Positions 1 to 53,351 of a stretch of 53,351 nucleotides of DNA are shown piece by piece. The notes below the pieces were generated by a model that worked only from the letters and a program-made list of their open reading frames with translations, was not told the DNA's origin and ran no database searches. The stretch comes from Clostridia bacterium (GTDB lineage: Bacteria; Bacillota; Clostridia; Christensenellales; UBA1242), in contig JAQVYC010000001.1 in assembly GCA_028708805.1 (NCBI GenBank), positions 10,404-63,754 of the forward strand. The letters are read 5' to 3'. The position numbers were made by a program, and so were the translations under genes. Positions within the stretch are counted from its first letter, which is position 1; every line of letters begins with the position of its first letter.

Positions 1-300
1 ATTCATTTTGATTATTTTGAATTAAACTGGAATTATTTGTATTTAAATTTGAATTATTTTTATTATTTTGATTTAAATTTGAATTATTTTGAATTAAATC
101 CGAATTATTTTGATTATTTTGAGAATTATTTTGATTATTTTGAGAATTATTTTGAATTAAATCCGAATTATTTTGATTATTTTGAGAATTGTTTTGATTT
201 AAATTGGATTTATTCTGATTGTTTTGAATTAAACTAGAATTATTTTGGTTATTTAAATTAGAATTATTTTGATTTAAATTAGAATTATTTGTATTTTGGC
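1..300 (-). repeat. Nested in-frame tandem repeats (21-nt and 63-nt periods) inside the Asn-rich ORF
   Basis: tgattattttgagaattattt occurs back to back at 111-131 and 132-152. gaattaaatccgaattattttgattattttgagaatt recurs at 91 and 154 (63-nt offset). Encodes QNNSQNN / NNSDLIQ-type units on the minus strand. Confidence 0.8.
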
Positions 301-2995
301 TTTTATCTAAATTAGAATTATTTATATCTTTTGGGTTTGCTTTATTATTAATATCTAAATTATCATTATTAATAGATTTGTGTCTCTTAATGCTAGAAGT
401 ATTTCTATTAATTAAATTTTCTCTGTTGTTAGTTACATTATCATTATCGTAAATTCTTGGCACAGGAGGCACACCATCTCGGGTTACTCTATTATTTTCA
501 TTGGTTTTATTATTGTTAAAGTTTTGGTCATTGTTGTTATTGTCGGTAGTATAGTTTTGGTTTCTAGTATTATTATTTAAGTTATTGTTATTGTTTATAA
601 TTTTTCTTTGATTATCATTTATAATATTTCTTTGGTTATCATTTATAATATTTTCTTGATTCTTTATAATATTATCTTGGTTATCTTCAATATTTCGAAT
701 ACTTGGATTGTTGTTATTTGTAGTATTAGTATTATTATTGTCAATGTTATTATCTTCATTATTTATATTATCGTTTAAGTTATTATTAGTTGAATGATTT
801 CTGTTATTGATATTACTGTTATTGTTATTAATCCCGTTATTCATATTATTGTTTAAATTATCCCTATGATTAAAATCGTTAATCAAATTGCTGTTATTAC
901 TTCCGTTGTAATTATTTACACTATTTGAACCATTCGCATTATTATTAAAACGGTTAAGTTGTCGCTGACTATTATTGATGTCATCTCTGTTCCTTCTAAA
1001 TTCATTATAGGGTCTATTATTAAATCTGTTATCAAGGTTTTCGGTGGTTAAATCGTTTTTATTGCTATTATTGATATTATTATCATTTTTAGTATTCCTG
1101 TTGTTAATATTATTGTCAATGTTATTACTTTCATTATTCATATTATTGTTTATGTCATTGTTAGTTGAATGATTTCTGTCATTAACATTGCCATTATTGT
1201 TATTAATCCCGTTATTGTTTAAGCTATTCTCATTATTAACATTGGTATTGTTTCTATGACTTTCATTTGTATTTAAGTTATTATCATTGTTTAAATTGTT
1301 ATTGTTGTTAGTATTGTTATTTGAATTATTATAATTGTTTAAGTTCCCATTATTAATGTTTTTATTTAAATTATTACCATTATTGACATTAGCATAGTTT
1401 TTATTTGTTACATTTTTATTTAAATTATTATCGTTATTAATATTATCATTGTTTCTATTAGCTTCGTTGTTATTTATATTACTATTTTTGTTGTTTTCAG
1501 TTAAGCTATTGTTATAATTATAGTTTATTTTATTATTTAATTTACTGTCATTGTTGTTGTAACTTTTGTTATTAAGGTTTTTATAAAAATTTGCTAAATT
1601 AAAATAGTAATCACTTAATAAATAGCAATCTTCACCAAAACATATTCCATTGTAACAATCAGTTCCAGCTATGCAAGGGCATCTATAACATGAGTCGTTA
1701 TATGAGAGTGCATTATTGATATATCCGTTATTATTTGTTGCGTTTGTATTTCCATCTAAATTTATAATGTTTTTATCTTGATTTAAATTTTTTTCGTCCA
1801 TATTATTATTTGAATTATCTTTAACTAAATTGTTTACATTATAAGCATTTCCATAATTAGTGTTGTTTATGTTTGAGTTAGTACAAGAATAAGGGTAATT
1901 TACTGCACAATTATTATCTATGCAACTTTCTAATTGCAACAAACTATTTAAAATGGATTGCAAATTGCAATTTCTTTTATCAATGCAACTTAAAAGTCTT
2001 ACATATTTAGAATTTAAAGTGTTAGAGTTCGTCTCATAATTTGTTTTCAATGTCTTGATATTTGAAAGTTCGTTGTTTAATTCCGCTTTTTCTAGATTAA
2101 TTTTATTGCAACTTAAAGATATATTATTAAGAAGGTCATTTATTGCATTAGATTGACTATCAGTAACAGTTATTTTTCCTTCTTTAATTTTGCTAGCTAG
2201 TTCTTTTATATATGCAATTTTATTTTGAATTTGATTAAGAGTATTATTACAATTATTATTACATCCAACGCATGAAGATGACATGTTTTTTGTGTTAGCT
2301 ATTTTATTAAAGGAATTTGCTGAGTTTCTTTCAGAACTATTTATGTTAGCATTAGAATTATAAGTGTCTATGTTTTTGTTAGTTCTATTATAAGTGTTAA
2401 GGTTTTTATTGGTCCCGTTATTTATATTAGTGTTTTCCTTTGTATTTGTACTATTATAGGCATTGTAATATCCGTTGTAACCACTCAAATCGTTTAAACC
2501 CATACTGCCACCACGATTGATACCGTTTTTATAAGTATCTATATTTGTTCCGTAAAAGTTTGGTATGCCATTATTGCCATAGCCATAATTGCCGTAAATA
2601 CCATTACCATAACCGTAACCGTTACCTTTACCATAACCATAACCTTTACCATAACCATAACCGTTGCCATAAAAGTTACCGTTTATGTTGTTGCCAAAGC
2701 TTCCCATACCATAAAAATTGCCATAAGTATCGGTATTTCGGTTGAAGTTAGTAACTGCAAATTCGGGATTTACATTTACTTTTAATAATGAATCGTTATT
2801 CTCATTCATTTTGCTTATTTCGCCGTTGATTGAAATATCTGAATTGTCAATTTTATTTATTTTTCTTATCTCAGTTGAAAGTCTATCCATACCATTGTTT
2901 AAATTTGAACTTACTGTTTCAATAGCAGTGTTGCCACATCCAACTAATGCAAAGCAAATAACTATTGTTATTAAACCGATAAAAATTTTTTTCAT
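2..2995 (-). CDS. Giant Asn-rich putative lipoprotein; the C-terminal end runs off the left window edge; absent from the supplied ORF track
   Basis: ATG at 2995-2993 with GGAGGA 5 nt upstream. I read all 998 codons of this frame down to position 2 and found no stop. N-terminus MKKIFIGLITIVICFALVGC is a signal peptide plus lipobox LVGC. The track omits it because there is no in-window stop. Confidence 0.8.
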   Translation of the reverse strand, partial: MKKIFIGLITIVICFALVGCGNTAIETVSSNLNNGMDRLSTEIRKINKIDNSDISINGEISKMNENNDSLLKVNVNPEFAVTNFNRNTDTYGNFYGMGSFGNNINGNFYGNGYGYGKGYGYGKGNGYGYGNGIYGNYGYGNNGIPNFYGTNIDTYKNGINRGGSMGLNDLSGYNGYYNAYNSTNTKENTNINNGTNKNLNTYNRTNKNIDTYNSNANINSSERNSANSFNKIANTKNMSSSCVGCNNNCNNTLNQIQNKIAYIKELASKIKEGKITVTDSQSNAINDLLNNISLSCNKINLEKAELNNELSNIKTLKTNYETNSNTLNSKYVRLLSCIDKRNCNLQSILNSLLQLESCIDNNCAVNYPYSCTNSNINNTNYGNAYNVNNLVKDNSNNNMDEKNLNQDKNIINLDGNTNATNNNGYINNALSYNDSCYRCPCIAGTDCYNGICFGEDCYLLSDYYFNLANFYKNLNNKSYNNNDSKLNNKINYNYNNSLTENNKNSNINNNEANRNNDNINNDNNLNKNVTNKNYANVNNGNNLNKNINNGNLNNYNNSNNNTNNNNNLNNDNNLNTNESHRNNTNVNNENSLNNNGINNNNGNVNDRNHSTNNDINNNMNNESNNIDNNINNRNTKNDNNINNSNKNDLTTENLDNRFNNRPYNEFRRNRDDINNSQRQLNRFNNNANGSNSVNNYNGSNNSNLINDFNHRDNLNNNMNNGINNNNSNINNRNHSTNNNLNDNINNEDNNIDNNNTNTTNNNNPSIRNIEDNQDNIIKNQENIINDNQRNIINDNQRKIINNNNNLNNNTRNQNYTTDNNNNDQNFNNNKTNENNRVTRDGVPPVPRIYDNDNVTNNRENLINRNTSSIKRHKSINNDNLDINNKANPKDINNSNLDKSQNTNNSNLNQNNSNLNNQNNSSLIQNNQNKSNLNQNNSQNNQNNSDLIQNNSQNNQNNSQNNQNNSDLIQNNSNLNQNNKNNSNLNTNNSSLIQNNQNE

Positions 2996-3166
2996 AAAAA
3001 TCCTCCATATTAAAATTAAAAATTATTTATTAGTTATCATATTATTTGCCAATCAATAATTTTTATGTAATTAAATTTTAAAATTAAAATTTGTTTTTAT
3101 GATGTTTTAATTTTTTTGTTTTGGTAACAATTTATAGGAAACTCATATAAGTAAAGGATTTTAAAT

Positions 3167-3613
3167 ATGGATGTAAAAACCAGAAATGAGAAATATAATC
3201 AATATGTTGAAGCGAAAATGCCCAAAACAAAAAACTGGCCTAGTCTATTCAATTCATTTTGGGTAGGCGGATTAATTTGTATTATAGGGCAGGGAATTAA
3301 CGATAGTATTTTGCTTTTATTTCCGACAATGGCAGAGCAATCAGCTTGGGCTTATACATTGGTTATCTTAATTTTCATTGCTTCATTTTTAACAGGAATT
3401 GGCATTTATGATAGAATTGGGCAATTCGCTGGTGGAGGAACAATTGTACCAATAACTGGTTTTTCAAACTCAATGACAAGCCCTGCGTTAGATTTCAAAA
3501 ATGAGGGAATAATTTTTGGAATGTGTGTAAAAATGTTTTCAATAACAGGACCAGTAATAGTTATTGGAATTGTAGCAAGTACTATTATTGGATTAATTTA
3601 CTTATTAATTTAA
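3167..3613 (+). CDS. spoVAC: Stage V sporulation protein AC
   Basis: 148-aa polytopic membrane protein with GGLICIIGQG and GGTIVPITGFSN motifs; first gene of a spoVAC-AD-AE triad; AAAGGA RBS 8 nt upstream. Confidence 0.9.
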   Translation: MDVKTRNEKYNQYVEAKMPKTKNWPSLFNSFWVGGLICIIGQGINDSILLLFPTMAEQSAWAYTLVILIFIASFLTGIGIYDRIGQFAGGGTIVPITGFSNSMTSPALDFKNEGIIFGMCVKMFSITGPVIVIGIVASTIIGLIYLLI

Positions 3614-3662
3614 TTAAGATAGAGAATAAAATAAAGAGTGACAATAAAAGTGAAAGCAAAAA

Positions 3663-4703
3663 ATGGAAAATAAATTAAAGAAAAATGAAATGAAAGCCTT
3701 AAACAATGTAAAATATAATCAAACAATAGAGTTTAAAAACAAACCAGTTATAAATGGTAATTATTCTGTTGTAGGTCCTAAGGAAGGACAGGGGCATTTC
3801 GGTAAATTTTTTCATTATGTAATGAAAAATGATTTATTTAATGAAAAAACTTATGAAAAGGCAGAGAAAAAAATGATTGAAAAAGCTTTATCAGGAGCAA
3901 TTCATTCAGCTGGGTTAAAGCCTGAAGACATAGACTTGTTTCTAGCAGGAGATTTATTAAATCAGATTATAAGTTCTAGTTATGCTGCAAGGTCTTTTGA
4001 TATCCCTTATTTAGGTTTATTTGGTGCTTGTTCAACAATGGCGGAAAGCTTGGCAATAGGCTCTTGTTTTATTGATGGAAAATATTTTGATACAGTCGCG
4101 TGTGCAACAGTGAGTCATTTTTCAACCGCTGAAAGACAGTTTCGGTTTCCGTTAGAACTTGGAAATCAGCGTCCACCAACATCACAATGGACAGCCACAG
4201 CCAGTGGCAGTACTATTTTATCTTTAAAAGGGCAAGGTCCGCGCATTACAAAGGCAACATTTGGTAAAGTTACCGATTATGGAATTTCCGATGTTAATAA
4301 TATGGGAGCGGCAATGGCTCCTTCAACAATGAGTACGATGGTTGCACACTTTAAGGATACAAAAACAAAACCCGAAGATTTTGATTTAATAATAACAGGA
4401 GATTTAGGAAAAATAGGGAGTGAAATTTTAATAGATTTAATGGAAGATAAAGGATATAAATTAGGCATAAACTATTGCGATTGTGGTCAGATGATTTATA
4501 AAGAAAAACAAAAACCTTTAATGGGGGGCAGTGGTTGTGGTTGCAGTGCGTCTATTTTAAATTCATTTATTATAAATAAGTTAAGAAAAAAAGAATATAA
4601 GAAAGTACTTTTTATGGCAACGGGAGCATTGTTGAGTACAACCGCAACTCAGCAAGGGGAAACAATTCCAGGTATAACTCACGCAGTTGTTATTGAAAGT
4701 TGA
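3663..4703 (+). CDS. spoVAD: Stage V sporulation protein AD (thiolase-like fold)
   Basis: 346 aa with GPKEGQG near the N-terminus and a GACSTM motif; sits between the spoVAC and spoVAE homologues. Start could be the internal Met at 3690. Confidence 0.9.
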   Translation: MENKLKKNEMKALNNVKYNQTIEFKNKPVINGNYSVVGPKEGQGHFGKFFHYVMKNDLFNEKTYEKAEKKMIEKALSGAIHSAGLKPEDIDLFLAGDLLNQIISSSYAARSFDIPYLGLFGACSTMAESLAIGSCFIDGKYFDTVACATVSHFSTAERQFRFPLELGNQRPPTSQWTATASGSTILSLKGQGPRITKATFGKVTDYGISDVNNMGAAMAPSTMSTMVAHFKDTKTKPEDFDLIITGDLGKIGSEILIDLMEDKGYKLGINYCDCGQMIYKEKQKPLMGGSGCGCSASILNSFIINKLRKKEYKKVLFMATGALLSTTATQQGETIPGITHAVVIES

Positions 4704-4830
4704 TTGGAAGTTTTTATTCTATAAAATCATTGTGTAGTGGTGCTATGCAATGCATAGTAACTATATATAGATATTTAAGTTAGAATTTATAATAAAATTT
4801 AAAAATAAAATAATAACAGGGGGCGGCTTT

Positions 4831-5193
4831 ATGTTAACCTATTTATGGGTATTTCTTATTGGTGGTGCTGTTTGTGCAATTGGTCAGCTATTGATTATTA
4901 AAACAAAATTCACTTCGGCTAGAATTTTGGTTACTTTTGTAATGATTGGAATTATTTTAGAAGCTTTTGGGTTGTTTGACAAAATTGCACAATTTGCAAA
5001 AGCGGGAATCAATGTTCCTATTATCGGGTTTGGGGCATCATTAACAAAAGGTGCAATTGCAGGTGCTGAAGCCAAAGGCATTATTGGAGCAGTAACAGGT
5101 GGGTTAGAAGCAGTTGCAGCTGGTGTAACTGTTGCAGTGTTATTTGCCTTTATTTTTGGTTTGATATTTAAAGCAAAAACGAAAAAAAATTAA
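4831..5193 (+). CDS. spoVAE: Stage V sporulation protein AE (SpoVAEB type)
   Basis: 120-aa membrane protein paralogous to 3167..3613 (LIGGAVCAIGQ, VPIIGFGASL); GGGGG RBS upstream. Confidence 0.85.
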   Translation: MLTYLWVFLIGGAVCAIGQLLIIKTKFTSARILVTFVMIGIILEAFGLFDKIAQFAKAGINVPIIGFGASLTKGAIAGAEAKGIIGAVTGGLEAVAAGVTVAVLFAFIFGLIFKAKTKKN

Positions 5194-5273
5194 CTTAAAC
5201 ATTATTTAAGAAAGCCATCAGTTTTTGTATATTCAATACAACATTTCATAATTATCATCATATATATTATTAA

Positions 5274-5951
5274 ATGAAGTCTTGGAAGGGAAAAAAGAGA
5301 TTATCATTAAGGGCTAAAGCAATAATTATTCTTTGCTTTTTTCTTTGTTTTATTGTTTTATCAATTCTTTATTTAGCTAATATTGTTAATCCTGTTATTT
5401 ATCAAGCAACCGAAGCACAAATTAAATCTTCTGCTCAAAAAGCATTAAGCTCTGCTGTTTATTCTATCGTTTCATCCAATACGGATACTTACTCAGATAT
5501 AATTAACTATACTTATAATGACAAAGGGGCTGTTTCACTTATAAAAGTCAATTCTTATTATGTAAATATTTTGTCAAGAAAAATAGCTGCTTTGGCTCAG
5601 GGAAATATTGATAATGTAGTCAATTCAGGTATTAATGTTCATTTGGGGGCATTTTCGGGAATAACTGTTTTAGTTAATTTAGGTCCGTCCGTTACAATGG
5701 ATTTAAATTCAATAGGCACAGTTACAACAATTTTTCGTTCAGAATTTTTAAATGCAGGAATTAACCAAACAAACCACAGAATTTATGTTAATATAAAAAG
5801 TTCTGTATGTGTTGTTTTGCCAATTTATAGCCCTACAATAGAAACTGAAACTGAAATTTTAATAGGTGAAACAATTATAGTAGGAGAGGTTCCATCAACT
5901 TATTTGCAATCTTCTTATCTTGATGAAATGCTCAACTTAGTGCCTCATTAA
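5274..5951 (+). CDS. yunB: Sporulation protein YunB
   Basis: N-terminal TM anchor. C-terminal region matches my recollection of B. subtilis YunB (LGP-x-V, IG, GIN-x5-I, GEVP-x2-Y). Confidence 0.7.
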   Translation: MKSWKGKKRLSLRAKAIIILCFFLCFIVLSILYLANIVNPVIYQATEAQIKSSAQKALSSAVYSIVSSNTDTYSDIINYTYNDKGAVSLIKVNSYYVNILSRKIAALAQGNIDNVVNSGINVHLGAFSGITVLVNLGPSVTMDLNSIGTVTTIFRSEFLNAGINQTNHRIYVNIKSSVCVVLPIYSPTIETETEILIGETIIVGEVPSTYLQSSYLDEMLNLVPH

Positions 5952-6074
5952 TACTCTTTAAAACAAACCATAAAAGGTAAATGGGTTCTTATACAACACT
6001 ATTATAAAGAATATTTTATTAGTTTTTATATATTAAAATGAAAATAAAGTTATTAGCTTAATTTAATTAAATCA

Positions 6075-6103
6075 TTGAAAAAAAATGTATACCATGTTAT
6101 AAT
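6075..6103 (+). promoter_or_regulatory. SigA-type promoter upstream of ftsK
   Basis: TTGAAA (6075-6080), 17-nt spacer, TATAAT (6098-6103) with TGT immediately upstream (extended -10). Confidence 0.5.
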
Positions 6104-6141
6104 TAACATTATAATTAAAGCAAGTTAAAGTTCGAGGCAAT

Positions 6142-8691
6142 ATGGCATCTTTTGATTTAAGCACTCATAAATTCAATGAACCAAAAAATTCAAAAACAAA
6201 AATTATCGGAATAGTTATAATAATCATCTGTTCTGTTGCTTTTTTAGTTCTTTTTACTAACCTGCTCCCGTTCTTGCAAAGAATAATTCTAGGATTAATG
6301 GGCTTATTTGCCTATCCGTTTTTTATTGTTGCCTTTTCGGTTGGAATCGCACTTATTAATAACAAACGCTATTTAATGACAAAGAAATATATAGTTTATT
6401 TATCTTTAATTATATTGTGTGTTCTTGCTCTTTTAAATTTGGTTATATTAGGCAAGCCGAGTATTCCTTTTTTTGATTACTTATCGCTTTCTTATGAGCA
6501 ACAATATACTGGTGGCGGTTTAATAATTGCATTATTTATTACTCCATTTCTTTATATTTTAGGACTTGCTGGCACAATTATTATATTTTCTGTTGCTTTG
6601 GTTATTTTTATTGCTCTTGTTGTTGATTTTCTAAATACTATAAGAATTTACGGAAAGCAAATTTTGAAAGAAAACAATACTAAAAACAAAGAAATTAAAC
6701 TTATGGAAGTTTTAGACATAATAAAAAAAGAACCTCAAAAAGAAAATTTGAATAAAAAGCAAAAAGATGTTTCATTAAAAAATGATTTTAATTTGTTTTT
6801 AGATAAGAAAATGGAAGAACAACGCAACATTAATATTGAAGCAAAGCGAAGATTAGGTTTAATTGAAGGTAATCTTGATAGTGAAAAAGCTCCTAAAAAA
6901 GTTAAAACAATTAGAGAAATTTTATTAACCCCGCCCGCCCTAGATTTAAAAAATTTAAACAATTCTTATAACAGAAGAATTAGAGAACAAGAAATTAATA
7001 GTAATTTCCAATTATTGAAGCAAGAAAATATTAATACTATTTTAGATAACTCAAACAATCAACGACAAAATCTAACTGAACATAAAAACTTCGAAACAAA
7101 CAAAGAAACTTCTATCCTTGGGCAGAATGAAAATATATTGAACTCTGAAAAACCGAAAAGAACTTTTGCCCAACTTCAAATCGATAGCGTTAAAAATGAA
7201 AAACCTCAGCTATCTAAAAATGTATATCGCCGTCCGCCAAATTATTCTAGACCGCCATTAGATTTATTAGAAAACAGACCTGTGGATTTAACATCTTTAA
7301 ATGAAGATGTCGTCGGTAAACGAATTCAGCTTGAAAGAGCCTTAGAAACATTCGGTATTAACGCCCGTGTTATTGGCGTTGTAATAGGACCTTCGGTTAC
7401 AAGATTCGAACTAGAAATGCCACCAGGAATAAGTGTTAAAAAAATCATTGCACATAAAGATGATATTTCATTGGCTTTAGCTTCTAGGGCTGGCTTGCGA
7501 ATTGAAGCTCCGATTCCTGGGAAAAGTGCGGTTGGCATTGAGCTTCCAAACGATAACATTAGCACAGTTAGCATTAGAGAAATAGTAGATTCTGATGAGT
7601 TTTTGTCTAACAAATCTCCAATTACTTTTGCTTTAGGTAAAGATATTAACGGTGAAGTTAAAATTTGCAATTTAGCAAAAATGCCACATTTACTTGTAGC
7701 AGGAGCTACAAATTCAGGTAAAAGTATTTTTTTAAATTCTTTAATTATAAGTTTAATTTATAAATCTTCACCTGATGAAGTGAGATTAATTCTAATTGAC
7801 CCCAAAAGAGTTGAATTTTCAATGTATAATGGTTTACCTCACTTAGTCATTCCTTATGTAATTACAGAAACCGAAAAAGCTAGCAATGCTTTAACTTGGT
7901 CAATTAATGAAATGGAAAGAAGATATGAAATTTTTGCAACAAATAGATGCCGTAATTTAGAAGAATATAATCAATTAACAAATGTTGTTTCGGGCGAAGA
8001 AGAAAAATTGCCATACATTGTGATTGTAATTGACGAATTTAACGACCTAATGTCCGTTATGAAAAAAGAAATTGAAGAAAAAGTAAAACGCCTAGCACAA
8101 AAAGCACGAGCTTCTGGAATTCATTTGGTTCTCACAACTCAAAGACCATCTGTTGATGTAGTAACTGGCACAATAAAAACCAATTTCCCATCTAGAATTT
8201 CATTTGCTTTAACATCTTTTGCAGACTCTAAAACAATTTTAGATCAATCAGGAGCAGAAAACTTATTAGGAAAAGGTGATTTACTCTTTTTGCCATCAGA
8301 TGCAAATTTCCCAACCAGAATACAAGGATGTTTTGTTTCGAACAATGAAGTAAATGATGTTGTGGCTTATATAAAAGAAAATAATAAAAAGACATATGAC
8401 GAAGAAGCAGAGAAAGAAATAGAAAATCCTTATCAAGGCTTGGTTGATGAAGAAATTTCTGATCAAGCATTAACTCCGTTGGCAATAAAATGTTTGAAAT
8501 TTGTAATAGAAAACGGTCAAGCATCAATTTCTTCTCTTCAAAGGAATTTTGCAATTGGCTTTGGAAGGGCAGGCCGTATTATTGAAAAATTAGCAAAGTT
8601 AGGCTATATTGCTAAGAAAGACGGAATGAAACCAAGGGAAGTTTATTTAACAATGGAAGGTTTCAATAATTTATTTGGAGAAGAGAAATAA
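6142..8691 (+). CDS. ftsK: DNA translocase FtsK/SpoIIIE
   Basis: N-terminal TM helices, low-complexity linker, motor domain with Walker A GATNSGKS, C-terminal gamma winged-helix (LQRNFAIGFGRAGRIIEKL). Confidence 0.93.
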   Translation: MASFDLSTHKFNEPKNSKTKIIGIVIIIICSVAFLVLFTNLLPFLQRIILGLMGLFAYPFFIVAFSVGIALINNKRYLMTKKYIVYLSLIILCVLALLNLVILGKPSIPFFDYLSLSYEQQYTGGGLIIALFITPFLYILGLAGTIIIFSVALVIFIALVVDFLNTIRIYGKQILKENNTKNKEIKLMEVLDIIKKEPQKENLNKKQKDVSLKNDFNLFLDKKMEEQRNINIEAKRRLGLIEGNLDSEKAPKKVKTIREILLTPPALDLKNLNNSYNRRIREQEINSNFQLLKQENINTILDNSNNQRQNLTEHKNFETNKETSILGQNENILNSEKPKRTFAQLQIDSVKNEKPQLSKNVYRRPPNYSRPPLDLLENRPVDLTSLNEDVVGKRIQLERALETFGINARVIGVVIGPSVTRFELEMPPGISVKKIIAHKDDISLALASRAGLRIEAPIPGKSAVGIELPNDNISTVSIREIVDSDEFLSNKSPITFALGKDINGEVKICNLAKMPHLLVAGATNSGKSIFLNSLIISLIYKSSPDEVRLILIDPKRVEFSMYNGLPHLVIPYVITETEKASNALTWSINEMERRYEIFATNRCRNLEEYNQLTNVVSGEEEKLPYIVIVIDEFNDLMSVMKKEIEEKVKRLAQKARASGIHLVLTTQRPSVDVVTGTIKTNFPSRISFALTSFADSKTILDQSGAENLLGKGDLLFLPSDANFPTRIQGCFVSNNEVNDVVAYIKENNKKTYDEEAEKEIENPYQGLVDEEISDQALTPLAIKCLKFVIENGQASISSLQRNFAIGFGRAGRIIEKLAKLGYIAKKDGMKPREVYLTMEGFNNLFGEEK

Positions 8692-8742
8692 TAGGAAAAA
8701 GAATAAATTAAATTATATATAAACATTAAATAAGGAAAAATT

Positions 8743-10302
8743 ATGACAAAAGAAGAATTGGTAAATAAAAAAATATCCGCCATAAGTTTAGGGTGTGATA
8801 AGAATAAAGTCGACTTAGAACATATGCTTTTTTCATTGCAAGATTATGGTTTTCAAATAATAAGTGATATAAGCAATGCGGAAATATTAATTGTAAACAC
8901 ATGTGCTTTTATTCAGCCAGCAATCAAAGAAACAATTGAAAATATAAATTTAGCATTAAAACAAAAAACAATTGGTAAAGTGGAAAAAATTATTATATCA
9001 GGATGTTTTCCGCAACGAAATATCAATATATTAAAAGATAACTTTCCGCAAGTCGATTATTTTTTAACGCTAAATGAAAATGATAAAATTGTAAATGTAA
9101 TTGAAAATCTATATGAAGTTGCTTCCAGCAACTATTGCGTGGACCAAACTGGAAGATTGGTAACTCACGGTGGGAAATATGCTTTCTTGAAAATTGCGGA
9201 TGGTTGTTCAAATGGCTGTGCTTATTGCACAATTCCTCGAATAAGAGGGAGGTATCGTTCCATTCCTATTAATTTATTAATTAAAGAAGCAAAAAGGCTT
9301 GCATCCAAAGGATATAAAGAATTAATTTTAATTGCTCAAGACACCGCAAATTATGGAGATGACTTGTATGGCGAGCCAAAATTAATTGAACTTATTGAAA
9401 ATTTATCAAAAATAAATGGAATAAAATGGATTAGACTTCAATATGTTTATCCAAACTTGTTAACTGATGAACTTTTAGATTTTATTGCCAGCGAAGAAAA
9501 AGTTTGTAAATACATTGATATGCCTCTTCAACATATTGATAATGATATTTTACTATCAATGAACCGAAAATTAGATGAAAATAGCACTTTAAAATTAATA
9601 GAAAAAATTAAAACAAAATACCCTGAAATGATAATAAGAAGCACTTTTATTGTTGGGTTTCCGGGCGAAACTAGAAAAAAATTTCAAAAACTATGTGATT
9701 TTATTTCAACTGGTATTATTGATTATGCAGTATTTTTTCCGTATTTTAGAGAAGAAAACACAAAGGCATATTATATGAAAAATCAAGTATTGGAGTTTGT
9801 TAAAAAACGCAGATTAAAAAAAATAGAAGCAATTCAAAATATGGTGATTAATGTTAAAAATCAAGAGAAGCTAAATAAAATTGAAGAAGTGTTGATTGAT
9901 GAATACGACCCAATAGAAAAAATTTTTAAAGGACATAGCAAAAACAATTCGCCTTTGATAGATTTGTGTGTTATAATAAAAGCGAAACAAGAACTCGTTG
10001 AAAATGAAATTTCAATATTAGATGACAATCAAATTCAAAATGAAGAAAATGAAACGACTAATCAAAATAATGTAGCAGAAATTGAGGTTCAAGATAATAG
10101 AAAACCAAGTATTTTTAGAAACATTTTCAAAAAAATTAAAATCGGATTTAATAAATTAACATCAAATTATAAAACGAAAGATGAAGAACAATATACTTTG
10201 GTGGAAGATGATGACCAGCTAATAAATGTTAAAGTTGGTGAAATTTACAATGTGAAATTAATCGAAATAACAGATTCTGGATTTATAGGGGAAATTGTTT
10301 AA
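8743..10302 (+). CDS. rimO: Ribosomal protein S12 methylthiotransferase RimO, with an insertion in the TRAM domain
   Basis: MTTase N-terminal cysteines (SLGC, NTCAF, SGCF), radical-SAM CSNGCAYC, C-terminal TRAM-like ends. The rimO-pgsA-recA order is typical of Firmicutes. Confidence 0.85.
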   Translation: MTKEELVNKKISAISLGCDKNKVDLEHMLFSLQDYGFQIISDISNAEILIVNTCAFIQPAIKETIENINLALKQKTIGKVEKIIISGCFPQRNINILKDNFPQVDYFLTLNENDKIVNVIENLYEVASSNYCVDQTGRLVTHGGKYAFLKIADGCSNGCAYCTIPRIRGRYRSIPINLLIKEAKRLASKGYKELILIAQDTANYGDDLYGEPKLIELIENLSKINGIKWIRLQYVYPNLLTDELLDFIASEEKVCKYIDMPLQHIDNDILLSMNRKLDENSTLKLIEKIKTKYPEMIIRSTFIVGFPGETRKKFQKLCDFISTGIIDYAVFFPYFREENTKAYYMKNQVLEFVKKRRLKKIEAIQNMVINVKNQEKLNKIEEVLIDEYDPIEKIFKGHSKNNSPLIDLCVIIKAKQELVENEISILDDNQIQNEENETTNQNNVAEIEVQDNRKPSIFRNIFKKIKIGFNKLTSNYKTKDEEQYTLVEDDDQLINVKVGEIYNVKLIEITDSGFIGEIV

Positions 10303-10340
10303 ATTTAAAGAAAAGTTTATTATTTAAAGGAGATTAAGAC

Positions 10341-10949
10341 ATGACACCTAATCAAATAACTTTAATAAGGATATTTTTAGTGCCTTTTATGATATTTTTT
10401 TATCTTGCAGATTTTATTCCATATGGAAAATTAATTGCTGTTATTATTTTTGCTCTCGCAGCTATTACAGATTTCATTGATGGAAAGTTGGCCCGTAAAA
10501 CTGGAAAAGTAACCGACTTAGGCAAATTTTTAGACCCGATTGCAGACAAGGTTTTAGTGATGAGTGCTTTAATTTTAGTTGTAACAAGTCAAATGATTGT
10601 TAGTATGTGGGGAACTTGGGCAGCTATTATTGCAATTATAATTATTGCAAGAGAGTTTTTAGTGAGCCTATTAAGGCAAGTTGCTGCGAGCAAAAACATA
10701 ATTCTTTCGGCTGACAATTGGGGTAAATATAAAGCATTTTTACAAGATTTAGCAATTCCAGCATTTATGCTTTTAGTTTTTTTTGTAAATTATAATATTT
10801 TAACAGGAACTTGGCTGATGGCTTACATTTATTTTTGTTATTTATTAATAGCAGTAGCAACTTTACTTACAATTATTTCAGGAATTAATTATTTTATAAA
10901 GAACAAACATGTTTTTTGTGAAGGAAAAGAAAAAAACAATAAAATATAA
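10341..10949 (+). CDS. pgsA: CDP-diacylglycerol--glycerol-3-phosphate 3-phosphatidyltransferase
   Basis: CDP-alcohol phosphatidyltransferase motif [27 protein letters not shown]; multiple TM helices; AGGAG RBS. Confidence 0.9.
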
Positions 10950-10960
10950 GGAGATTATAT

Positions 10961-12001
10961 ATGGCGGATAAAAAGCTAAATGAGGATAGAAAAAGAAATT
11001 TAGAGCAAGCTTTACTTGAAATTGAAAAGCAATTTGGTAAAGGTTCAATTATTAAATTAGGGGATAACCCTAAGCGTTCTATTGATGTTATTTCAACAGG
11101 TTGCTTAACACTTGATGTCGCACTTGGTATTGGTGGTGTGCCTAAGGGTAGGGTAATTGAAATTTATGGTCCTGAGTCTTCAGGAAAAACAACTGTTGCT
11201 TTGCATATTGTAGCAGAGGCTCAAAAATTAGGAGGCACTGCGGCTTTTATTGATGCCGAACATGCTCTTGACCCTATTTATGCTAAAAAATTAGGTGTTG
11301 ATGTGGATGAATTGTTTGTTTCACAGCCTGATAATGGTGAGCAGGCTCTTGATATTTGCGATACTTTAATAAGTAATGGAGCCGTAGACATAGTTATAAT
11401 TGATTCTGTTGCTGCTTTAACTCCTAGGGCTGAAATTGAAGGCGATATGGGGGATAGTCATATGGGGTTACAGGCAAGGCTTATGAGTCAGGCGCTTAGA
11501 AAGTTAACCTCTGTTATTAATAAGAGTAATGCTTGTGTTGTTTTCATAAATCAGTTGAGAGATAAAATTGGGGTTATGTATGGTTCACCGGAAACAACAG
11601 CGGGTGGAAAGGCATTGAAATTTTATTCTAGTATTAGGCTTGATGTTAGAAAAGGGGAGGCACTTAAAAACGGTACGGAAATAATTGGAAATAGAACTAA
11701 AGTAAAAGTTGTAAAAAACAAATTAGCTGCTCCTTTTAGAATCGCAGAATTTGATATTATATTTGGCGAAGGAATTTCAAAATCTGGTGTTGTTCTAGAC
11801 TTAGCAATTGAATTTGATTTGATACAAAAAACTGGCTCTTGGTATTCATATAAAAATGAAAAAATTGGTCAAGGCAAAGAAAATGCTAAAAATTTTATAA
11901 AAAGCAATCCAGAAGTATATAATGAGTTGGATTCAATTATTCGAAACAAATTATTTAATGAAACCGAAAATGAGAAATCTGAAAAAAAAGCAGATAATTA
12001 G
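10961..12001 (+). CDS. recA: Recombinase RecA
   Basis: Near-canonical RecA sequence with Walker [10 protein letters not shown] and the FINQLR motif; AAGGAG RBS. Confidence 0.98.
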
Positions 12002-12086
12002 ATAGATATTTTTAGTAGGAACTTACCGCTCTGTATTTACATTTAGGTGAGAAACTTATCCAACTAAATTATTTTTTTTGAAAAAC

Positions 12087-12170
12087 AAAAAATCGCCGAT
12101 AGCAGAAGGCTCTACAAAGCTTGAAATAGCACTTAATGCTGCCTAAATCTCTTCGGTGATTTTTTATTTT
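12087..12170. terminator. Long branched hairpin between convergent recA and the PBP gene; likely bidirectional terminator
   Basis: aaaaaatcgccga (12087-12099) pairs with tcggtgatttttt (12153-12165), 12 bp with one G-U. It encloses an inner agca-cttaa-tgct hairpin, with an A-run upstream and a T-run downstream. Confidence 0.5.
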
Positions 12171-12235
12171 ATGGGCTTGTTTCAAGTTTATTAGTTTAAT
12201 CAAATGTTAAATTAATTAATTTTTTAACGAATTTT

Positions 12236-14500
12236 TTAAATATACCATTTTTCCTTTTTGTCGTTTACAATATTTTGTTTGTTGTAGAGTGTTAAAGTAT
12301 TACTTTTTTCTTCATTAATTATTATTCCATTACTGTTTTTTAATTTAGTAATCACATAATAATTTATTTTTTCTCGTTCATTAATATCATCATTAATTAT
12401 AATTTCTCCCTTTGTACCTGAAATTGATTTAATTAGTTCTGATTTTTCTCCTTTTTGCTTATATACTTCATATTGTAAATAATTACTTGCATCAAAAACT
12501 AAAATAGCTCTATTGTTTTTTATACAACCTGTTAAATTTGCAGGAAGAGTGTTAAACTCAGAACTTACAATGTTTTTGGGTGGATTAAACCTTGAAAAAA
12601 GTTCTTTTTTAATATAAATTTCAGGAGTTAATGAATTCGCAATTGAGATATTGTGATTATTTTCATATTCATTTAAATCTAAATTAATTTCTTCAACAGA
12701 GTTAGGTTTTTCAAAGTTTTTAGGTAATTTTTTAGAATAAATTTTTTCAAAATAGTCTCGAACAAGTAAAGTGGGTAAATTTCCACCAGCGGTATCTATA
12801 AGATTATTATCCATATTTCCAACCCAAACACCAACAACATTTTGTGTCGTGTAAGATATATTGTAAGCATCGGTGTTACCTTTTTTTGTTCCAACAGTTC
12901 CAGTTTTAGAAGATACATCAAAAGGCAGCACATTTAATTTTCGAGCAGTTCCTTCTATTACACAAGTTTTTAACATATCTGTTGCTAAAAAAGAACTATC
13001 TTCACGGAAAATGGTTTTTGCTTTTTCATCGTTCTTATAAACAATTTTACCCTCTTTTGTTGTTATGTAATGCACAAATTTAGGCGAAATATGTTTACCT
13101 TTATTTGCAAGAGAAATATAACCACCTACAAGTTTCTTTAAATTAATTCCATATGTCATTCCTCCCAATGTTAATGCATAATTATTATCTTGTGTGTCTA
13201 AATCAATATCTAACAGATTGGCATACTTTTTAATTTTATCTAATCCAAGATAAGAAGCAATTTTAACTGCGGATACATTTAACGATTTAGAAAGAGCTTC
13301 TCGTGCACTTATATAGCCATAATATTTCTCTCCAATATTTTTAGGTTCATAACCATTTATTGAAATAGGTTCATCTAAAATTAATGTTGCAGGTGAAATA
13401 ATATCTTCGTTTATCGCTGGGGCATAAACTAGAATTGGTTTAATGGTTGAACCCGGTTGCCTTTTATGTTCTAAAATTTTATAATCACTTTTACCTATGT
13501 AAGCTAATATTCCACCATTAAGCGGGTTAATATCAATATAAGCAAAATCGTTTTCAGACAAACTTTCATTATATTCCTTTATAGTTTTTTCAATGCTTAT
13601 TTGATTATCTAAGTTTTGATATGTATAAACTTTATAACCCCCAATTGCAATTTGTTTTTCGGGCATTTTTAAAATTTGCATAGCTTCATCAATTGCACCT
13701 TGCGAATAAGAATTTAATTTGTTTTTTCTAGTTTTATTTATTTTAATCTCTAAGTCTTTTGCTTTTTCAAGTTTATAAACCTCTTCGGGTATGAAACCAT
13801 CAGTTTTCATTTCTCTTAAAACAACATTTCTTCTTGTAAGGCATCGTTCATATTGTTTTACGGGCGAATAAAAATTAGGTGATTTTATCAGACCTGCTAG
13901 CATAGCACTTTCAGAAATGGATAAATCTTTTGCGCTTTTTGAAAAATAATATTCACTCGCATTTTCTAAACCATAACAATTACTTCCAAAATAAATTATA
14001 TTTAAATAGTTTTCTAAAATTTCATCTTTTGTAAAATTTCGTTCTAGGTCTAGGGCAAGCGAAATTTCATTTAATTTTCTAGATAAGGTTTTTTCGTTGG
14101 TTAAATGTGTGTTTTTTATTAATTGTTGACTAATCGTTGATGCGCCTTCCATTAATTTTAACTTTTTTAAATTGTTGAAAAAAGCTTTTCCTATTCTTTT
14201 AACTGAAATGCCATTATGATTATAGAAAGCTTTATCTTCAATTGAAATAAAAGCTTGCTTTGTATGAATTGGTATATACTCTAAGTTAATTTTAGTTCCA
14301 TTAAAAGTATTTGGTTCGTTAATTAATAAATTTTGTTGATTTAATACTTGAATAGATAAATTATTATCTGTGATTGCCTCTTTATTAAAAGGAATCCTCA
14401 TAAATGTTAATGAATAAATACAAATTCCAATAAATGAAAGTATTAAGATAATAACAAGACATATTAAGATCTTGAAACTTAAATTTACAATTTTCTTCAT
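12236..14500 (-). CDS. Class A penicillin-binding protein (glycosyltransferase plus transpeptidase)
   Basis: GT51 motifs EDKAFYNHNGI and GASTISQQL; transpeptidase motifs STIKP, SLN, KTGT. The track start at 14557 is a TTG; the ATG at 14500 (MKKIVNLSF..., TM anchor) is more likely. Confidence 0.88.
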   Translation of the reverse strand: MKKIVNLSFKILICLVIILILSFIGICIYSLTFMRIPFNKEAITDNNLSIQVLNQQNLLINEPNTFNGTKINLEYIPIHTKQAFISIEDKAFYNHNGISVKRIGKAFFNNLKKLKLMEGASTISQQLIKNTHLTNEKTLSRKLNEISLALDLERNFTKDEILENYLNIIYFGSNCYGLENASEYYFSKSAKDLSISESAMLAGLIKSPNFYSPVKQYERCLTRRNVVLREMKTDGFIPEEVYKLEKAKDLEIKINKTRKNKLNSYSQGAIDEAMQILKMPEKQIAIGGYKVYTYQNLDNQISIEKTIKEYNESLSENDFAYIDINPLNGGILAYIGKSDYKILEHKRQPGSTIKPILVYAPAINEDIISPATLILDEPISINGYEPKNIGEKYYGYISAREALSKSLNVSAVKIASYLGLDKIKKYANLLDIDLDTQDNNYALTLGGMTYGINLKKLVGGYISLANKGKHISPKFVHYITTKEGKIVYKNDEKAKTIFREDSSFLATDMLKTCVIEGTARKLNVLPFDVSSKTGTVGTKKGNTDAYNISYTTQNVVGVWVGNMDNNLIDTAGGNLPTLLVRDYFEKIYSKKLPKNFEKPNSVEEINLDLNEYENNHNISIANSLTPEIYIKKELFSRFNPPKNIVSSEFNTLPANLTGCIKNNRAILVFDASNYLQYEVYKQKGEKSELIKSISGTKGEIIINDDINEREKINYYVITKLKNSNGIIINEEKSNTLTLYNKQNIVNDKKEKWYI

Positions 14501-14605
14501 ATTTATATTATGGTATGTATAAAGTAATTTATGCTTATAATAAAGTTGATTTTTCAACTTATATTCATATATTAATAATTTAATTTTACAAAATATCTAG
14601 ATTTT

Positions 14606-15778
14606 ATGTGGAATATATTGTATAATAAAAGTATTATGCAAAAAAAATATTTTATCACAACATATGGTTGCCAATTAAATGTTCACGAATCTGAAAAACT
14701 AGCTGGTATTATGCAAGAATTAAATTATGTTATGGCTGATAAGCTTGAAGATGCAAATGTTATTATTTTTAATACTTGTGCAATTCGTGGAGGAGCAGAA
14801 GAAAGGGCAATTGGGAATATAAGTGCCTTAAAAAAATTCAAACAGCAAAATAAAAATAAGATAATTGCTGTCTGCGGATGTATGACGCAACAAAAATCAA
14901 TAGCGGATGATATGTACAAAAAATTTCCATTTATTGATATAATTTTTGGAACAAATAATATTCATTTGTTAAAAGATTTTTTAGAAAGAAAAAACAACCA
15001 AAAAAGAATTTTAGAATACAGCGAAGACTTTAATTTAGATGGCGAAAAATGCCCAATTCACCGTACAAGTGAAAACAATGCTTGGGTGAATATTATGCAA
15101 GGTTGCAATAACTTTTGCTCTTATTGCATAGTTCCATATGTGAGAGGGCGTGAACGAAGCCGACCCAAAGATGAAATTTTAGAAGAAATAAAACAAATCA
15201 TAAAAGAGAATAAATACGAAAAAATTACTTTGTTGGGTCAAAATGTTAATTCCTATGGAAAGGATACCTTAGAAACAAATTTTGCTCAATTATTGCAAGA
15301 GATATGTAACTTAAAAGATGATTTCAAATTAACATTTATGACTTCTAACCCAAAAGATTTAAGCAGTGATATTATAGAAGTTATTGCCAAGAATGATAAA
15401 ATACTTAAAGAAATTCATTTGCCCGTACAAAGTGGAAGCAATGCAATTTTGCGAAAAATGAATAGAAAATATACAACAGAAAAATATTTGTCAATAATAA
15501 ATGAAATTAAAATAAAAATTCCGAATGTCCGCCTTACAACAGATATAATTGTTGGTTTCCCTAGTGAAACGGAAGAAGATTTTCAAATGACTTGCGAACT
15601 AATAAAAGCAGTACAATTTGACGGCGTTTTTGCTTTTATGTATTCTAAAAGACCAGGAACTCCAGCTGCGGAGATGCCTGAACAAATTGATTTAAAAACA
15701 AAAAAAACACGAGTTAATCAAGTTTTAAAGATTGCAAAAGAAATAAAGCAAGCCAAAAAAATGAAAGATAATAAATGA
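14606..15778 (+). CDS. miaB: tRNA methylthiotransferase MiaB, apparently lacking the C-terminal TRAM domain
   Basis: TYGCQLN, NTCAIR and VCGCM cluster cysteines plus radical-SAM CNNFCSYC; the miaB-mutS-mutL-miaA order is conserved. Start may be the ATG at 14636 (MQKKYF). Confidence 0.8.
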   Translation: MWNILYNKSIMQKKYFITTYGCQLNVHESEKLAGIMQELNYVMADKLEDANVIIFNTCAIRGGAEERAIGNISALKKFKQQNKNKIIAVCGCMTQQKSIADDMYKKFPFIDIIFGTNNIHLLKDFLERKNNQKRILEYSEDFNLDGEKCPIHRTSENNAWVNIMQGCNNFCSYCIVPYVRGRERSRPKDEILEEIKQIIKENKYEKITLLGQNVNSYGKDTLETNFAQLLQEICNLKDDFKLTFMTSNPKDLSSDIIEVIAKNDKILKEIHLPVQSGSNAILRKMNRKYTTEKYLSIINEIKIKIPNVRLTTDIIVGFPSETEEDFQMTCELIKAVQFDGVFAFMYSKRPGTPAAEMPEQIDLKTKKTRVNQVLKIAKEIKQAKKMKDNK

Positions 15779-15805
15779 TTTACAAACTTAAAAAGGAGAA
15801 AAATA

Positions 15806-18400
15806 ATGCCTTTAACACCAATGATGCAGCATTATTTAGAAATCAAGGAAAAACATAAAGATGCAGTGGTTTTATATCGACTAGGTGATTTTTATGAGAT
15901 GTTTTTTGATGATGCAATAGAGATGTCGAAAGTGTTGGATATAACCTTAACTGGCCGAGATTGCGGACTGGAACAAAGAGCCCCAATGTGCGGTGTGCCT
16001 TATCATTCTGTTGATACATACATTGCAAAACTTTTAAAAGAAGGGCGAAAAATTGCTTTATGTGAGCAGTTAAACGAAGCTAAAAAAGGTGTTAAAGTTG
16101 AGCGAGATGTTGTAAGGGTCATAACTCCGGGAACAATAACGGAAGACAATATGCTTGATGAATTGAAAAACAATTACATACTATGCGTTTATAAGTCTCA
16201 GAAGAAAATAGGTGTGGCTTATTCAGACATATCAACAGGTGAGTTTTACACAACCGAGTATACAAAAAATTTAATATCTAACCTTAGTGATTTGGTTGTA
16301 AGAATTAATCCAGCTGAAATAATATGCAATAATGAAGGACGACAAGCACTAGAAGAGATTCCAGTCGCCAAACTTGTAACTTTGCCTAAATTTGACATTT
16401 ATTATAATTGGGCTTTTGAGTCTGAGCGGGCAATAAACAACTTAAAAAAGCAGTTTTCAAATGTTGTGTTGAATATATACGAAATTAATGACATGCCAGA
16501 AGCTATTTGTGCATGCGGAGCACTTCTGGAATATTTAAACGAAACTCAAAAGAAAAGTTTAGTTCATATCAATAAAATAAAAAAAATTGATACCGCAAAA
16601 TATATGATTTTAGATATCATTGCAAGGCGAAATTTAGAACTTGTTGAAACAATAAGAGAAAGAAAAAAGAAAGGTTCTTTGCTTGCACTGTTAGATAATA
16701 CCAGAACTTCAATGGGTGGCAGATTAATAAGAAATTGGCTGGACCAGCCTTTAAAAGACAGCAAAGAAATAAATGCTAGATTATCCGCCGTTGAAGAATT
16801 ATGTGGTAATTTGATTTTAAGAGATAGTTTAAAGGATGAACTTTCAAAAGTAAGTGATATTGAAAGATTGACTTCAAGAATAGGTCTTTCTTTGATTACT
16901 CCAAGAGAGTGCATAAAATTAAAAAAATCATTATCAGTAATTCCTAACATAAAAAAATTGCTTAATGGAACAACATCTCAAAAATTAAATAATTTTCACA
17001 GCGACATAAAAGATTTCAATCAAATTTTTACTCTTTTAGATTGTGCAATTAAAGAACAACCATCACAGAATATGCGTGATGGCGATTTCATTTCTGATGG
17101 TTATAACAATGAATTAGATGAACTTAGGTTAATTAAAAATCATGGAGTAGAGTGGATTGCTGAACTAGAAGCCCGTGAACAGAATGATACCGGTATTAAA
17201 AACTTAAAAATAAAATTCAATAATGTTTATGGATATTTTATTGAAGTTAGCAAAAACCTTTGTGAAAAAATTCCAATTAACTATCATAGGAAACAAACTG
17301 TTGGAAATAATGACAGATATTTTACAGAAGAGCTGAAATTAATCGAAGAGAAAATTTTGAGTGCTGATGAAAAAGGCATTAAGCTTGAATATCAATTATT
17401 TAATGAAGTTAGAATAATTTTAATTGATTTTATTAAAGACTTCCAAGAAATTTCAACCATTGTTTCAGAACTGGATTGCTTATTATCTTTGTCGCATCTT
17501 GCAATAAAAAATAATTATGTAAAGCCTGTAATTAGTGATAAAATTAAGCATATTAAAATAACGGATGGTCGGCATCCTGTTATTGAAAATTATCTAAAAG
17601 ATAGTCAATTTATTGCTAATGACACTTTTTTGGATCAAGATAAAAATAAAATTATGATAATCACAGGGCCGAATATGGCTGGTAAAAGTACATATATGCG
17701 TCAAGTTGCACTTATAACATTGCTTGCACATATTGGCTCTTTTGTGCCAGCAAAATATGCTGAAATTAGTATTGTAGATAGAATTTTCACAAGAGTTGGT
17801 GCTAGCGATGATTTGGCATTAGGGCAAAGTACTTTTATGGTGGAAATGATGGAAATGGCGAACATTTTACACAATGCTACAAATGAAAGTCTTGTTATTC
17901 TAGATGAAATTGGCAGAGGAACTTCTACTTTTGATGGACTTAGTATAGCGTGGTCTATGGTGGAATATTTGTGTAAGAATATGAAGACCAAAGCTTTGTT
18001 TGCAACTCATTATCACGAATTGACTGAACTTGAAGGTCTGTTGACTGGTATAAAAAACTATAAAATAAATGTTAAAGAAATTAATAATTCAATAGTCTTT
18101 TTAAGAAAAATTGTGAGAGGTGGTGCTAATAAAAGCTTTGGAATCGAAGTGGCAGCATTAGCAGGACTTCCCGAAGAAATTATAACCCGTGCAAAAGAGA
18201 TAAGCCATAACATAGAACAGAATGATTTTAACATCAAACTTGGAACACAACAAGTTGAACAAAACGAAGAAATACAGACTAAGGTTAAAAATAATTTGCA
18301 GGTAATTGAAATAATAAAAGATTTAAAAATAGAAACAGTAACGCCACTTGAAGCTTTTGAGATTTTAGCAGATTTAATTAAAAAAATCAAACAACAATAA
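15806..18400 (+). CDS. mutS: DNA mismatch repair protein MutS
   Basis: 864 aa; N-terminal mismatch-binding region (TPMMQHYLEIK), Walker A GPNMAGKST, STF-VEM motif; AAGGAG RBS. Confidence 0.96.
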   Translation: MPLTPMMQHYLEIKEKHKDAVVLYRLGDFYEMFFDDAIEMSKVLDITLTGRDCGLEQRAPMCGVPYHSVDTYIAKLLKEGRKIALCEQLNEAKKGVKVERDVVRVITPGTITEDNMLDELKNNYILCVYKSQKKIGVAYSDISTGEFYTTEYTKNLISNLSDLVVRINPAEIICNNEGRQALEEIPVAKLVTLPKFDIYYNWAFESERAINNLKKQFSNVVLNIYEINDMPEAICACGALLEYLNETQKKSLVHINKIKKIDTAKYMILDIIARRNLELVETIRERKKKGSLLALLDNTRTSMGGRLIRNWLDQPLKDSKEINARLSAVEELCGNLILRDSLKDELSKVSDIERLTSRIGLSLITPRECIKLKKSLSVIPNIKKLLNGTTSQKLNNFHSDIKDFNQIFTLLDCAIKEQPSQNMRDGDFISDGYNNELDELRLIKNHGVEWIAELEAREQNDTGIKNLKIKFNNVYGYFIEVSKNLCEKIPINYHRKQTVGNNDRYFTEELKLIEEKILSADEKGIKLEYQLFNEVRIILIDFIKDFQEISTIVSELDCLLSLSHLAIKNNYVKPVISDKIKHIKITDGRHPVIENYLKDSQFIANDTFLDQDKNKIMIITGPNMAGKSTYMRQVALITLLAHIGSFVPAKYAEISIVDRIFTRVGASDDLALGQSTFMVEMMEMANILHNATNESLVILDEIGRGTSTFDGLSIAWSMVEYLCKNMKTKALFATHYHELTELEGLLTGIKNYKINVKEINNSIVFLRKIVRGGANKSFGIEVAALAGLPEEIITRAKEISHNIEQNDFNIKLGTQQVEQNEEIQTKVKNNLQVIEIIKDLKIETVTPLEAFEILADLIKKIKQQ

Positions 18401-18429
18401 AAAAATATATGGCGTATAAGAGGAATACA

Positions 18430-20400
18430 ATGGCAAAAATACAGATATTAGATAAAACGGTTGCAAACAGGATTTCCGCTGGTGAAGTAGTGGAAAGACC
18501 GTCTTCTGTTGTTAAGGAATTATTCGAAAACAGCATTGATGCTGGGGCAGATAATATTATTATTGAAATTGAAGAAGGCGGAATTAAAAAGATTTCAATA
18601 ACTGACAACGGTTGCGGAATTGAGCATGAAGATGTAAAAACAGCATTTATGCCACATTCAACTAGTAAAATAAAAAGCATTGATGACTTAAATACAATCG
18701 ATACTTTAGGTTTTAGGGGAGAGGCGCTTGCAAGTATAGCCTCAGTTAGTCAAGTTGAATTGATAACTAAAACACACGATGCTAGCACAGCCATAAAAAT
18801 TATTGTAGAGGGTGGAGAATTTGGTTTAATTGAAGAAGTTTCCGCAAATATTGGCACTAAAATTACAGTAAAAAATTTATTTTACAATACACCTGCCAGA
18901 CAAAAGTTTTTACGAAAAAGTAAAACAGAAGAAACTGAAATAACAAACCTAATAGAAAAATTAATGCTCTCTAACCCTAATATATCAATTAAGTATATTA
19001 CAGATGGTAAAATGATATATAACACAACAGGCAGTGGGTTGTATGACATAATATACACAATATATGGTAAAGATATTTCAAACAATCTTATTCCTGTTAA
19101 CATAAAAAGAGGTGAATTTAATCTTATTGGTTATATAGGAAAACCAGAAATTTCTAAGTCGAATAGAACATATCAGACACTTATGATAAACAATCGTGTG
19201 GTTCAAAATTTTTTAATAAATAATGCTGTTACATCTGCTTATGAAAACTATTTAATGAAAAATCGTTTCCCATTTTTTGTGTTAAATTTAAGAATGCCAT
19301 TTGATAATGTAGATGTAAATGTGCATCCGAGTAAGCAGGAAGTAAAGTTTGAAAGACCAAATTTCATTTATAGTTTTTTTGCAAATAATATAGCCGAAAT
19401 TTTATTTAATTCAAGTCATATAAAGTCAATTGAAAACTTAAATAATATAGACAAAATTGATATATCAAAGTCAATTAATAATAAAGTTAGTCTATCCAAT
19501 GAATTAAATTTAATGGATAAAAATTTATCTGATGATAAATTTAAAAACTCATCGAATTTTGAACTTAAAGAAGTGGATGTTTTTACCGCAAATACAAAAA
19601 AAGAAGATAAAACTAAAAATCAATCTATGGAAAATAAATTTCAGGAAACACACAGAGATTTTTCTGACATATTGAAATTTAGAAATTCAAATTCACAATC
19701 TACAAATTTAGAATTTAAGTCTGATGAAAGTAATATTTCAAAAATATTTATAAAAAAGATAAAAGAGAATTCTTCACAACTCAAAAATTACTCAACTCAC
19801 GAACAAGCTTCAATAGAAGGAACATCAGATTTGCCACTTAAAATTATCGGTAGCGTTTTTAATACTTATATAATAACGCAAAAAGGTGACAAACTTTATA
19901 TAATTGATCAACATGCAGGGCATGAGCGAAAATTGTATGATAAATTTAATTTACAAATTGACAATAATAATTTAATCATTCAAGATTTATTAGTTGCTTA
20001 CACTTTTGATTGTAGTACGCTGGAATATCAATTCTTTATAGATAATATTAAAAAATTTGAAAACCTTGGTTTTTATATGGAACCATTTGGCCATAATAAT
20101 ATAAAATTAACAAGAATTCCGCTTTTGCTTTTCAATTTAAAAATTTCTGATTTTATTGATGAAGTAAAACTAAATATTATAAGCTTTAATAAAAAAACAT
20201 CTGATATTTTAAAAGAATTTATTGCACAAAAAGCTTGTAAATCCGCAGTCAAGGCGGGTGATAATTTATCTATACTTGAAATAAATTCACTTGTTAAGGA
20301 TTTAGAAAAGAACACTACGTTATTATGTCCACATGGTCGCCCGATAGTTATTGAGATTTCAAAAAAGCAATTAGAAAAATGGTTTAAAAGAATTGTGTGA
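18430..20400 (+). CDS. mutL: DNA mismatch repair protein MutL
   Basis: GHKL ATPase motifs (ISAGEVVERP, DNGCGI, GFRGEAL) and C-terminal dimerisation domain. The ATG at 18430 has an AAGAGGA RBS and is preferred to the track start at 18409. Confidence 0.95.
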   Translation: MAKIQILDKTVANRISAGEVVERPSSVVKELFENSIDAGADNIIIEIEEGGIKKISITDNGCGIEHEDVKTAFMPHSTSKIKSIDDLNTIDTLGFRGEALASIASVSQVELITKTHDASTAIKIIVEGGEFGLIEEVSANIGTKITVKNLFYNTPARQKFLRKSKTEETEITNLIEKLMLSNPNISIKYITDGKMIYNTTGSGLYDIIYTIYGKDISNNLIPVNIKRGEFNLIGYIGKPEISKSNRTYQTLMINNRVVQNFLINNAVTSAYENYLMKNRFPFFVLNLRMPFDNVDVNVHPSKQEVKFERPNFIYSFFANNIAEILFNSSHIKSIENLNNIDKIDISKSINNKVSLSNELNLMDKNLSDDKFKNSSNFELKEVDVFTANTKKEDKTKNQSMENKFQETHRDFSDILKFRNSNSQSTNLEFKSDESNISKIFIKKIKENSSQLKNYSTHEQASIEGTSDLPLKIIGSVFNTYIITQKGDKLYIIDQHAGHERKLYDKFNLQIDNNNLIIQDLLVAYTFDCSTLEYQFFIDNIKKFENLGFYMEPFGHNNIKLTRIPLLLFNLKISDFIDEVKLNIISFNKKTSDILKEFIAQKACKSAVKAGDNLSILEINSLVKDLEKNTTLLCPHGRPIVIEISKKQLEKWFKRIV

Positions 20401-20428
20401 AAATAAAAGCAAATGCAAGGAATATATT

Positions 20429-21334
20429 ATGAATAAAGTGTTGATAATCTTAGGACCCACAGCGACGGGGAAGAGTGAATTTGCAAGGATATGTGCTGAA
20501 AAATTTAATGGCGAAATTATATCTGCTGATTCTATTCAAATTTACAAAGAATTAAATATTGGTACAGCTAAAATTAAAAGTTCAGAAATGAATAATATCA
20601 AACACCATTTAATTGATATTAAGCATTTTTACGAAAGTTATAATGTGTGGGAATTTGTAAAGGATTGTAATAAAATAATAAAAGATATAATATCTCAAAA
20701 AAAACTTCCTATTATTGTTGGCGGAACTAACTTATATATTAAAGCTTTAATTGAAAAATATGATTTTAAAGACTCGAATAAAGATTTAGAATTAAGAGAA
20801 AAATTTAAAAAATTGGCAGAAGAATCAGATAGTGCTACTCTTTTCAATTTGCTTAAGGAAATCAATTTGGATAGGGCAATGCAGATAAATAAAAATGATA
20901 AATATAGAATCATAAAAGCATTAGAAAACTTTTATGCCAAAGATAAAAAGGACGATTTAATTAACCCAGAGCAAGAAGACTATGAATTTAAACTCTATGC
21001 ATTAAATTTACCTAGAGAAATTTTATATGAAAAAATTAATCAAAGAGTGGATATTATGCTTCAAAATGGACTACTTGACGAGGTTATTTATTTAAAAAAA
21101 CAAGGATTAACTTCTGAAATGCAAGCGGGTAAGAGCATAGGATATAAAGAACTTCTTGATTATCTAGACGAAAAAATTACATTAGATTTTGCTGTTGATA
21201 AAATTAAACAGCATAGCCGAAACTACGCAAAACGCCAACTAACATGGTTAAGAAGTATGAAAAATTTAACTTGGCTTGATGCTTCGAATTCAAACGATTC
21301 AATTAAAATTCTAAAAGAAGAAATGTTTGATTAA
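20429..21334 (+). CDS. miaA: tRNA dimethylallyltransferase MiaA
   Basis: P-loop GPTATGKS, SADSIQIYK, GGTNLY motifs. The track start at 20393 is a TTG inside the mutL 3' end; the ATG at 20429 has an AAGGA RBS. Confidence 0.92.
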   Translation: MNKVLIILGPTATGKSEFARICAEKFNGEIISADSIQIYKELNIGTAKIKSSEMNNIKHHLIDIKHFYESYNVWEFVKDCNKIIKDIISQKKLPIIVGGTNLYIKALIEKYDFKDSNKDLELREKFKKLAEESDSATLFNLLKEINLDRAMQINKNDKYRIIKALENFYAKDKKDDLINPEQEDYEFKLYALNLPREILYEKINQRVDIMLQNGLLDEVIYLKKQGLTSEMQAGKSIGYKELLDYLDEKITLDFAVDKIKQHSRNYAKRQLTWLRSMKNLTWLDASNSNDSIKILKEEMFD

Positions 21335-21374
21335 TTGTATTTATTTTACTTTTGACAAAAAACCACTTTAATTA

Positions 21375-21413
21375 AAACAAATGTTTTACATATTAAATTA
21401 ATTATGTTATAAT
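21375..21413 (+). promoter_or_regulatory. lexA promoter with an overlapping SOS-box-like palindrome
   Basis: TTTACA (21385-21390), 17-nt spacer, TGtTATAAT (-10 at 21408-21413). Palindrome AAAC-AAAT-GTTT (21375-21386) resembles the Firmicute LexA box GAAC-N4-GTTC and overlaps the -35. Confidence 0.45.
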
Positions 21414-21446
21414 TAAACAATATAAAGAATTTTAGAGGTTTAATTT

Positions 21447-22064
21447 ATGAAAAAGATAGAAGCTAATCTAATAAAAATTTTAGATTTTATTAAAAATAAC
21501 TTTCTATCCAAAGGATATGCACCAAATATAAGAGAAATGTGTGCCCACATTGGTGTAACTTCAACAAGCACTGTTATATATTACTTAAAAAAGCTTGAAG
21601 AAAGAGGATTGATAAAAAGAGATTATAACAAAAATCGTGCCATTGAATATTTAGGAAATGATGCCCAAATGGTAAAAAATCAATACAGTATGGTTAATCT
21701 TCCTCTCGTTGGTAAAATTGCAGGCGGAACTCCTATTTTAGCAGAAGAAAATCTAGTTGAGATATATTCTGTATCTCAAAATTTATTTGGAACTAATCAA
21801 GAAATTTTTATGCTAGAAGTGGTTGGTGATAGTATGGCAGATATCGGCATTAATGATGGTGATACTGTTGTTGCAAAGGTGCAAAACCATGCTGAAAATG
21901 GCGAAATAGTTGTTGCTAAAACACATTTGGGGTCAACTGTGAAAAAATTTTATAAAGAAAATAATGGTTATAGATTACAACCTCAAAACGCTTCGCATTT
22001 GCCGATGTACTTAGATGATGTTGAAGTATTAGGCAAAGTTATAGCTTCAATTAAAAGATATTGA
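21447..22064 (+). CDS. lexA: SOS repressor LexA
   Basis: N-terminal wHTH, Ala-Gly cleavage site (KIAGGTP), catalytic GDSM serine and VAK lysine; AGAGG RBS. Confidence 0.94.
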   Translation: MKKIEANLIKILDFIKNNFLSKGYAPNIREMCAHIGVTSTSTVIYYLKKLEERGLIKRDYNKNRAIEYLGNDAQMVKNQYSMVNLPLVGKIAGGTPILAEENLVEIYSVSQNLFGTNQEIFMLEVVGDSMADIGINDGDTVVAKVQNHAENGEIVVAKTHLGSTVKKFYKENNGYRLQPQNASHLPMYLDDVEVLGKVIASIKRY

Positions 22065-22095
22065 ATTAAAAATATTTTAATATATTTACAAATAA

Positions 22096-23139
22096 TTATT
22101 TGTCATTCTTTACTCGCAAATTTACTTGGTTTGCGGCATTTTTTCTTATATCTTCGCTTATTGCAGCATAATGTTTTTTTGTTGTATTAACATCTTTATG
22201 ACCCAAAACATCCGCAACAATATATATGTCTTTTGTAGCCCTATAAAGATTAGTTCCGTATGTGCTTCTTAATTTATGAGGACTTATATTTTTAAGCGGG
22301 GAAGCAGGTTTGGCATATTTCTTAACTAAATTCTCAACAGCTCTCACAGATATTCTCTTGTTTTGTAATGAAATAAAAAGAGCGGTTTCCGTTTTAGGTA
22401 AATTTTTCAATGTTCTAATTTCAAGCCAATCTAATAAAGCAATTTTTACTTCATCTGAAAAATATAAGATTGTCTGATTTCCCCCTTTTCTAGTTACTTT
22501 AAAAGAATTTGATTCGAAATCAATATTATCAATATTAATTCCAACGAGTTCGCTAACTCGAATTCCAGTACCTAAAAACAAACTTAGAATTGCGACATCA
22601 CGCTCACGAGTGTTTTTTAAATAAGCTCTTTGTCTGTCGGTTAAGTCATTTGCGGTTTCTGCTTGATCCAAAATCTTAATGATTTCATCAACTTCTAATC
22701 TTACAATAGATTTTTCGTGTATTTTAGGTGTGGTAACTTTACTGGCAACATCAAATTTAATCTTGTCGTTATTGTATAGATATTTAAAAAGACCTCTTAT
22801 GCTGGCAAGCTTTCTAGCTTTACCTTTTTCGTTATTTTTATAATTTTTTTCATTGTAAGTATAATAAGATAAGTAACTTAAAAATGAAATTATATCAGAG
22901 GCGGTAATTTTTTCAAGATGTGAAAAATTAATTTCTTTGATAGGTATTCCAAATTTATATTTAGAAATAAAATCAAAAAAAATTCTTAAATCTAAGGTAT
23001 ATCCTAATCTAGTCAAGGAAGAAGTATTATTTTCAATTTCATATATAAAATTAGTACAAAAAGGTGGCAACTCCATAAGGCTTGCTGAAATTTTATCAGT
23101 ATTAATTCTGTCTTGTTTTATATAATAATTATTTTTCAC
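22096..23139 (-). CDS. Tyrosine recombinase, XerC/XerD family
   Basis: Catalytic set is visible: GIRVSEL (Arg), KGG (Lys), HKLRST (His-x-x-Arg), LGHKD (His), KHY (Tyr). The start is uncertain: GTG at 23139, or the ATG at 23076. Confidence 0.8.
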   Translation of the reverse strand: MKNNYYIKQDRINTDKISASLMELPPFCTNFIYEIENNTSSLTRLGYTLDLRIFFDFISKYKFGIPIKEINFSHLEKITASDIISFLSYLSYYTYNEKNYKNNEKGKARKLASIRGLFKYLYNNDKIKFDVASKVTTPKIHEKSIVRLEVDEIIKILDQAETANDLTDRQRAYLKNTRERDVAILSLFLGTGIRVSELVGINIDNIDFESNSFKVTRKGGNQTILYFSDEVKIALLDWLEIRTLKNLPKTETALFISLQNKRISVRAVENLVKKYAKPASPLKNISPHKLRSTYGTNLYRATKDIYIVADVLGHKDVNTTKKHYAAISEDIRKNAANQVNLRVKNDK

Positions 23140-23320
23140 ATTAAAATGTTAACATATTTCAATATTTTATTCAATGAAATAGACGATAATTAAAAAAGCA
23201 AGATTAAAATAAACTCAATAAACATTCCTTTTACCAAAAAATTCATAATACATTTTATTGCGTTTATATTGCGTTTGTAATATTATAATGTTATAATTAA
23301 ACAAAAAAATGAGGTATGAA

Positions 23321-24604
23321 ATGTTAGATATAAATTTAATTAGAAATAATCCTGAAAAAGTCAGAAAAGCTCTTTTAAAAAAGAATTGGGATGCCGATTT
23401 TACAATATTAATAAAGAAGTTTGACGAAAAAAAAGATTTAATTAAAAAGAATGATGAACTAAAAGCGGAAAAAAACAAGCTATCTGCTCAGGTTCCTGTT
23501 TTAAAAAAAGAAGGGAAATCAACTGAAAAAATATTTGAGACTGTTAAAAATATAAACAGTGAAATTGAACATTACGATTCTATAATTAAGCAATTAAATG
23601 ATGAGATTTTTGAATATGTAAGTGCTTTACCAAATATTCCAGATGATGATTTGGCAGATGGTGGTAAAGAAAATAATAAGACAATAAGGACATTTGGTAA
23701 AAAACCGCAATTTGATTTCGAAGCTAAAAACCATATTGACTTATGTGAAAATTTAGGATTGATTGATTATTCTCGTGCAGCAAAATTAAGCGGTAAAGGC
23801 ACCTGGATGTACACGGGTGATGGTGCTAGATTAGAATGGGCTTTATTAAATTTCTTCATTGGTGAGCATTTAAAAGATGAATATAAGTTCATATTACCAC
23901 CACATATACTTAACTATGAAAGCGGATTTGTAGCAGGGCAGTTTCCTAAATTTGAAAAAGATGTTTTTTGGTTAGAGGGAACAGAACCTAAAAAATTTAT
24001 ATTGCCGACCGCAGAAACTGCACTTGTAAATTTTCACAGAGATGAAATCTTGAATGAAAATGAATTACCTAAAAAATATTTTGCTTACACACCTTGTTAC
24101 AGATGCGAAGCGGGTAGTTATCGAACAGAAGAAAGAGGTATGATAAGAGGATATCAGTTTAACAAAGTTGAAATTTTCCAATATACAACACCCGAAAAAT
24201 CTGATGAAGCATTTGAAGAATTAGTAAAAAAGGCAGAAAGTTTAGCTGAAAAGCTAGGTTTGCATTTTCAAACGAGCAAGTTAGCTGCAGCTGATTGTTC
24301 TCATAGCATGTCAAGAACTTATGATATAGAAGTTTGGATTCCTAGTATGGAAATATATAAAGAAGTTTCTTCGGCAAGTAATGCAAGAGATTACCAGGCA
24401 AGAAGGGGAAATATAAGATTTAAAGATAACAAAACAGGAAAAAGCAGATTTTGTCATATTTTAAATGCTTCAGGCCTTGCAACCGCAAGAATTATTCCTG
24501 CAATTGTTGAGCAGTTTCAAAATAAAGATGGAAGTGTTAATATTCCAGATGTGCTAGTTCCTTTTATGAATGGTCAAAATGTATTAAGTCCAATAAAAAA
24601 ATAA
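23321..24604 (+). CDS. serS: Seryl-tRNA synthetase
   Basis: MLDINLIRNNPEKV N-terminus, coiled-coil arm, class II motifs (YQFNKVEIF, NASGLATAR). The ATG at 23321 has a GAGGT RBS 5 nt upstream and is preferred to 23309. Confidence 0.96.
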   Translation: MLDINLIRNNPEKVRKALLKKNWDADFTILIKKFDEKKDLIKKNDELKAEKNKLSAQVPVLKKEGKSTEKIFETVKNINSEIEHYDSIIKQLNDEIFEYVSALPNIPDDDLADGGKENNKTIRTFGKKPQFDFEAKNHIDLCENLGLIDYSRAAKLSGKGTWMYTGDGARLEWALLNFFIGEHLKDEYKFILPPHILNYESGFVAGQFPKFEKDVFWLEGTEPKKFILPTAETALVNFHRDEILNENELPKKYFAYTPCYRCEAGSYRTEERGMIRGYQFNKVEIFQYTTPEKSDEAFEELVKKAESLAEKLGLHFQTSKLAAADCSHSMSRTYDIEVWIPSMEIYKEVSSASNARDYQARRGNIRFKDNKTGKSRFCHILNASGLATARIIPAIVEQFQNKDGSVNIPDVLVPFMNGQNVLSPIKK

Positions 24605-24637
24605 AATAAAGCTTTTATAGTAAATAGCAGGAAGAAA

Positions 24638-25573
24638 ATGAATGTTTTTAATGAAGGGACAATTGAGAGTTTTGCATTAGGTGTTGATTGTGATATAATT
24701 ACCGAAGCTTTATCTAAACTAAATTTAATAATAGATAACACAATTGCAGATATGAAAAAAGTAAATGCTTTTTTGATAGGGCAGTGTGAAATAATACCAA
24801 TTAACGAATTTAGTTCGGGTGCTGTATCATCAATTTCAACTCTGGATATTTTTTTAACCTTGACTAGTTCACAAATTGAATTTAATACAATTAAATTAAA
24901 TCAGAACAAATTTAAAAATTTTACAAAGAGAATTAAATGGGCGTGGGAAAATAAAGATGTCAATAAAAAAAAGAAAAAAAAATTAAAGGCAAAAACAGAC
25001 AATGCTCAAACACTAAATAACAAGTATGATATTTTTAGATTTAATAATGATTTTTTAAATTCAGTAATTAAATATTTAAATCAAACAACTATATGTAGCA
25101 TTGAAAGGGGAGTGATAAAAATTAATGGTGATTGCTTGCCCTTTGATGTGCGCATTTTTCCTGTAATTAATAAATTTGGTTCATATAATTTCTTTTTAAA
25201 CAGTAAAAATAAATTTATTAATATAGATTTCAAAAACAGATTTAAAAACATAGAAGATATGTATGAAAATTATGGAGAAACTTATTTGGCTTTAATAAGA
25301 ATCTTTAACTCATTATATTATAATATTTACAATAAGCAGGCAAATCAATTTTTCATTGAAAGTTTAGTTTTAAACTTGCCCGCTGAAACATTTTTTAAAG
25401 AAACAAATTACTCCTGTTTTGTATTTGCAATGAATTTTTTTGCTAATGTGAATTTGAATGAATTAAAAGCTTGCACCGATTTAAATAAAAAGATATTTGA
25501 AGAAAAATTATGCGGAACAAGTTTATCTCAAATGATTGAGTTCATGCAAAACATAAAAAAATATATTGATTAA
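24638..25573 (+). CDS. Hypothetical protein; possibly a degenerate Pol-beta-fold nucleotidyltransferase-like protein
   Basis: 311-aa ORF with an AGGAAG RBS, 33 nt after serS. Weak pattern resemblance only (GQ...STLDIFL, FDVRIFPV, LIRIFNSL, FIESLVLNLP). No family firmly recognised. Confidence 0.55.
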   Translation: MNVFNEGTIESFALGVDCDIITEALSKLNLIIDNTIADMKKVNAFLIGQCEIIPINEFSSGAVSSISTLDIFLTLTSSQIEFNTIKLNQNKFKNFTKRIKWAWENKDVNKKKKKKLKAKTDNAQTLNNKYDIFRFNNDFLNSVIKYLNQTTICSIERGVIKINGDCLPFDVRIFPVINKFGSYNFFLNSKNKFINIDFKNRFKNIEDMYENYGETYLALIRIFNSLYYNIYNKQANQFFIESLVLNLPAETFFKETNYSCFVFAMNFFANVNLNELKACTDLNKKIFEEKLCGTSLSQMIEFMQNIKKYID

Positions 25574-25674
25574 TTTTATTTTCTTTTTATATTTATGTTG
25601 GAGTTAGTGTAGGAGATAGATAAATTAAGTTAGGAGTAGTCAAATTTTAATATTCTTGACTTATTTTTATATTT

Positions 25675-25714
25675 ACAATCTATTCGCAAAAGACAAGTTT
25701 AGCGAATAGATTGT
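25675..25714. repeat. 13-bp perfect inverted repeat with a 14-nt spacer in a long non-coding region
   Basis: acaatctattcgc (25675-25687) and gcgaatagattgt (25702-25714) are exact reverse complements. No flanking T-run on either strand. Confidence 0.85.
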
Positions 25715-26061
25715 GCAAAAAGGCTAACACTATATAATTATAATAAATGTTATTATAACCCATATCAGTATCAGTAATTTAATGTTAAAGTAACTATTCC
25801 GTAATAAACAAATTATTTCATTTTTAGCTGAACGATTTGATGCTATTACTTTTTCTAAAATCTTTATGGTTTATAACTTAAACTATATTAATTTTGTTGT
25901 TTTTAATTGATTTAGTCTTACTTTAATCTAAAAATACACATTACAATCAAACTTTATATTTAATTAATTCATTATCCTTCTATACCATATAGTATTCTAA
26001 TTTAGTATTTTAAGAAATTTAGCATATTTTGCGTACTACGCATTTGCATAGTATCAATTTA

Positions 26062-26090
26062 TTGACTTATAATCATAATTCTGTTATATT
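26062..26090 (+). promoter_or_regulatory. SigA-type promoter upstream of the PadR-like gene
   Basis: TTGACT (26062-26067), 17-nt spacer, TATATT (26085-26090), about 40 nt upstream of the ATG at 26130. Confidence 0.45.
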
Positions 26091-26129
26091 ATAAATATAA
26101 ATATTGTAAGTAAAGTGAGGTATTATTTT

Positions 26130-27710
26130 ATGTATAATGTACCAAGAGGACAACTTTCTACAATTTTGCTATCAACTTTAATAGATGGGGACAAGTATGG
26201 AGTTGAAATAATTTCAAATATTAAGGAAAAAACTGATGGCAATTTAACTATAAAGCAACCTAGCCTTTATAGTTCGCTCGCTCGAATGGAAAAACAAGGC
26301 TTTATTAATTCATATTGGCGTGATGGAGACAAAGGCGGGAAACGACATTATTACAGTATAACTGATTTAGGCAAAAAACAGCTAGGTAATTTAGAAAATA
26401 ATTTTTTTGTTATTCAAAATAATGTATCAAATAATGAAATTTCAACAAATCCTTCCCCTACTAATATTGATTTGAATAATATTCCTATTGAAAAAAAACA
26501 AAGAGTTGAAACCTTAGGAGTGACAGAAAATACCGCAATTAAACAAAGTTCCTTTTTAAATACTTCTACCTTTAAAATTAAAACAAATAAAGAAAAAGAT
26601 ACTGCATCTGAAAAACAAATAAACATTTTCGAGAATAATGCAGATTTAATTAAAAAGAAATTCAATATAGAAAATGAAATTAGCAACTGTAAGCCAACCA
26701 ATTTAAGTTTTGCCGCGAAAATCAAAAATTTAAACTCATTAAATGAAGTAAATAACAAATTTAGTAAAGATAGTAATGAAAATGTATTATTAGATTCTAA
26801 AAACAATCTCATCTCAGATAAAACAAATTTTGAAGAAAATGATAATATTATTGATAATGAAAAAAATGTAGATATAACTGAAATTTTGACAACCCAAAAT
26901 CAAAGTTCGGAAGCAAGAATTAATATAAACAATGAATTGCCTATCGATATTCAAAAAGATAAAGAGATGGACTCTCAAATAGAAAATGTCGAAAAAAAAT
27001 TTAAACCCGAAAGACAATCTTTGGACGATATGTCAAATTTTAAAAAAACAAATTTCTTGCATTTAAATAATAATTCAACAATTAAATTAAATCCTAATGC
27101 TCTCGAATACGGTCATACGGAAAAAATTAATGAACTTTATAAGAAAAGTAAAAAAATTAATGAAAATCAATTTATTTCATCTGATACTCCAACATATAAT
27201 GAATTGAGTGATTATTATAAAAATATTAATGTGCATTTTTCAGTACATTCGCATGATAAAAACAAAAAAGGTGTGAAAAACTTAAACTACATAGATTTTT
27301 ATAAAGCTGGTTTGAAAAAGTATTTTATTTTATTCTTATTGATTGCCTTTGAGACGATAAGTTGCTATTTTGCATTTACTTATTTTAATTTAGAGATAGC
27401 TTATTCAAATATTTATTTTATAATACCAGCGGTATCTTTAATTATGCCTATTTATTATTTTATTTTAGTAATAAATTCAAAAACAAAATACATATCTGAT
27501 GTAAAAATAAATTCTTTTTGGCTAGATTTATTAATATTTGCTGTAGGAATTGTTTTGCTATATTCGATAAATATGCTTTTAGGGCTTACATATGCAAACA
27601 TTTTAGAATACGCAACAACTTTTATATATCCGGCGATTCTATTAGTTAATATTTTATTCGTTTATGCATTAAACTCATCAATATATAAGAATATAAAAAA
27701 ATATGATTAA
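26130..27710 (+). CDS. Membrane-anchored PadR-family transcriptional regulator-like protein
   Basis: N-terminal PadR wHTH (LLSTLIDGDKYGVEIISNIKE...SLYSSLARMEKQGFINSYW...RHYYSITDLGKKQL), then a ~300-aa Asn/Lys-rich linker, then four hydrophobic helices at the C-terminus. The ATG at 26130 has a GAGG RBS; the track start at 26115 is a GTG. Confidence 0.75.
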   Translation: MYNVPRGQLSTILLSTLIDGDKYGVEIISNIKEKTDGNLTIKQPSLYSSLARMEKQGFINSYWRDGDKGGKRHYYSITDLGKKQLGNLENNFFVIQNNVSNNEISTNPSPTNIDLNNIPIEKKQRVETLGVTENTAIKQSSFLNTSTFKIKTNKEKDTASEKQINIFENNADLIKKKFNIENEISNCKPTNLSFAAKIKNLNSLNEVNNKFSKDSNENVLLDSKNNLISDKTNFEENDNIIDNEKNVDITEILTTQNQSSEARININNELPIDIQKDKEMDSQIENVEKKFKPERQSLDDMSNFKKTNFLHLNNNSTIKLNPNALEYGHTEKINELYKKSKKINENQFISSDTPTYNELSDYYKNINVHFSVHSHDKNKKGVKNLNYIDFYKAGLKKYFILFLLIAFETISCYFAFTYFNLEIAYSNIYFIIPAVSLIMPIYYFILVINSKTKYISDVKINSFWLDLLIFAVGIVLLYSINMLLGLTYANILEYATTFIYPAILLVNILFVYALNSSIYKNIKKYD

Positions 27711-27814
27711 TAACAAGAATGAAAAATAAAATGATTATAATTTCGATGAAAAAATTTTTAACCATAATATAGAAGTCTCAATAAAGAGGTTTTTAATCAT
27801 AATATAAAATAAAG

Positions 27815-27840
27815 AAAAAGAAGCTGAAAAGCTTCTTTTT
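27815..27840. terminator. Bidirectional intrinsic terminator at the convergence point
   Basis: aaaaagaagc (27815-27824) and gcttcttttt (27831-27840) form a perfect 10-bp stem with loop tgaaaa. A-rich on one side and T-rich on the other; 14 nt from the rny stop. Confidence 0.8.
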
Positions 27841-27853
27841 ATAATTATATGAA

Positions 27854-29440
27854 TTATTTTGCAGTTGCCGAAAAACGAGATTCTCGTATAACATTAACTT
27901 TAACTTGTCCTGGATATTCCATTTCGTTTTCAATGCGTTTAGCAATATCTTCGGCAAGAAAATGTGCAGTTTCATCTGATATTTCATTAGGCTTTACTAA
28001 AATTCTCACTTCTCTACCCGCTTGGAGAGCAAATGATTTTTCAACTCCTTTAAATGAATTACAAATTTCTTCAAGTTTTTCAAGTCTTTTAACATAATTT
28101 TCTAATGTCGCTTTTCTTGCACCTGGTCTTGAACTTGAAATTGAATCTGCAACTTGAACCAAAACTGCTTCAACACTATTAAATTCCACGCCAAAATGAT
28201 GTGCCTCAATGCAATGAATAACTGCTTGTGATTCTTTATATCTCTTTGCCAAATCAACACCAATTGAAACATGTGTCCCTTCAACCTCGTGGTCTAATGC
28301 TTTACCAATGTCGTGCAATAATCCAGCTCGTTTAGCAACTTTTACATCAGCTCCAATTTCCGTTGCTAACAAACCAGCAAGAAATGATGTTTCTAATGAA
28401 TGTTTTAAACAATTTTGACCATAACTTGTTCTGTACTTTAATCTACCTAAGGTTTTTACAAGTTCAGGATGCATTCCAAATATATTTGCTTCTTCAATTG
28501 CGTCCTCTCCAGCCTGCTTTATGGTTTGGTCTATCTCTTTTGTTACTTTTGTAACTATTTCTTCAATTCTTGTCGGATGAATTCTACCATCTATAATTAA
28601 TCTTTCTAATGAAAGTCTGGCTATTTCTCTTCTTACAGGGTCAAAGCAAGAAACTGTAATTGCTTCTGGTGTATCATCCACAATTAAATCAACACCCATC
28701 ACATTTTCAATTGCTCGAATGTTTCGCCCTTCTCTTCCTATAATCCGTCCTTTCATATCATCATTTGGAATTGAAACAACCGATATTGTGATTTCTGATG
28801 TAACATCTGTTGCACATTTTTGTATTGCCAATGCTACTATGTCCCGAGCTTTTTTGTTGGCGTTATTTAATGCTTTCTCTTCTATTTCTTTAACTTGTTT
28901 TACTGATTCTTTTCTAGCATCTTCAGTTATTTCTTTTATTAATAAATTTTTAGCTTCTTCTTTTCCTAATTGTGCTACTCGTTCTAATTCTTTGATTATT
29001 TTTTTCTCTATTTCTTCCTGTTCTTCAAGCTTCTTATTTAAACTGTTTTTGTAGTTTAAATTTTCTAGCCTGCTCTCTTCCAATTGTTCAGCTTTTTTTT
29101 CGAAAGATAACTCTTTTTTATCTAAAAACTCTTCACGCTGAATAAGTCTATCTTCTGTTTTTTGAATTTCTACTCTTCTTTCTTTTATTTCTTTATCTAA
29201 TTCATTACGCAATTGATGCATTTCTTCTTTTGCTTCCAAAAGAGCTTCTTTTTTTACAGTTTTTGCTTCTGCATATGCCTCCTCCAGCAATTTTGCAGCG
29301 GTTGTTTTATTACTTAATATTTTTTTATTAATTATTAATCTAGTTAGAAATATACCCAGAATTGTTCCTATTACTAAGGCACCAACTCCTACAAAAACTG
29401 AGACAATAGAAGAGCTTAAGACAATCAAACTATTGCTCAT
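27854..29440 (-). CDS. rny: Ribonuclease Y
   Basis: N-terminal TM helix, coiled-coil region, KH domain ([13 protein letters not shown]), HD domain (LLHDIGKA). Confidence 0.96.
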
Positions 29441-29756
29441 ATTTAATACCTACTTTTATTTTATTAACTTATTAAATAATGTTATAGGCGAACTATAAAT
29501 CATTTATTACTATATCTTTTAGAATAAAGCGGTTAAGTCCGCTATTCCATTTATTCAATAAATTCATTATAAGTGTAAATTAAATTTATTAATTTTGTCA
29601 AGCTTTTATAAAAAAGTCTTTGTATACTATAAGTAGATATACATTTTACAACAAAATTTTATGTTTGAAACAAGGATGATTATTTATTTCCAAAAATAAA
29701 ACTCGCTTTAAAAATTTTGAATTAATTAATTTGCTTTAAACTAGCCCTATTAACAT

Positions 29757-30473
29757 TTAAAAGTTTTGAACTTCTTTATTAAATCGTAATTTATAATTAA
29801 ATTTCATTAAATTAAAGCAATCTATAAATTTAAATTTTAGCGAAGTAAGTTTATTATAATCAGTATTTGAGATAATTCGAAGTATTGTATGACTTTCCGC
29901 AGAAATTTCAATTGTATTAATTTCTTTACAACCAACACAACAAATTTCACCTGTATCTAAACAAAAATATCTTTTTCCAAAGAAATCATTACCGCACACT
30001 GCGCATTTATTTAGATTAAGCTTATAACCCATTGTTTCAAAAATTCTAATTAAAAACTTAACAATAACTGACTTTTTTGGTGCGTTTTCATAAGCTAAAA
30101 CTTTTAATGCTGTTAGTAATTCCAAAAACAAAGCAACATCTTGCTGTCCATATTTGCATATGTCTTTAACAATGCACAAAATAGCACACGCTTCCATATA
30201 TTTGTCTATATCTTGTGATAGATTAAAAAAGCTGTCAATCATATCACAGCCAATTACTATGGAATAATTGTTTTTATTTGTTATTAGGTATTCTCCGAAG
30301 CAAAAAATCTCCTTAGCAACTTTTAATTTTGCATTAGGACTCTTTACTCCTTTAAAAACAACATTAACCAAGCCCTTTTCAATAGTGAAAAGAGTTGAAA
30401 TTTTATCTTTTTCTTTATAATCTTTTGAACCGATTATAATTCCTTTAAGCTTTTCTTCCAACTTGTATACCAA
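29757..30473 (-). CDS. recO: DNA repair protein RecO
   Basis: OB-fold N-terminus and a Cys4 zinc motif (CAVCG ... CVGC); lies downstream of era as in Bacillus. TTG start with no clear RBS. Confidence 0.85.
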   Translation of the reverse strand: MVYKLEEKLKGIIIGSKDYKEKDKISTLFTIEKGLVNVVFKGVKSPNAKLKVAKEIFCFGEYLITNKNNYSIVIGCDMIDSFFNLSQDIDKYMEACAILCIVKDICKYGQQDVALFLELLTALKVLAYENAPKKSVIVKFLIRIFETMGYKLNLNKCAVCGNDFFGKRYFCLDTGEICCVGCKEINTIEISAESHTILRIISNTDYNKLTSLKFKFIDCFNLMKFNYKLRFNKEVQNF

Positions 30474-30498
30474 TTTTTAATAGCGTATTTTAAAATTT

Positions 30499-30759
30499 TT
30501 ATCTTGACTTATCATTTTTTTTAGGCAAATGATGCTTTGTTTTACTAACATTTGAAATTGTATACAATCTACTTTTAACATTTTGCCTAGCTCTTTCAAC
30601 AACTATCATAAAATCAATTATTTCCGGACTATGCCCTTCTACAGAATTTTTCATCAACCGATAATTAAAAGGATTGCTCACTTTGTCTGTTAATGCGTCA
30701 AGAATTTTTATAACATCATATTCAAAAAGTTGGTTATTATTTATATTTTTATTCTTCAT
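30499..30759 (-). CDS. Hypothetical 86-aa protein between era and recO
   Basis: Strong RBS (AAAGGAGGA, 5-nt spacer) and an ATG. No family recognised, and it is not similar to my recollection of Bacillus YqzL, which occupies this position. Confidence 0.55.
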   Translation of the reverse strand: MKNKNINNNQLFEYDVIKILDALTDKVSNPFNYRLMKNSVEGHSPEIIDFMIVVERARQNVKSRLYTISNVSKTKHHLPKKNDKSR

Positions 30760-30799
30760 AACAATCCTCCTTTTTATTATATGCTACTCTTTATAACTT

Positions 30800-30827
30800 A
30801 TTATAACACTCTTTTCTGTTATTGCAA
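30800..30827 (-). promoter_or_regulatory. Possible SigA-type promoter for the 86-aa ORF and recO
   Basis: Minus strand reads TTGCAA (30827-30822), 16-nt spacer, TGtTATAAT (-10 at 30805-30800). Confidence 0.35.
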
Positions 30828-30868
30828 TTAAATTTTGAAAATATTTATGCTTAAGGAGCTTATTGATA

Positions 30869-31711
30869 TTAGTTTTTGTTTACCTTGACCCAAACTGTTA
30901 GCATTACTTTTTTATTCATCAATTTTTCTATATTTAACCTGGATTTAGTTGAAATTTCCTTAATTTTCGCACCAGCTTTACCTATTATAATATTTTTATG
31001 GTTCTGCCTTTCACAAATTAAATCCACATCTATACTAACGAGATTTTTCTCTTCTTTAAAACATTTAATATCTACTGCAATTCCATAAGGAAGTTCATCT
31101 TTTAGCAATAAAAATGCCTGTTCTCGTATAGTTTCACTAACTAAAAATCTTACAGATTTATCGGTATATATATCTTCTTCAAAGTAAAAGTTTTTTTCTT
31201 TTGTCTTAGGTAAAAGTTTTAAAATATTTTGTAAAATTAAATCTAAATTATGTTTTTTTAATGTGGAAAAAGAAATTATATTTTTGAGTTCTTTTATTTC
31301 AGATAATTTGCTTGTTAAATTTTTTTCATTTTCTTGATTGCCTAAATCGCTTTTGCTTACACCTACTATTGTAGGAGTTTCGGTTGATAATCTTACAATA
31401 TTATTGAATTCATCATCTGATAATTTTTTAGAACTATCAATCATATAAAAAACAACATCCACAGATGCAAGTGCATAGCGGACATTTTTCATCATTAATT
31501 TATCCAGTTTGTTTTTTGTTTTGTGAATGCCTGGAGTATCCACAAAAACAAGTTGGTATTTTTCCGTTGTTAAAATCCCTAAAATATTCTCTCTGGTCGT
31601 TTGTTTTTTGGGAGATACAATTGTTACTTTTTGACCTATCAATTCATTGATAAGTGTACTTTTCCCAACATTAGACTTCCCTACAATTGCTATATATCCA
31701 CTCTGATACAC
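30869..31711 (-). CDS. era: GTPase Era
   Basis: G1 GKSNVGKST, G3 DTPG, C-terminal KH domain. GTG start with AGGA upstream. Confidence 0.94.
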   Translation of the reverse strand: MYQSGYIAIVGKSNVGKSTLINELIGQKVTIVSPKKQTTRENILGILTTEKYQLVFVDTPGIHKTKNKLDKLMMKNVRYALASVDVVFYMIDSSKKLSDDEFNNIVRLSTETPTIVGVSKSDLGNQENEKNLTSKLSEIKELKNIISFSTLKKHNLDLILQNILKLLPKTKEKNFYFEEDIYTDKSVRFLVSETIREQAFLLLKDELPYGIAVDIKCFKEEKNLVSIDVDLICERQNHKNIIIGKAGAKIKEISTKSRLNIEKLMNKKVMLTVWVKVNKN

Positions 31712-31738
31712 GTTTTTATTCCTATTTTTTAATATTTT

Positions 31739-32227
31739 TTAGTTTCTTTTCACTTTATGAGAATTTAATATACTTTCAGCTAAAAAGTTCATTTCAGTTT
31801 CCTTTTTCTTAGATGAATGTTCATAACCTAAAAGATGCAAAAACCCGTGAAGTGCCAGAAAGCAAATTTCTCTTTTAAATGAATGATTTAGTGTTTTTGC
31901 TTGTTCTTTTGCTAATTTTTTACAAATAGCAATATCCCCTAGACTAATCAAACCATCATCTTTATCAATTTCTTTTGCCATTTCTTTATAATTAAAATTA
32001 TTGCCTTTATTAAAATCAAAAGCTGGAAAAGACAAAACATCTGTAGGAACAGGTTTATCTTTAAACTGCTTATTTAATGATTGCATTTCTTCTTCTGAAT
32101 TAAGTGTTACATTAGCTGAAAACCCCTTAAATTCAATCGGAACTTCATCAAGTGCACTTAAAAATAATTTTTTAATTTTTCGTTTTATAAGCCAATTACA
32201 TCCAAAACCTTGAAAATAAACTTTCAT
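31739..32227 (-). CDS. ybeY: rRNA maturation endoribonuclease YbeY
   Basis: Zinc motif HGFLHLLGYEH; GGAGA RBS. Confidence 0.92.
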   Translation of the reverse strand: MKVYFQGFGCNWLIKRKIKKLFLSALDEVPIEFKGFSANVTLNSEEEMQSLNKQFKDKPVPTDVLSFPAFDFNKGNNFNYKEMAKEIDKDDGLISLGDIAICKKLAKEQAKTLNHSFKREICFLALHGFLHLLGYEHSSKKKETEMNFLAESILNSHKVKRN

Positions 32228-32262
32228 ATAATTTCTCCTTAAATTTAAAAATTAATTTTATC

Positions 32263-33465
32263 TTATATATATATTAATTCTTTATCTACTATGACTAAAT
32301 AACTAACAACTGTAAAACCCGTACCCTGAGTTATGGTACATCTTTCATCTTTGATTATATCATTATTATTTAATTTTTGTAAAGCTTTTTGCTTACTTTC
32401 TTCCATTAAATTATTTTTTATTTCAGCAAAAGGCATATATCTCTCAAAAAAATGAAGCTCTTTCACCGTTGTATATTTAATTATTAATGGTAAAAATGTA
32501 TTTTCTATTCTGGTATAATTTTCTTTCGTTTCATAATTCTCATAAGTATTATTTATATGATTATTAAACAACTCTAATCCAAATAATGAAACTGTACGAA
32601 ACTTCATTTCCCTACCCGTATATTCAGTAACAATTGTTCTTTCATAATGTATTATTTTTTCTTCTAGCCAGACCTCAATTTTAAACTCCGCTTTGGGTTT
32701 TATTTGACTTTTATTTCCTTTTGAATCCAAATAATAACTTTCAACTAAGATATCGCCTTCTTTAATTAAATCCCCTTCTTTTTTCTTTAAAGTACCATCA
32801 ATCAATTTTACATAGGTCAATCTACCATTGCAAGTTGAAACAATATTTTTATAATCACCTTCTGTTTCGCTGTTTAAAACTTTTTCTTTAATGTTAATAA
32901 TCAAAGATGTACCCTTTTTTATAATACTTACCATACTGATTTCATCAAAGTTTTGCATTATTAAAAATTCCAGTTTATCATTATCAATAAAATTTTTTGC
33001 AGTGAAATTACCTATTTTATTCTGATTTAAAAATTCAACGAGCTCGACTGCTTTTATTTTATCGTTTCCATAAATTCTTATATTTAAAATAAATTGATTA
33101 CAGATTATAAGTAAAAATATAGACAAAATAAACCCTAGTAAAATGCCAAGGCGAGCAATTGCTGTTGAATAATACTTTATCCAGCCAAATTTCTTTATGT
33201 TATTTATTATTATCTGATTTTGTTTTAAAATGATTTTAACTTTATTCAAGTTTTTGGGTGAAATGAAAAATGATGCTGTTGAGTGAGAATCTCTGTTTAA
33301 ATTATAAATATCAATACCTAAATCTAAAAATTTATTAAAAATTTTTTCTTGGTTCAATCCCGTAATTTTTATGTGTAACAAAGACTTTAATTTCATCATA
33401 TTAAAAAACCCCTTATTCACAGCAAGTTGTTTAGAATCATTTTTTCTTTCTTTAAAAAACCTCAA
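32263..33465 (-). CDS. yqfD: Sporulation protein YqfD
   Basis: Immediately follows yqfC. Central TM helix and overall pattern match B. subtilis YqfD. The track start is a TTG; the ATG at 33399 (MMKLKSLLHIKITG, AAGGGG upstream) is a plausible alternative. Confidence 0.8.
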   Translation of the reverse strand: MRFFKERKNDSKQLAVNKGFFNMMKLKSLLHIKITGLNQEKIFNKFLDLGIDIYNLNRDSHSTASFFISPKNLNKVKIILKQNQIIINNIKKFGWIKYYSTAIARLGILLGFILSIFLLIICNQFILNIRIYGNDKIKAVELVEFLNQNKIGNFTAKNFIDNDKLEFLIMQNFDEISMVSIIKKGTSLIINIKEKVLNSETEGDYKNIVSTCNGRLTYVKLIDGTLKKKEGDLIKEGDILVESYYLDSKGNKSQIKPKAEFKIEVWLEEKIIHYERTIVTEYTGREMKFRTVSLFGLELFNNHINNTYENYETKENYTRIENTFLPLIIKYTTVKELHFFERYMPFAEIKNNLMEESKQKALQKLNNNDIIKDERCTITQGTGFTVVSYLVIVDKELIYI

Positions 33466-33718
33466 CTTTATAAATTTTTCCTTGAATTGCCATTGTGTTT
33501 TGTGATAATGTTCTTAACAATAAATCTTTACCTTTAACTTCTATTGTGCCATTTTTTACTTTAAAAATAATTTTTTCGGAGGATATTAAAACAACGCCCA
33601 TATGACCTTCTATATATAATAAATTTCCGGAAATGTTCACTAAATTATAAGATTTAAAAATATTCTCCGAAAGGTTTAATTCTTTTACCAACTCGCTAAA
33701 ATAATTAAATACATTCAT
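33452..33718 (-). CDS. yqfC: Sporulation protein YqfC
   Basis: 88 aa; the pattern ISGNLLYIEGHMGVV...IEVKGKDL...IQGKI matches the YqfC family; paired with yqfD. Confidence 0.8.
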   Translation of the reverse strand: MNVFNYFSELVKELNLSENIFKSYNLVNISGNLLYIEGHMGVVLISSEKIIFKVKNGTIEVKGKDLLLRTLSQNTMAIQGKIYKVEVF

Positions 33719-33750
33719 ATAATAAAGTATGTATTAAAAGTAAAGTCTAG

Positions 33751-33787
33751 AATAAAAAACACATTTCAGATTAATGAATGTGTTTAA
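33751..33787 (-). terminator. Second terminator-like hairpin upstream of yqfC
   Basis: Minus strand: AAACACATT, 11-nt loop, AATGTGTTT (33787-33759), followed by TTTATTCT. Ends 33 nt upstream of the yqfC ATG. Confidence 0.5.
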
Positions 33788-33813
33788 TATCAGCATTAAT
33801 TAATTTAATTAAA

Positions 33814-33852
33814 TAAAAAATGCTTATCATTAAAACTGATAAGCTAGTTTTT
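33814..33852 (-). terminator. Intrinsic terminator after the ruvX-DUF1292 pair
   Basis: gcttatca (33822-33829) and tgataagc (33837-33844) form an 8-bp stem. On the minus strand the stem is followed by ATTTTTTATTT. Confidence 0.7.
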
Positions 33853-33867
33853 ATATTTTAAAAGTTT

Positions 33868-34263
33868 TTATTTTAAATCATCGTTTTCATTATTGCTTTC
33901 ATGTGTATGTTCACAATTTTCACATTCACAATTTTCTAAAAGTTTATAATATTCATCAAATACATTCATTGCAATTGTTTCATCTGTTTCAACAATCAGT
34001 TGAGAATCTTCCTCAGCTTTTTCATCTATGAAAAACACAATAGCTTCGTCCTCTGCAACACCGTCCATTTCATCAATAGGTTTCAATATTGCATAAAGTT
34101 TGTCCTCTAAAGGAATTACTGCGATTTGATCAAATTTTATTGCTTTATCCTTTTCATCGTAAAGAGTAATGGGTGAATCATTGTTGTCATCTAACAATAT
34201 ATCCAAAACATCTACTTCTTTTTCCTGTTTATTTTCCTCTTTTTTCATTTTTGCTCCTTTCAT
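33868..34263 (-). CDS. DUF1292 family protein (YrzB-like) with a Cys/His-rich tail
   Basis: ITLYDEKDKAIKFDQIAVIPLEDKLYAILKPIDE...AIVFFIDEK is typical of DUF1292; follows ruvX as in Bacillus. The ATG at 34248 has a GGAG RBS and may be the true start. Confidence 0.75.
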   Translation of the reverse strand: MKGAKMKKEENKQEKEVDVLDILLDDNNDSPITLYDEKDKAIKFDQIAVIPLEDKLYAILKPIDEMDGVAEDEAIVFFIDEKAEEDSQLIVETDETIAMNVFDEYYKLLENCECENCEHTHESNNENDDLK

Positions 34264-34669
34264 TTAAATAACTTTCTAATATTAAACATGCAGATAATTT
34301 ATCAATTAAGTCTTTTCTCTTATCAGTTCTTACTTTTGCATCACTTAATATATTATCCGCTTCGAACGAAGTTAATCGTTCATCTTGAAAAACAATATTA
34401 ACATTAGATTTGTCGGCAATATTAGAACCGAATAAGCGTGTTTTTCTAGCTCTTTCTCCTTCAGAACCATCCATGTTCAAAGGAAGACCAATTACAAGTG
34501 TTTCAACTTCTTGCTCTTCAATTATTTTTTGAAGATGCTCGATATCCGCATTGCTATTTACTGTCTTATAAACTTCAAAAGGGCTAGCAATTACGTGCAT
34601 TAAATCTGTTAAAGCAATTCCAATTCGCTTATCTCCATAATCAATTCCCATGATTCTACTATACTGCAT
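34229..34669 (-). CDS. ruvX: Holliday junction resolvase-like nuclease RuvX (YqgF)
   Basis: MGIDYGDKRIGIALTD N-terminal motif and RNase H-like fold pattern. No clear RBS. Confidence 0.9.
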   Translation of the reverse strand: MQYSRIMGIDYGDKRIGIALTDLMHVIASPFEVYKTVNSNADIEHLQKIIEEQEVETLVIGLPLNMDGSEGERARKTRLFGSNIADKSNVNIVFQDERLTSFEADNILSDAKVRTDKRKDLIDKLSACLILESYLNERSKNEKRGK

Positions 34670-34821
34670 AATTAATTTTATATTGAATTATAATTTATGT
34701 CAACTATATTTTACTTTTATTAATTCCCAGTTATATTTCTTTATTTGCATAATACAATATGTGGTTATATTATTCAAACAATATCCCAAAATATAGATTT
34801 AAAAGAAATATGGAAAATAAT

Positions 34822-34852
34822 AAACATCAACCAAAGAACTTGATTGATGTTT
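34822..34852 (-). terminator. Intrinsic terminator of the rplM-rpsI operon
   Basis: aaacatcaa (34822-34830) and ttgatgttt (34844-34852) form a 9-bp stem. On the minus strand the stem is followed by ATTATTTTCC. Confidence 0.6.
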
Positions 34853-34869
34853 ATGTTTTTATAAAGTAT

Positions 34870-34984
34870 ATTAGCACTTTGTAAATTGTGGAACTTTTCT
34901 TGCTTTTTAAGACCGTGCTTTTTACGATCCACCTTTTGTAAATTGTGGAGCTTTTCTTGCTTTTTTAAGACCGTACTTTTTGCG
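34870..34984 (-). repeat. Tandem duplication (58 nt plus 57 nt) of the rpsI 3' end
   Basis: Unit A (34927-34984) encodes [19 protein letters not shown]. Unit B (34870-34926) is about 90 percent identical with a 1-nt deletion in an A-run, and would encode ...ARKVPQFTKC-stop. Confidence 0.85.
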
Positions 34985-35350
34985 TTCCTTCTTTCTAGCA
35001 TCTCTAGTTAATAATCCTGCTTTTTTAAGTTCAGGTTTAAATGTTTCATCACATTTTACCAAAGCTCTAGCTATTCCAAGACAAATTGCACCTGCTTGCC
35101 CAGTTAAACCGCCACCATTAACATTCACTTTAATATCAAACTTACTTTCTGAGTTTGTTAAAGCCAACGGTTGTTTAAGAATCAATTTTAATGTGTCAAG
35201 CGGAAAATATTCATTTACATCAACTTTATTTACAATTATATTTCCAGTTCCGTTTGGTACCAAAAACACACGCGCAATAGCCTGTTTTCTTCTGCCAGTT
35301 GCAGTAAAATGAGCTTTAATATTTTTCTTTGCTACTTTTTTTTCTTCCAT
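34922..35350 (-). CDS. rpsI: 30S ribosomal protein S9 with a non-canonical C-terminus
   Basis: Canonical S9 body ([35 protein letters not shown]), but it ends TKGGS instead of the usual SKR-type end. Its start overlaps the rplM stop (TAATG). Confidence 0.94.
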
Positions 35351-35793
35351 TATTCCCTTGCTCCTTTTATAGTAGTGGGTTCAGGTTTTTGTGCTTCATG
35401 ACTATGCTCTGCTCCCTTAAACACTTTTAATCTTGTTATCTGCTTTCTTCCAAGCGAATTTTTTTGAAGCATTCCTTTAACAGCTTGAGTTAGTGCTTTG
35501 GGTGAATTGTTTTGCATTAAAGTTTTATATTGAACTTCTTTTAAACCCCCAATATATCCAGTGTGCCAAATTAGTTTTTTCTGTTCAAGTTTATTTCCAG
35601 TTAAAACAATTTTATCTGAATTAATAACCACAACAAAATCACCGCAATCCACATGCGGAGTGTATATAACTTTATTTTTACCACTTAATATATTTGCTAC
35701 AGTTGTTGCTAAACGACCTAGTGGCATATTGCTGGCATCGACCAAAAACCATTTTCTGGTTATCTCTTCCGATTTCGCCATAAATGTTTTCAT
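35350..35793 (-). CDS. rplM: 50S ribosomal protein L13
   Basis: [26 protein letters not shown]... is canonical L13; AAGGAG RBS. Confidence 0.97.
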
Positions 35794-35902
35794 ATGTTTA
35801 TCTCCTTTAAGAATAAATGCTTATAATAAGCATGTTTTTAAAAAAGAACTTTTGAAGTAAGGGCTAATTTCACAAAAAAAGTCTTTTTAAAAAGACCTTT
35901 AC
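35794..35902 (-). promoter_or_regulatory. Structured 5' leader of rplM-rpsI (candidate L13-type r-protein leader or attenuator)
   Basis: Two hairpins on the minus strand: GUCUUU-UUAA-AAAGAC followed by U7 (about 35874-35899), and ATGCTTA-TTA-TAAGCAT (35817-35833) just upstream of the RBS. Confidence 0.45.
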
Positions 35903-35931
35903 ATTATATAAAACTTGGTATTAAAAGTCAA
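35903..35931 (-). promoter_or_regulatory. SigA-type promoter of rplM-rpsI
   Basis: Minus strand reads TTGACT (35931-35926), 17-nt spacer, TATAAT (35908-35903). Confidence 0.7.
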
Positions 35932-35963
35932 GTGCTTTTTTTAAAAAATCAAATAATAAGTAA

Positions 35964-37658
35964 TTATATTGTTTGCTTATATTTATTAGCCCAATTTTTA
36001 AGTTCTTTTGCATGTGCCAAAGCAATTTCGGTTTTGAATTTATTCCCAGATAACTTAGCTATGATAGGATATAGCGTGCTTTCGTCTAAAATGTCAATTT
36101 TAGTTTGAGTTGAATTGGAATCTGAAACCTTGTAAACATAAAAGTAATTATCCCCCATTACCGTAACTTGTGGTAAATGCGTTATACATAAAATTTGAAA
36201 CCTTTTAGATAGATAAGCAATACGTTCCGCTATTGCAGAGCCTATTTCCCCACTTATCCCAGAATCTATTTCATCGAAAACCAGAGTTTCGACTCCATCA
36301 GTTGAGGCTATAATATTTTTTAAAGCTAGCATAAATCTACTCATTTCTCCACCGGATATTGTTTTAACAATAGGCTTTAAAGTTTCGCCTAAGTTAGCTG
36401 AAAATAAGAATTCTACATTATCAATGCCATTATTTGTAAAGTTTTCTTCATTTTCAGATTTAGGTGTTGCAAAATCAATTTTCAATTTAGCATTTTTCAT
36501 ACCAATTAATGACAACTGCCCCATTATTTGACTTTCTAATTCAATGGCTAAATTTTTTCTTATATTTGATAACGCAATAGATTTTTCTCTTAATTTTAAT
36601 GTTATATTATTTAATTCGGAATTTAGATGCTCTATTTCCTTATCTACATTTTGAAGTTTAGATTGTTCATTTTTTGAATTCTCTAAAAAATTTAAAACAT
36701 CTTCAATTGTTTTTCCATATTTTCTCTTTATTTTTTTTAAACTATCTAACCTTTGGTCAAGTGCTTCAAGCTCAACTTCACTATAATTATAATTATTAAA
36801 ATCCGATTTTAAACTATCAACGACATCTTGAATTTCATATAAAACAGAATTTAATCGTTCTTGATAGTTTTCGAACTTGTTATTAAAATTCGAAATATTT
36901 GTTAAGGCCCTTATTGCATCTTTTAAATAAATGGTAGCTGAATTTGAACTATCTAAATTTTCAAAAGCAACTTTTAAAGAAGAAACAATTTTTTCAGAAT
37001 TTCTAATTTCATCTAATCTTGTCTCTATTTCTTCGAACTCCCCGACCTTTGGGTTTATATCTTCAATTTCAGCTATTTGATAATTTAATAAATCAAGCAT
37101 TCTTTCCCGATTCTCGTTACTTCCACCTAAGTTAGTTATTTCGTTTTTTATATCTTTAAACTGATGCATTAAACCAGAAATTTGTTGCTTCAAGTCTTTT
37201 AATAATTCGGGTTTATAACTATCTAATATATCAATGTGATTGCTTGTTTTTAACAATACTTGATTTTCATGTTGGCCATAAAAATCAATCAGTTTTTCCG
37301 CAAGTTTCCTTAACATTGAAAGCGTTACAATGCTTCCGTTAATTTTGCATTCTGTTTTGCCTTCTGCATCAAGTTTACGGCTTAATATAATAATTTCCTC
37401 ATCCGCCTGTCCCATATCTTCCAAAATTGATTTAACATTGTTATTATAATTATCAAAAACAGCTTCTACTCTCATTTCTTTTTCATTGGTTCTAATTTGA
37501 TTTTTGTTAGATTTGCCGCCTAAAACAAAAGACAAGGCGTTGAAAATAATACTTTTTCCAGAGCCTGTTTCTCCTATAAAGACATTAAATCCTGAGTTGA
37601 AATTTAATATTAATTCTTTAACGATGGCAAAATTTTTAATTTTTATTTGTTTTATCAT
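35964..37658 (-). CDS. recN: DNA repair protein RecN
   Basis: SMC-like: Walker A GETGSGKS, long coiled coil, signature SGGE, Walker B LVFDEID. The argR-recN order is conserved. Confidence 0.94.
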   Translation of the reverse strand: MIKQIKIKNFAIVKELILNFNSGFNVFIGETGSGKSIIFNALSFVLGGKSNKNQIRTNEKEMRVEAVFDNYNNNVKSILEDMGQADEEIIILSRKLDAEGKTECKINGSIVTLSMLRKLAEKLIDFYGQHENQVLLKTSNHIDILDSYKPELLKDLKQQISGLMHQFKDIKNEITNLGGSNENRERMLDLLNYQIAEIEDINPKVGEFEEIETRLDEIRNSEKIVSSLKVAFENLDSSNSATIYLKDAIRALTNISNFNNKFENYQERLNSVLYEIQDVVDSLKSDFNNYNYSEVELEALDQRLDSLKKIKRKYGKTIEDVLNFLENSKNEQSKLQNVDKEIEHLNSELNNITLKLREKSIALSNIRKNLAIELESQIMGQLSLIGMKNAKLKIDFATPKSENEENFTNNGIDNVEFLFSANLGETLKPIVKTISGGEMSRFMLALKNIIASTDGVETLVFDEIDSGISGEIGSAIAERIAYLSKRFQILCITHLPQVTVMGDNYFYVYKVSDSNSTQTKIDILDESTLYPIIAKLSGNKFKTEIALAHAKELKNWANKYKQTI

Positions 37659-37694
37659 AAAACCAACCTATTTTTTTAAAAGTTTTTGAAATTT

Positions 37695-38150
37695 TTAGGA
37701 TGCTATTTTATTTAATGTTTCAGTAGTTTTAAAAGCCTGTAAATCATTCGGCAAAATTATCATCACGGTGTCATCACCACAAACTGAGCCCATAATATTT
37801 TCTAAATTAAGTTTGTCAATAATACCGCAAACAGCGGTTGCCATTCCTTTGATTGTTTTTATAACGCAAAGATTTTGAGCATTCTTTACAGAAATTACCG
37901 CTTCTTTAAAAACTAATATGTACTTATTTGAAACTGCTTGATTTTCATTTTCAACAACAGCATATTTATATTTTCCTGAATCTGAACTTAAAATTTTAAT
38001 TAACCTAAGCTCTTTTATATCTCTAGAAATGGTCGCCTGAGTAATATCGAAATTTAAATTTTTAAGTTCGTTAACCAGTTCATCTTGCGTTTCGATTTCT
38101 TTTATGGATATCAATTCAAGAATTTTAGATTGCCTTGTAGAACGCGCCAT
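37695..38150 (-). CDS. argR: Arginine repressor ArgR/AhrC
   Basis: N-terminal wHTH (QATISRDIKEL) and C-terminal GDDT motif (VCGDDTVMI); AAGGAG RBS. Confidence 0.92.
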   Translation of the reverse strand: MARSTRQSKILELISIKEIETQDELVNELKNLNFDITQATISRDIKELRLIKILSSDSGKYKYAVVENENQAVSNKYILVFKEAVISVKNAQNLCVIKTIKGMATAVCGIIDKLNLENIMGSVCGDDTVMIILPNDLQAFKTTETLNKIAS

Positions 38151-38170
38151 ACAGTACTCCTTGAGTTTGT

Positions 38171-38195
38171 AAAAGCCTTTATTTATAAGGCTTTT
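38171..38195 (-). promoter_or_regulatory. Terminator-like hairpin within 20 nt of the argR RBS
   Basis: aaaagcctt (38171-38179) and aaggctttt (38187-38195) form a 9-bp stem with a 7-nt loop. Too close to the ATG (38150) for a promoter to fit between them. Confidence 0.55.
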
Positions 38196-38624
38196 ATATG
38201 TTTTGTATAATTATAAATTGATAAGTATACAAAAATTATTTCCGTATTTTTATTATTATACATTGCGATTTATAATTATGCAAGCGAATTTTGAATATTT
38301 ATACACACGATTTTTCATCATTATAAATTTAATTTAAAATTATACTTTTTAAATTTATAATTATAAATTGATATGCAAGAGTTTTTTTGCAAATTCATAG
38401 GAATAATTTTTACAAAAAAATAATCAGTTTGAAAAATGTGCCTTTCATACTTTTTCAGCTTTAAGATTTTTTAAAGTACACTACCCCCCCGCTTTTCTTT
38501 AAGAGAAATATTTATTAAAAACAATATCTAAATTTTAACTGAAAGTTTAAATTTAAAATTTATTTTATTTTTAAAAAATATTTTATTATGTATTTCCAAA
38601 AATTAATGTTAATATAAATATATT

Positions 38625-39230
38625 TTATTTTTTATTTTGTTCCTTTGAAAACAAACTTAAAAATTTTCCAATTATTAAAATTATTTTTATTGCATTGTTT
38701 GTTGCATATTGTTTTATAAGGGCTTTCCCGCCTATGGTTAGCCCAGCAATTATTGCCGAGATAAAAGCAGCAAGTAAAATTGCATAAGCAGACAACGAAT
38801 TATCGGAAATTAGAAAACTCAAAATCGTGACACCTGCCGCACCGCTTAAAACCCCGCATACATCCCCAATGACATCTGCACAAAGCGAAGCTATCTTTGC
38901 AGCATTTTGCACCATAAAAAGCCCCTGCCTTGCCCCTCTAACTTTTTTTAATATCATAGACTTAAACGGTGCCTCATTACTTGCCACCACCGCAATACCT
39001 ATCATATCAGTAATTACAGAAACAGAAATTAAAATTAAAACAATAATAACCGCCAATACCATTCCGGCTTCCGACATAAAATGTTCGCTTACAGTTCCAA
39101 ATAACAAAGATAGTGCAACCGCAAGAAAAAAAACCTTAATCGGCCAACTCCAACAAGATTCTTTTTTTGTTTTTGGTCTTTTATTTCTTACAGAAGAAGA
39201 CCTGTTTTCATTATTTTTTAGGTTATTCAT
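38625..39230 (-). CDS. Hypothetical polytopic membrane protein
   Basis: 201 aa: basic N-terminus followed by about 4-5 hydrophobic helices (VFFLAVALSLLFG, LAVIIVLILISVSVI, GVLSGAAGVTILSFLI, AILLAAFISAIIAGL). No family recognised. Confidence 0.6.
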   Translation of the reverse strand: MNNLKNNENRSSSVRNKRPKTKKESCWSWPIKVFFLAVALSLLFGTVSEHFMSEAGMVLAVIIVLILISVSVITDMIGIAVVASNEAPFKSMILKKVRGARQGLFMVQNAAKIASLCADVIGDVCGVLSGAAGVTILSFLISDNSLSAYAILLAAFISAIIAGLTIGGKALIKQYATNNAIKIILIIGKFLSLFSKEQNKK

Positions 39231-39423
39231 TTTCGCTGTTATATGTATATGCGAAGAATTCTTAAATACAATGAAAATAATAAAATTTTGTCGAGCATTT
39301 ATTAATAAATAGTATCTAATTAAATCAGTTTAATAAGTTTTAATAAAATTCAAATTTTATGTTTGTTAAAATAGCTCTATCATAAACAAATTTTAAATTA
39401 AATTATGTTTTAGAATTAAACTT

Positions 39424-39726
39424 CTATTCCATTTTTTCATTATTTGAATTTGATTTAAAAGATGACTCAATATTATCTTTAATCACAGTAATAACTCCTG
39501 TTGCCTTTTCGAGCTTCTTATTACACACGCCAATCAGTAAAGCACCTTGCTCATACAAATCAAGAGAGTCTTCCAACCCTAAATTTCCTTCCTCTAATTT
39601 TGAAATAACTTCATCCAGCTTTTTAGATGCTTGCTCAAAAGTATAATTTTCAAATTGTTTTTTTTGATTATTATTTAATTTTTTATCATTTAACTTTTTA
39701 TCATTTAAATCTTTTTCTAAATTCAT
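39424..39726 (-). CDS. xseB: Exodeoxyribonuclease VII small subunit with an N-terminal Asn/Lys-rich extension
   Basis: FEQASKKLDEVISKLEEGNLGLEDSLDLYEQG matches XseB. GGAGAG RBS; the start overlaps the xseA stop. Confidence 0.88.
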   Translation of the reverse strand: MNLEKDLNDKKLNDKKLNNNQKKQFENYTFEQASKKLDEVISKLEEGNLGLEDSLDLYEQGALLIGVCNKKLEKATGVITVIKDNIESSFKSNSNNEKME

Positions 39727-40829
39727 TTAATCTCTCCTTCTACCTTTCCGTCAAAGAAATTTATTTTTATTTTATCTCCACTTGAAAGCTGTTTTGAACT
39801 TACAATTGTACTTTCACCTTTTGATACTTTGGCATATCCTATTTTCAAAATATTGTTCGGATTGAGTTTTTCAAGTATGGTCATCTTTAATGTTACAAAA
39901 TATTTATAACCATTTATTGCTTCTTTCATTTTGTTCAAGACTAAGCTTTGTTTAAATTGTAATTGGTTTTTGAGGTCGGAAAGGTTGTTTTTTATAATCG
40001 TATTTAATTTTAAACATTGACTTTTAAAAAGATTTTGACTGCTCTTTATATCAGCAACCGCCAATTCTGCCGCTACACTTGGTGTCGAGGCTCTGACATC
40101 CGCAACAAAATCTAAAATTGTAAAATCAGTTTCATGCCCTATTGCCGAAATAATAGGCTTTGCGCATTCAAATGCACTTCTTGCAATTACCTCCATATTA
40201 AAGACATTTAAATCTTCAAAAGAACCGCCACCCCTTGCAACTATTATAACATCCACATTATAATTAGAAAAAAATTCAATACCTTTTTTAATTTCAAACT
40301 CCGCACCGCTACCCTGCACTCTTGTCGGATATAAAACAATATTTATAGAGGGGTTTCTTCTTGTTGCAACATTTATAATATCTTCAATTACCGCCCCCGT
40401 TTCCGAAGTTACGACACCAATGCGGTTTATTTCTTTGGGCAAAGGCTTTTTTGCTCTAACATCAAACAAACCCTCAGCTTCTAAATTTTCTTTTAATTGC
40501 AAAAATTTGAGATATAAATCACCTTTACCATATGGCGTTAATTTATTAACATTGAAATCTAGCCGACCGCCCTTGGTGTAAAATTGAGGGCAACCTCGTG
40601 CTACTACAAAATCTCCGTTCCTAAAAGATTTATAAGCACTCTCATCGAAACATACACAATGAATTTGAGAAAATTCATCTTTTAAATCAAAAAAGGCTAA
40701 ATTACCTGTTGGTGATTTAAGCCCAGAAATCTCCCCTTTAACCGATATATTATAAAGCAATTCTTCTGCTTCAAAAATTTGTTTAATATATGCATTTAAC
40801 TGACTAACTGTAATTGTAAATTCTTCCAT
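39723..40829 (-). CDS. xseA: Exodeoxyribonuclease VII large subunit
   Basis: N-terminal OB fold (TVSQLNAYIKQIFE...VKGEIS) and catalytic core (GVVTSETGA, ARGGGS); AAGGA RBS. Confidence 0.92.
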   Translation of the reverse strand: MEEFTITVSQLNAYIKQIFEAEELLYNISVKGEISGLKSPTGNLAFFDLKDEFSQIHCVCFDESAYKSFRNGDFVVARGCPQFYTKGGRLDFNVNKLTPYGKGDLYLKFLQLKENLEAEGLFDVRAKKPLPKEINRIGVVTSETGAVIEDIINVATRRNPSINIVLYPTRVQGSGAEFEIKKGIEFFSNYNVDVIIVARGGGSFEDLNVFNMEVIARSAFECAKPIISAIGHETDFTILDFVADVRASTPSVAAELAVADIKSSQNLFKSQCLKLNTIIKNNLSDLKNQLQFKQSLVLNKMKEAINGYKYFVTLKMTILEKLNPNNILKIGYAKVSKGESTIVSSKQLSSGDKIKINFFDGKVEGEIK

Positions 40830-40873
40830 TAATATCCTTTATGATTGCTTAGTTAAATAAATTTTCAATACCC

Positions 40874-41257
40874 TTAATTTATTTTAGCTAAAACACCGTT
40901 TATAAACGAATTGCTTTTTTCTGTTGAATATTTTTTAGCCACTTCTAAAACTTCGTTGATAACAACCGCTTTCGGAGTTTTCAAATATAAGAACTCGGCA
41001 GTTGCAAGATATATTAAAGCCAAATCTATTTTATAAATTCTTTTAATTTCATAGCCCACAACAGCACTCTCGACGATATCGTGTATTGAATTTTTATTTT
41101 CAAAATAAGCATCTAAAATCTGATTAGAAAAGTCAATATCTTTTTGTCTCAAGTTTTCTTGACTGCATAAAAAATCAAATGCCTCAGCACTTCTATTTTC
41201 TTCGAACAAATTAATATATATTATATTAAATGCCACTATTCTCGATTGCATCCTCAT
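40874..41257 (-). CDS. nusB: Transcription antitermination factor NusB
   Basis: 127 aa with the NusB helical pattern (R..A...LY...., NGVL C-terminal motif); AAGGAAG RBS. Confidence 0.9.
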   Translation of the reverse strand: MRMQSRIVAFNIIYINLFEENRSAEAFDFLCSQENLRQKDIDFSNQILDAYFENKNSIHDIVESAVVGYEIKRIYKIDLALIYLATAEFLYLKTPKAVVINEVLEVAKKYSTEKSNSFINGVLAKIN

Positions 41258-41618
41258 ACTCTTCTTCCTTACTAATTACAACATCTATAATATGCACATT
41301 GATTTTTGTTGTCTTAATCTCGACCATTGATAAAATATTATTTTTTATATTTTCCTGCACTTTAAAACAAATATCTGGAACATTTATATTACTGTAAACA
41401 TCTATATAAACATCAATTTTGATTTTTCCGTTTATATCATATTTGATTTTAACGCCCGAAAAACTTTTGTTTTGCAAAAACCTAGTTAAAAAGCAATTTG
41501 ATTTTTTACTCATGCCCGCTACTCCGCTAATTTCATTAGTTGCCAAACTAACAATTGAAAACAATATATTTCTGTTGCAGGTTAATTTGCCCTGGTCTTT
41601 ATTTTGTTTTTCTTCCAT
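41226..41618 (-). CDS. Asp23/Gls24 family (alkaline shock) protein, YqhY-like
   Basis: LATNEISGVAGM motif and position upstream of nusB, as for Bacillus yqhY. The ATG at 41618 has an AAAGGAG RBS (6-nt spacer) and is preferred to the track start at 41645. Confidence 0.85.
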   Translation of the reverse strand: MEEKQNKDQGKLTCNRNILFSIVSLATNEISGVAGMSKKSNCFLTRFLQNKSFSGVKIKYDINGKIKIDVYIDVYSNINVPDICFKVQENIKNNILSMVEIKTTKINVHIIDVVISKEEEYEDAIENSGI

Positions 41619-41801
41619 ATCAAACTCCTTTCTAAGAAAATACAATTAAGCTGATTTTATACTTTAATATTTTGTAATTTAATTATAACACAAGTTTTAA
41701 AAATTTAAAACTATTATTAAAAATTTGATTTAAAAAATATTATATTTTTAAAACATAATACACTATTCTACTTTTATTTTAAATAATATTTATTTTGGTT
41801 T

Positions 41802-41833
41802 AAAAAACCGGACCTTATAAAAGACCGGTTTTT
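41802..41833 (-). terminator. Intrinsic terminator of the spoIIIA operon
   Basis: aaaaaaccgg (41802-41811) pairs with ccggttttt (41825-41833), starting 24 nt after the spoIIIAH stop. A-run and T-run flanks allow bidirectional function. Confidence 0.7.
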
Positions 41834-41856
41834 ATTTGTTATAAACTTTTAAGATT

Positions 41857-42327
41857 TTATTTTACAGGAATAATTTTAATATTAGCTAATTTATAATCTG
41901 TCTGTTCAGTTACAACCGCAACAACTCGTGCCACCTCGGTTTCCGTTAGTTTTTCTGACTTAATTATAACATTAATATAATTAGTTGAAGTTGTTACAAT
42001 AACATCTGCAAAACCTAGCCCTTTAATTAGGTATTCTAAAGATAAGTCACTGTCCATCTCCCCTATTAATGCAAGTTGTTTTGTTTCTGCAAGGGCCTTT
42101 TTCTCACTTGTATAATTATTGCTCGCTATAATTGCCTCGTAATATGAAATTGCTTGATCCCTAATATTGTCTCTATCTTTTCTATAAGAATCAAAATAAT
42201 TATAAGCTGTAACATTTGCACCCGCATCAATAACAGTATTGTTTAATGTAATATTTAAATAACCCGTAATGCCCAATAATAAAACCATAGCTGTTAAAAT
42301 TATCACTTTTGTTCTTTTCTTTAACAT
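41857..42327 (-). CDS. spoIIIAH: Stage III sporulation protein AH
   Basis: Last gene of the spoIIIA cluster: N-terminal TM anchor followed by a soluble domain of the expected size; AAGGAG RBS. Confidence 0.8.
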   Translation of the reverse strand: MLKKRTKVIILTAMVLLLGITGYLNITLNNTVIDAGANVTAYNYFDSYRKDRDNIRDQAISYYEAIIASNNYTSEKKALAETKQLALIGEMDSDLSLEYLIKGLGFADVIVTTSTNYINVIIKSEKLTETEVARVVAVVTEQTDYKLANIKIIPVK

Positions 42328-42413
42328 AACACATCTCCTTTTTATAAATTATTTATTAATTCAAGCATTTATTCCTAAATTTTGAAAAATGTTTGTCAAA
42401 AAGATATATTTTA

Positions 42414-42842
42414 TCAACTACTGTTTCCTATAAGAACTTCAATGTTTGATGATGACAATTTTAGTAGTGCTTCAATAGCTTTAATTATTTCTAATTTAAC
42501 CCATACATTGCTCGCCCCTTGGGCAACAACAATTATCGAAGCAACACTTGGTAAAGTTGCTGTCTCTAATTCTGTTTCTTCTTCCACCATTATCATTACC
42601 GACACATTACCAGCTCCGTTTATTTTAGAGAGTATGTTTGCAAGCTTATCTTCAACTTCTGTTATATAAGCAGAAACAATTGTTGCATTTTCACCTGTTT
42701 TTGTTTTAACATTATCAGGAGCAGAAAAAGCTGATGAGAAATACACAAGTAAAATAATAAGCCCAAATAAAATAGCTAATATAATTTCTATATGCTTTAT
42801 GCTTTTTAATTTTTTAAATAAATTTACAAAAACATTACTCAT
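42414..42842 (-). CDS. spoIIIAG: Stage III sporulation protein AG
   Basis: TM anchor plus NVSVMIMVEEE...IIVVAQGA, typical of SpoIIIAG; correct position in the operon. Confidence 0.85.
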   Translation of the reverse strand: MSNVFVNLFKKLKSIKHIEIILAILFGLIILLVYFSSAFSAPDNVKTKTGENATIVSAYITEVEDKLANILSKINGAGNVSVMIMVEEETELETATLPSVASIIVVAQGASNVWVKLEIIKAIEALLKLSSSNIEVLIGNSS

Positions 42843-43326
42843 AAAAAACTATTTTACTCTCCTCAATAGAAACAAATCTAAAAATTATATCTTTTATGCT
42901 TGTCTTTATATTTATATGTGGGAATTTTTCATCTATTACAATTTGAGATAAATCCACAGAAACTTGTTCAATTTTTAGTTCATTTTGAAATATATCCGCA
43001 CTAAAACCCACCTGAACATTATTTATTCCATTGGCTTTTAATGTTTTTTGAATGTCCTCCTCCGTCTTATCTAAAAGTTGTCTGTTAATACTAGCAATAA
43101 ATTCATCTTGAACCACTATTGATTTTTCTTTAAAAAAGTCATCTAAAACCAGATTTTTATTTGATAAAAATGACACAATAGGCGAAATAATAACGATAAC
43201 AATAACAAAGGCAAAAATGTTTTTTATAAATTTAGAAGTGCTACCGTTTGGCATAACCAAATCAACAACCACAGAGAGTACAATTACACCGACAATACTC
43301 AAAATCCAAATTGAAATTGCAGACAT
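42835..43326 (-). CDS. spoIIIAF: Stage III sporulation protein AF
   Basis: Two N-terminal TM helices and correct operon position. The ATG at 43326 has an AAAGGGG RBS; the track start at 43368 would nearly abut the spoIIIAE stop. Confidence 0.78.
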   Translation of the reverse strand: MSAISIWILSIVGVIVLSVVVDLVMPNGSTSKFIKNIFAFVIVIVIISPIVSFLSNKNLVLDDFFKEKSIVVQDEFIASINRQLLDKTEEDIQKTLKANGINNVQVGFSADIFQNELKIEQVSVDLSQIVIDEKFPHINIKTSIKDIIFRFVSIEESKIVFYE

Positions 43327-43371
43327 CTTAACCCCTTTTTTTATTTTTAATATTCTGTTTAATAGCATAGT

Positions 43372-44586
43372 TTAAAAATTAACGCTAGTACACATAATAA
43401 TTCCCACAAATATAACATACATAAAAGATACTCCGATAATCATTACAATAGGCATAATGAACGATTTTGAAATTGAAGAAATAAAATTCGAAATTCTGTT
43501 ATCAGATAACGGTTGCAATATTGCACCTGTAAGCTTCAAGCACAACATAAATATAACAAGTTGTAAAAGAGGAACTATTACACTTGCAAATAAGAGCAAT
43601 AATCCCGAAGCACCAATTGCATTTTTAATTAACAAACAACTGGCTAAAATAACATTTAAACCTTCGCTTAAATATCCGCCCAGAATAGGAATATATGTAC
43701 TAAGTGAATACCTTGCAGTTTTAAATGAGATTGAATCAACTGAACCCGCTGTTATTCCCTTTATGGCTAGAAAGCCCATAAAAATTGTAAAAACTATTCC
43801 TATAATCCATTTAAATAAGCTATTTAAAAAGCCAGACAACTTATCCAAACGAACCGAATTAGACAAATTAGAAACTATTGAAAAAACAAGTGAAAATATG
43901 AATATGGGCATTAATATATGAGTGAAAACAGCTGTAACAACAGCAGTCAACATAATAACAGCAGGCTGAAAAACCGCCACTGATACAACACCACCCATTG
44001 CTGTAAGCAAGGTTAGCATAATAGGAAAGACAATTTCCATTTGCGTTATTATTAAATTTAATGTGTTTGAAGTAAGAGTAATCATCTGCACGGCTGCCCC
44101 GCTAATAATAACTATAATTACTCCATAACAAACAAAATGAATAATATCCCCTATTGACTGCGAGTTTCCCTTGAAATCAGATAATAAACCCGCTAAAATA
44201 GCAACGGCAATAATGGAAGCAATCAATGGTAAAAATTTTAGTAATTCATTAAAGATGATATTAATAAGAGCCTCAAAAACATTTTGTGTGTTTTCGCTAA
44301 AATCACCTGAAACAATTAATTGAAGCTTGTCCATAATACCCGAAGCTCCGAACAATTCTTTTTGTTCATCGGATAAATTATTTAAAAAGGCTTCCAACTC
44401 AGTTAAATCCAATTCAGAGAGCTGTTTCCCTATTTTATCCTCCAACTCTTTTTCCAATTCATCCTGACTTTCAGTTGTAGATTGCTCTTGAATGTTTTCA
44501 GCATAAATGGAAATCCCGCTATTAAACAAAGGAACTAATGCTAAAAGAAAAGCTATTATTAAAAGAAAATAATTTTTTGATTTCAA
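43372..44586 (-). CDS. spoIIIAE: Stage III sporulation protein AE
   Basis: 404 aa with a signal peptide, an acidic segment and then multiple TM helices; correct operon position. Confidence 0.9.
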   Translation of the reverse strand: MKSKNYFLLIIAFLLALVPLFNSGISIYAENIQEQSTTESQDELEKELEDKIGKQLSELDLTELEAFLNNLSDEQKELFGASGIMDKLQLIVSGDFSENTQNVFEALINIIFNELLKFLPLIASIIAVAILAGLLSDFKGNSQSIGDIIHFVCYGVIIVIISGAAVQMITLTSNTLNLIITQMEIVFPIMLTLLTAMGGVVSVAVFQPAVIMLTAVVTAVFTHILMPIFIFSLVFSIVSNLSNSVRLDKLSGFLNSLFKWIIGIVFTIFMGFLAIKGITAGSVDSISFKTARYSLSTYIPILGGYLSEGLNVILASCLLIKNAIGASGLLLLFASVIVPLLQLVIFMLCLKLTGAILQPLSDNRISNFISSISKSFIMPIVMIIGVSFMYVIFVGIIMCTSVNF

Positions 44587-44969
44587 GGCAAAATCTCCAT
44601 TATGATTTCAATTATATTTATTAAAATAGGCAAAGACATTACAAGAATAATAATTTTTCCTGCGAATAAAACTTTATTTGCAAGGCTAGATGAACCTGAA
44701 TCAGTGCAGATATTTGCTGTAAACTCTGTGAGATAACCAATGCCAATTATTTTTAAAATAATGCCAAACAAACCCGGGGATAAATTAGTTTTATCTACAA
44801 GTAATCTAAGCACATCAAAGACCTGGTTAATGTAATCAACCAGCATAAGCAAAATAACAATGCCACCTGCCAAAGTAACTAAATTTGCAAAATCAGGCTT
44901 GACCTGCTTTACAATGATAGTCGCAATGCAAGTAATAAGGGCTATGGCTAAAATTTTGATTATGTCCAA
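44583..44969 (-). CDS. spoIIIAD: Stage III sporulation protein AD
   Basis: Aligns along its length with my recollection of B. subtilis SpoIIIAD (ILKIIGIGYLTEF, AGKIIILVMSLPIL). TTG start with TGGAG upstream. Confidence 0.9.
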   Translation of the reverse strand: MDIIKILAIALITCIATIIVKQVKPDFANLVTLAGGIVILLMLVDYINQVFDVLRLLVDKTNLSPGLFGIILKIIGIGYLTEFTANICTDSGSSSLANKVLFAGKIIILVMSLPILINIIEIIMEILP

Positions 44970-45078
44970 ATCTGAAACTCCAATTTAAATTTGTTGTAGG
45001 TTTGTTATTAATATTTCATTGTGCATATAACTCAATTTGGTTTGTTCGTTTTTAATGGCTTCTACTTCTTTTGAGAAC

Positions 45079-45273
45079 TCAAAAATCAAACATACCTTTT
45101 ATAACATTAAATAAATCCATTATTAAATCTAACACCATAACAAGAACAATAATCAAACCTGCCAAAGTTGCCATTGTTGCAATTTCATCTTTGCCACTAT
45201 GTTTTAGCACTTGACCCACAACAGCCGTTAGTATTCCGATAGCTGCTATTTTGAATATAATTTCAACTCCCAT
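45079..45273 (-). CDS. spoIIIAC: Stage III sporulation protein AC
   Basis: 64-aa two-TM protein (IFKIAAIGILTAVVGQVLKHSGKDE); AAGGGGG RBS. Confidence 0.9.
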   Translation of the reverse strand: MGVEIIFKIAAIGILTAVVGQVLKHSGKDEIATMATLAGLIIVLVMVLDLIMDLFNVIKGMFDF

Positions 45274-45396
45274 AGAACCCCCTTATTTAACTCCTAATCA
45301 CAACCCAAAATTTATTTTTTTAACTACACATAATAACACTAAGTGTTGTGTAGCTATGTCGTTGCATAGCACTATATGTCGCTTTTTGCATAATAC

Positions 45397-45888
45397 TCAA
45401 ATAAAAATTAATGCAAATGCCAAGCCAATTATAATTCCTAATTTCATATATAACGGCACATATTTTTGAGCCTCTTGCTCGGCTTTTAAATAAAATTGTT
45501 TCAACTGCTCTTTCTGCCCTTCTAATTGCTTTATCTGATTTGATACATCTAGTTTCCCTAAACTTGAAAAAAACAAATTTAAAATATTTTTTTCTTCTTC
45601 ATTTAGAATTTTGATATCTTTGAAAAGTATTTCATTTGTTGATTTCAAATCACTATTTAAGACTTCTATATAATTATTTATAACCTTCAACACTTCTTTA
45701 TTGTTTGTAGTGAAATCTTGCATAATAGAAATCAACTTATTTTGTGAGAAATTTATTTCCAAACTTAATTTTTCAAATAATAATTCCAAGTTTCTAAAAA
45801 ATTTTAATCTGTTGCTATAATACAAAGACAAGCCGTAACCAATGTAACCACAAATAAAAACTATTCCCAAAAGAATTATATATCTCAT
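45397..45888 (-). CDS. spoIIIAB: Stage III sporulation protein AB
   Basis: 163 aa with N- and C-terminal TM helices. Follows spoIIIAA directly, with GGAGG upstream. Confidence 0.82.
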   Translation of the reverse strand: MRYIILLGIVFICGYIGYGLSLYYSNRLKFFRNLELLFEKLSLEINFSQNKLISIMQDFTTNNKEVLKVINNYIEVLNSDLKSTNEILFKDIKILNEEEKNILNLFFSSLGKLDVSNQIKQLEGQKEQLKQFYLKAEQEAQKYVPLYMKLGIIIGLAFALIFI

Positions 45889-46794
45889 TTAACCTCCATA
45901 AATTTTCTCAAATTTTTCATTATATACTCCTTCTATCACCCCTGGTTTTTCGGTTTTCTTCAAAACAACATATCTATCAAAAATATTTTCTATTTTTGAA
46001 AAATTTTGTTTGCGTTTTAATTGATAAACAGAATCAGCATGTATTGTTGCAAGAATATTAACTCCGCAATTAGAAGCATATCGTACCGCTTCAAAATCGT
46101 TATCATCCCCCAACTCATCTGTTACAATTAAATGTGGGTTCATAGCCCTTATTCCTTGTAAAAATCCATTTTGTTTATCTGAAAAAGAAAGAACATCGCA
46201 AAACTTTCCAATTTGCAATTTATTTCCTTTGCCAGCAATTTCACCTCTTTCATCAATAATTAAAACATTATAGGCAAGATTTCTCACTGATAGTTGATAC
46301 ACGAAATCTCTTATGAAAGTTGTTTTACCTTGTCCAGGTGGTGAAATGATTAAAATATTTTTAAGACCTTTTTTTTCATAAAGAAAATCAAAAACCCTTA
46401 AACTACAATTTTTCACTTCGTGTGGAATTCTTATGTTAATGCTAGTAAAATTTGTAAGAGTTTTTATTTTAGAATTCTCTATAACAACAGTTCCGCAAAT
46501 GCCTATTCTTTCTCCACCATCTAAAACTAAATAACCTTGTTTCAATTCTTCATTCACAGAATAGACTGAGAACTCACTCGCCTTGAAAATGATATCTTCA
46601 ATCATGCGCTTAGACGCAATAATCCCCCTATCCGCAGAGCTTGTAAGCCCTGTTTCGCTAAGAAAATTAGCTTGTCCTTCAAATATAACAACAATAGGCT
46701 TTCCTTCTCTCAGCCTTATTTCATTAATTTTTAAAAAACCGACTTTAAAAGATAATAACTTAAAAATTTTCTCATCTAAAACTTTATTAAGCAT
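45889..46794 (-). CDS. spoIIIAA: Stage III sporulation protein AA (AAA+ ATPase)
   Basis: Walker A PPGQGKTT and Walker B LIVTDEL; first gene of the operon; GGTGGAG RBS. Confidence 0.92.
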   Translation of the reverse strand: MLNKVLDEKIFKLLSFKVGFLKINEIRLREGKPIVVIFEGQANFLSETGLTSSADRGIIASKRMIEDIIFKASEFSVYSVNEELKQGYLVLDGGERIGICGTVVIENSKIKTLTNFTSINIRIPHEVKNCSLRVFDFLYEKKGLKNILIISPPGQGKTTFIRDFVYQLSVRNLAYNVLIIDERGEIAGKGNKLQIGKFCDVLSFSDKQNGFLQGIRAMNPHLIVTDELGDDNDFEAVRYASNCGVNILATIHADSVYQLKRKQNFSKIENIFDRYVVLKKTEKPGVIEGVYNEKFEKIYGG

Positions 46795-46886
46795 AAAAAA
46801 ACTCCACCATTTTAATGTATGATAGAGTTTATTTTTTTAAAACCTTATTATATGTCTTTATTATCTTTTTTGCTATAAATTTTTAA

Positions 46887-46905
46887 AATTTAACAGAGTT
46901 AAATT
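46887..46905 (-). terminator. Weak AT-rich hairpin after the topoisomerase pair
   Basis: aatttaac (46887-46894) and gttaaatt (46898-46905) form an 8-bp stem, followed on the minus strand by TTTTAAAAATTT. Confidence 0.35.
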
Positions 46906-46913
46906 GTCATAAT

Positions 46914-49400
46914 TTAGATTAATGTATGGATTGCATTAAATTCATTTTTAATTAAATGCTTGCCCTTAGAGTTTCTATTTTCATAATATATTTTATTCGT
47001 TGGTATTACAATTAATTCATTATCGCTTTCAACCACAATATCATTTGGTTCATTGTCATATCTAGCGTAAATGAGAGCATCTGAAGAATTTTTAAAACTC
47101 ATTGTTTTAAAGCCCTTTCTATATCTTTGCATTATCTCATAATTATTTATCGGAACTTTTTTAGCATAGCCACTGTTTGCAACAATTGTAATCCCCCCAC
47201 TATTTTCACATTGTCCAGCAAAAACAACATAATCATCATCACTAAGTTTAATGGATTTAAGCCCAGATAGCATTCTTTTTTGAACTGGGAAATCTTCTGT
47301 TTTAATTCTAATTGAATAAGCTTGCTCAGTTATTAAAATGATATCTCCCTCGTTCACATATTCAGCATTAATTACTTCATCATTCTCTTTAACTGACATT
47401 GTCTTGAAAAATTGTTTGTTTATAGCAAAATCTGCTAGCGGAATTTTTATAATTATACCTTGCTTTGTAAACATAATTATTTTCATTACTTTGCTACCTT
47501 GATTATTTCTATCTGTATTTAAATCATTATTGCTAATTGATAGAATTTTAACAGGTTGTTCATTGAATGCAATTTTGGTATCTAAATCCTGAATTTGTAT
47601 ACCTTTTTTGTTCACTCTTGTATTTGGTAAATCTACGGCATTCATTTTAATGCAATTACCTAAATTTGTAAAAATCAAAATAGTTGTATCGGTAAAGCAA
47701 TTTAGCGAATTTAAAATAATATCATTTGTATTTTTAAAAGTGCCACTTCTTTTTATTTTAACCTTTTCATTTTTTAAAATTTGATTTTTGATTTTTTTGT
47801 CAGCTGTAATTGAAACAATGCACGGTTGTCTAAATATTTCGTTATCAAATTGAATTTTCTTTTCGGGTGATTTAGCTAAAAAAAGTGAGTCACTAATAGC
47901 GATTTCATTTTCAGTTAAAACCTGTGTTTTTCTATTGTTACCAAAACGCTTTTTAATTTCATTTAATTCAGAAATAATTAACTTATATTGCAAATTTTCA
48001 GAATTTAAGATTTCCTGTAAATTTTTTATCAAATCTTTCAAATCTTTATATTCTTGTTCTAATTTTAAAATTTCAAGATTAACAAGTCGAGCCAAGCGGA
48101 TTTCTAAAATTGCCTGAGCTTGTAGTTCAGATAAATTTATTTTTTCCATTATATTTTGCTTTGCTTCGTTTATAGTTTTTGATTTTCTTATTAATGCAAT
48201 AACTAAATCTAATTGATTCACGGCCGCCAAAAGCCCTTCTAAAATATGAGCCCTAGCCAAAGCATTTTTTAAATCGAATTCAGACCTTCTTACTATTATA
48301 GTTTTTTGATAATCCACATAGTATGAAATGATTTCATGTAAGCCCATCTGTTTAGGCTTTCCGCCAGCAATAGCAACCATATTAATATTAAATGATATTT
48401 CCATTTGAGTGTTTCTATAAAGAAAATTTAAAATAGAATTAACATCGCCATCTTTTTTCACCTTGATAACAGCCCGCATACCATTACGGTCAGACTCATC
48501 TAAAATTTCGCCTACATAATAAAGCTCTTCTTTTTTCGACTCTCTTAATTCTGCAATTTTTTGCAACAAGGTAGCTTTATTAACTTGATAAGGCAATTCA
48601 GTTATGACTATATTTTTCTTATCACCATTTTTTTCAATATTTACTTTTGCTCGTAATATAATTTTTCCTTTTCCATTTGTATATGCTTGTTTTAATCCAT
48701 CACCAACAATCATCAATGAACCAGTCGGAAAATCTGGCCCAGGAATATATTTCATAAGTTCGGAAATTGTTATTTTAGGATTTTTAATATAAGCACAAAC
48801 TCCGTCAATTACCTCACTTAAATTATGTGGAGGAATATTTGTTGCAACCCCCACTGCAATTCCCGTTGAGCCATTCACTAATAAATTAGGAAAACGCCCA
48901 GGTAACATATCAGGCTCTTTAAGTGTGTCATCAAAATTTAAACTCCAAGAAACAGTATTTTTATGCAAATCTCTCAGGAGTTCCAAAGATAGCATTGTTA
49001 ATTTAGCTTCTGTATATCTCATAGCAGCTGCGCTATCGCCATCAACTGAACCAAAGTTTCCGTGCCCATCAACTAAAGGTTCACGCAGACTATAATTTTG
49101 AGCCATTCTAACCATAGCATCATAAACAGAGGAATCTCCGTGCGGATGATATTTACCCATACAATCACCCACAATTCGTGCTGATTTACGATATTGTTTT
49201 TCAGGGACTAAGCCCAATTCAAGCATTGAATACAAAATTCTTCTTTGAACAGGTTTCAACCCGTCTTCAACTCGTGGCAAAGCTCTGTCCATAACAACAT
49301 ATTCTGTATATGGAATCATTGAATTATGAATAACTTCACTTAAAGTTCTATCGTAAACTTCACCTTCTATTTGTTCTTTATTAATTTTATTTTTTCCCAC
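46914..49400 (-). CDS. parC: Type IIA topoisomerase subunit A (ParC/GyrA family; topo IV-like, no GyrA box seen)
   Basis: [22 protein letters not shown] with the catalytic Tyr. The C-terminal beta-pinwheel region lacks a QRRGGKG-type GyrA box, and the gene is not near dnaA/dnaN. GTG start with an AGGAG RBS. Confidence 0.75.
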
Positions 49401-49487
49401 TCTCAGCTCCTGTATAATGTAACTTAGAAATTATTTTCAAATTTAACCGCTTCTACTCTCTATTCTAGAAAATTTAATTTAAATCTT

Positions 49488-51428
49488 TTATAAAATTTCT
49501 TTTAAAAAATTATCTTCTTTATAGAATTTTGCGAATTTTGCAATATATTCTTTCCTGGCATTTATATCATCACCCATTAAAGTGGTAATAATTTTTTCGG
49601 CATCTTCTGCATCTTGAATTTTAACCCTTATAAGATTTCTTTTTTCAGGATCCATTGTTGTATCCCATAATTGTTCAGGATTCATTTCACCTAAACCTTT
49701 ATATCTTTGAATTTGATATCCTTTTCCAATTCTTTTTACTGCTTCTTTAAGTTCATCATCACTATAAACATATTCTTCTTTATTTTGTTTATAAACTTTA
49801 TAAAGTGGAGGCAATCCAATATAAATATGCCCCTCTTTAATTAAATCACACATATATCGGTAAAAGAAAGTTAGTAAAATCGCTCGAATATGCGCTCCGT
49901 CCTGATCAGCATCAGAAAGAATAATAATTTTGTCATACCTTAAATTATTAATATTGAAATCACCGCCAATTCCTGTTTCAATTGCACTAATTATTGTTTT
50001 TATTTCATCATTAGCAAGCACTTGGTCAATTTTTTTCTTTTCGGCATTTAATGGCTTACCTTTCAATGGCAAAATGGCCTGAAATTTTCTATCCCTGCCT
50101 TGCTTTGCACTACCACCAGCACTGTCCCCTTCCACAATAAACAATTCAGAATTATCCGCTTTGCGATTTGAACAACTTGCTAATTTACCAACTAAACTAT
50201 AACTAACAATAGAGTTCTTAGCTCTTGTTAAATCTTTTACTCTTTTTGCGGCCTCTCTAACCTTTGCGGCACTTTTCGCCTTGTTGATAATTTCTTCACC
50301 AATTTTCAAATTGTTATTACCTGAAAAAAATCTATTTAATTCCCCGATAACCAATTTTTCAACAATATTTCTTATTTCAGGATTACCAAGTTTTGTTTTA
50401 GTCTGACCTTCAAATTGTAAATTGTTTGCTTTAATTGATAAAATTGCAGAAAAGCCTTCTTTGTAATCATCAGCGACAAAATTACTTTCCTTTTCTTTTA
50501 TTAATTTATGCTTTCTAGCATATTCGTTCATAAACTTAATGAATCCGTTTTTGAAGCCATTATTATGCGTTCCACCCTCATTTGTTGGAATGTTATTAGC
50601 ATAAGACAAAATATTTTCCGTATAGTTGTTTATATGCAGGATTGCAATCTCCATTTCAAAACCATCGCTCTCCGCTTTTAATTCAATAGGTTTATTATAA
50701 AGTTTGGTTTTTCCTTCATTAATATATAGAATGAAATCTGACAAACCGCCATGATAACAATAATCATATGTTTTTGAATGAATTTTATCTTTTAATTTTA
50801 ATGAGATGCCTCTATTTAAAAAAGCCAGCTCTTTTAATCTTTCATTAATTAAATCAACATCAAAGTTTAAATTTTTAAAAACTCTTTCATCTGGTTTGAA
50901 TTGTATCAAAGTGCCCGAAGTTCTAGATTCTCCTAACTCTTTTAATGGACTTACTGGAACACCACACTTTATTTTTTTTCTATTATTCGCAATGCTTTTA
51001 AATTCCATATAATATTTTTTGCCATCACGATTAACGGTAACATTTAGCCATTCTGATAATGCATTCGTAACAGCCGCACCAACTCCATGCAATCCCCCCG
51101 AATAACCATAACTATTATTATTAAACTTTCCGCCAGCATGCAGTTGTGTAAAAACAACTTCCACACCAGATTTTTTTTGCGTTGGATGCATATCAACTGG
51201 AATTCCACGACCATTATCTTCAATGCTAATTGACCCGTCTTTTTCCAATGTTATAATAATTCTATTACCAAAGCCATTGGAAACTTCATCAATAGCATTA
51301 TCCACAATCTCCCATAAAATATGATGAAGCCCCTTAATTCCAGTTGTGCCAATATACATTCCGGGGCGTAAGCGAACCGCATCCAACCCTTCTAGTACCA
51401 AAATATCCTTAGACTCATATTTACTCAT
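49488..51428 (-). CDS. parE: Type IIA topoisomerase subunit B (ParE/GyrB family)
   Basis: GHKL ATPase (LEGLDAVRLRPGMYIG, EIVDNAIDE, GLHGVG) and Toprim (EGDSAGG, PLKGK). The ATG at 51428 is preferred to the TTG at 51449. Confidence 0.78.
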   Translation of the reverse strand: MSKYESKDILVLEGLDAVRLRPGMYIGTTGIKGLHHILWEIVDNAIDEVSNGFGNRIIITLEKDGSISIEDNGRGIPVDMHPTQKKSGVEVVFTQLHAGGKFNNNSYGYSGGLHGVGAAVTNALSEWLNVTVNRDGKKYYMEFKSIANNRKKIKCGVPVSPLKELGESRTSGTLIQFKPDERVFKNLNFDVDLINERLKELAFLNRGISLKLKDKIHSKTYDYCYHGGLSDFILYINEGKTKLYNKPIELKAESDGFEMEIAILHINNYTENILSYANNIPTNEGGTHNNGFKNGFIKFMNEYARKHKLIKEKESNFVADDYKEGFSAILSIKANNLQFEGQTKTKLGNPEIRNIVEKLVIGELNRFFSGNNNLKIGEEIINKAKSAAKVREAAKRVKDLTRAKNSIVSYSLVGKLASCSNRKADNSELFIVEGDSAGGSAKQGRDRKFQAILPLKGKPLNAEKKKIDQVLANDEIKTIISAIETGIGGDFNINNLRYDKIIILSDADQDGAHIRAILLTFFYRYMCDLIKEGHIYIGLPPLYKVYKQNKEEYVYSDDELKEAVKRIGKGYQIQRYKGLGEMNPEQLWDTTMDPEKRNLIRVKIQDAEDAEKIITTLMGDDINARKEYIAKFAKFYKEDNFLKEIL

Positions 51429-51484
51429 AAACTTATTCTTCTCCTGCAAAATTAAATTAGTGTAATTAAAAATTTAGAATAGCA

Positions 51485-52084
51485 TTAATTTAAAAAATTA
51501 TTTATAGCATTAAAAATTGTTTCTTTGCTTTTTAAATTTTCATTAAAATTCCTAACTGAAAATGGAATTATATCTTGTAGCCCTACAGCTAAGGAATTAG
51601 CAAGTATTTGGCAATAGTTTTTTACTTTACTTTTGGCAATTTTGTCACATTTAGTAGCTATTATCTTGAATGATTTATTATGATAAAATAAATATTTTTG
51701 CATAATCAAATCCAATTCAGACGGCTTGTGTCTAATGTCTATAAGTAAAAAAACTAACTTTAAATTTTTAGACAAACTTAAATAGTCTTCCAAAAAAACT
51801 GACCAATTCTGTTGATGCGATTTCCCTGTTTTAGAATAACCGTAGCCCGGCAAATCAACAAAATAAAATCTGTTATTTATAAGAAAATAATTTATCATTT
51901 TAGTAAGACCTGGCGTTGAGGATGTTCTGGCAAGTTTTTTAGAATTTGTTAAAGAATTTATTAAACTACTTTTGCCGACATTACTTTTTCCCACAAAAGC
52001 AAATTCAGGCAAATCTGACAAAAACTGATTTTTTGAAGTTGCACTGGTTTTATAAACTGCTGAAACAATATTTAAATTATTCAT
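51485..52084 (-). CDS. engB: Ribosome biogenesis GTPase EngB (YsxC/YihA)
   Basis: FVGKSNVGKSSLINSL, DLPGYGY, ATKCDK. The N-terminus aligns with B. subtilis YsxC only from the ATG at 52084; the track start at 52144 is a GTG lying upstream of the predicted promoter. Confidence 0.9.
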   Translation of the reverse strand: MNNLNIVSAVYKTSATSKNQFLSDLPEFAFVGKSNVGKSSLINSLTNSKKLARTSSTPGLTKMINYFLINNRFYFVDLPGYGYSKTGKSHQQNWSVFLEDYLSLSKNLKLVFLLIDIRHKPSELDLIMQKYLFYHNKSFKIIATKCDKIAKSKVKNYCQILANSLAVGLQDIIPFSVRNFNENLKSKETIFNAINNFLN

Positions 52085-52090
52085 ATAAAA

Positions 52091-52119
52091 ATTATAACAA
52101 ACAAAGTAGCTTTTTTCAA
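52091..52119 (-). promoter_or_regulatory. Strong SigA-type promoter abutting the engB start codon
   Basis: Minus strand reads TTGAAA (52119-52114), 17-nt spacer, TGtTATAAT (-10 at 52096-52091), with only 6 nt before the ATG at 52084. Confidence 0.6.
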
Positions 52120-52267
52120 CTATTTTAAACAAATATGACATCACTTACAAAGCTTATTATGCATAATAACTATTTTTTAAATAATCAAAAAAAAATAAGC
52201 CCGAATAATAGACTCATTTTTTTAATTCTAATTAATGTTAAATTAACAATTATAGATTAATATAATT

Positions 52268-52828
52268 TTATTTTACTCTTTCAATATATGTACCATCTCT
52301 AGTATCAACTTTAATTTTATCTCCCTGATTTACGAAAAGTGGGACATTAATTTTAAACCCTGTTTCCAAAGTTGCTGGCTTAAAGCTTGCCTTAGCCGTA
52401 TCTCCTTGAAGCCCTAAATCACATTTTGTTATTGTCAACTCAACAAATAAAGGTGGCTCTACAGAAATTGGATTGTTTTTATAAAATTGAATATTAGCCA
52501 TCATATTTTCAGTTATGAAATTTAAAACATATTCAACTTGCGACTTATTTAAGGGTATTTGTTCATAAGTTTCCAAATCCATAAAATAATATAAATTATC
52601 GTCATTATATAAATATTGCATTTCTTTTTTTTCAATTTCAGCAATATTAAATTTTTCAGTAGGACTAAATGTTTTTTCTAAAGTTTGACCTGTCATTATA
52701 TTTTTAAGTTTTGTTCTAACAAATGGTGAACCTCTACCTGGCTGAACGTGTAAAAAATCAACAACCAAATAAACCGACCCTTCCATTTCAAAAGTATGCC
52801 CTTTTCTAAAACTTCCCGCCGCTAACAT
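52268..52828 (-). CDS. efp: Elongation factor P
   Basis: Canonical EF-P along its full length; AAGGGGG RBS. The loop reads [15 protein letters not shown], with Arg where Lys32/34 normally sits. Confidence 0.96.
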
Positions 52829-52881
52829 AGTAATTCCCCCTTTAAATTTCCCGTTCTCTGTTTAATAATTATTGCCTTTAA

Positions 52882-53351
52882 TCATAACATTTTCTTTGTG
52901 TTTTGTAAAGTTTTTTTACAATCATTATAAATTTTTTGGTATGTTAAAGCATCTTCCGCCATATAATCTTTTGATTCGCAAATTATTGTCGGAGTTAAGT
53001 TATATTCACAAATTAGTTCCGATAAAGGCTCAAAATCAGGTCCATAAGATGTATCATTATAATTTAAATGCCGAACTTCGCCTTTTTCACTGTATTGAAT
53101 TTTTGAAAAATGAATATGGCTGTTTTTTGTTCTGAATTCCCCCAATTTTTCAAATGAATACTCAAAAATTTTCTTATAATCCTCTTTACTTTTTAAACCG
53201 CCCGCCATTACACTATTTATATGTCCAAAATCAAAGGTTGGCATTAAAATTTTATCTTTTGTACATAAATCTATAACTTCTTTATATGTTCCAATTTGCG
53301 AGTGCTTTCCCATTGTTTCAGGACATAAATAAAAACTTTGCATACCTCTTG
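52882..53351 (-). CDS. nfo: Endonuclease IV-like AP endonuclease family 2 (TIM-barrel) protein; C-terminal part only, N-terminus lies beyond the right edge
   Basis: CPETMGK...IG, FDFGH and HIHFS metal-ligand-like motifs. The frame stays open upstream of the Met at 53343 to the window end, and there is no usable RBS before that Met. Confidence 0.65.
   Translation of the reverse strand, partial: RGMQSFYLCPETMGKHSQIGTYKEVIDLCTKDKILMPTFDFGHINSVMAGGLKSKEDYKKIFEYSFEKLGEFRTKNSHIHFSKIQYSEKGEVRHLNYNDTSYGPDFEPLSELICEYNLTPTIICESKDYMAEDALTYQKIYNDCKKTLQNTKKML

Follow-up and report, generated by a model that had tools for sequence, protein, structure and literature searches.

A very long Asn-rich predicted lipoprotein encoded divergently from spoVA in uncultured Clostridia, and its unnamed protein family

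The gene and its predicted product

The window analysed here is a stretch of 53,351 nucleotides from a Clostridia bacterium. At its left end the minus strand carries a frame running from the ATG at 2995-2993 to position 2, which direct translation shows to comprise 998 codons with zero stops. The remaining five frames across the same 3 kb hold 63-245 stops apiece, so that a stop-free run of this length lies far beyond chance expectation. The ORF list for the first 3 kb contains only three short plus-strand ORFs (37-237, 2545-2745 and 2742-3059), and the gene is missing from it because the lister leaves out ORFs running off an end. The start region reads ...atatGGAGGAtttttATG, and the features of the locus are collected in Table 1. 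A contig of 99.6% identity (L001) continues past the window edge; there the gene (L001:6107-9829) reaches its stop after 1240 codons, ends in ...ENNKSLTA and lies convergent with sigF. The C-terminus of the window copy, which is cut by the window edge, is taken from this strain, and on that comparison the window frame would be the first ~80% of a gene of 1240-1261 codons. The frame is a genuine gene, whose very long, Asn-rich product is predicted to be membrane-anchored.

Table 1. Features of the lipoprotein gene and of its divergent neighbours, in window coordinates
Feature	Position	Strand	Basis or remark
Promoter-like element ACATA-N17-AATAATA	3040..3068	-	positional counterpart of the orthologues' [GA]NATA-N17-CAAACTA
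Ribosome-binding site GGAGGA	3001..3006	-	5 nt ahead of ATG 2995-2993; sequence read directly
Start codon, signal peptide MKKIFIGLITIVICFALVG and lipobox Cys20	2936..2995	-	translation
Conserved N-terminal helix alpha-1, precursor residues ~22-44	2864..2932	-	structure prediction and family alignment
Disordered Gly/Tyr/Asn segment, residues ~59-222	2330..2821	-	pLDDT <35, motifs, repeats
N-x-[DN]-T-Y motifs	NTDTY 2723-2737; NIDTY 2531-2545; NLNTY 2390-2404; NIDTY 2360-2374	-	
GYGYGK-type repeats	2599-2672	-	6/18/24-nt periods
Family-defining helical domain, residues ~220-375	1871..2338	-	predicted long antiparallel helices, nine Cys, core of profile match
Cys-rich mini-domain SCYRCPCIAGTDCYNGICFGEDCY and aromatic stretch, residues 436-480	1556..1690	-	translation, conservation
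Asn-rich low-complexity spacer, residues 481-998, 46% Asn	2..1555	-	nested in-frame tandem repeats; cut by window edge
63-nt (21-codon) unit NNSQNNQNNSQNNQNNSDLIQ	137..199	-	present in window, missing from L001 (protein alignment)
spoVAC-spoVAD-spoVAE operon	3167..5193	+	divergent partner; shares the 171-nt control region
yunB	5274-5951	+	follows spoVAE

The product begins with a signal of the form MKK-IFIGLITIVICFA-LVG-C20, in which a basic n-region precedes a hydrophobic core of 15 residues and the lipobox L-V-G-C. Read by eye, it satisfies a PROSITE PS51257-type rule; by eye and by regular expression, a basic n-region, a hydrophobic h-region and [LVI][ASTVI][GAS]-C are all present among the ~35 N-terminal residues, and an equivalent lipobox was found by regular expression in 139 of 152 family members. 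The product is predicted to be a Sec/signal-peptidase-II lipoprotein.

Beyond the signal the composition changes in successive zones. Residues 91-180 consist of 31% Gly, 20% Tyr and 20% Asn, and the four N-x-[DN]-T-Y motifs start at residues 87, 151, 198 and 208. Residues 241-480 are helical and Cys-bearing, with 15 Cys within 242-457. In the 518 residues from 481 to 998, Asn and Gln make up 51% (46% Asn, 5% Gln), charged residues ~17% and Ile plus Leu 12%; the mean Asn content of the 29 other genes of the window is 8.0%. Nested tandem repeats occur along the gene with periods of 21/42/63 nt (5-290), 24/45 nt (587-694), 33 nt (1060-1149), 54 nt (1218-1481) and 6/18/24 nt (2599-2672). The initial annotation had described the stop-free frame with its GGAGGA and ATG, the three listed plus-strand ORFs, a lipobox LVGC, four zones with nested Asn-rich repeats, and divergence from the spoVA operon across 171 nt; translation, direct reading, composition and repeat periods bear out each of these points.

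An unnamed family with a helical core

A profile seeded with the window sequence (alignment A4) retrieved 262 lipoprotein clusters with E ≤ 1e-3, of which 128 have E ≤ 1e-10 and the best reaches 1e-138, with the ~140-residue helical domain as the core of the matches. All members derive from metagenome-based assemblies (MAGs or metagenome/read-set contigs), and the family belongs only to uncultured, AT-rich, spore-forming (gut) Clostridia; one relative is assigned to GTDB order 4C28d-15, family UBA1242. Searches of Pfam, NCBIfam and the PDB gave no match for the family's clusters. The initial annotation recognised no family for any zone, which holds for named families and fails for this unnamed one of at least 262 clusters. 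Its suggestion of an orphan inflated by AT bias is not supported, the N-terminal ~375 residues falling within the conserved family. The homology found does not lead to a well-characterised family, since the matching family is itself uncharacterised.

Alignment shows that six homologues have the architecture of the window protein. The parts held in common are the N-terminal helix and the ~140-residue helical domain, a disordered Gly/Tyr/Asn segment with N-x-D-T-Y motifs at its borders (at least two in 130 of 152 members), a low-complexity tail that varies, and C-terminal peptides specific to subfamilies. In P0005, P0010 and P0024 the helical domain is succeeded by CxxC/NGxC-rich segments that resemble the Cys-rich mini-domain. 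Among 152 members the median length is 460 aa and the listed maximum 907 aa, against at least 998 aa for the window copy, and Asn content reaches at most 25%, against 35%; the window copy is the extreme of the family in both respects.

Structure prediction places alpha-1 at mature residues 2-24 (block pLDDT 75, 97 and 90 over mature residues 1-30), and block-mean pLDDT is mostly ~86-97 in the helices and below 35 in the Gly/Tyr zone. Modelled alone, the helical domain reaches a pLDDT of 91.6 and a pTM of 0.82, and its predicted fold class is a generic helical bundle. Foldseek returned no informative neighbour for the fold, the best of the matches listed having E of about 0.05-0.1 and TM below 0.5. 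The top neighbours, all non-significant, are Borrelia helical-bundle surface lipoproteins and trypanosome surface receptors. The Borrelia PFam12 BBH37-type proteins are likewise lipid-anchored antiparallel helical bundles, a likeness of fold class only given the values obtained (E 0.05-0.6, TM 0.1-0.3, 11-14% identity).

Linkage to spoVA and the upstream box

The genes beside the lipoprotein gene are spoVAC, spoVAD, spoVAE, yunB and ftsK, and 171 nt separate its start codon from the spoVAC ATG at 3167. Divergence from spoVAC was found in 12 of 12 distinct loci examined, a sample of the 262 clusters (window/L001, L003, L004, L005/L010, L007, L013, L014/15, L016, L017, L019 and the L018 fragment), including members with profile E as weak as about 1e-9. 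This head-to-head linkage is kept where members are ~25-35% identical, even where the neighbour on the other side (sigF) has changed. Because the family gene sits head-to-head with spoVA genes, the lipoprotein is probably a spore-envelope protein, although the synteny could also reflect inherited gene order without functional coupling.

The upstream regions of the orthologues point in a similar direction. Of 13 orthologous upstream regions, 9 carry a strict [GA]NATA-N17-CAAACTA box 15-31 nt before the ATG, where shuffled sequence would yield 0.0075, and 12 carry a relaxed form. The degenerate box of the window itself is not distinguishable from chance (19 relaxed matches against 12 expected), and no sigma-70-like site occurs on the strand of the lipoprotein gene. 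In B. subtilis the sigma-F/sigma-G promoter consensus is GNATR-17/18-CATNNTA, and the -10 consensus is CATNNTA for sigma-G and CATACA-T for sigma-E. CAAACTA agrees with the B. subtilis forespore -10 box at 6 of 7 positions; yunB of the same loci has CATA-type -10 boxes instead. The box of the orthologues therefore appears sporulation-sigma-like, resembling forespore sigma-F/G promoters, and mother-cell expression under sigma-E may also apply, because CAAACTA deviates from the sigma-G and sigma-E -10 elements at the same position. The sigma-F/G consensus of C. difficile is very similar to that of B. subtilis, and spoVAC is sigma-G-dependent in C. difficile (PMC3789822). A spore-associated role, one of the readings first put forward for the gene, agrees with the conserved synteny and with the sporulation-type motif of the orthologues.

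The same evidence bears on a rival reading that takes up the adhesin suggestion of the initial annotation, a vegetative cell-surface matrix or adhesin lipoprotein acting in gut adhesion or biofilm, for which the position beside spoVA would be inherited order. Surface proteins under diversifying selection typically combine, as here, a lipid anchor with an extracellular region that is very long and disordered, varies in its repeats and evolves fast, and the non-significant structural neighbours named above are surface proteins too. Yet the spoVAC linkage outlasts extensive divergence and a changed sigF neighbour, the conserved upstream box is not sigma-A-like, and no adhesin, LPXTG, SLH or CWB2 domain was found in 55 members, nor any wall-binding or Ig-like adhesin Pfam domain; LPXTG is also absent from the L001 C-terminus, and the window protein itself shows no LPXTG, wall-binding or adhesin domain. 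We regard this reading as unlikely.

The explanation that we consider reasonably probable is a sporulation-expressed lipoprotein of the forespore intermembrane space, carrying a disordered spacer and belonging to a spoVA-linked unnamed family. The elements with direct support (gene, lipobox, family, fold class, synteny, motif conservation and repeat dynamics) would fit together as a module in which a lipid-anchored Cys is followed by a helical bundle built from the N-terminal helix and the ~140-residue three-helix domain; in this subfamily the Gly/Tyr/Asn segment separates helix 1 from the remaining helices. The module would be completed by a small knot rich in Cys, a low-complexity spacer whose length varies widely, and the C-terminal peptide ...NENxYENNKSLTA. 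Expression and export would be specific to sporulation, as suggested by the head-to-head arrangement with spoVAC-AD-AE and by the promoter-like box of the orthologues. The anchor would lie on a membrane face that borders the intermembrane (germ-cell-wall/cortex) compartment of the forespore, the part of the envelope where the SpoVA dipicolinate channel is also found. The helical bundle may act as a constrained functional interaction module, and the Gly/Tyr- and Asn-rich regions as disordered, possibly self-associating or gel-forming spacers projecting the C-terminal peptide, so that the protein would support spore-envelope or SpoVA function in an accessory or scaffolding role.

A more specific version, to which we assign little probability, is a hitherto unrecognised, lineage-specific spore-envelope component, a lipid-anchored protein with a helical bundle that is functionally coupled to the SpoVA channel. 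Its disordered segments rich in Gly/Tyr and in Asn would make up an intermembrane layer that acts as a gel or a tether, and its C-terminal peptide would dock on a partner, for instance a PDZ-type protease or a protein of the cortex or outer membrane. If so, spacer length would set the reach of the tether, and the ~870-residue spacer of the window gene would be the longest such tether known.

Growth of the Asn-rich tail and comparison with known spore proteins

Comparison of the window with L001 shows repeat variation in progress, one 63-nt repeat unit differing in frame between the two (protein alignment). Of the codon changes in this gene, 7 are nonsynonymous and none is synonymous, whereas nine flanking genes show 2 nonsynonymous and 9 synonymous ones (Fisher's exact test, hand calculation, p about 0.001); none of the seven substitutions falls within the helical domain. 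In the relative L020, identity to the window copy is 87% in the helical domain, 65% in the N-terminal disordered part and about 35-42% in the tail, where conserved islands are common to both copies; the counterpart of the Cys-rich mini-domain reads CYGCPCIDGTDCYNGICFGENCY. The L020 gene is spread over three frames, and its two frameshifts compensate each other, all segments being open; these frame changes, if real, would make the gene dispensable in that strain.

The 3' end of the window copy lies beyond the edge. The subfamily C-terminus NSI[LF]NENx[HYQ]ENNK[SA]LTA is found in the L001 gene and in 8 further clusters of 313-695 aa, which share the end ...ENNK[SA]LTA. Over the C-terminal 32 residues the L001 gene product and P0005 are 63% identical, while their tails differ by about 500 residues. 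The conserved C-terminal peptide and the tail islands can be made only if the entire spacer is translated, which weighs against a decaying or non-functional ORF in which stop-poor AAT/AAC repeats keep the frame open and the last ~800 residues have no role. Asn-codon repeats are inherently stop-poor in frame, the coding changes between strains are nonsynonymous throughout, L020 has its two frame changes, and the window copy is a far length outlier. But conservation is strong in the signal peptide, the helical domain and the Cys knot, none of the seven substitutions touches the helical domain, strains differ by indels of whole repeat units that keep the frame, and the L020 frameshifts restore each other's frame; decay is very improbable. 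The tail is likewise hard to explain as a product of AT bias, given its islands, a C-terminal peptide common to orthologues of ~33% identity and the low Asn content of the other window genes. The spacer of this copy has grown to ~870 residues as Asn-rich units slipped and duplicated in frame in a genome of 28% GC, a growth that is still going on between strains under relaxed or diversifying selection.

The protein appears analogous to, and not homologous with, GerD, YlaJ/YhcN, GerS and the Asn-rich GerG. GerD is short (~180 aa), has no disordered tail and, to our knowledge, is absent from Clostridia. In Bacillus it is an all-alpha-helical lipoprotein, made in the forespore and placed on the inner spore membrane at its outer face, where it scaffolds germination proteins (PMC11841064), the type of molecule and location proposed for the window protein. 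It differs in not being linked to spoVA; the window protein and 55 members have no GerD match in Pfam/NCBIfam, and none of the PDB sequence matches is a GerD chain, nor is any of the Foldseek best 50 of 351 and best 50 of 410 from a PDB copy that may lack GerD. Several YlaJ/YhcN-type proteins have Asn/Asp-rich low-complexity linkers after the lipobox. YlaJ, YhcN, YutC and CoxA are forespore-expressed inner-spore-membrane lipoproteins affecting Ca-DPA release and germination (PMC11841064). Their folded domain is a different one from the predicted helical bundle, and Spore_YhcN_YlaJ (Pfam) and TIGR02898 gave no match at E ≤ 0.1 for the window protein and none in 55 relatives. GerS of Peptostreptococcaceae is a lineage-specific, sporulation-induced lipoprotein of the Clostridial spore cortex region (PMC5241399), but it is sigma-E-dependent, has another genomic context, and shows neither detectable homology nor a low-complexity tail.

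GerG (C. difficile CD0311) is the best characterised analogue of the tail. Both proteins are lineage-restricted and tied to the spore (GerG by experiment, the window protein by gene position), and both have low-complexity tandem repeats in which Asn makes up ~30% or more, which vary in number between strains and lie in a region predicted to be disordered or prion-like; in both cases the variation is put down to slippage during replication of an AT-rich genome (PMC5241399 for GerG). No sequence relationship was detected between them, and GerG, a ~270-aa protein with GMPNNMSNNMNSNM units, is sigma-E-controlled, is not described as a lipoprotein, does not lie beside spoVA and has neither a helical-bundle domain nor NxDTY motifs. 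The tail encoded by the window gene is about three times as long as the entire GerG protein. The precedent bears on the possibility that the tail is a prion-like or amyloid gel-forming domain with self-assembly, for instance into an intermembrane hydrogel, as its main activity. GerG forms repeat-driven gels in vitro and receives a prion-like call from PLAAC (PMC5241399); the tail of at least 518 residues with its high Asn, added Gln and few hydrophobic residues fits such a domain in composition, and its frame is held through ~870 residues up to the conserved C-terminus. Against this, the repeats are dispensable for GerG function (PMC5241399), and tails within the ENNKSLTA subfamily range from ~145 to ~870 residues while Asn elsewhere in the family stays at or below 25%, so that the extreme composition is not a family requirement. 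The share of charged residues and strain differences that are all nonsynonymous or in copy number, fitting relaxed constraint, also speak against it, and we hold self-assembly as the main activity to be quite doubtful.

The tail is among the most extreme bacterial Asn-rich low-complexity expansions. Because its expansion is visible between 99.6%-identical strains and is bracketed by conserved sequence, it provides a clean case for separating selected from tolerated spacers. In practice, ORF callers that drop edge-running frames miss the gene, short-read assemblies are interrupted within its repeats, and Pfam and NCBIfam have no model for the family. What is known of spore inner-membrane accessory proteins stems mostly from Bacillus (GerD, YlaJ/YhcN, SpoVAF/FigP) and C. 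difficile (GerS, GerG), and every newly studied lineage that we know of has been found to use lineage-specific spore factors. A conserved unannotated lipoprotein family with a fixed head-to-head position at the DPA-channel operon and a conserved promoter box constitutes a guilt-by-association lead into spore-envelope or DPA-transport biology, and the gene offers an entry to such a lineage-specific factor in a broad group of gut Clostridia that are uncultured.

Gene structure and composition

Translation of the minus strand over the first 3 kb of the window yields 998 consecutive codons without a stop, as the initial annotation had claimed, whereas each of the five remaining frames over this stretch contains between 63 and 245 stops; a stop-free run of this length in DNA of 28% GC cannot be chance. 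ORF listing over the same region returned three short plus-strand ORFs only, and the gene was missed because such listing omits frames running off an end. Its ATG lies 5 nt downstream of GGAGGA and is separated from the divergent spoVAC start by the 171 nt originally described, and the encoded N-terminus (MKKIFIGLITIVICFALVG|C) combines a basic n-region, a hydrophobic core and the lipobox LVGC. A 105-codon TTG ORF that overlaps the 5′ end of the gene, its RBS and the promoter region is almost certainly spurious.

The leftward extension proposed in the initial annotation was obtained through an exact-protein look-up of the neighboring SpoVAC, which identified a contig (L001; JAQUFC010000001.1, assembly GCA_028684835.1) that is 99.6% identical to the window across 13.6 kb and continues past its left edge. 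The complete gene in L001 spans 1240 codons, with the Asn-rich zone giving way to a Lys/Glu/Gln/Ser-rich stretch that ends in ...NENQYENNKSLTA. It is convergent with spoIIAA-spoIIAB-sigF and, lying on the opposite strand, therefore takes up all of the space that separates the spoIIA operon from the spoVA operon. An intrinsic-terminator scan at its 3′ end in L001 found none, and the window gave no Rfam match and no tRNA. Since the left edge of the window falls inside a 63-nt tandem-repeat array that the L001 contig spans without a break, it likely represents a short-read assembly break and not a biological end. We consider it virtually certain that the gene is real.

The compositional zones initially reported match the translated product, with 31% Gly and 20% Tyr in residues 91-180, a helical, Cys-bearing region in residues 241-480 and 46% Asn in residues 481-998. 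Tandem Repeats Finder confirmed the nested repeats of the tail (periods of 21/42/63, 24/45, 33 and 54 nt) and detected further tandem repeats in the Gly/Tyr zone (6/18/24 nt). The suggestion of an orphan inflated by AT mutational bias did not hold: the protein belongs to a family of at least 262 clusters, and mean Asn content is 8.0% across 29 other window genes, so genome AT bias alone is insufficient to explain the composition and a pure AT-bias artefact is rejected. AAC accounts for 26% of Asn codons in the tail versus 22% genome-wide, with no sign of special translational selection.

Coordinates of the lipoprotein gene and associated features
Feature	Location	Strand
Lipoprotein gene, open frame to window edge	window 2995-2	-
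Lipoprotein gene start codon (ATG)	window 2995-2993	-
spoVAC start codon (ATG)	window 3167	+
Complete lipoprotein gene	L001:6107-9829	-
63-nt tandem-repeat array at left edge	window 1-290	
Extra 21-codon unit relative to L001	window 137-199	
Lipoprotein gene region compared with L001	window 486-2823	-
Nine flanking genes compared with L001	window 3167-14557	
105-codon TTG ORF	window 2742-3059	+
Window version of the promoter-like box, ACATA-N17-AATAATA	window 3068-3040	-
Intergenic region with spoVAC-side element	window 2996-3166	
yqfC and yqfD	window 32263-33718	-
Integrase/lexA region	window 22096-23139; 24638-25573; 26115-27710	-; +; +
Gene split over frames 1->2->1	L020:208-3414	

An unnamed lipoprotein family with a predicted helical core

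Searching with residues 21-483 retrieved six homologues (447-695 aa, 29-38% identity), all of them lipoproteins sharing the same layout: an N-terminal helix, VPNYNRNTDTYGN and a Gly/Tyr/Asn zone; GTNIDTYR and one or two KNINTY motifs; and a domain of ~140 residues (LKTxILxNISY...SKYxRLLxxLDxRNxYLQNILxSLLQxE) followed by a variable tail. When 1.84 billion cluster representatives were searched exhaustively with a profile, this family grew to 262 proteins at E<=1e-3 (128 at E<=1e-10), with the helical domain as their common core; a homologue search with a 28-sequence alignment of the domain returned only 2 proteins, neither of them named. Among the 152 members listed, 139 possess a lipobox and 130 at least two NxDTY-type motifs (N-x-[DN]-T-Y), with a median length of 460 aa, a maximum of 907 aa and a maximum Asn content of 25%. 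Comparison of gene length across relatives, another check suggested at the outset, hence places the window protein (at least 998 aa, 1240-1261 at full length, and 35% Asn) at the extreme of these 152 members in both length and Asn content.

Pfam and NCBIfam searches with the window protein, its full-length L001 counterpart and 55 relatives revealed no common family and only isolated chance matches, a PDB sequence-profile search produced nothing meaningful, and literature searches for the family found no description. The initial failure to recognize a family, and the absence of homology to any well-characterized one, thus stand for the named families of Pfam, NCBIfam and PDB, but not for the unnamed family outlined here, to which we assign the window protein with very high confidence. 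The sole name given to any relative at its source is 'hypothetical protein [Clostridia bacterium]', and the genomes matched are MAGs from uncultured Clostridia together with Candidatus Caccopulliclostridium gallistercoris, which has been assigned to GTDB order 4C28d-15, family UBA1242 (PMC8035907).

AlphaFold2 modeling of the conserved module in its mature form gives four predicted helices (mature residues 2-24, 200-251, 259-299 and 304-340; block-mean pLDDT mostly ~86-97) and predicted disorder in the Gly/Tyr zone (mature residues 39-202; pLDDT <35), and the helical domain alone, modeled with the 28-sequence alignment, reaches a pLDDT of 91.6 and a pTM of 0.82. In the homologue P0006 helix 1 leads straight into the helical domain, and the NxDTY motifs and Gly/Tyr block come afterwards. 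Together with the confident prediction of helix 1 in the window protein despite a disordered insert of 160 residues, this order suggests that helix 1 is part of the bundle and that the Gly/Tyr block is an insertion. Helix 1 and the helical domain likewise precede that block in P0028, P0037 and P0042 (e.g. loci L013 and L014), and in the subfamily of the window protein the block lies between helix 1 and the remaining bundle. Foldseek, proposed at the outset, matched only generic helical bundles in the PDB, whether the whole module or the domain alone was modeled (best E 0.05-0.1, TM <0.5), with Borrelia BBH37, gp41 mimetics and vinculin tails as top rows. The predicted fold class is clear and provides no functional clue.

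Variation and constraint in the tail

The window protein differs from its L001 counterpart by one extra 21-codon unit, NNSQNNQNNSQNNQNNSDLIQ, and at seven amino-acid positions, namely G58D, T183A and five sites in the tail; all seven lie outside the signal peptide and helical domain. All seven changed codons in the lipoprotein gene are nonsynonymous, versus 2 nonsynonymous and 9 synonymous changes in nine flanking genes (Fisher's exact test by hand calculation, p ~0.001, or ~0.008 with one second-position change, in a codon hit twice, taken as synonymous). In-frame repeat expansion is ongoing between near-identical strains, and it is under relaxed or diversifying selection.

Over the longer distance to L020, a more divergent relative, identity falls from 87% in the helical domain to 65% in the N-terminal disordered part and ~35-42%, with many gaps, in the tail. 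The islands common to both tails comprise a Cys knot (CY.CPCI.GTDCYNGICFGE.CY), RFNNR...NRFNNNAN, TRDGVxPxPxIY, a block of ~45 residues (NLxVxDxLFTKNDxKxKESLLxSAPxFEKGKRLNSDV), IKRKxPFNSDTLPKxLDN and the C-terminus. The L020 gene, on a Logan SRR29050538 contig, is split by two compensating frame changes that flank the helical domain exactly, with all segments open to ...ENNKSLTA; an assembly error, a genuine pair of frameshifts or recoding could account for this.

Homologue P0005 is 33% identical overall to the L001 protein and has a tail ~500 residues shorter, and the last 32 residues of the two proteins are 63% identical. The corresponding ending, ...NENx[HYQ]ENNK[SA]LTA, occurs in eight clusters of 313-695 aa, and other subfamilies end in peptides of their own, for which the clusters named include P0054, P0064 and P0068. 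These peptides look like docking or recognition motifs. The persistence of a conserved C-terminal peptide beyond a hypervariable spacer implies that the spacer is read by the ribosome and kept in frame, although its length and sequence are largely free. Conservation of the domain, indels that preserve the frame and the conserved C-terminus also contradict the reading of the gene as a decaying ORF, which we deem highly improbable.

C-terminal peptides of the lipoprotein family
Peptide	Occurrence	Remarks
...ENNK[SA]LTA	8 clusters plus L001	P0005, P0012, P0017, P0018, P0020, P0023, P0027, P0057
...P[IV][IV]A[HY]	about 21 clusters	loose regex
...NRGTVNNGINTL	4 clusters	subfamily-specific
IAGE[KR]IA	4 clusters	subfamily-specific

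Genomic context, promoter-like elements and proposed role

Genomic context is the strongest clue to the role of the lipoprotein. Its gene is head-to-head with spoVAC-spoVAD(-spoVAE-yunB) in every informative locus (window/L001, L003, L004, L005, L007, L010, L013, L014/L015, L016, L017, L019 and the short L018 contig, where a 20-aa upstream fragment, MDVEERNKKYKEYVNIKIPK, is a SpoVAC N-terminus), and this extends to members whose profile E-values are only ~1e-9. The second neighbor is DUF2207/LemA, not sigF, in L014/L015 and an unannotated gene in L013, so the conserved linkage is to spoVA and not to sigF. Downstream, ftsK seems to follow spoVAC-spoVAD directly, without spoVAE or yunB, in L003, L004, L005, L007 and L010 (in L007 and L010 from ORF sizes only), L010 being assigned to family UBA1242, and the window, L014, L016, L017 and L019 keep spoVAE and yunB. 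Elsewhere in the window, a phage-integrase-family gene adjoining lexA, a nearby 311-aa ORF without Pfam match and a 531-aa protein whose sole domain is PadR, at the N-terminus, may represent a small integrated element.

The box [GA]NATA-N17-CAAACTA, with its end 15-31 nt upstream of the ATG, is present in 9 of 13 upstream regions (12 in a relaxed form), which are phylogenetically related yet unalignable outside the box when distant; shuffled sequences contain the strict form in a mean of 0.0075 loci, and none of 2000 shuffles reaches nine. The B. subtilis sigma-G consensus is GHATR-17/18-CATXHTA, and CAAACTA agrees with its -10 element at six of seven positions and with the right spacing, although it fits the -10 box of sigma-E (CATACA-T) nearly as well. 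Two genes of these loci that are putatively under sigma-E, yunB and yqfC, were used for calibration, and yunB presents clear CATA-type -10 boxes (e.g. CATACAAT in L016), unlike CAAACTA, which argues weakly against sigma-E. A sporulation-sigma promoter is therefore likely for the lipoprotein gene, a forespore type being favored over a mother-cell type. In the AT-rich window the relaxed box is no commoner than in shuffles and the window's own version, ACATA-N17-AATAATA, cannot be told from chance, so the promoter argument is carried by the orthologues. A sigma-70 scan of the gene's strand at its 5′ end found no site, a weak negative.

The spoVAC side of the intergenic region has a conserved element of its own, GTTTAA-N~16-(T)TGCAATAATTA, just before the RBS in the window, L004, L005, L006, L007, L012 and L019; it differs from the lipoprotein-side box, and the -35-like elements of the two strands adjoin or overlap each other in L005, L007 and L012. 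A match to AAATA-N17-AAAACTA also lies 126 nt upstream of the sporulation gene yqfC (YabP family), which is accompanied by yqfD.

Conserved pairing with spoVAC and the conserved non-sigma-A promoter box of the orthologues give substance to the spore-associated reading first put forward, and we regard the lipoprotein as probably linked to sporulation. Both lines of evidence oppose a vegetative adhesin or matrix lipoprotein, as does the absence of adhesin and anchor domains, and this alternative, which would fit the fast-evolving repeats, is unlikely. S-layer, LPXTG or adhesin membership was rejected for lack of such domains, and a collagen-like or exosporium protein for lack of GXX repeats.

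As a sporulation protein, the lipoprotein would be expressed during sporulation, exported and lipid-anchored on a membrane face lining the forespore intermembrane compartment; under sigma-F/G control of the gene this face would be the inner spore membrane's outer leaflet. Its specific placement in the forespore is put forward tentatively, at somewhat less than even chances. The helical bundle may be an interaction module, and the disordered segments flexible, possibly self-associating spacers presenting the C-terminal peptide. The protein might thereby assist or scaffold the assembly of the spore envelope, DPA transport or germination, although any specific molecular role is speculative at best. 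Forespore lipoproteins such as GerD and YlaJ/YhcN/YutC/CoxA serve such a role in Bacilli (PMC11841064), and C. difficile has the lineage-specific lipoprotein GerS and GerG, a protein with ~30% Asn in strain-variable repeats that forms a gel in vitro and whose repeats are dispensable for function (PMC5241399). These lineage-specific spore lipoproteins and GerG would be closest in working to the window lipoprotein, which belongs to none of their groups, as all model and structure tests were negative. By analogy, the dispensability of the GerG repeats suggests that most of the giant tail may be tolerated and not required. Composition and the GerG precedent would allow the main activity to be that of a functional prion or gel domain, but tail length and Asn content vary across the family, which speaks against a requirement and makes this option quite improbable.

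The family is without a Pfam, NCBIfam, PDB or literature description that we could find. The window protein can be described as a sporulation-locus lipoprotein with a low-complexity region, its putative function being read from context. It constitutes a striking case of Asn-repeat inflation and a solid, checkable lead for the spore biology of uncultured gut Clostridia.
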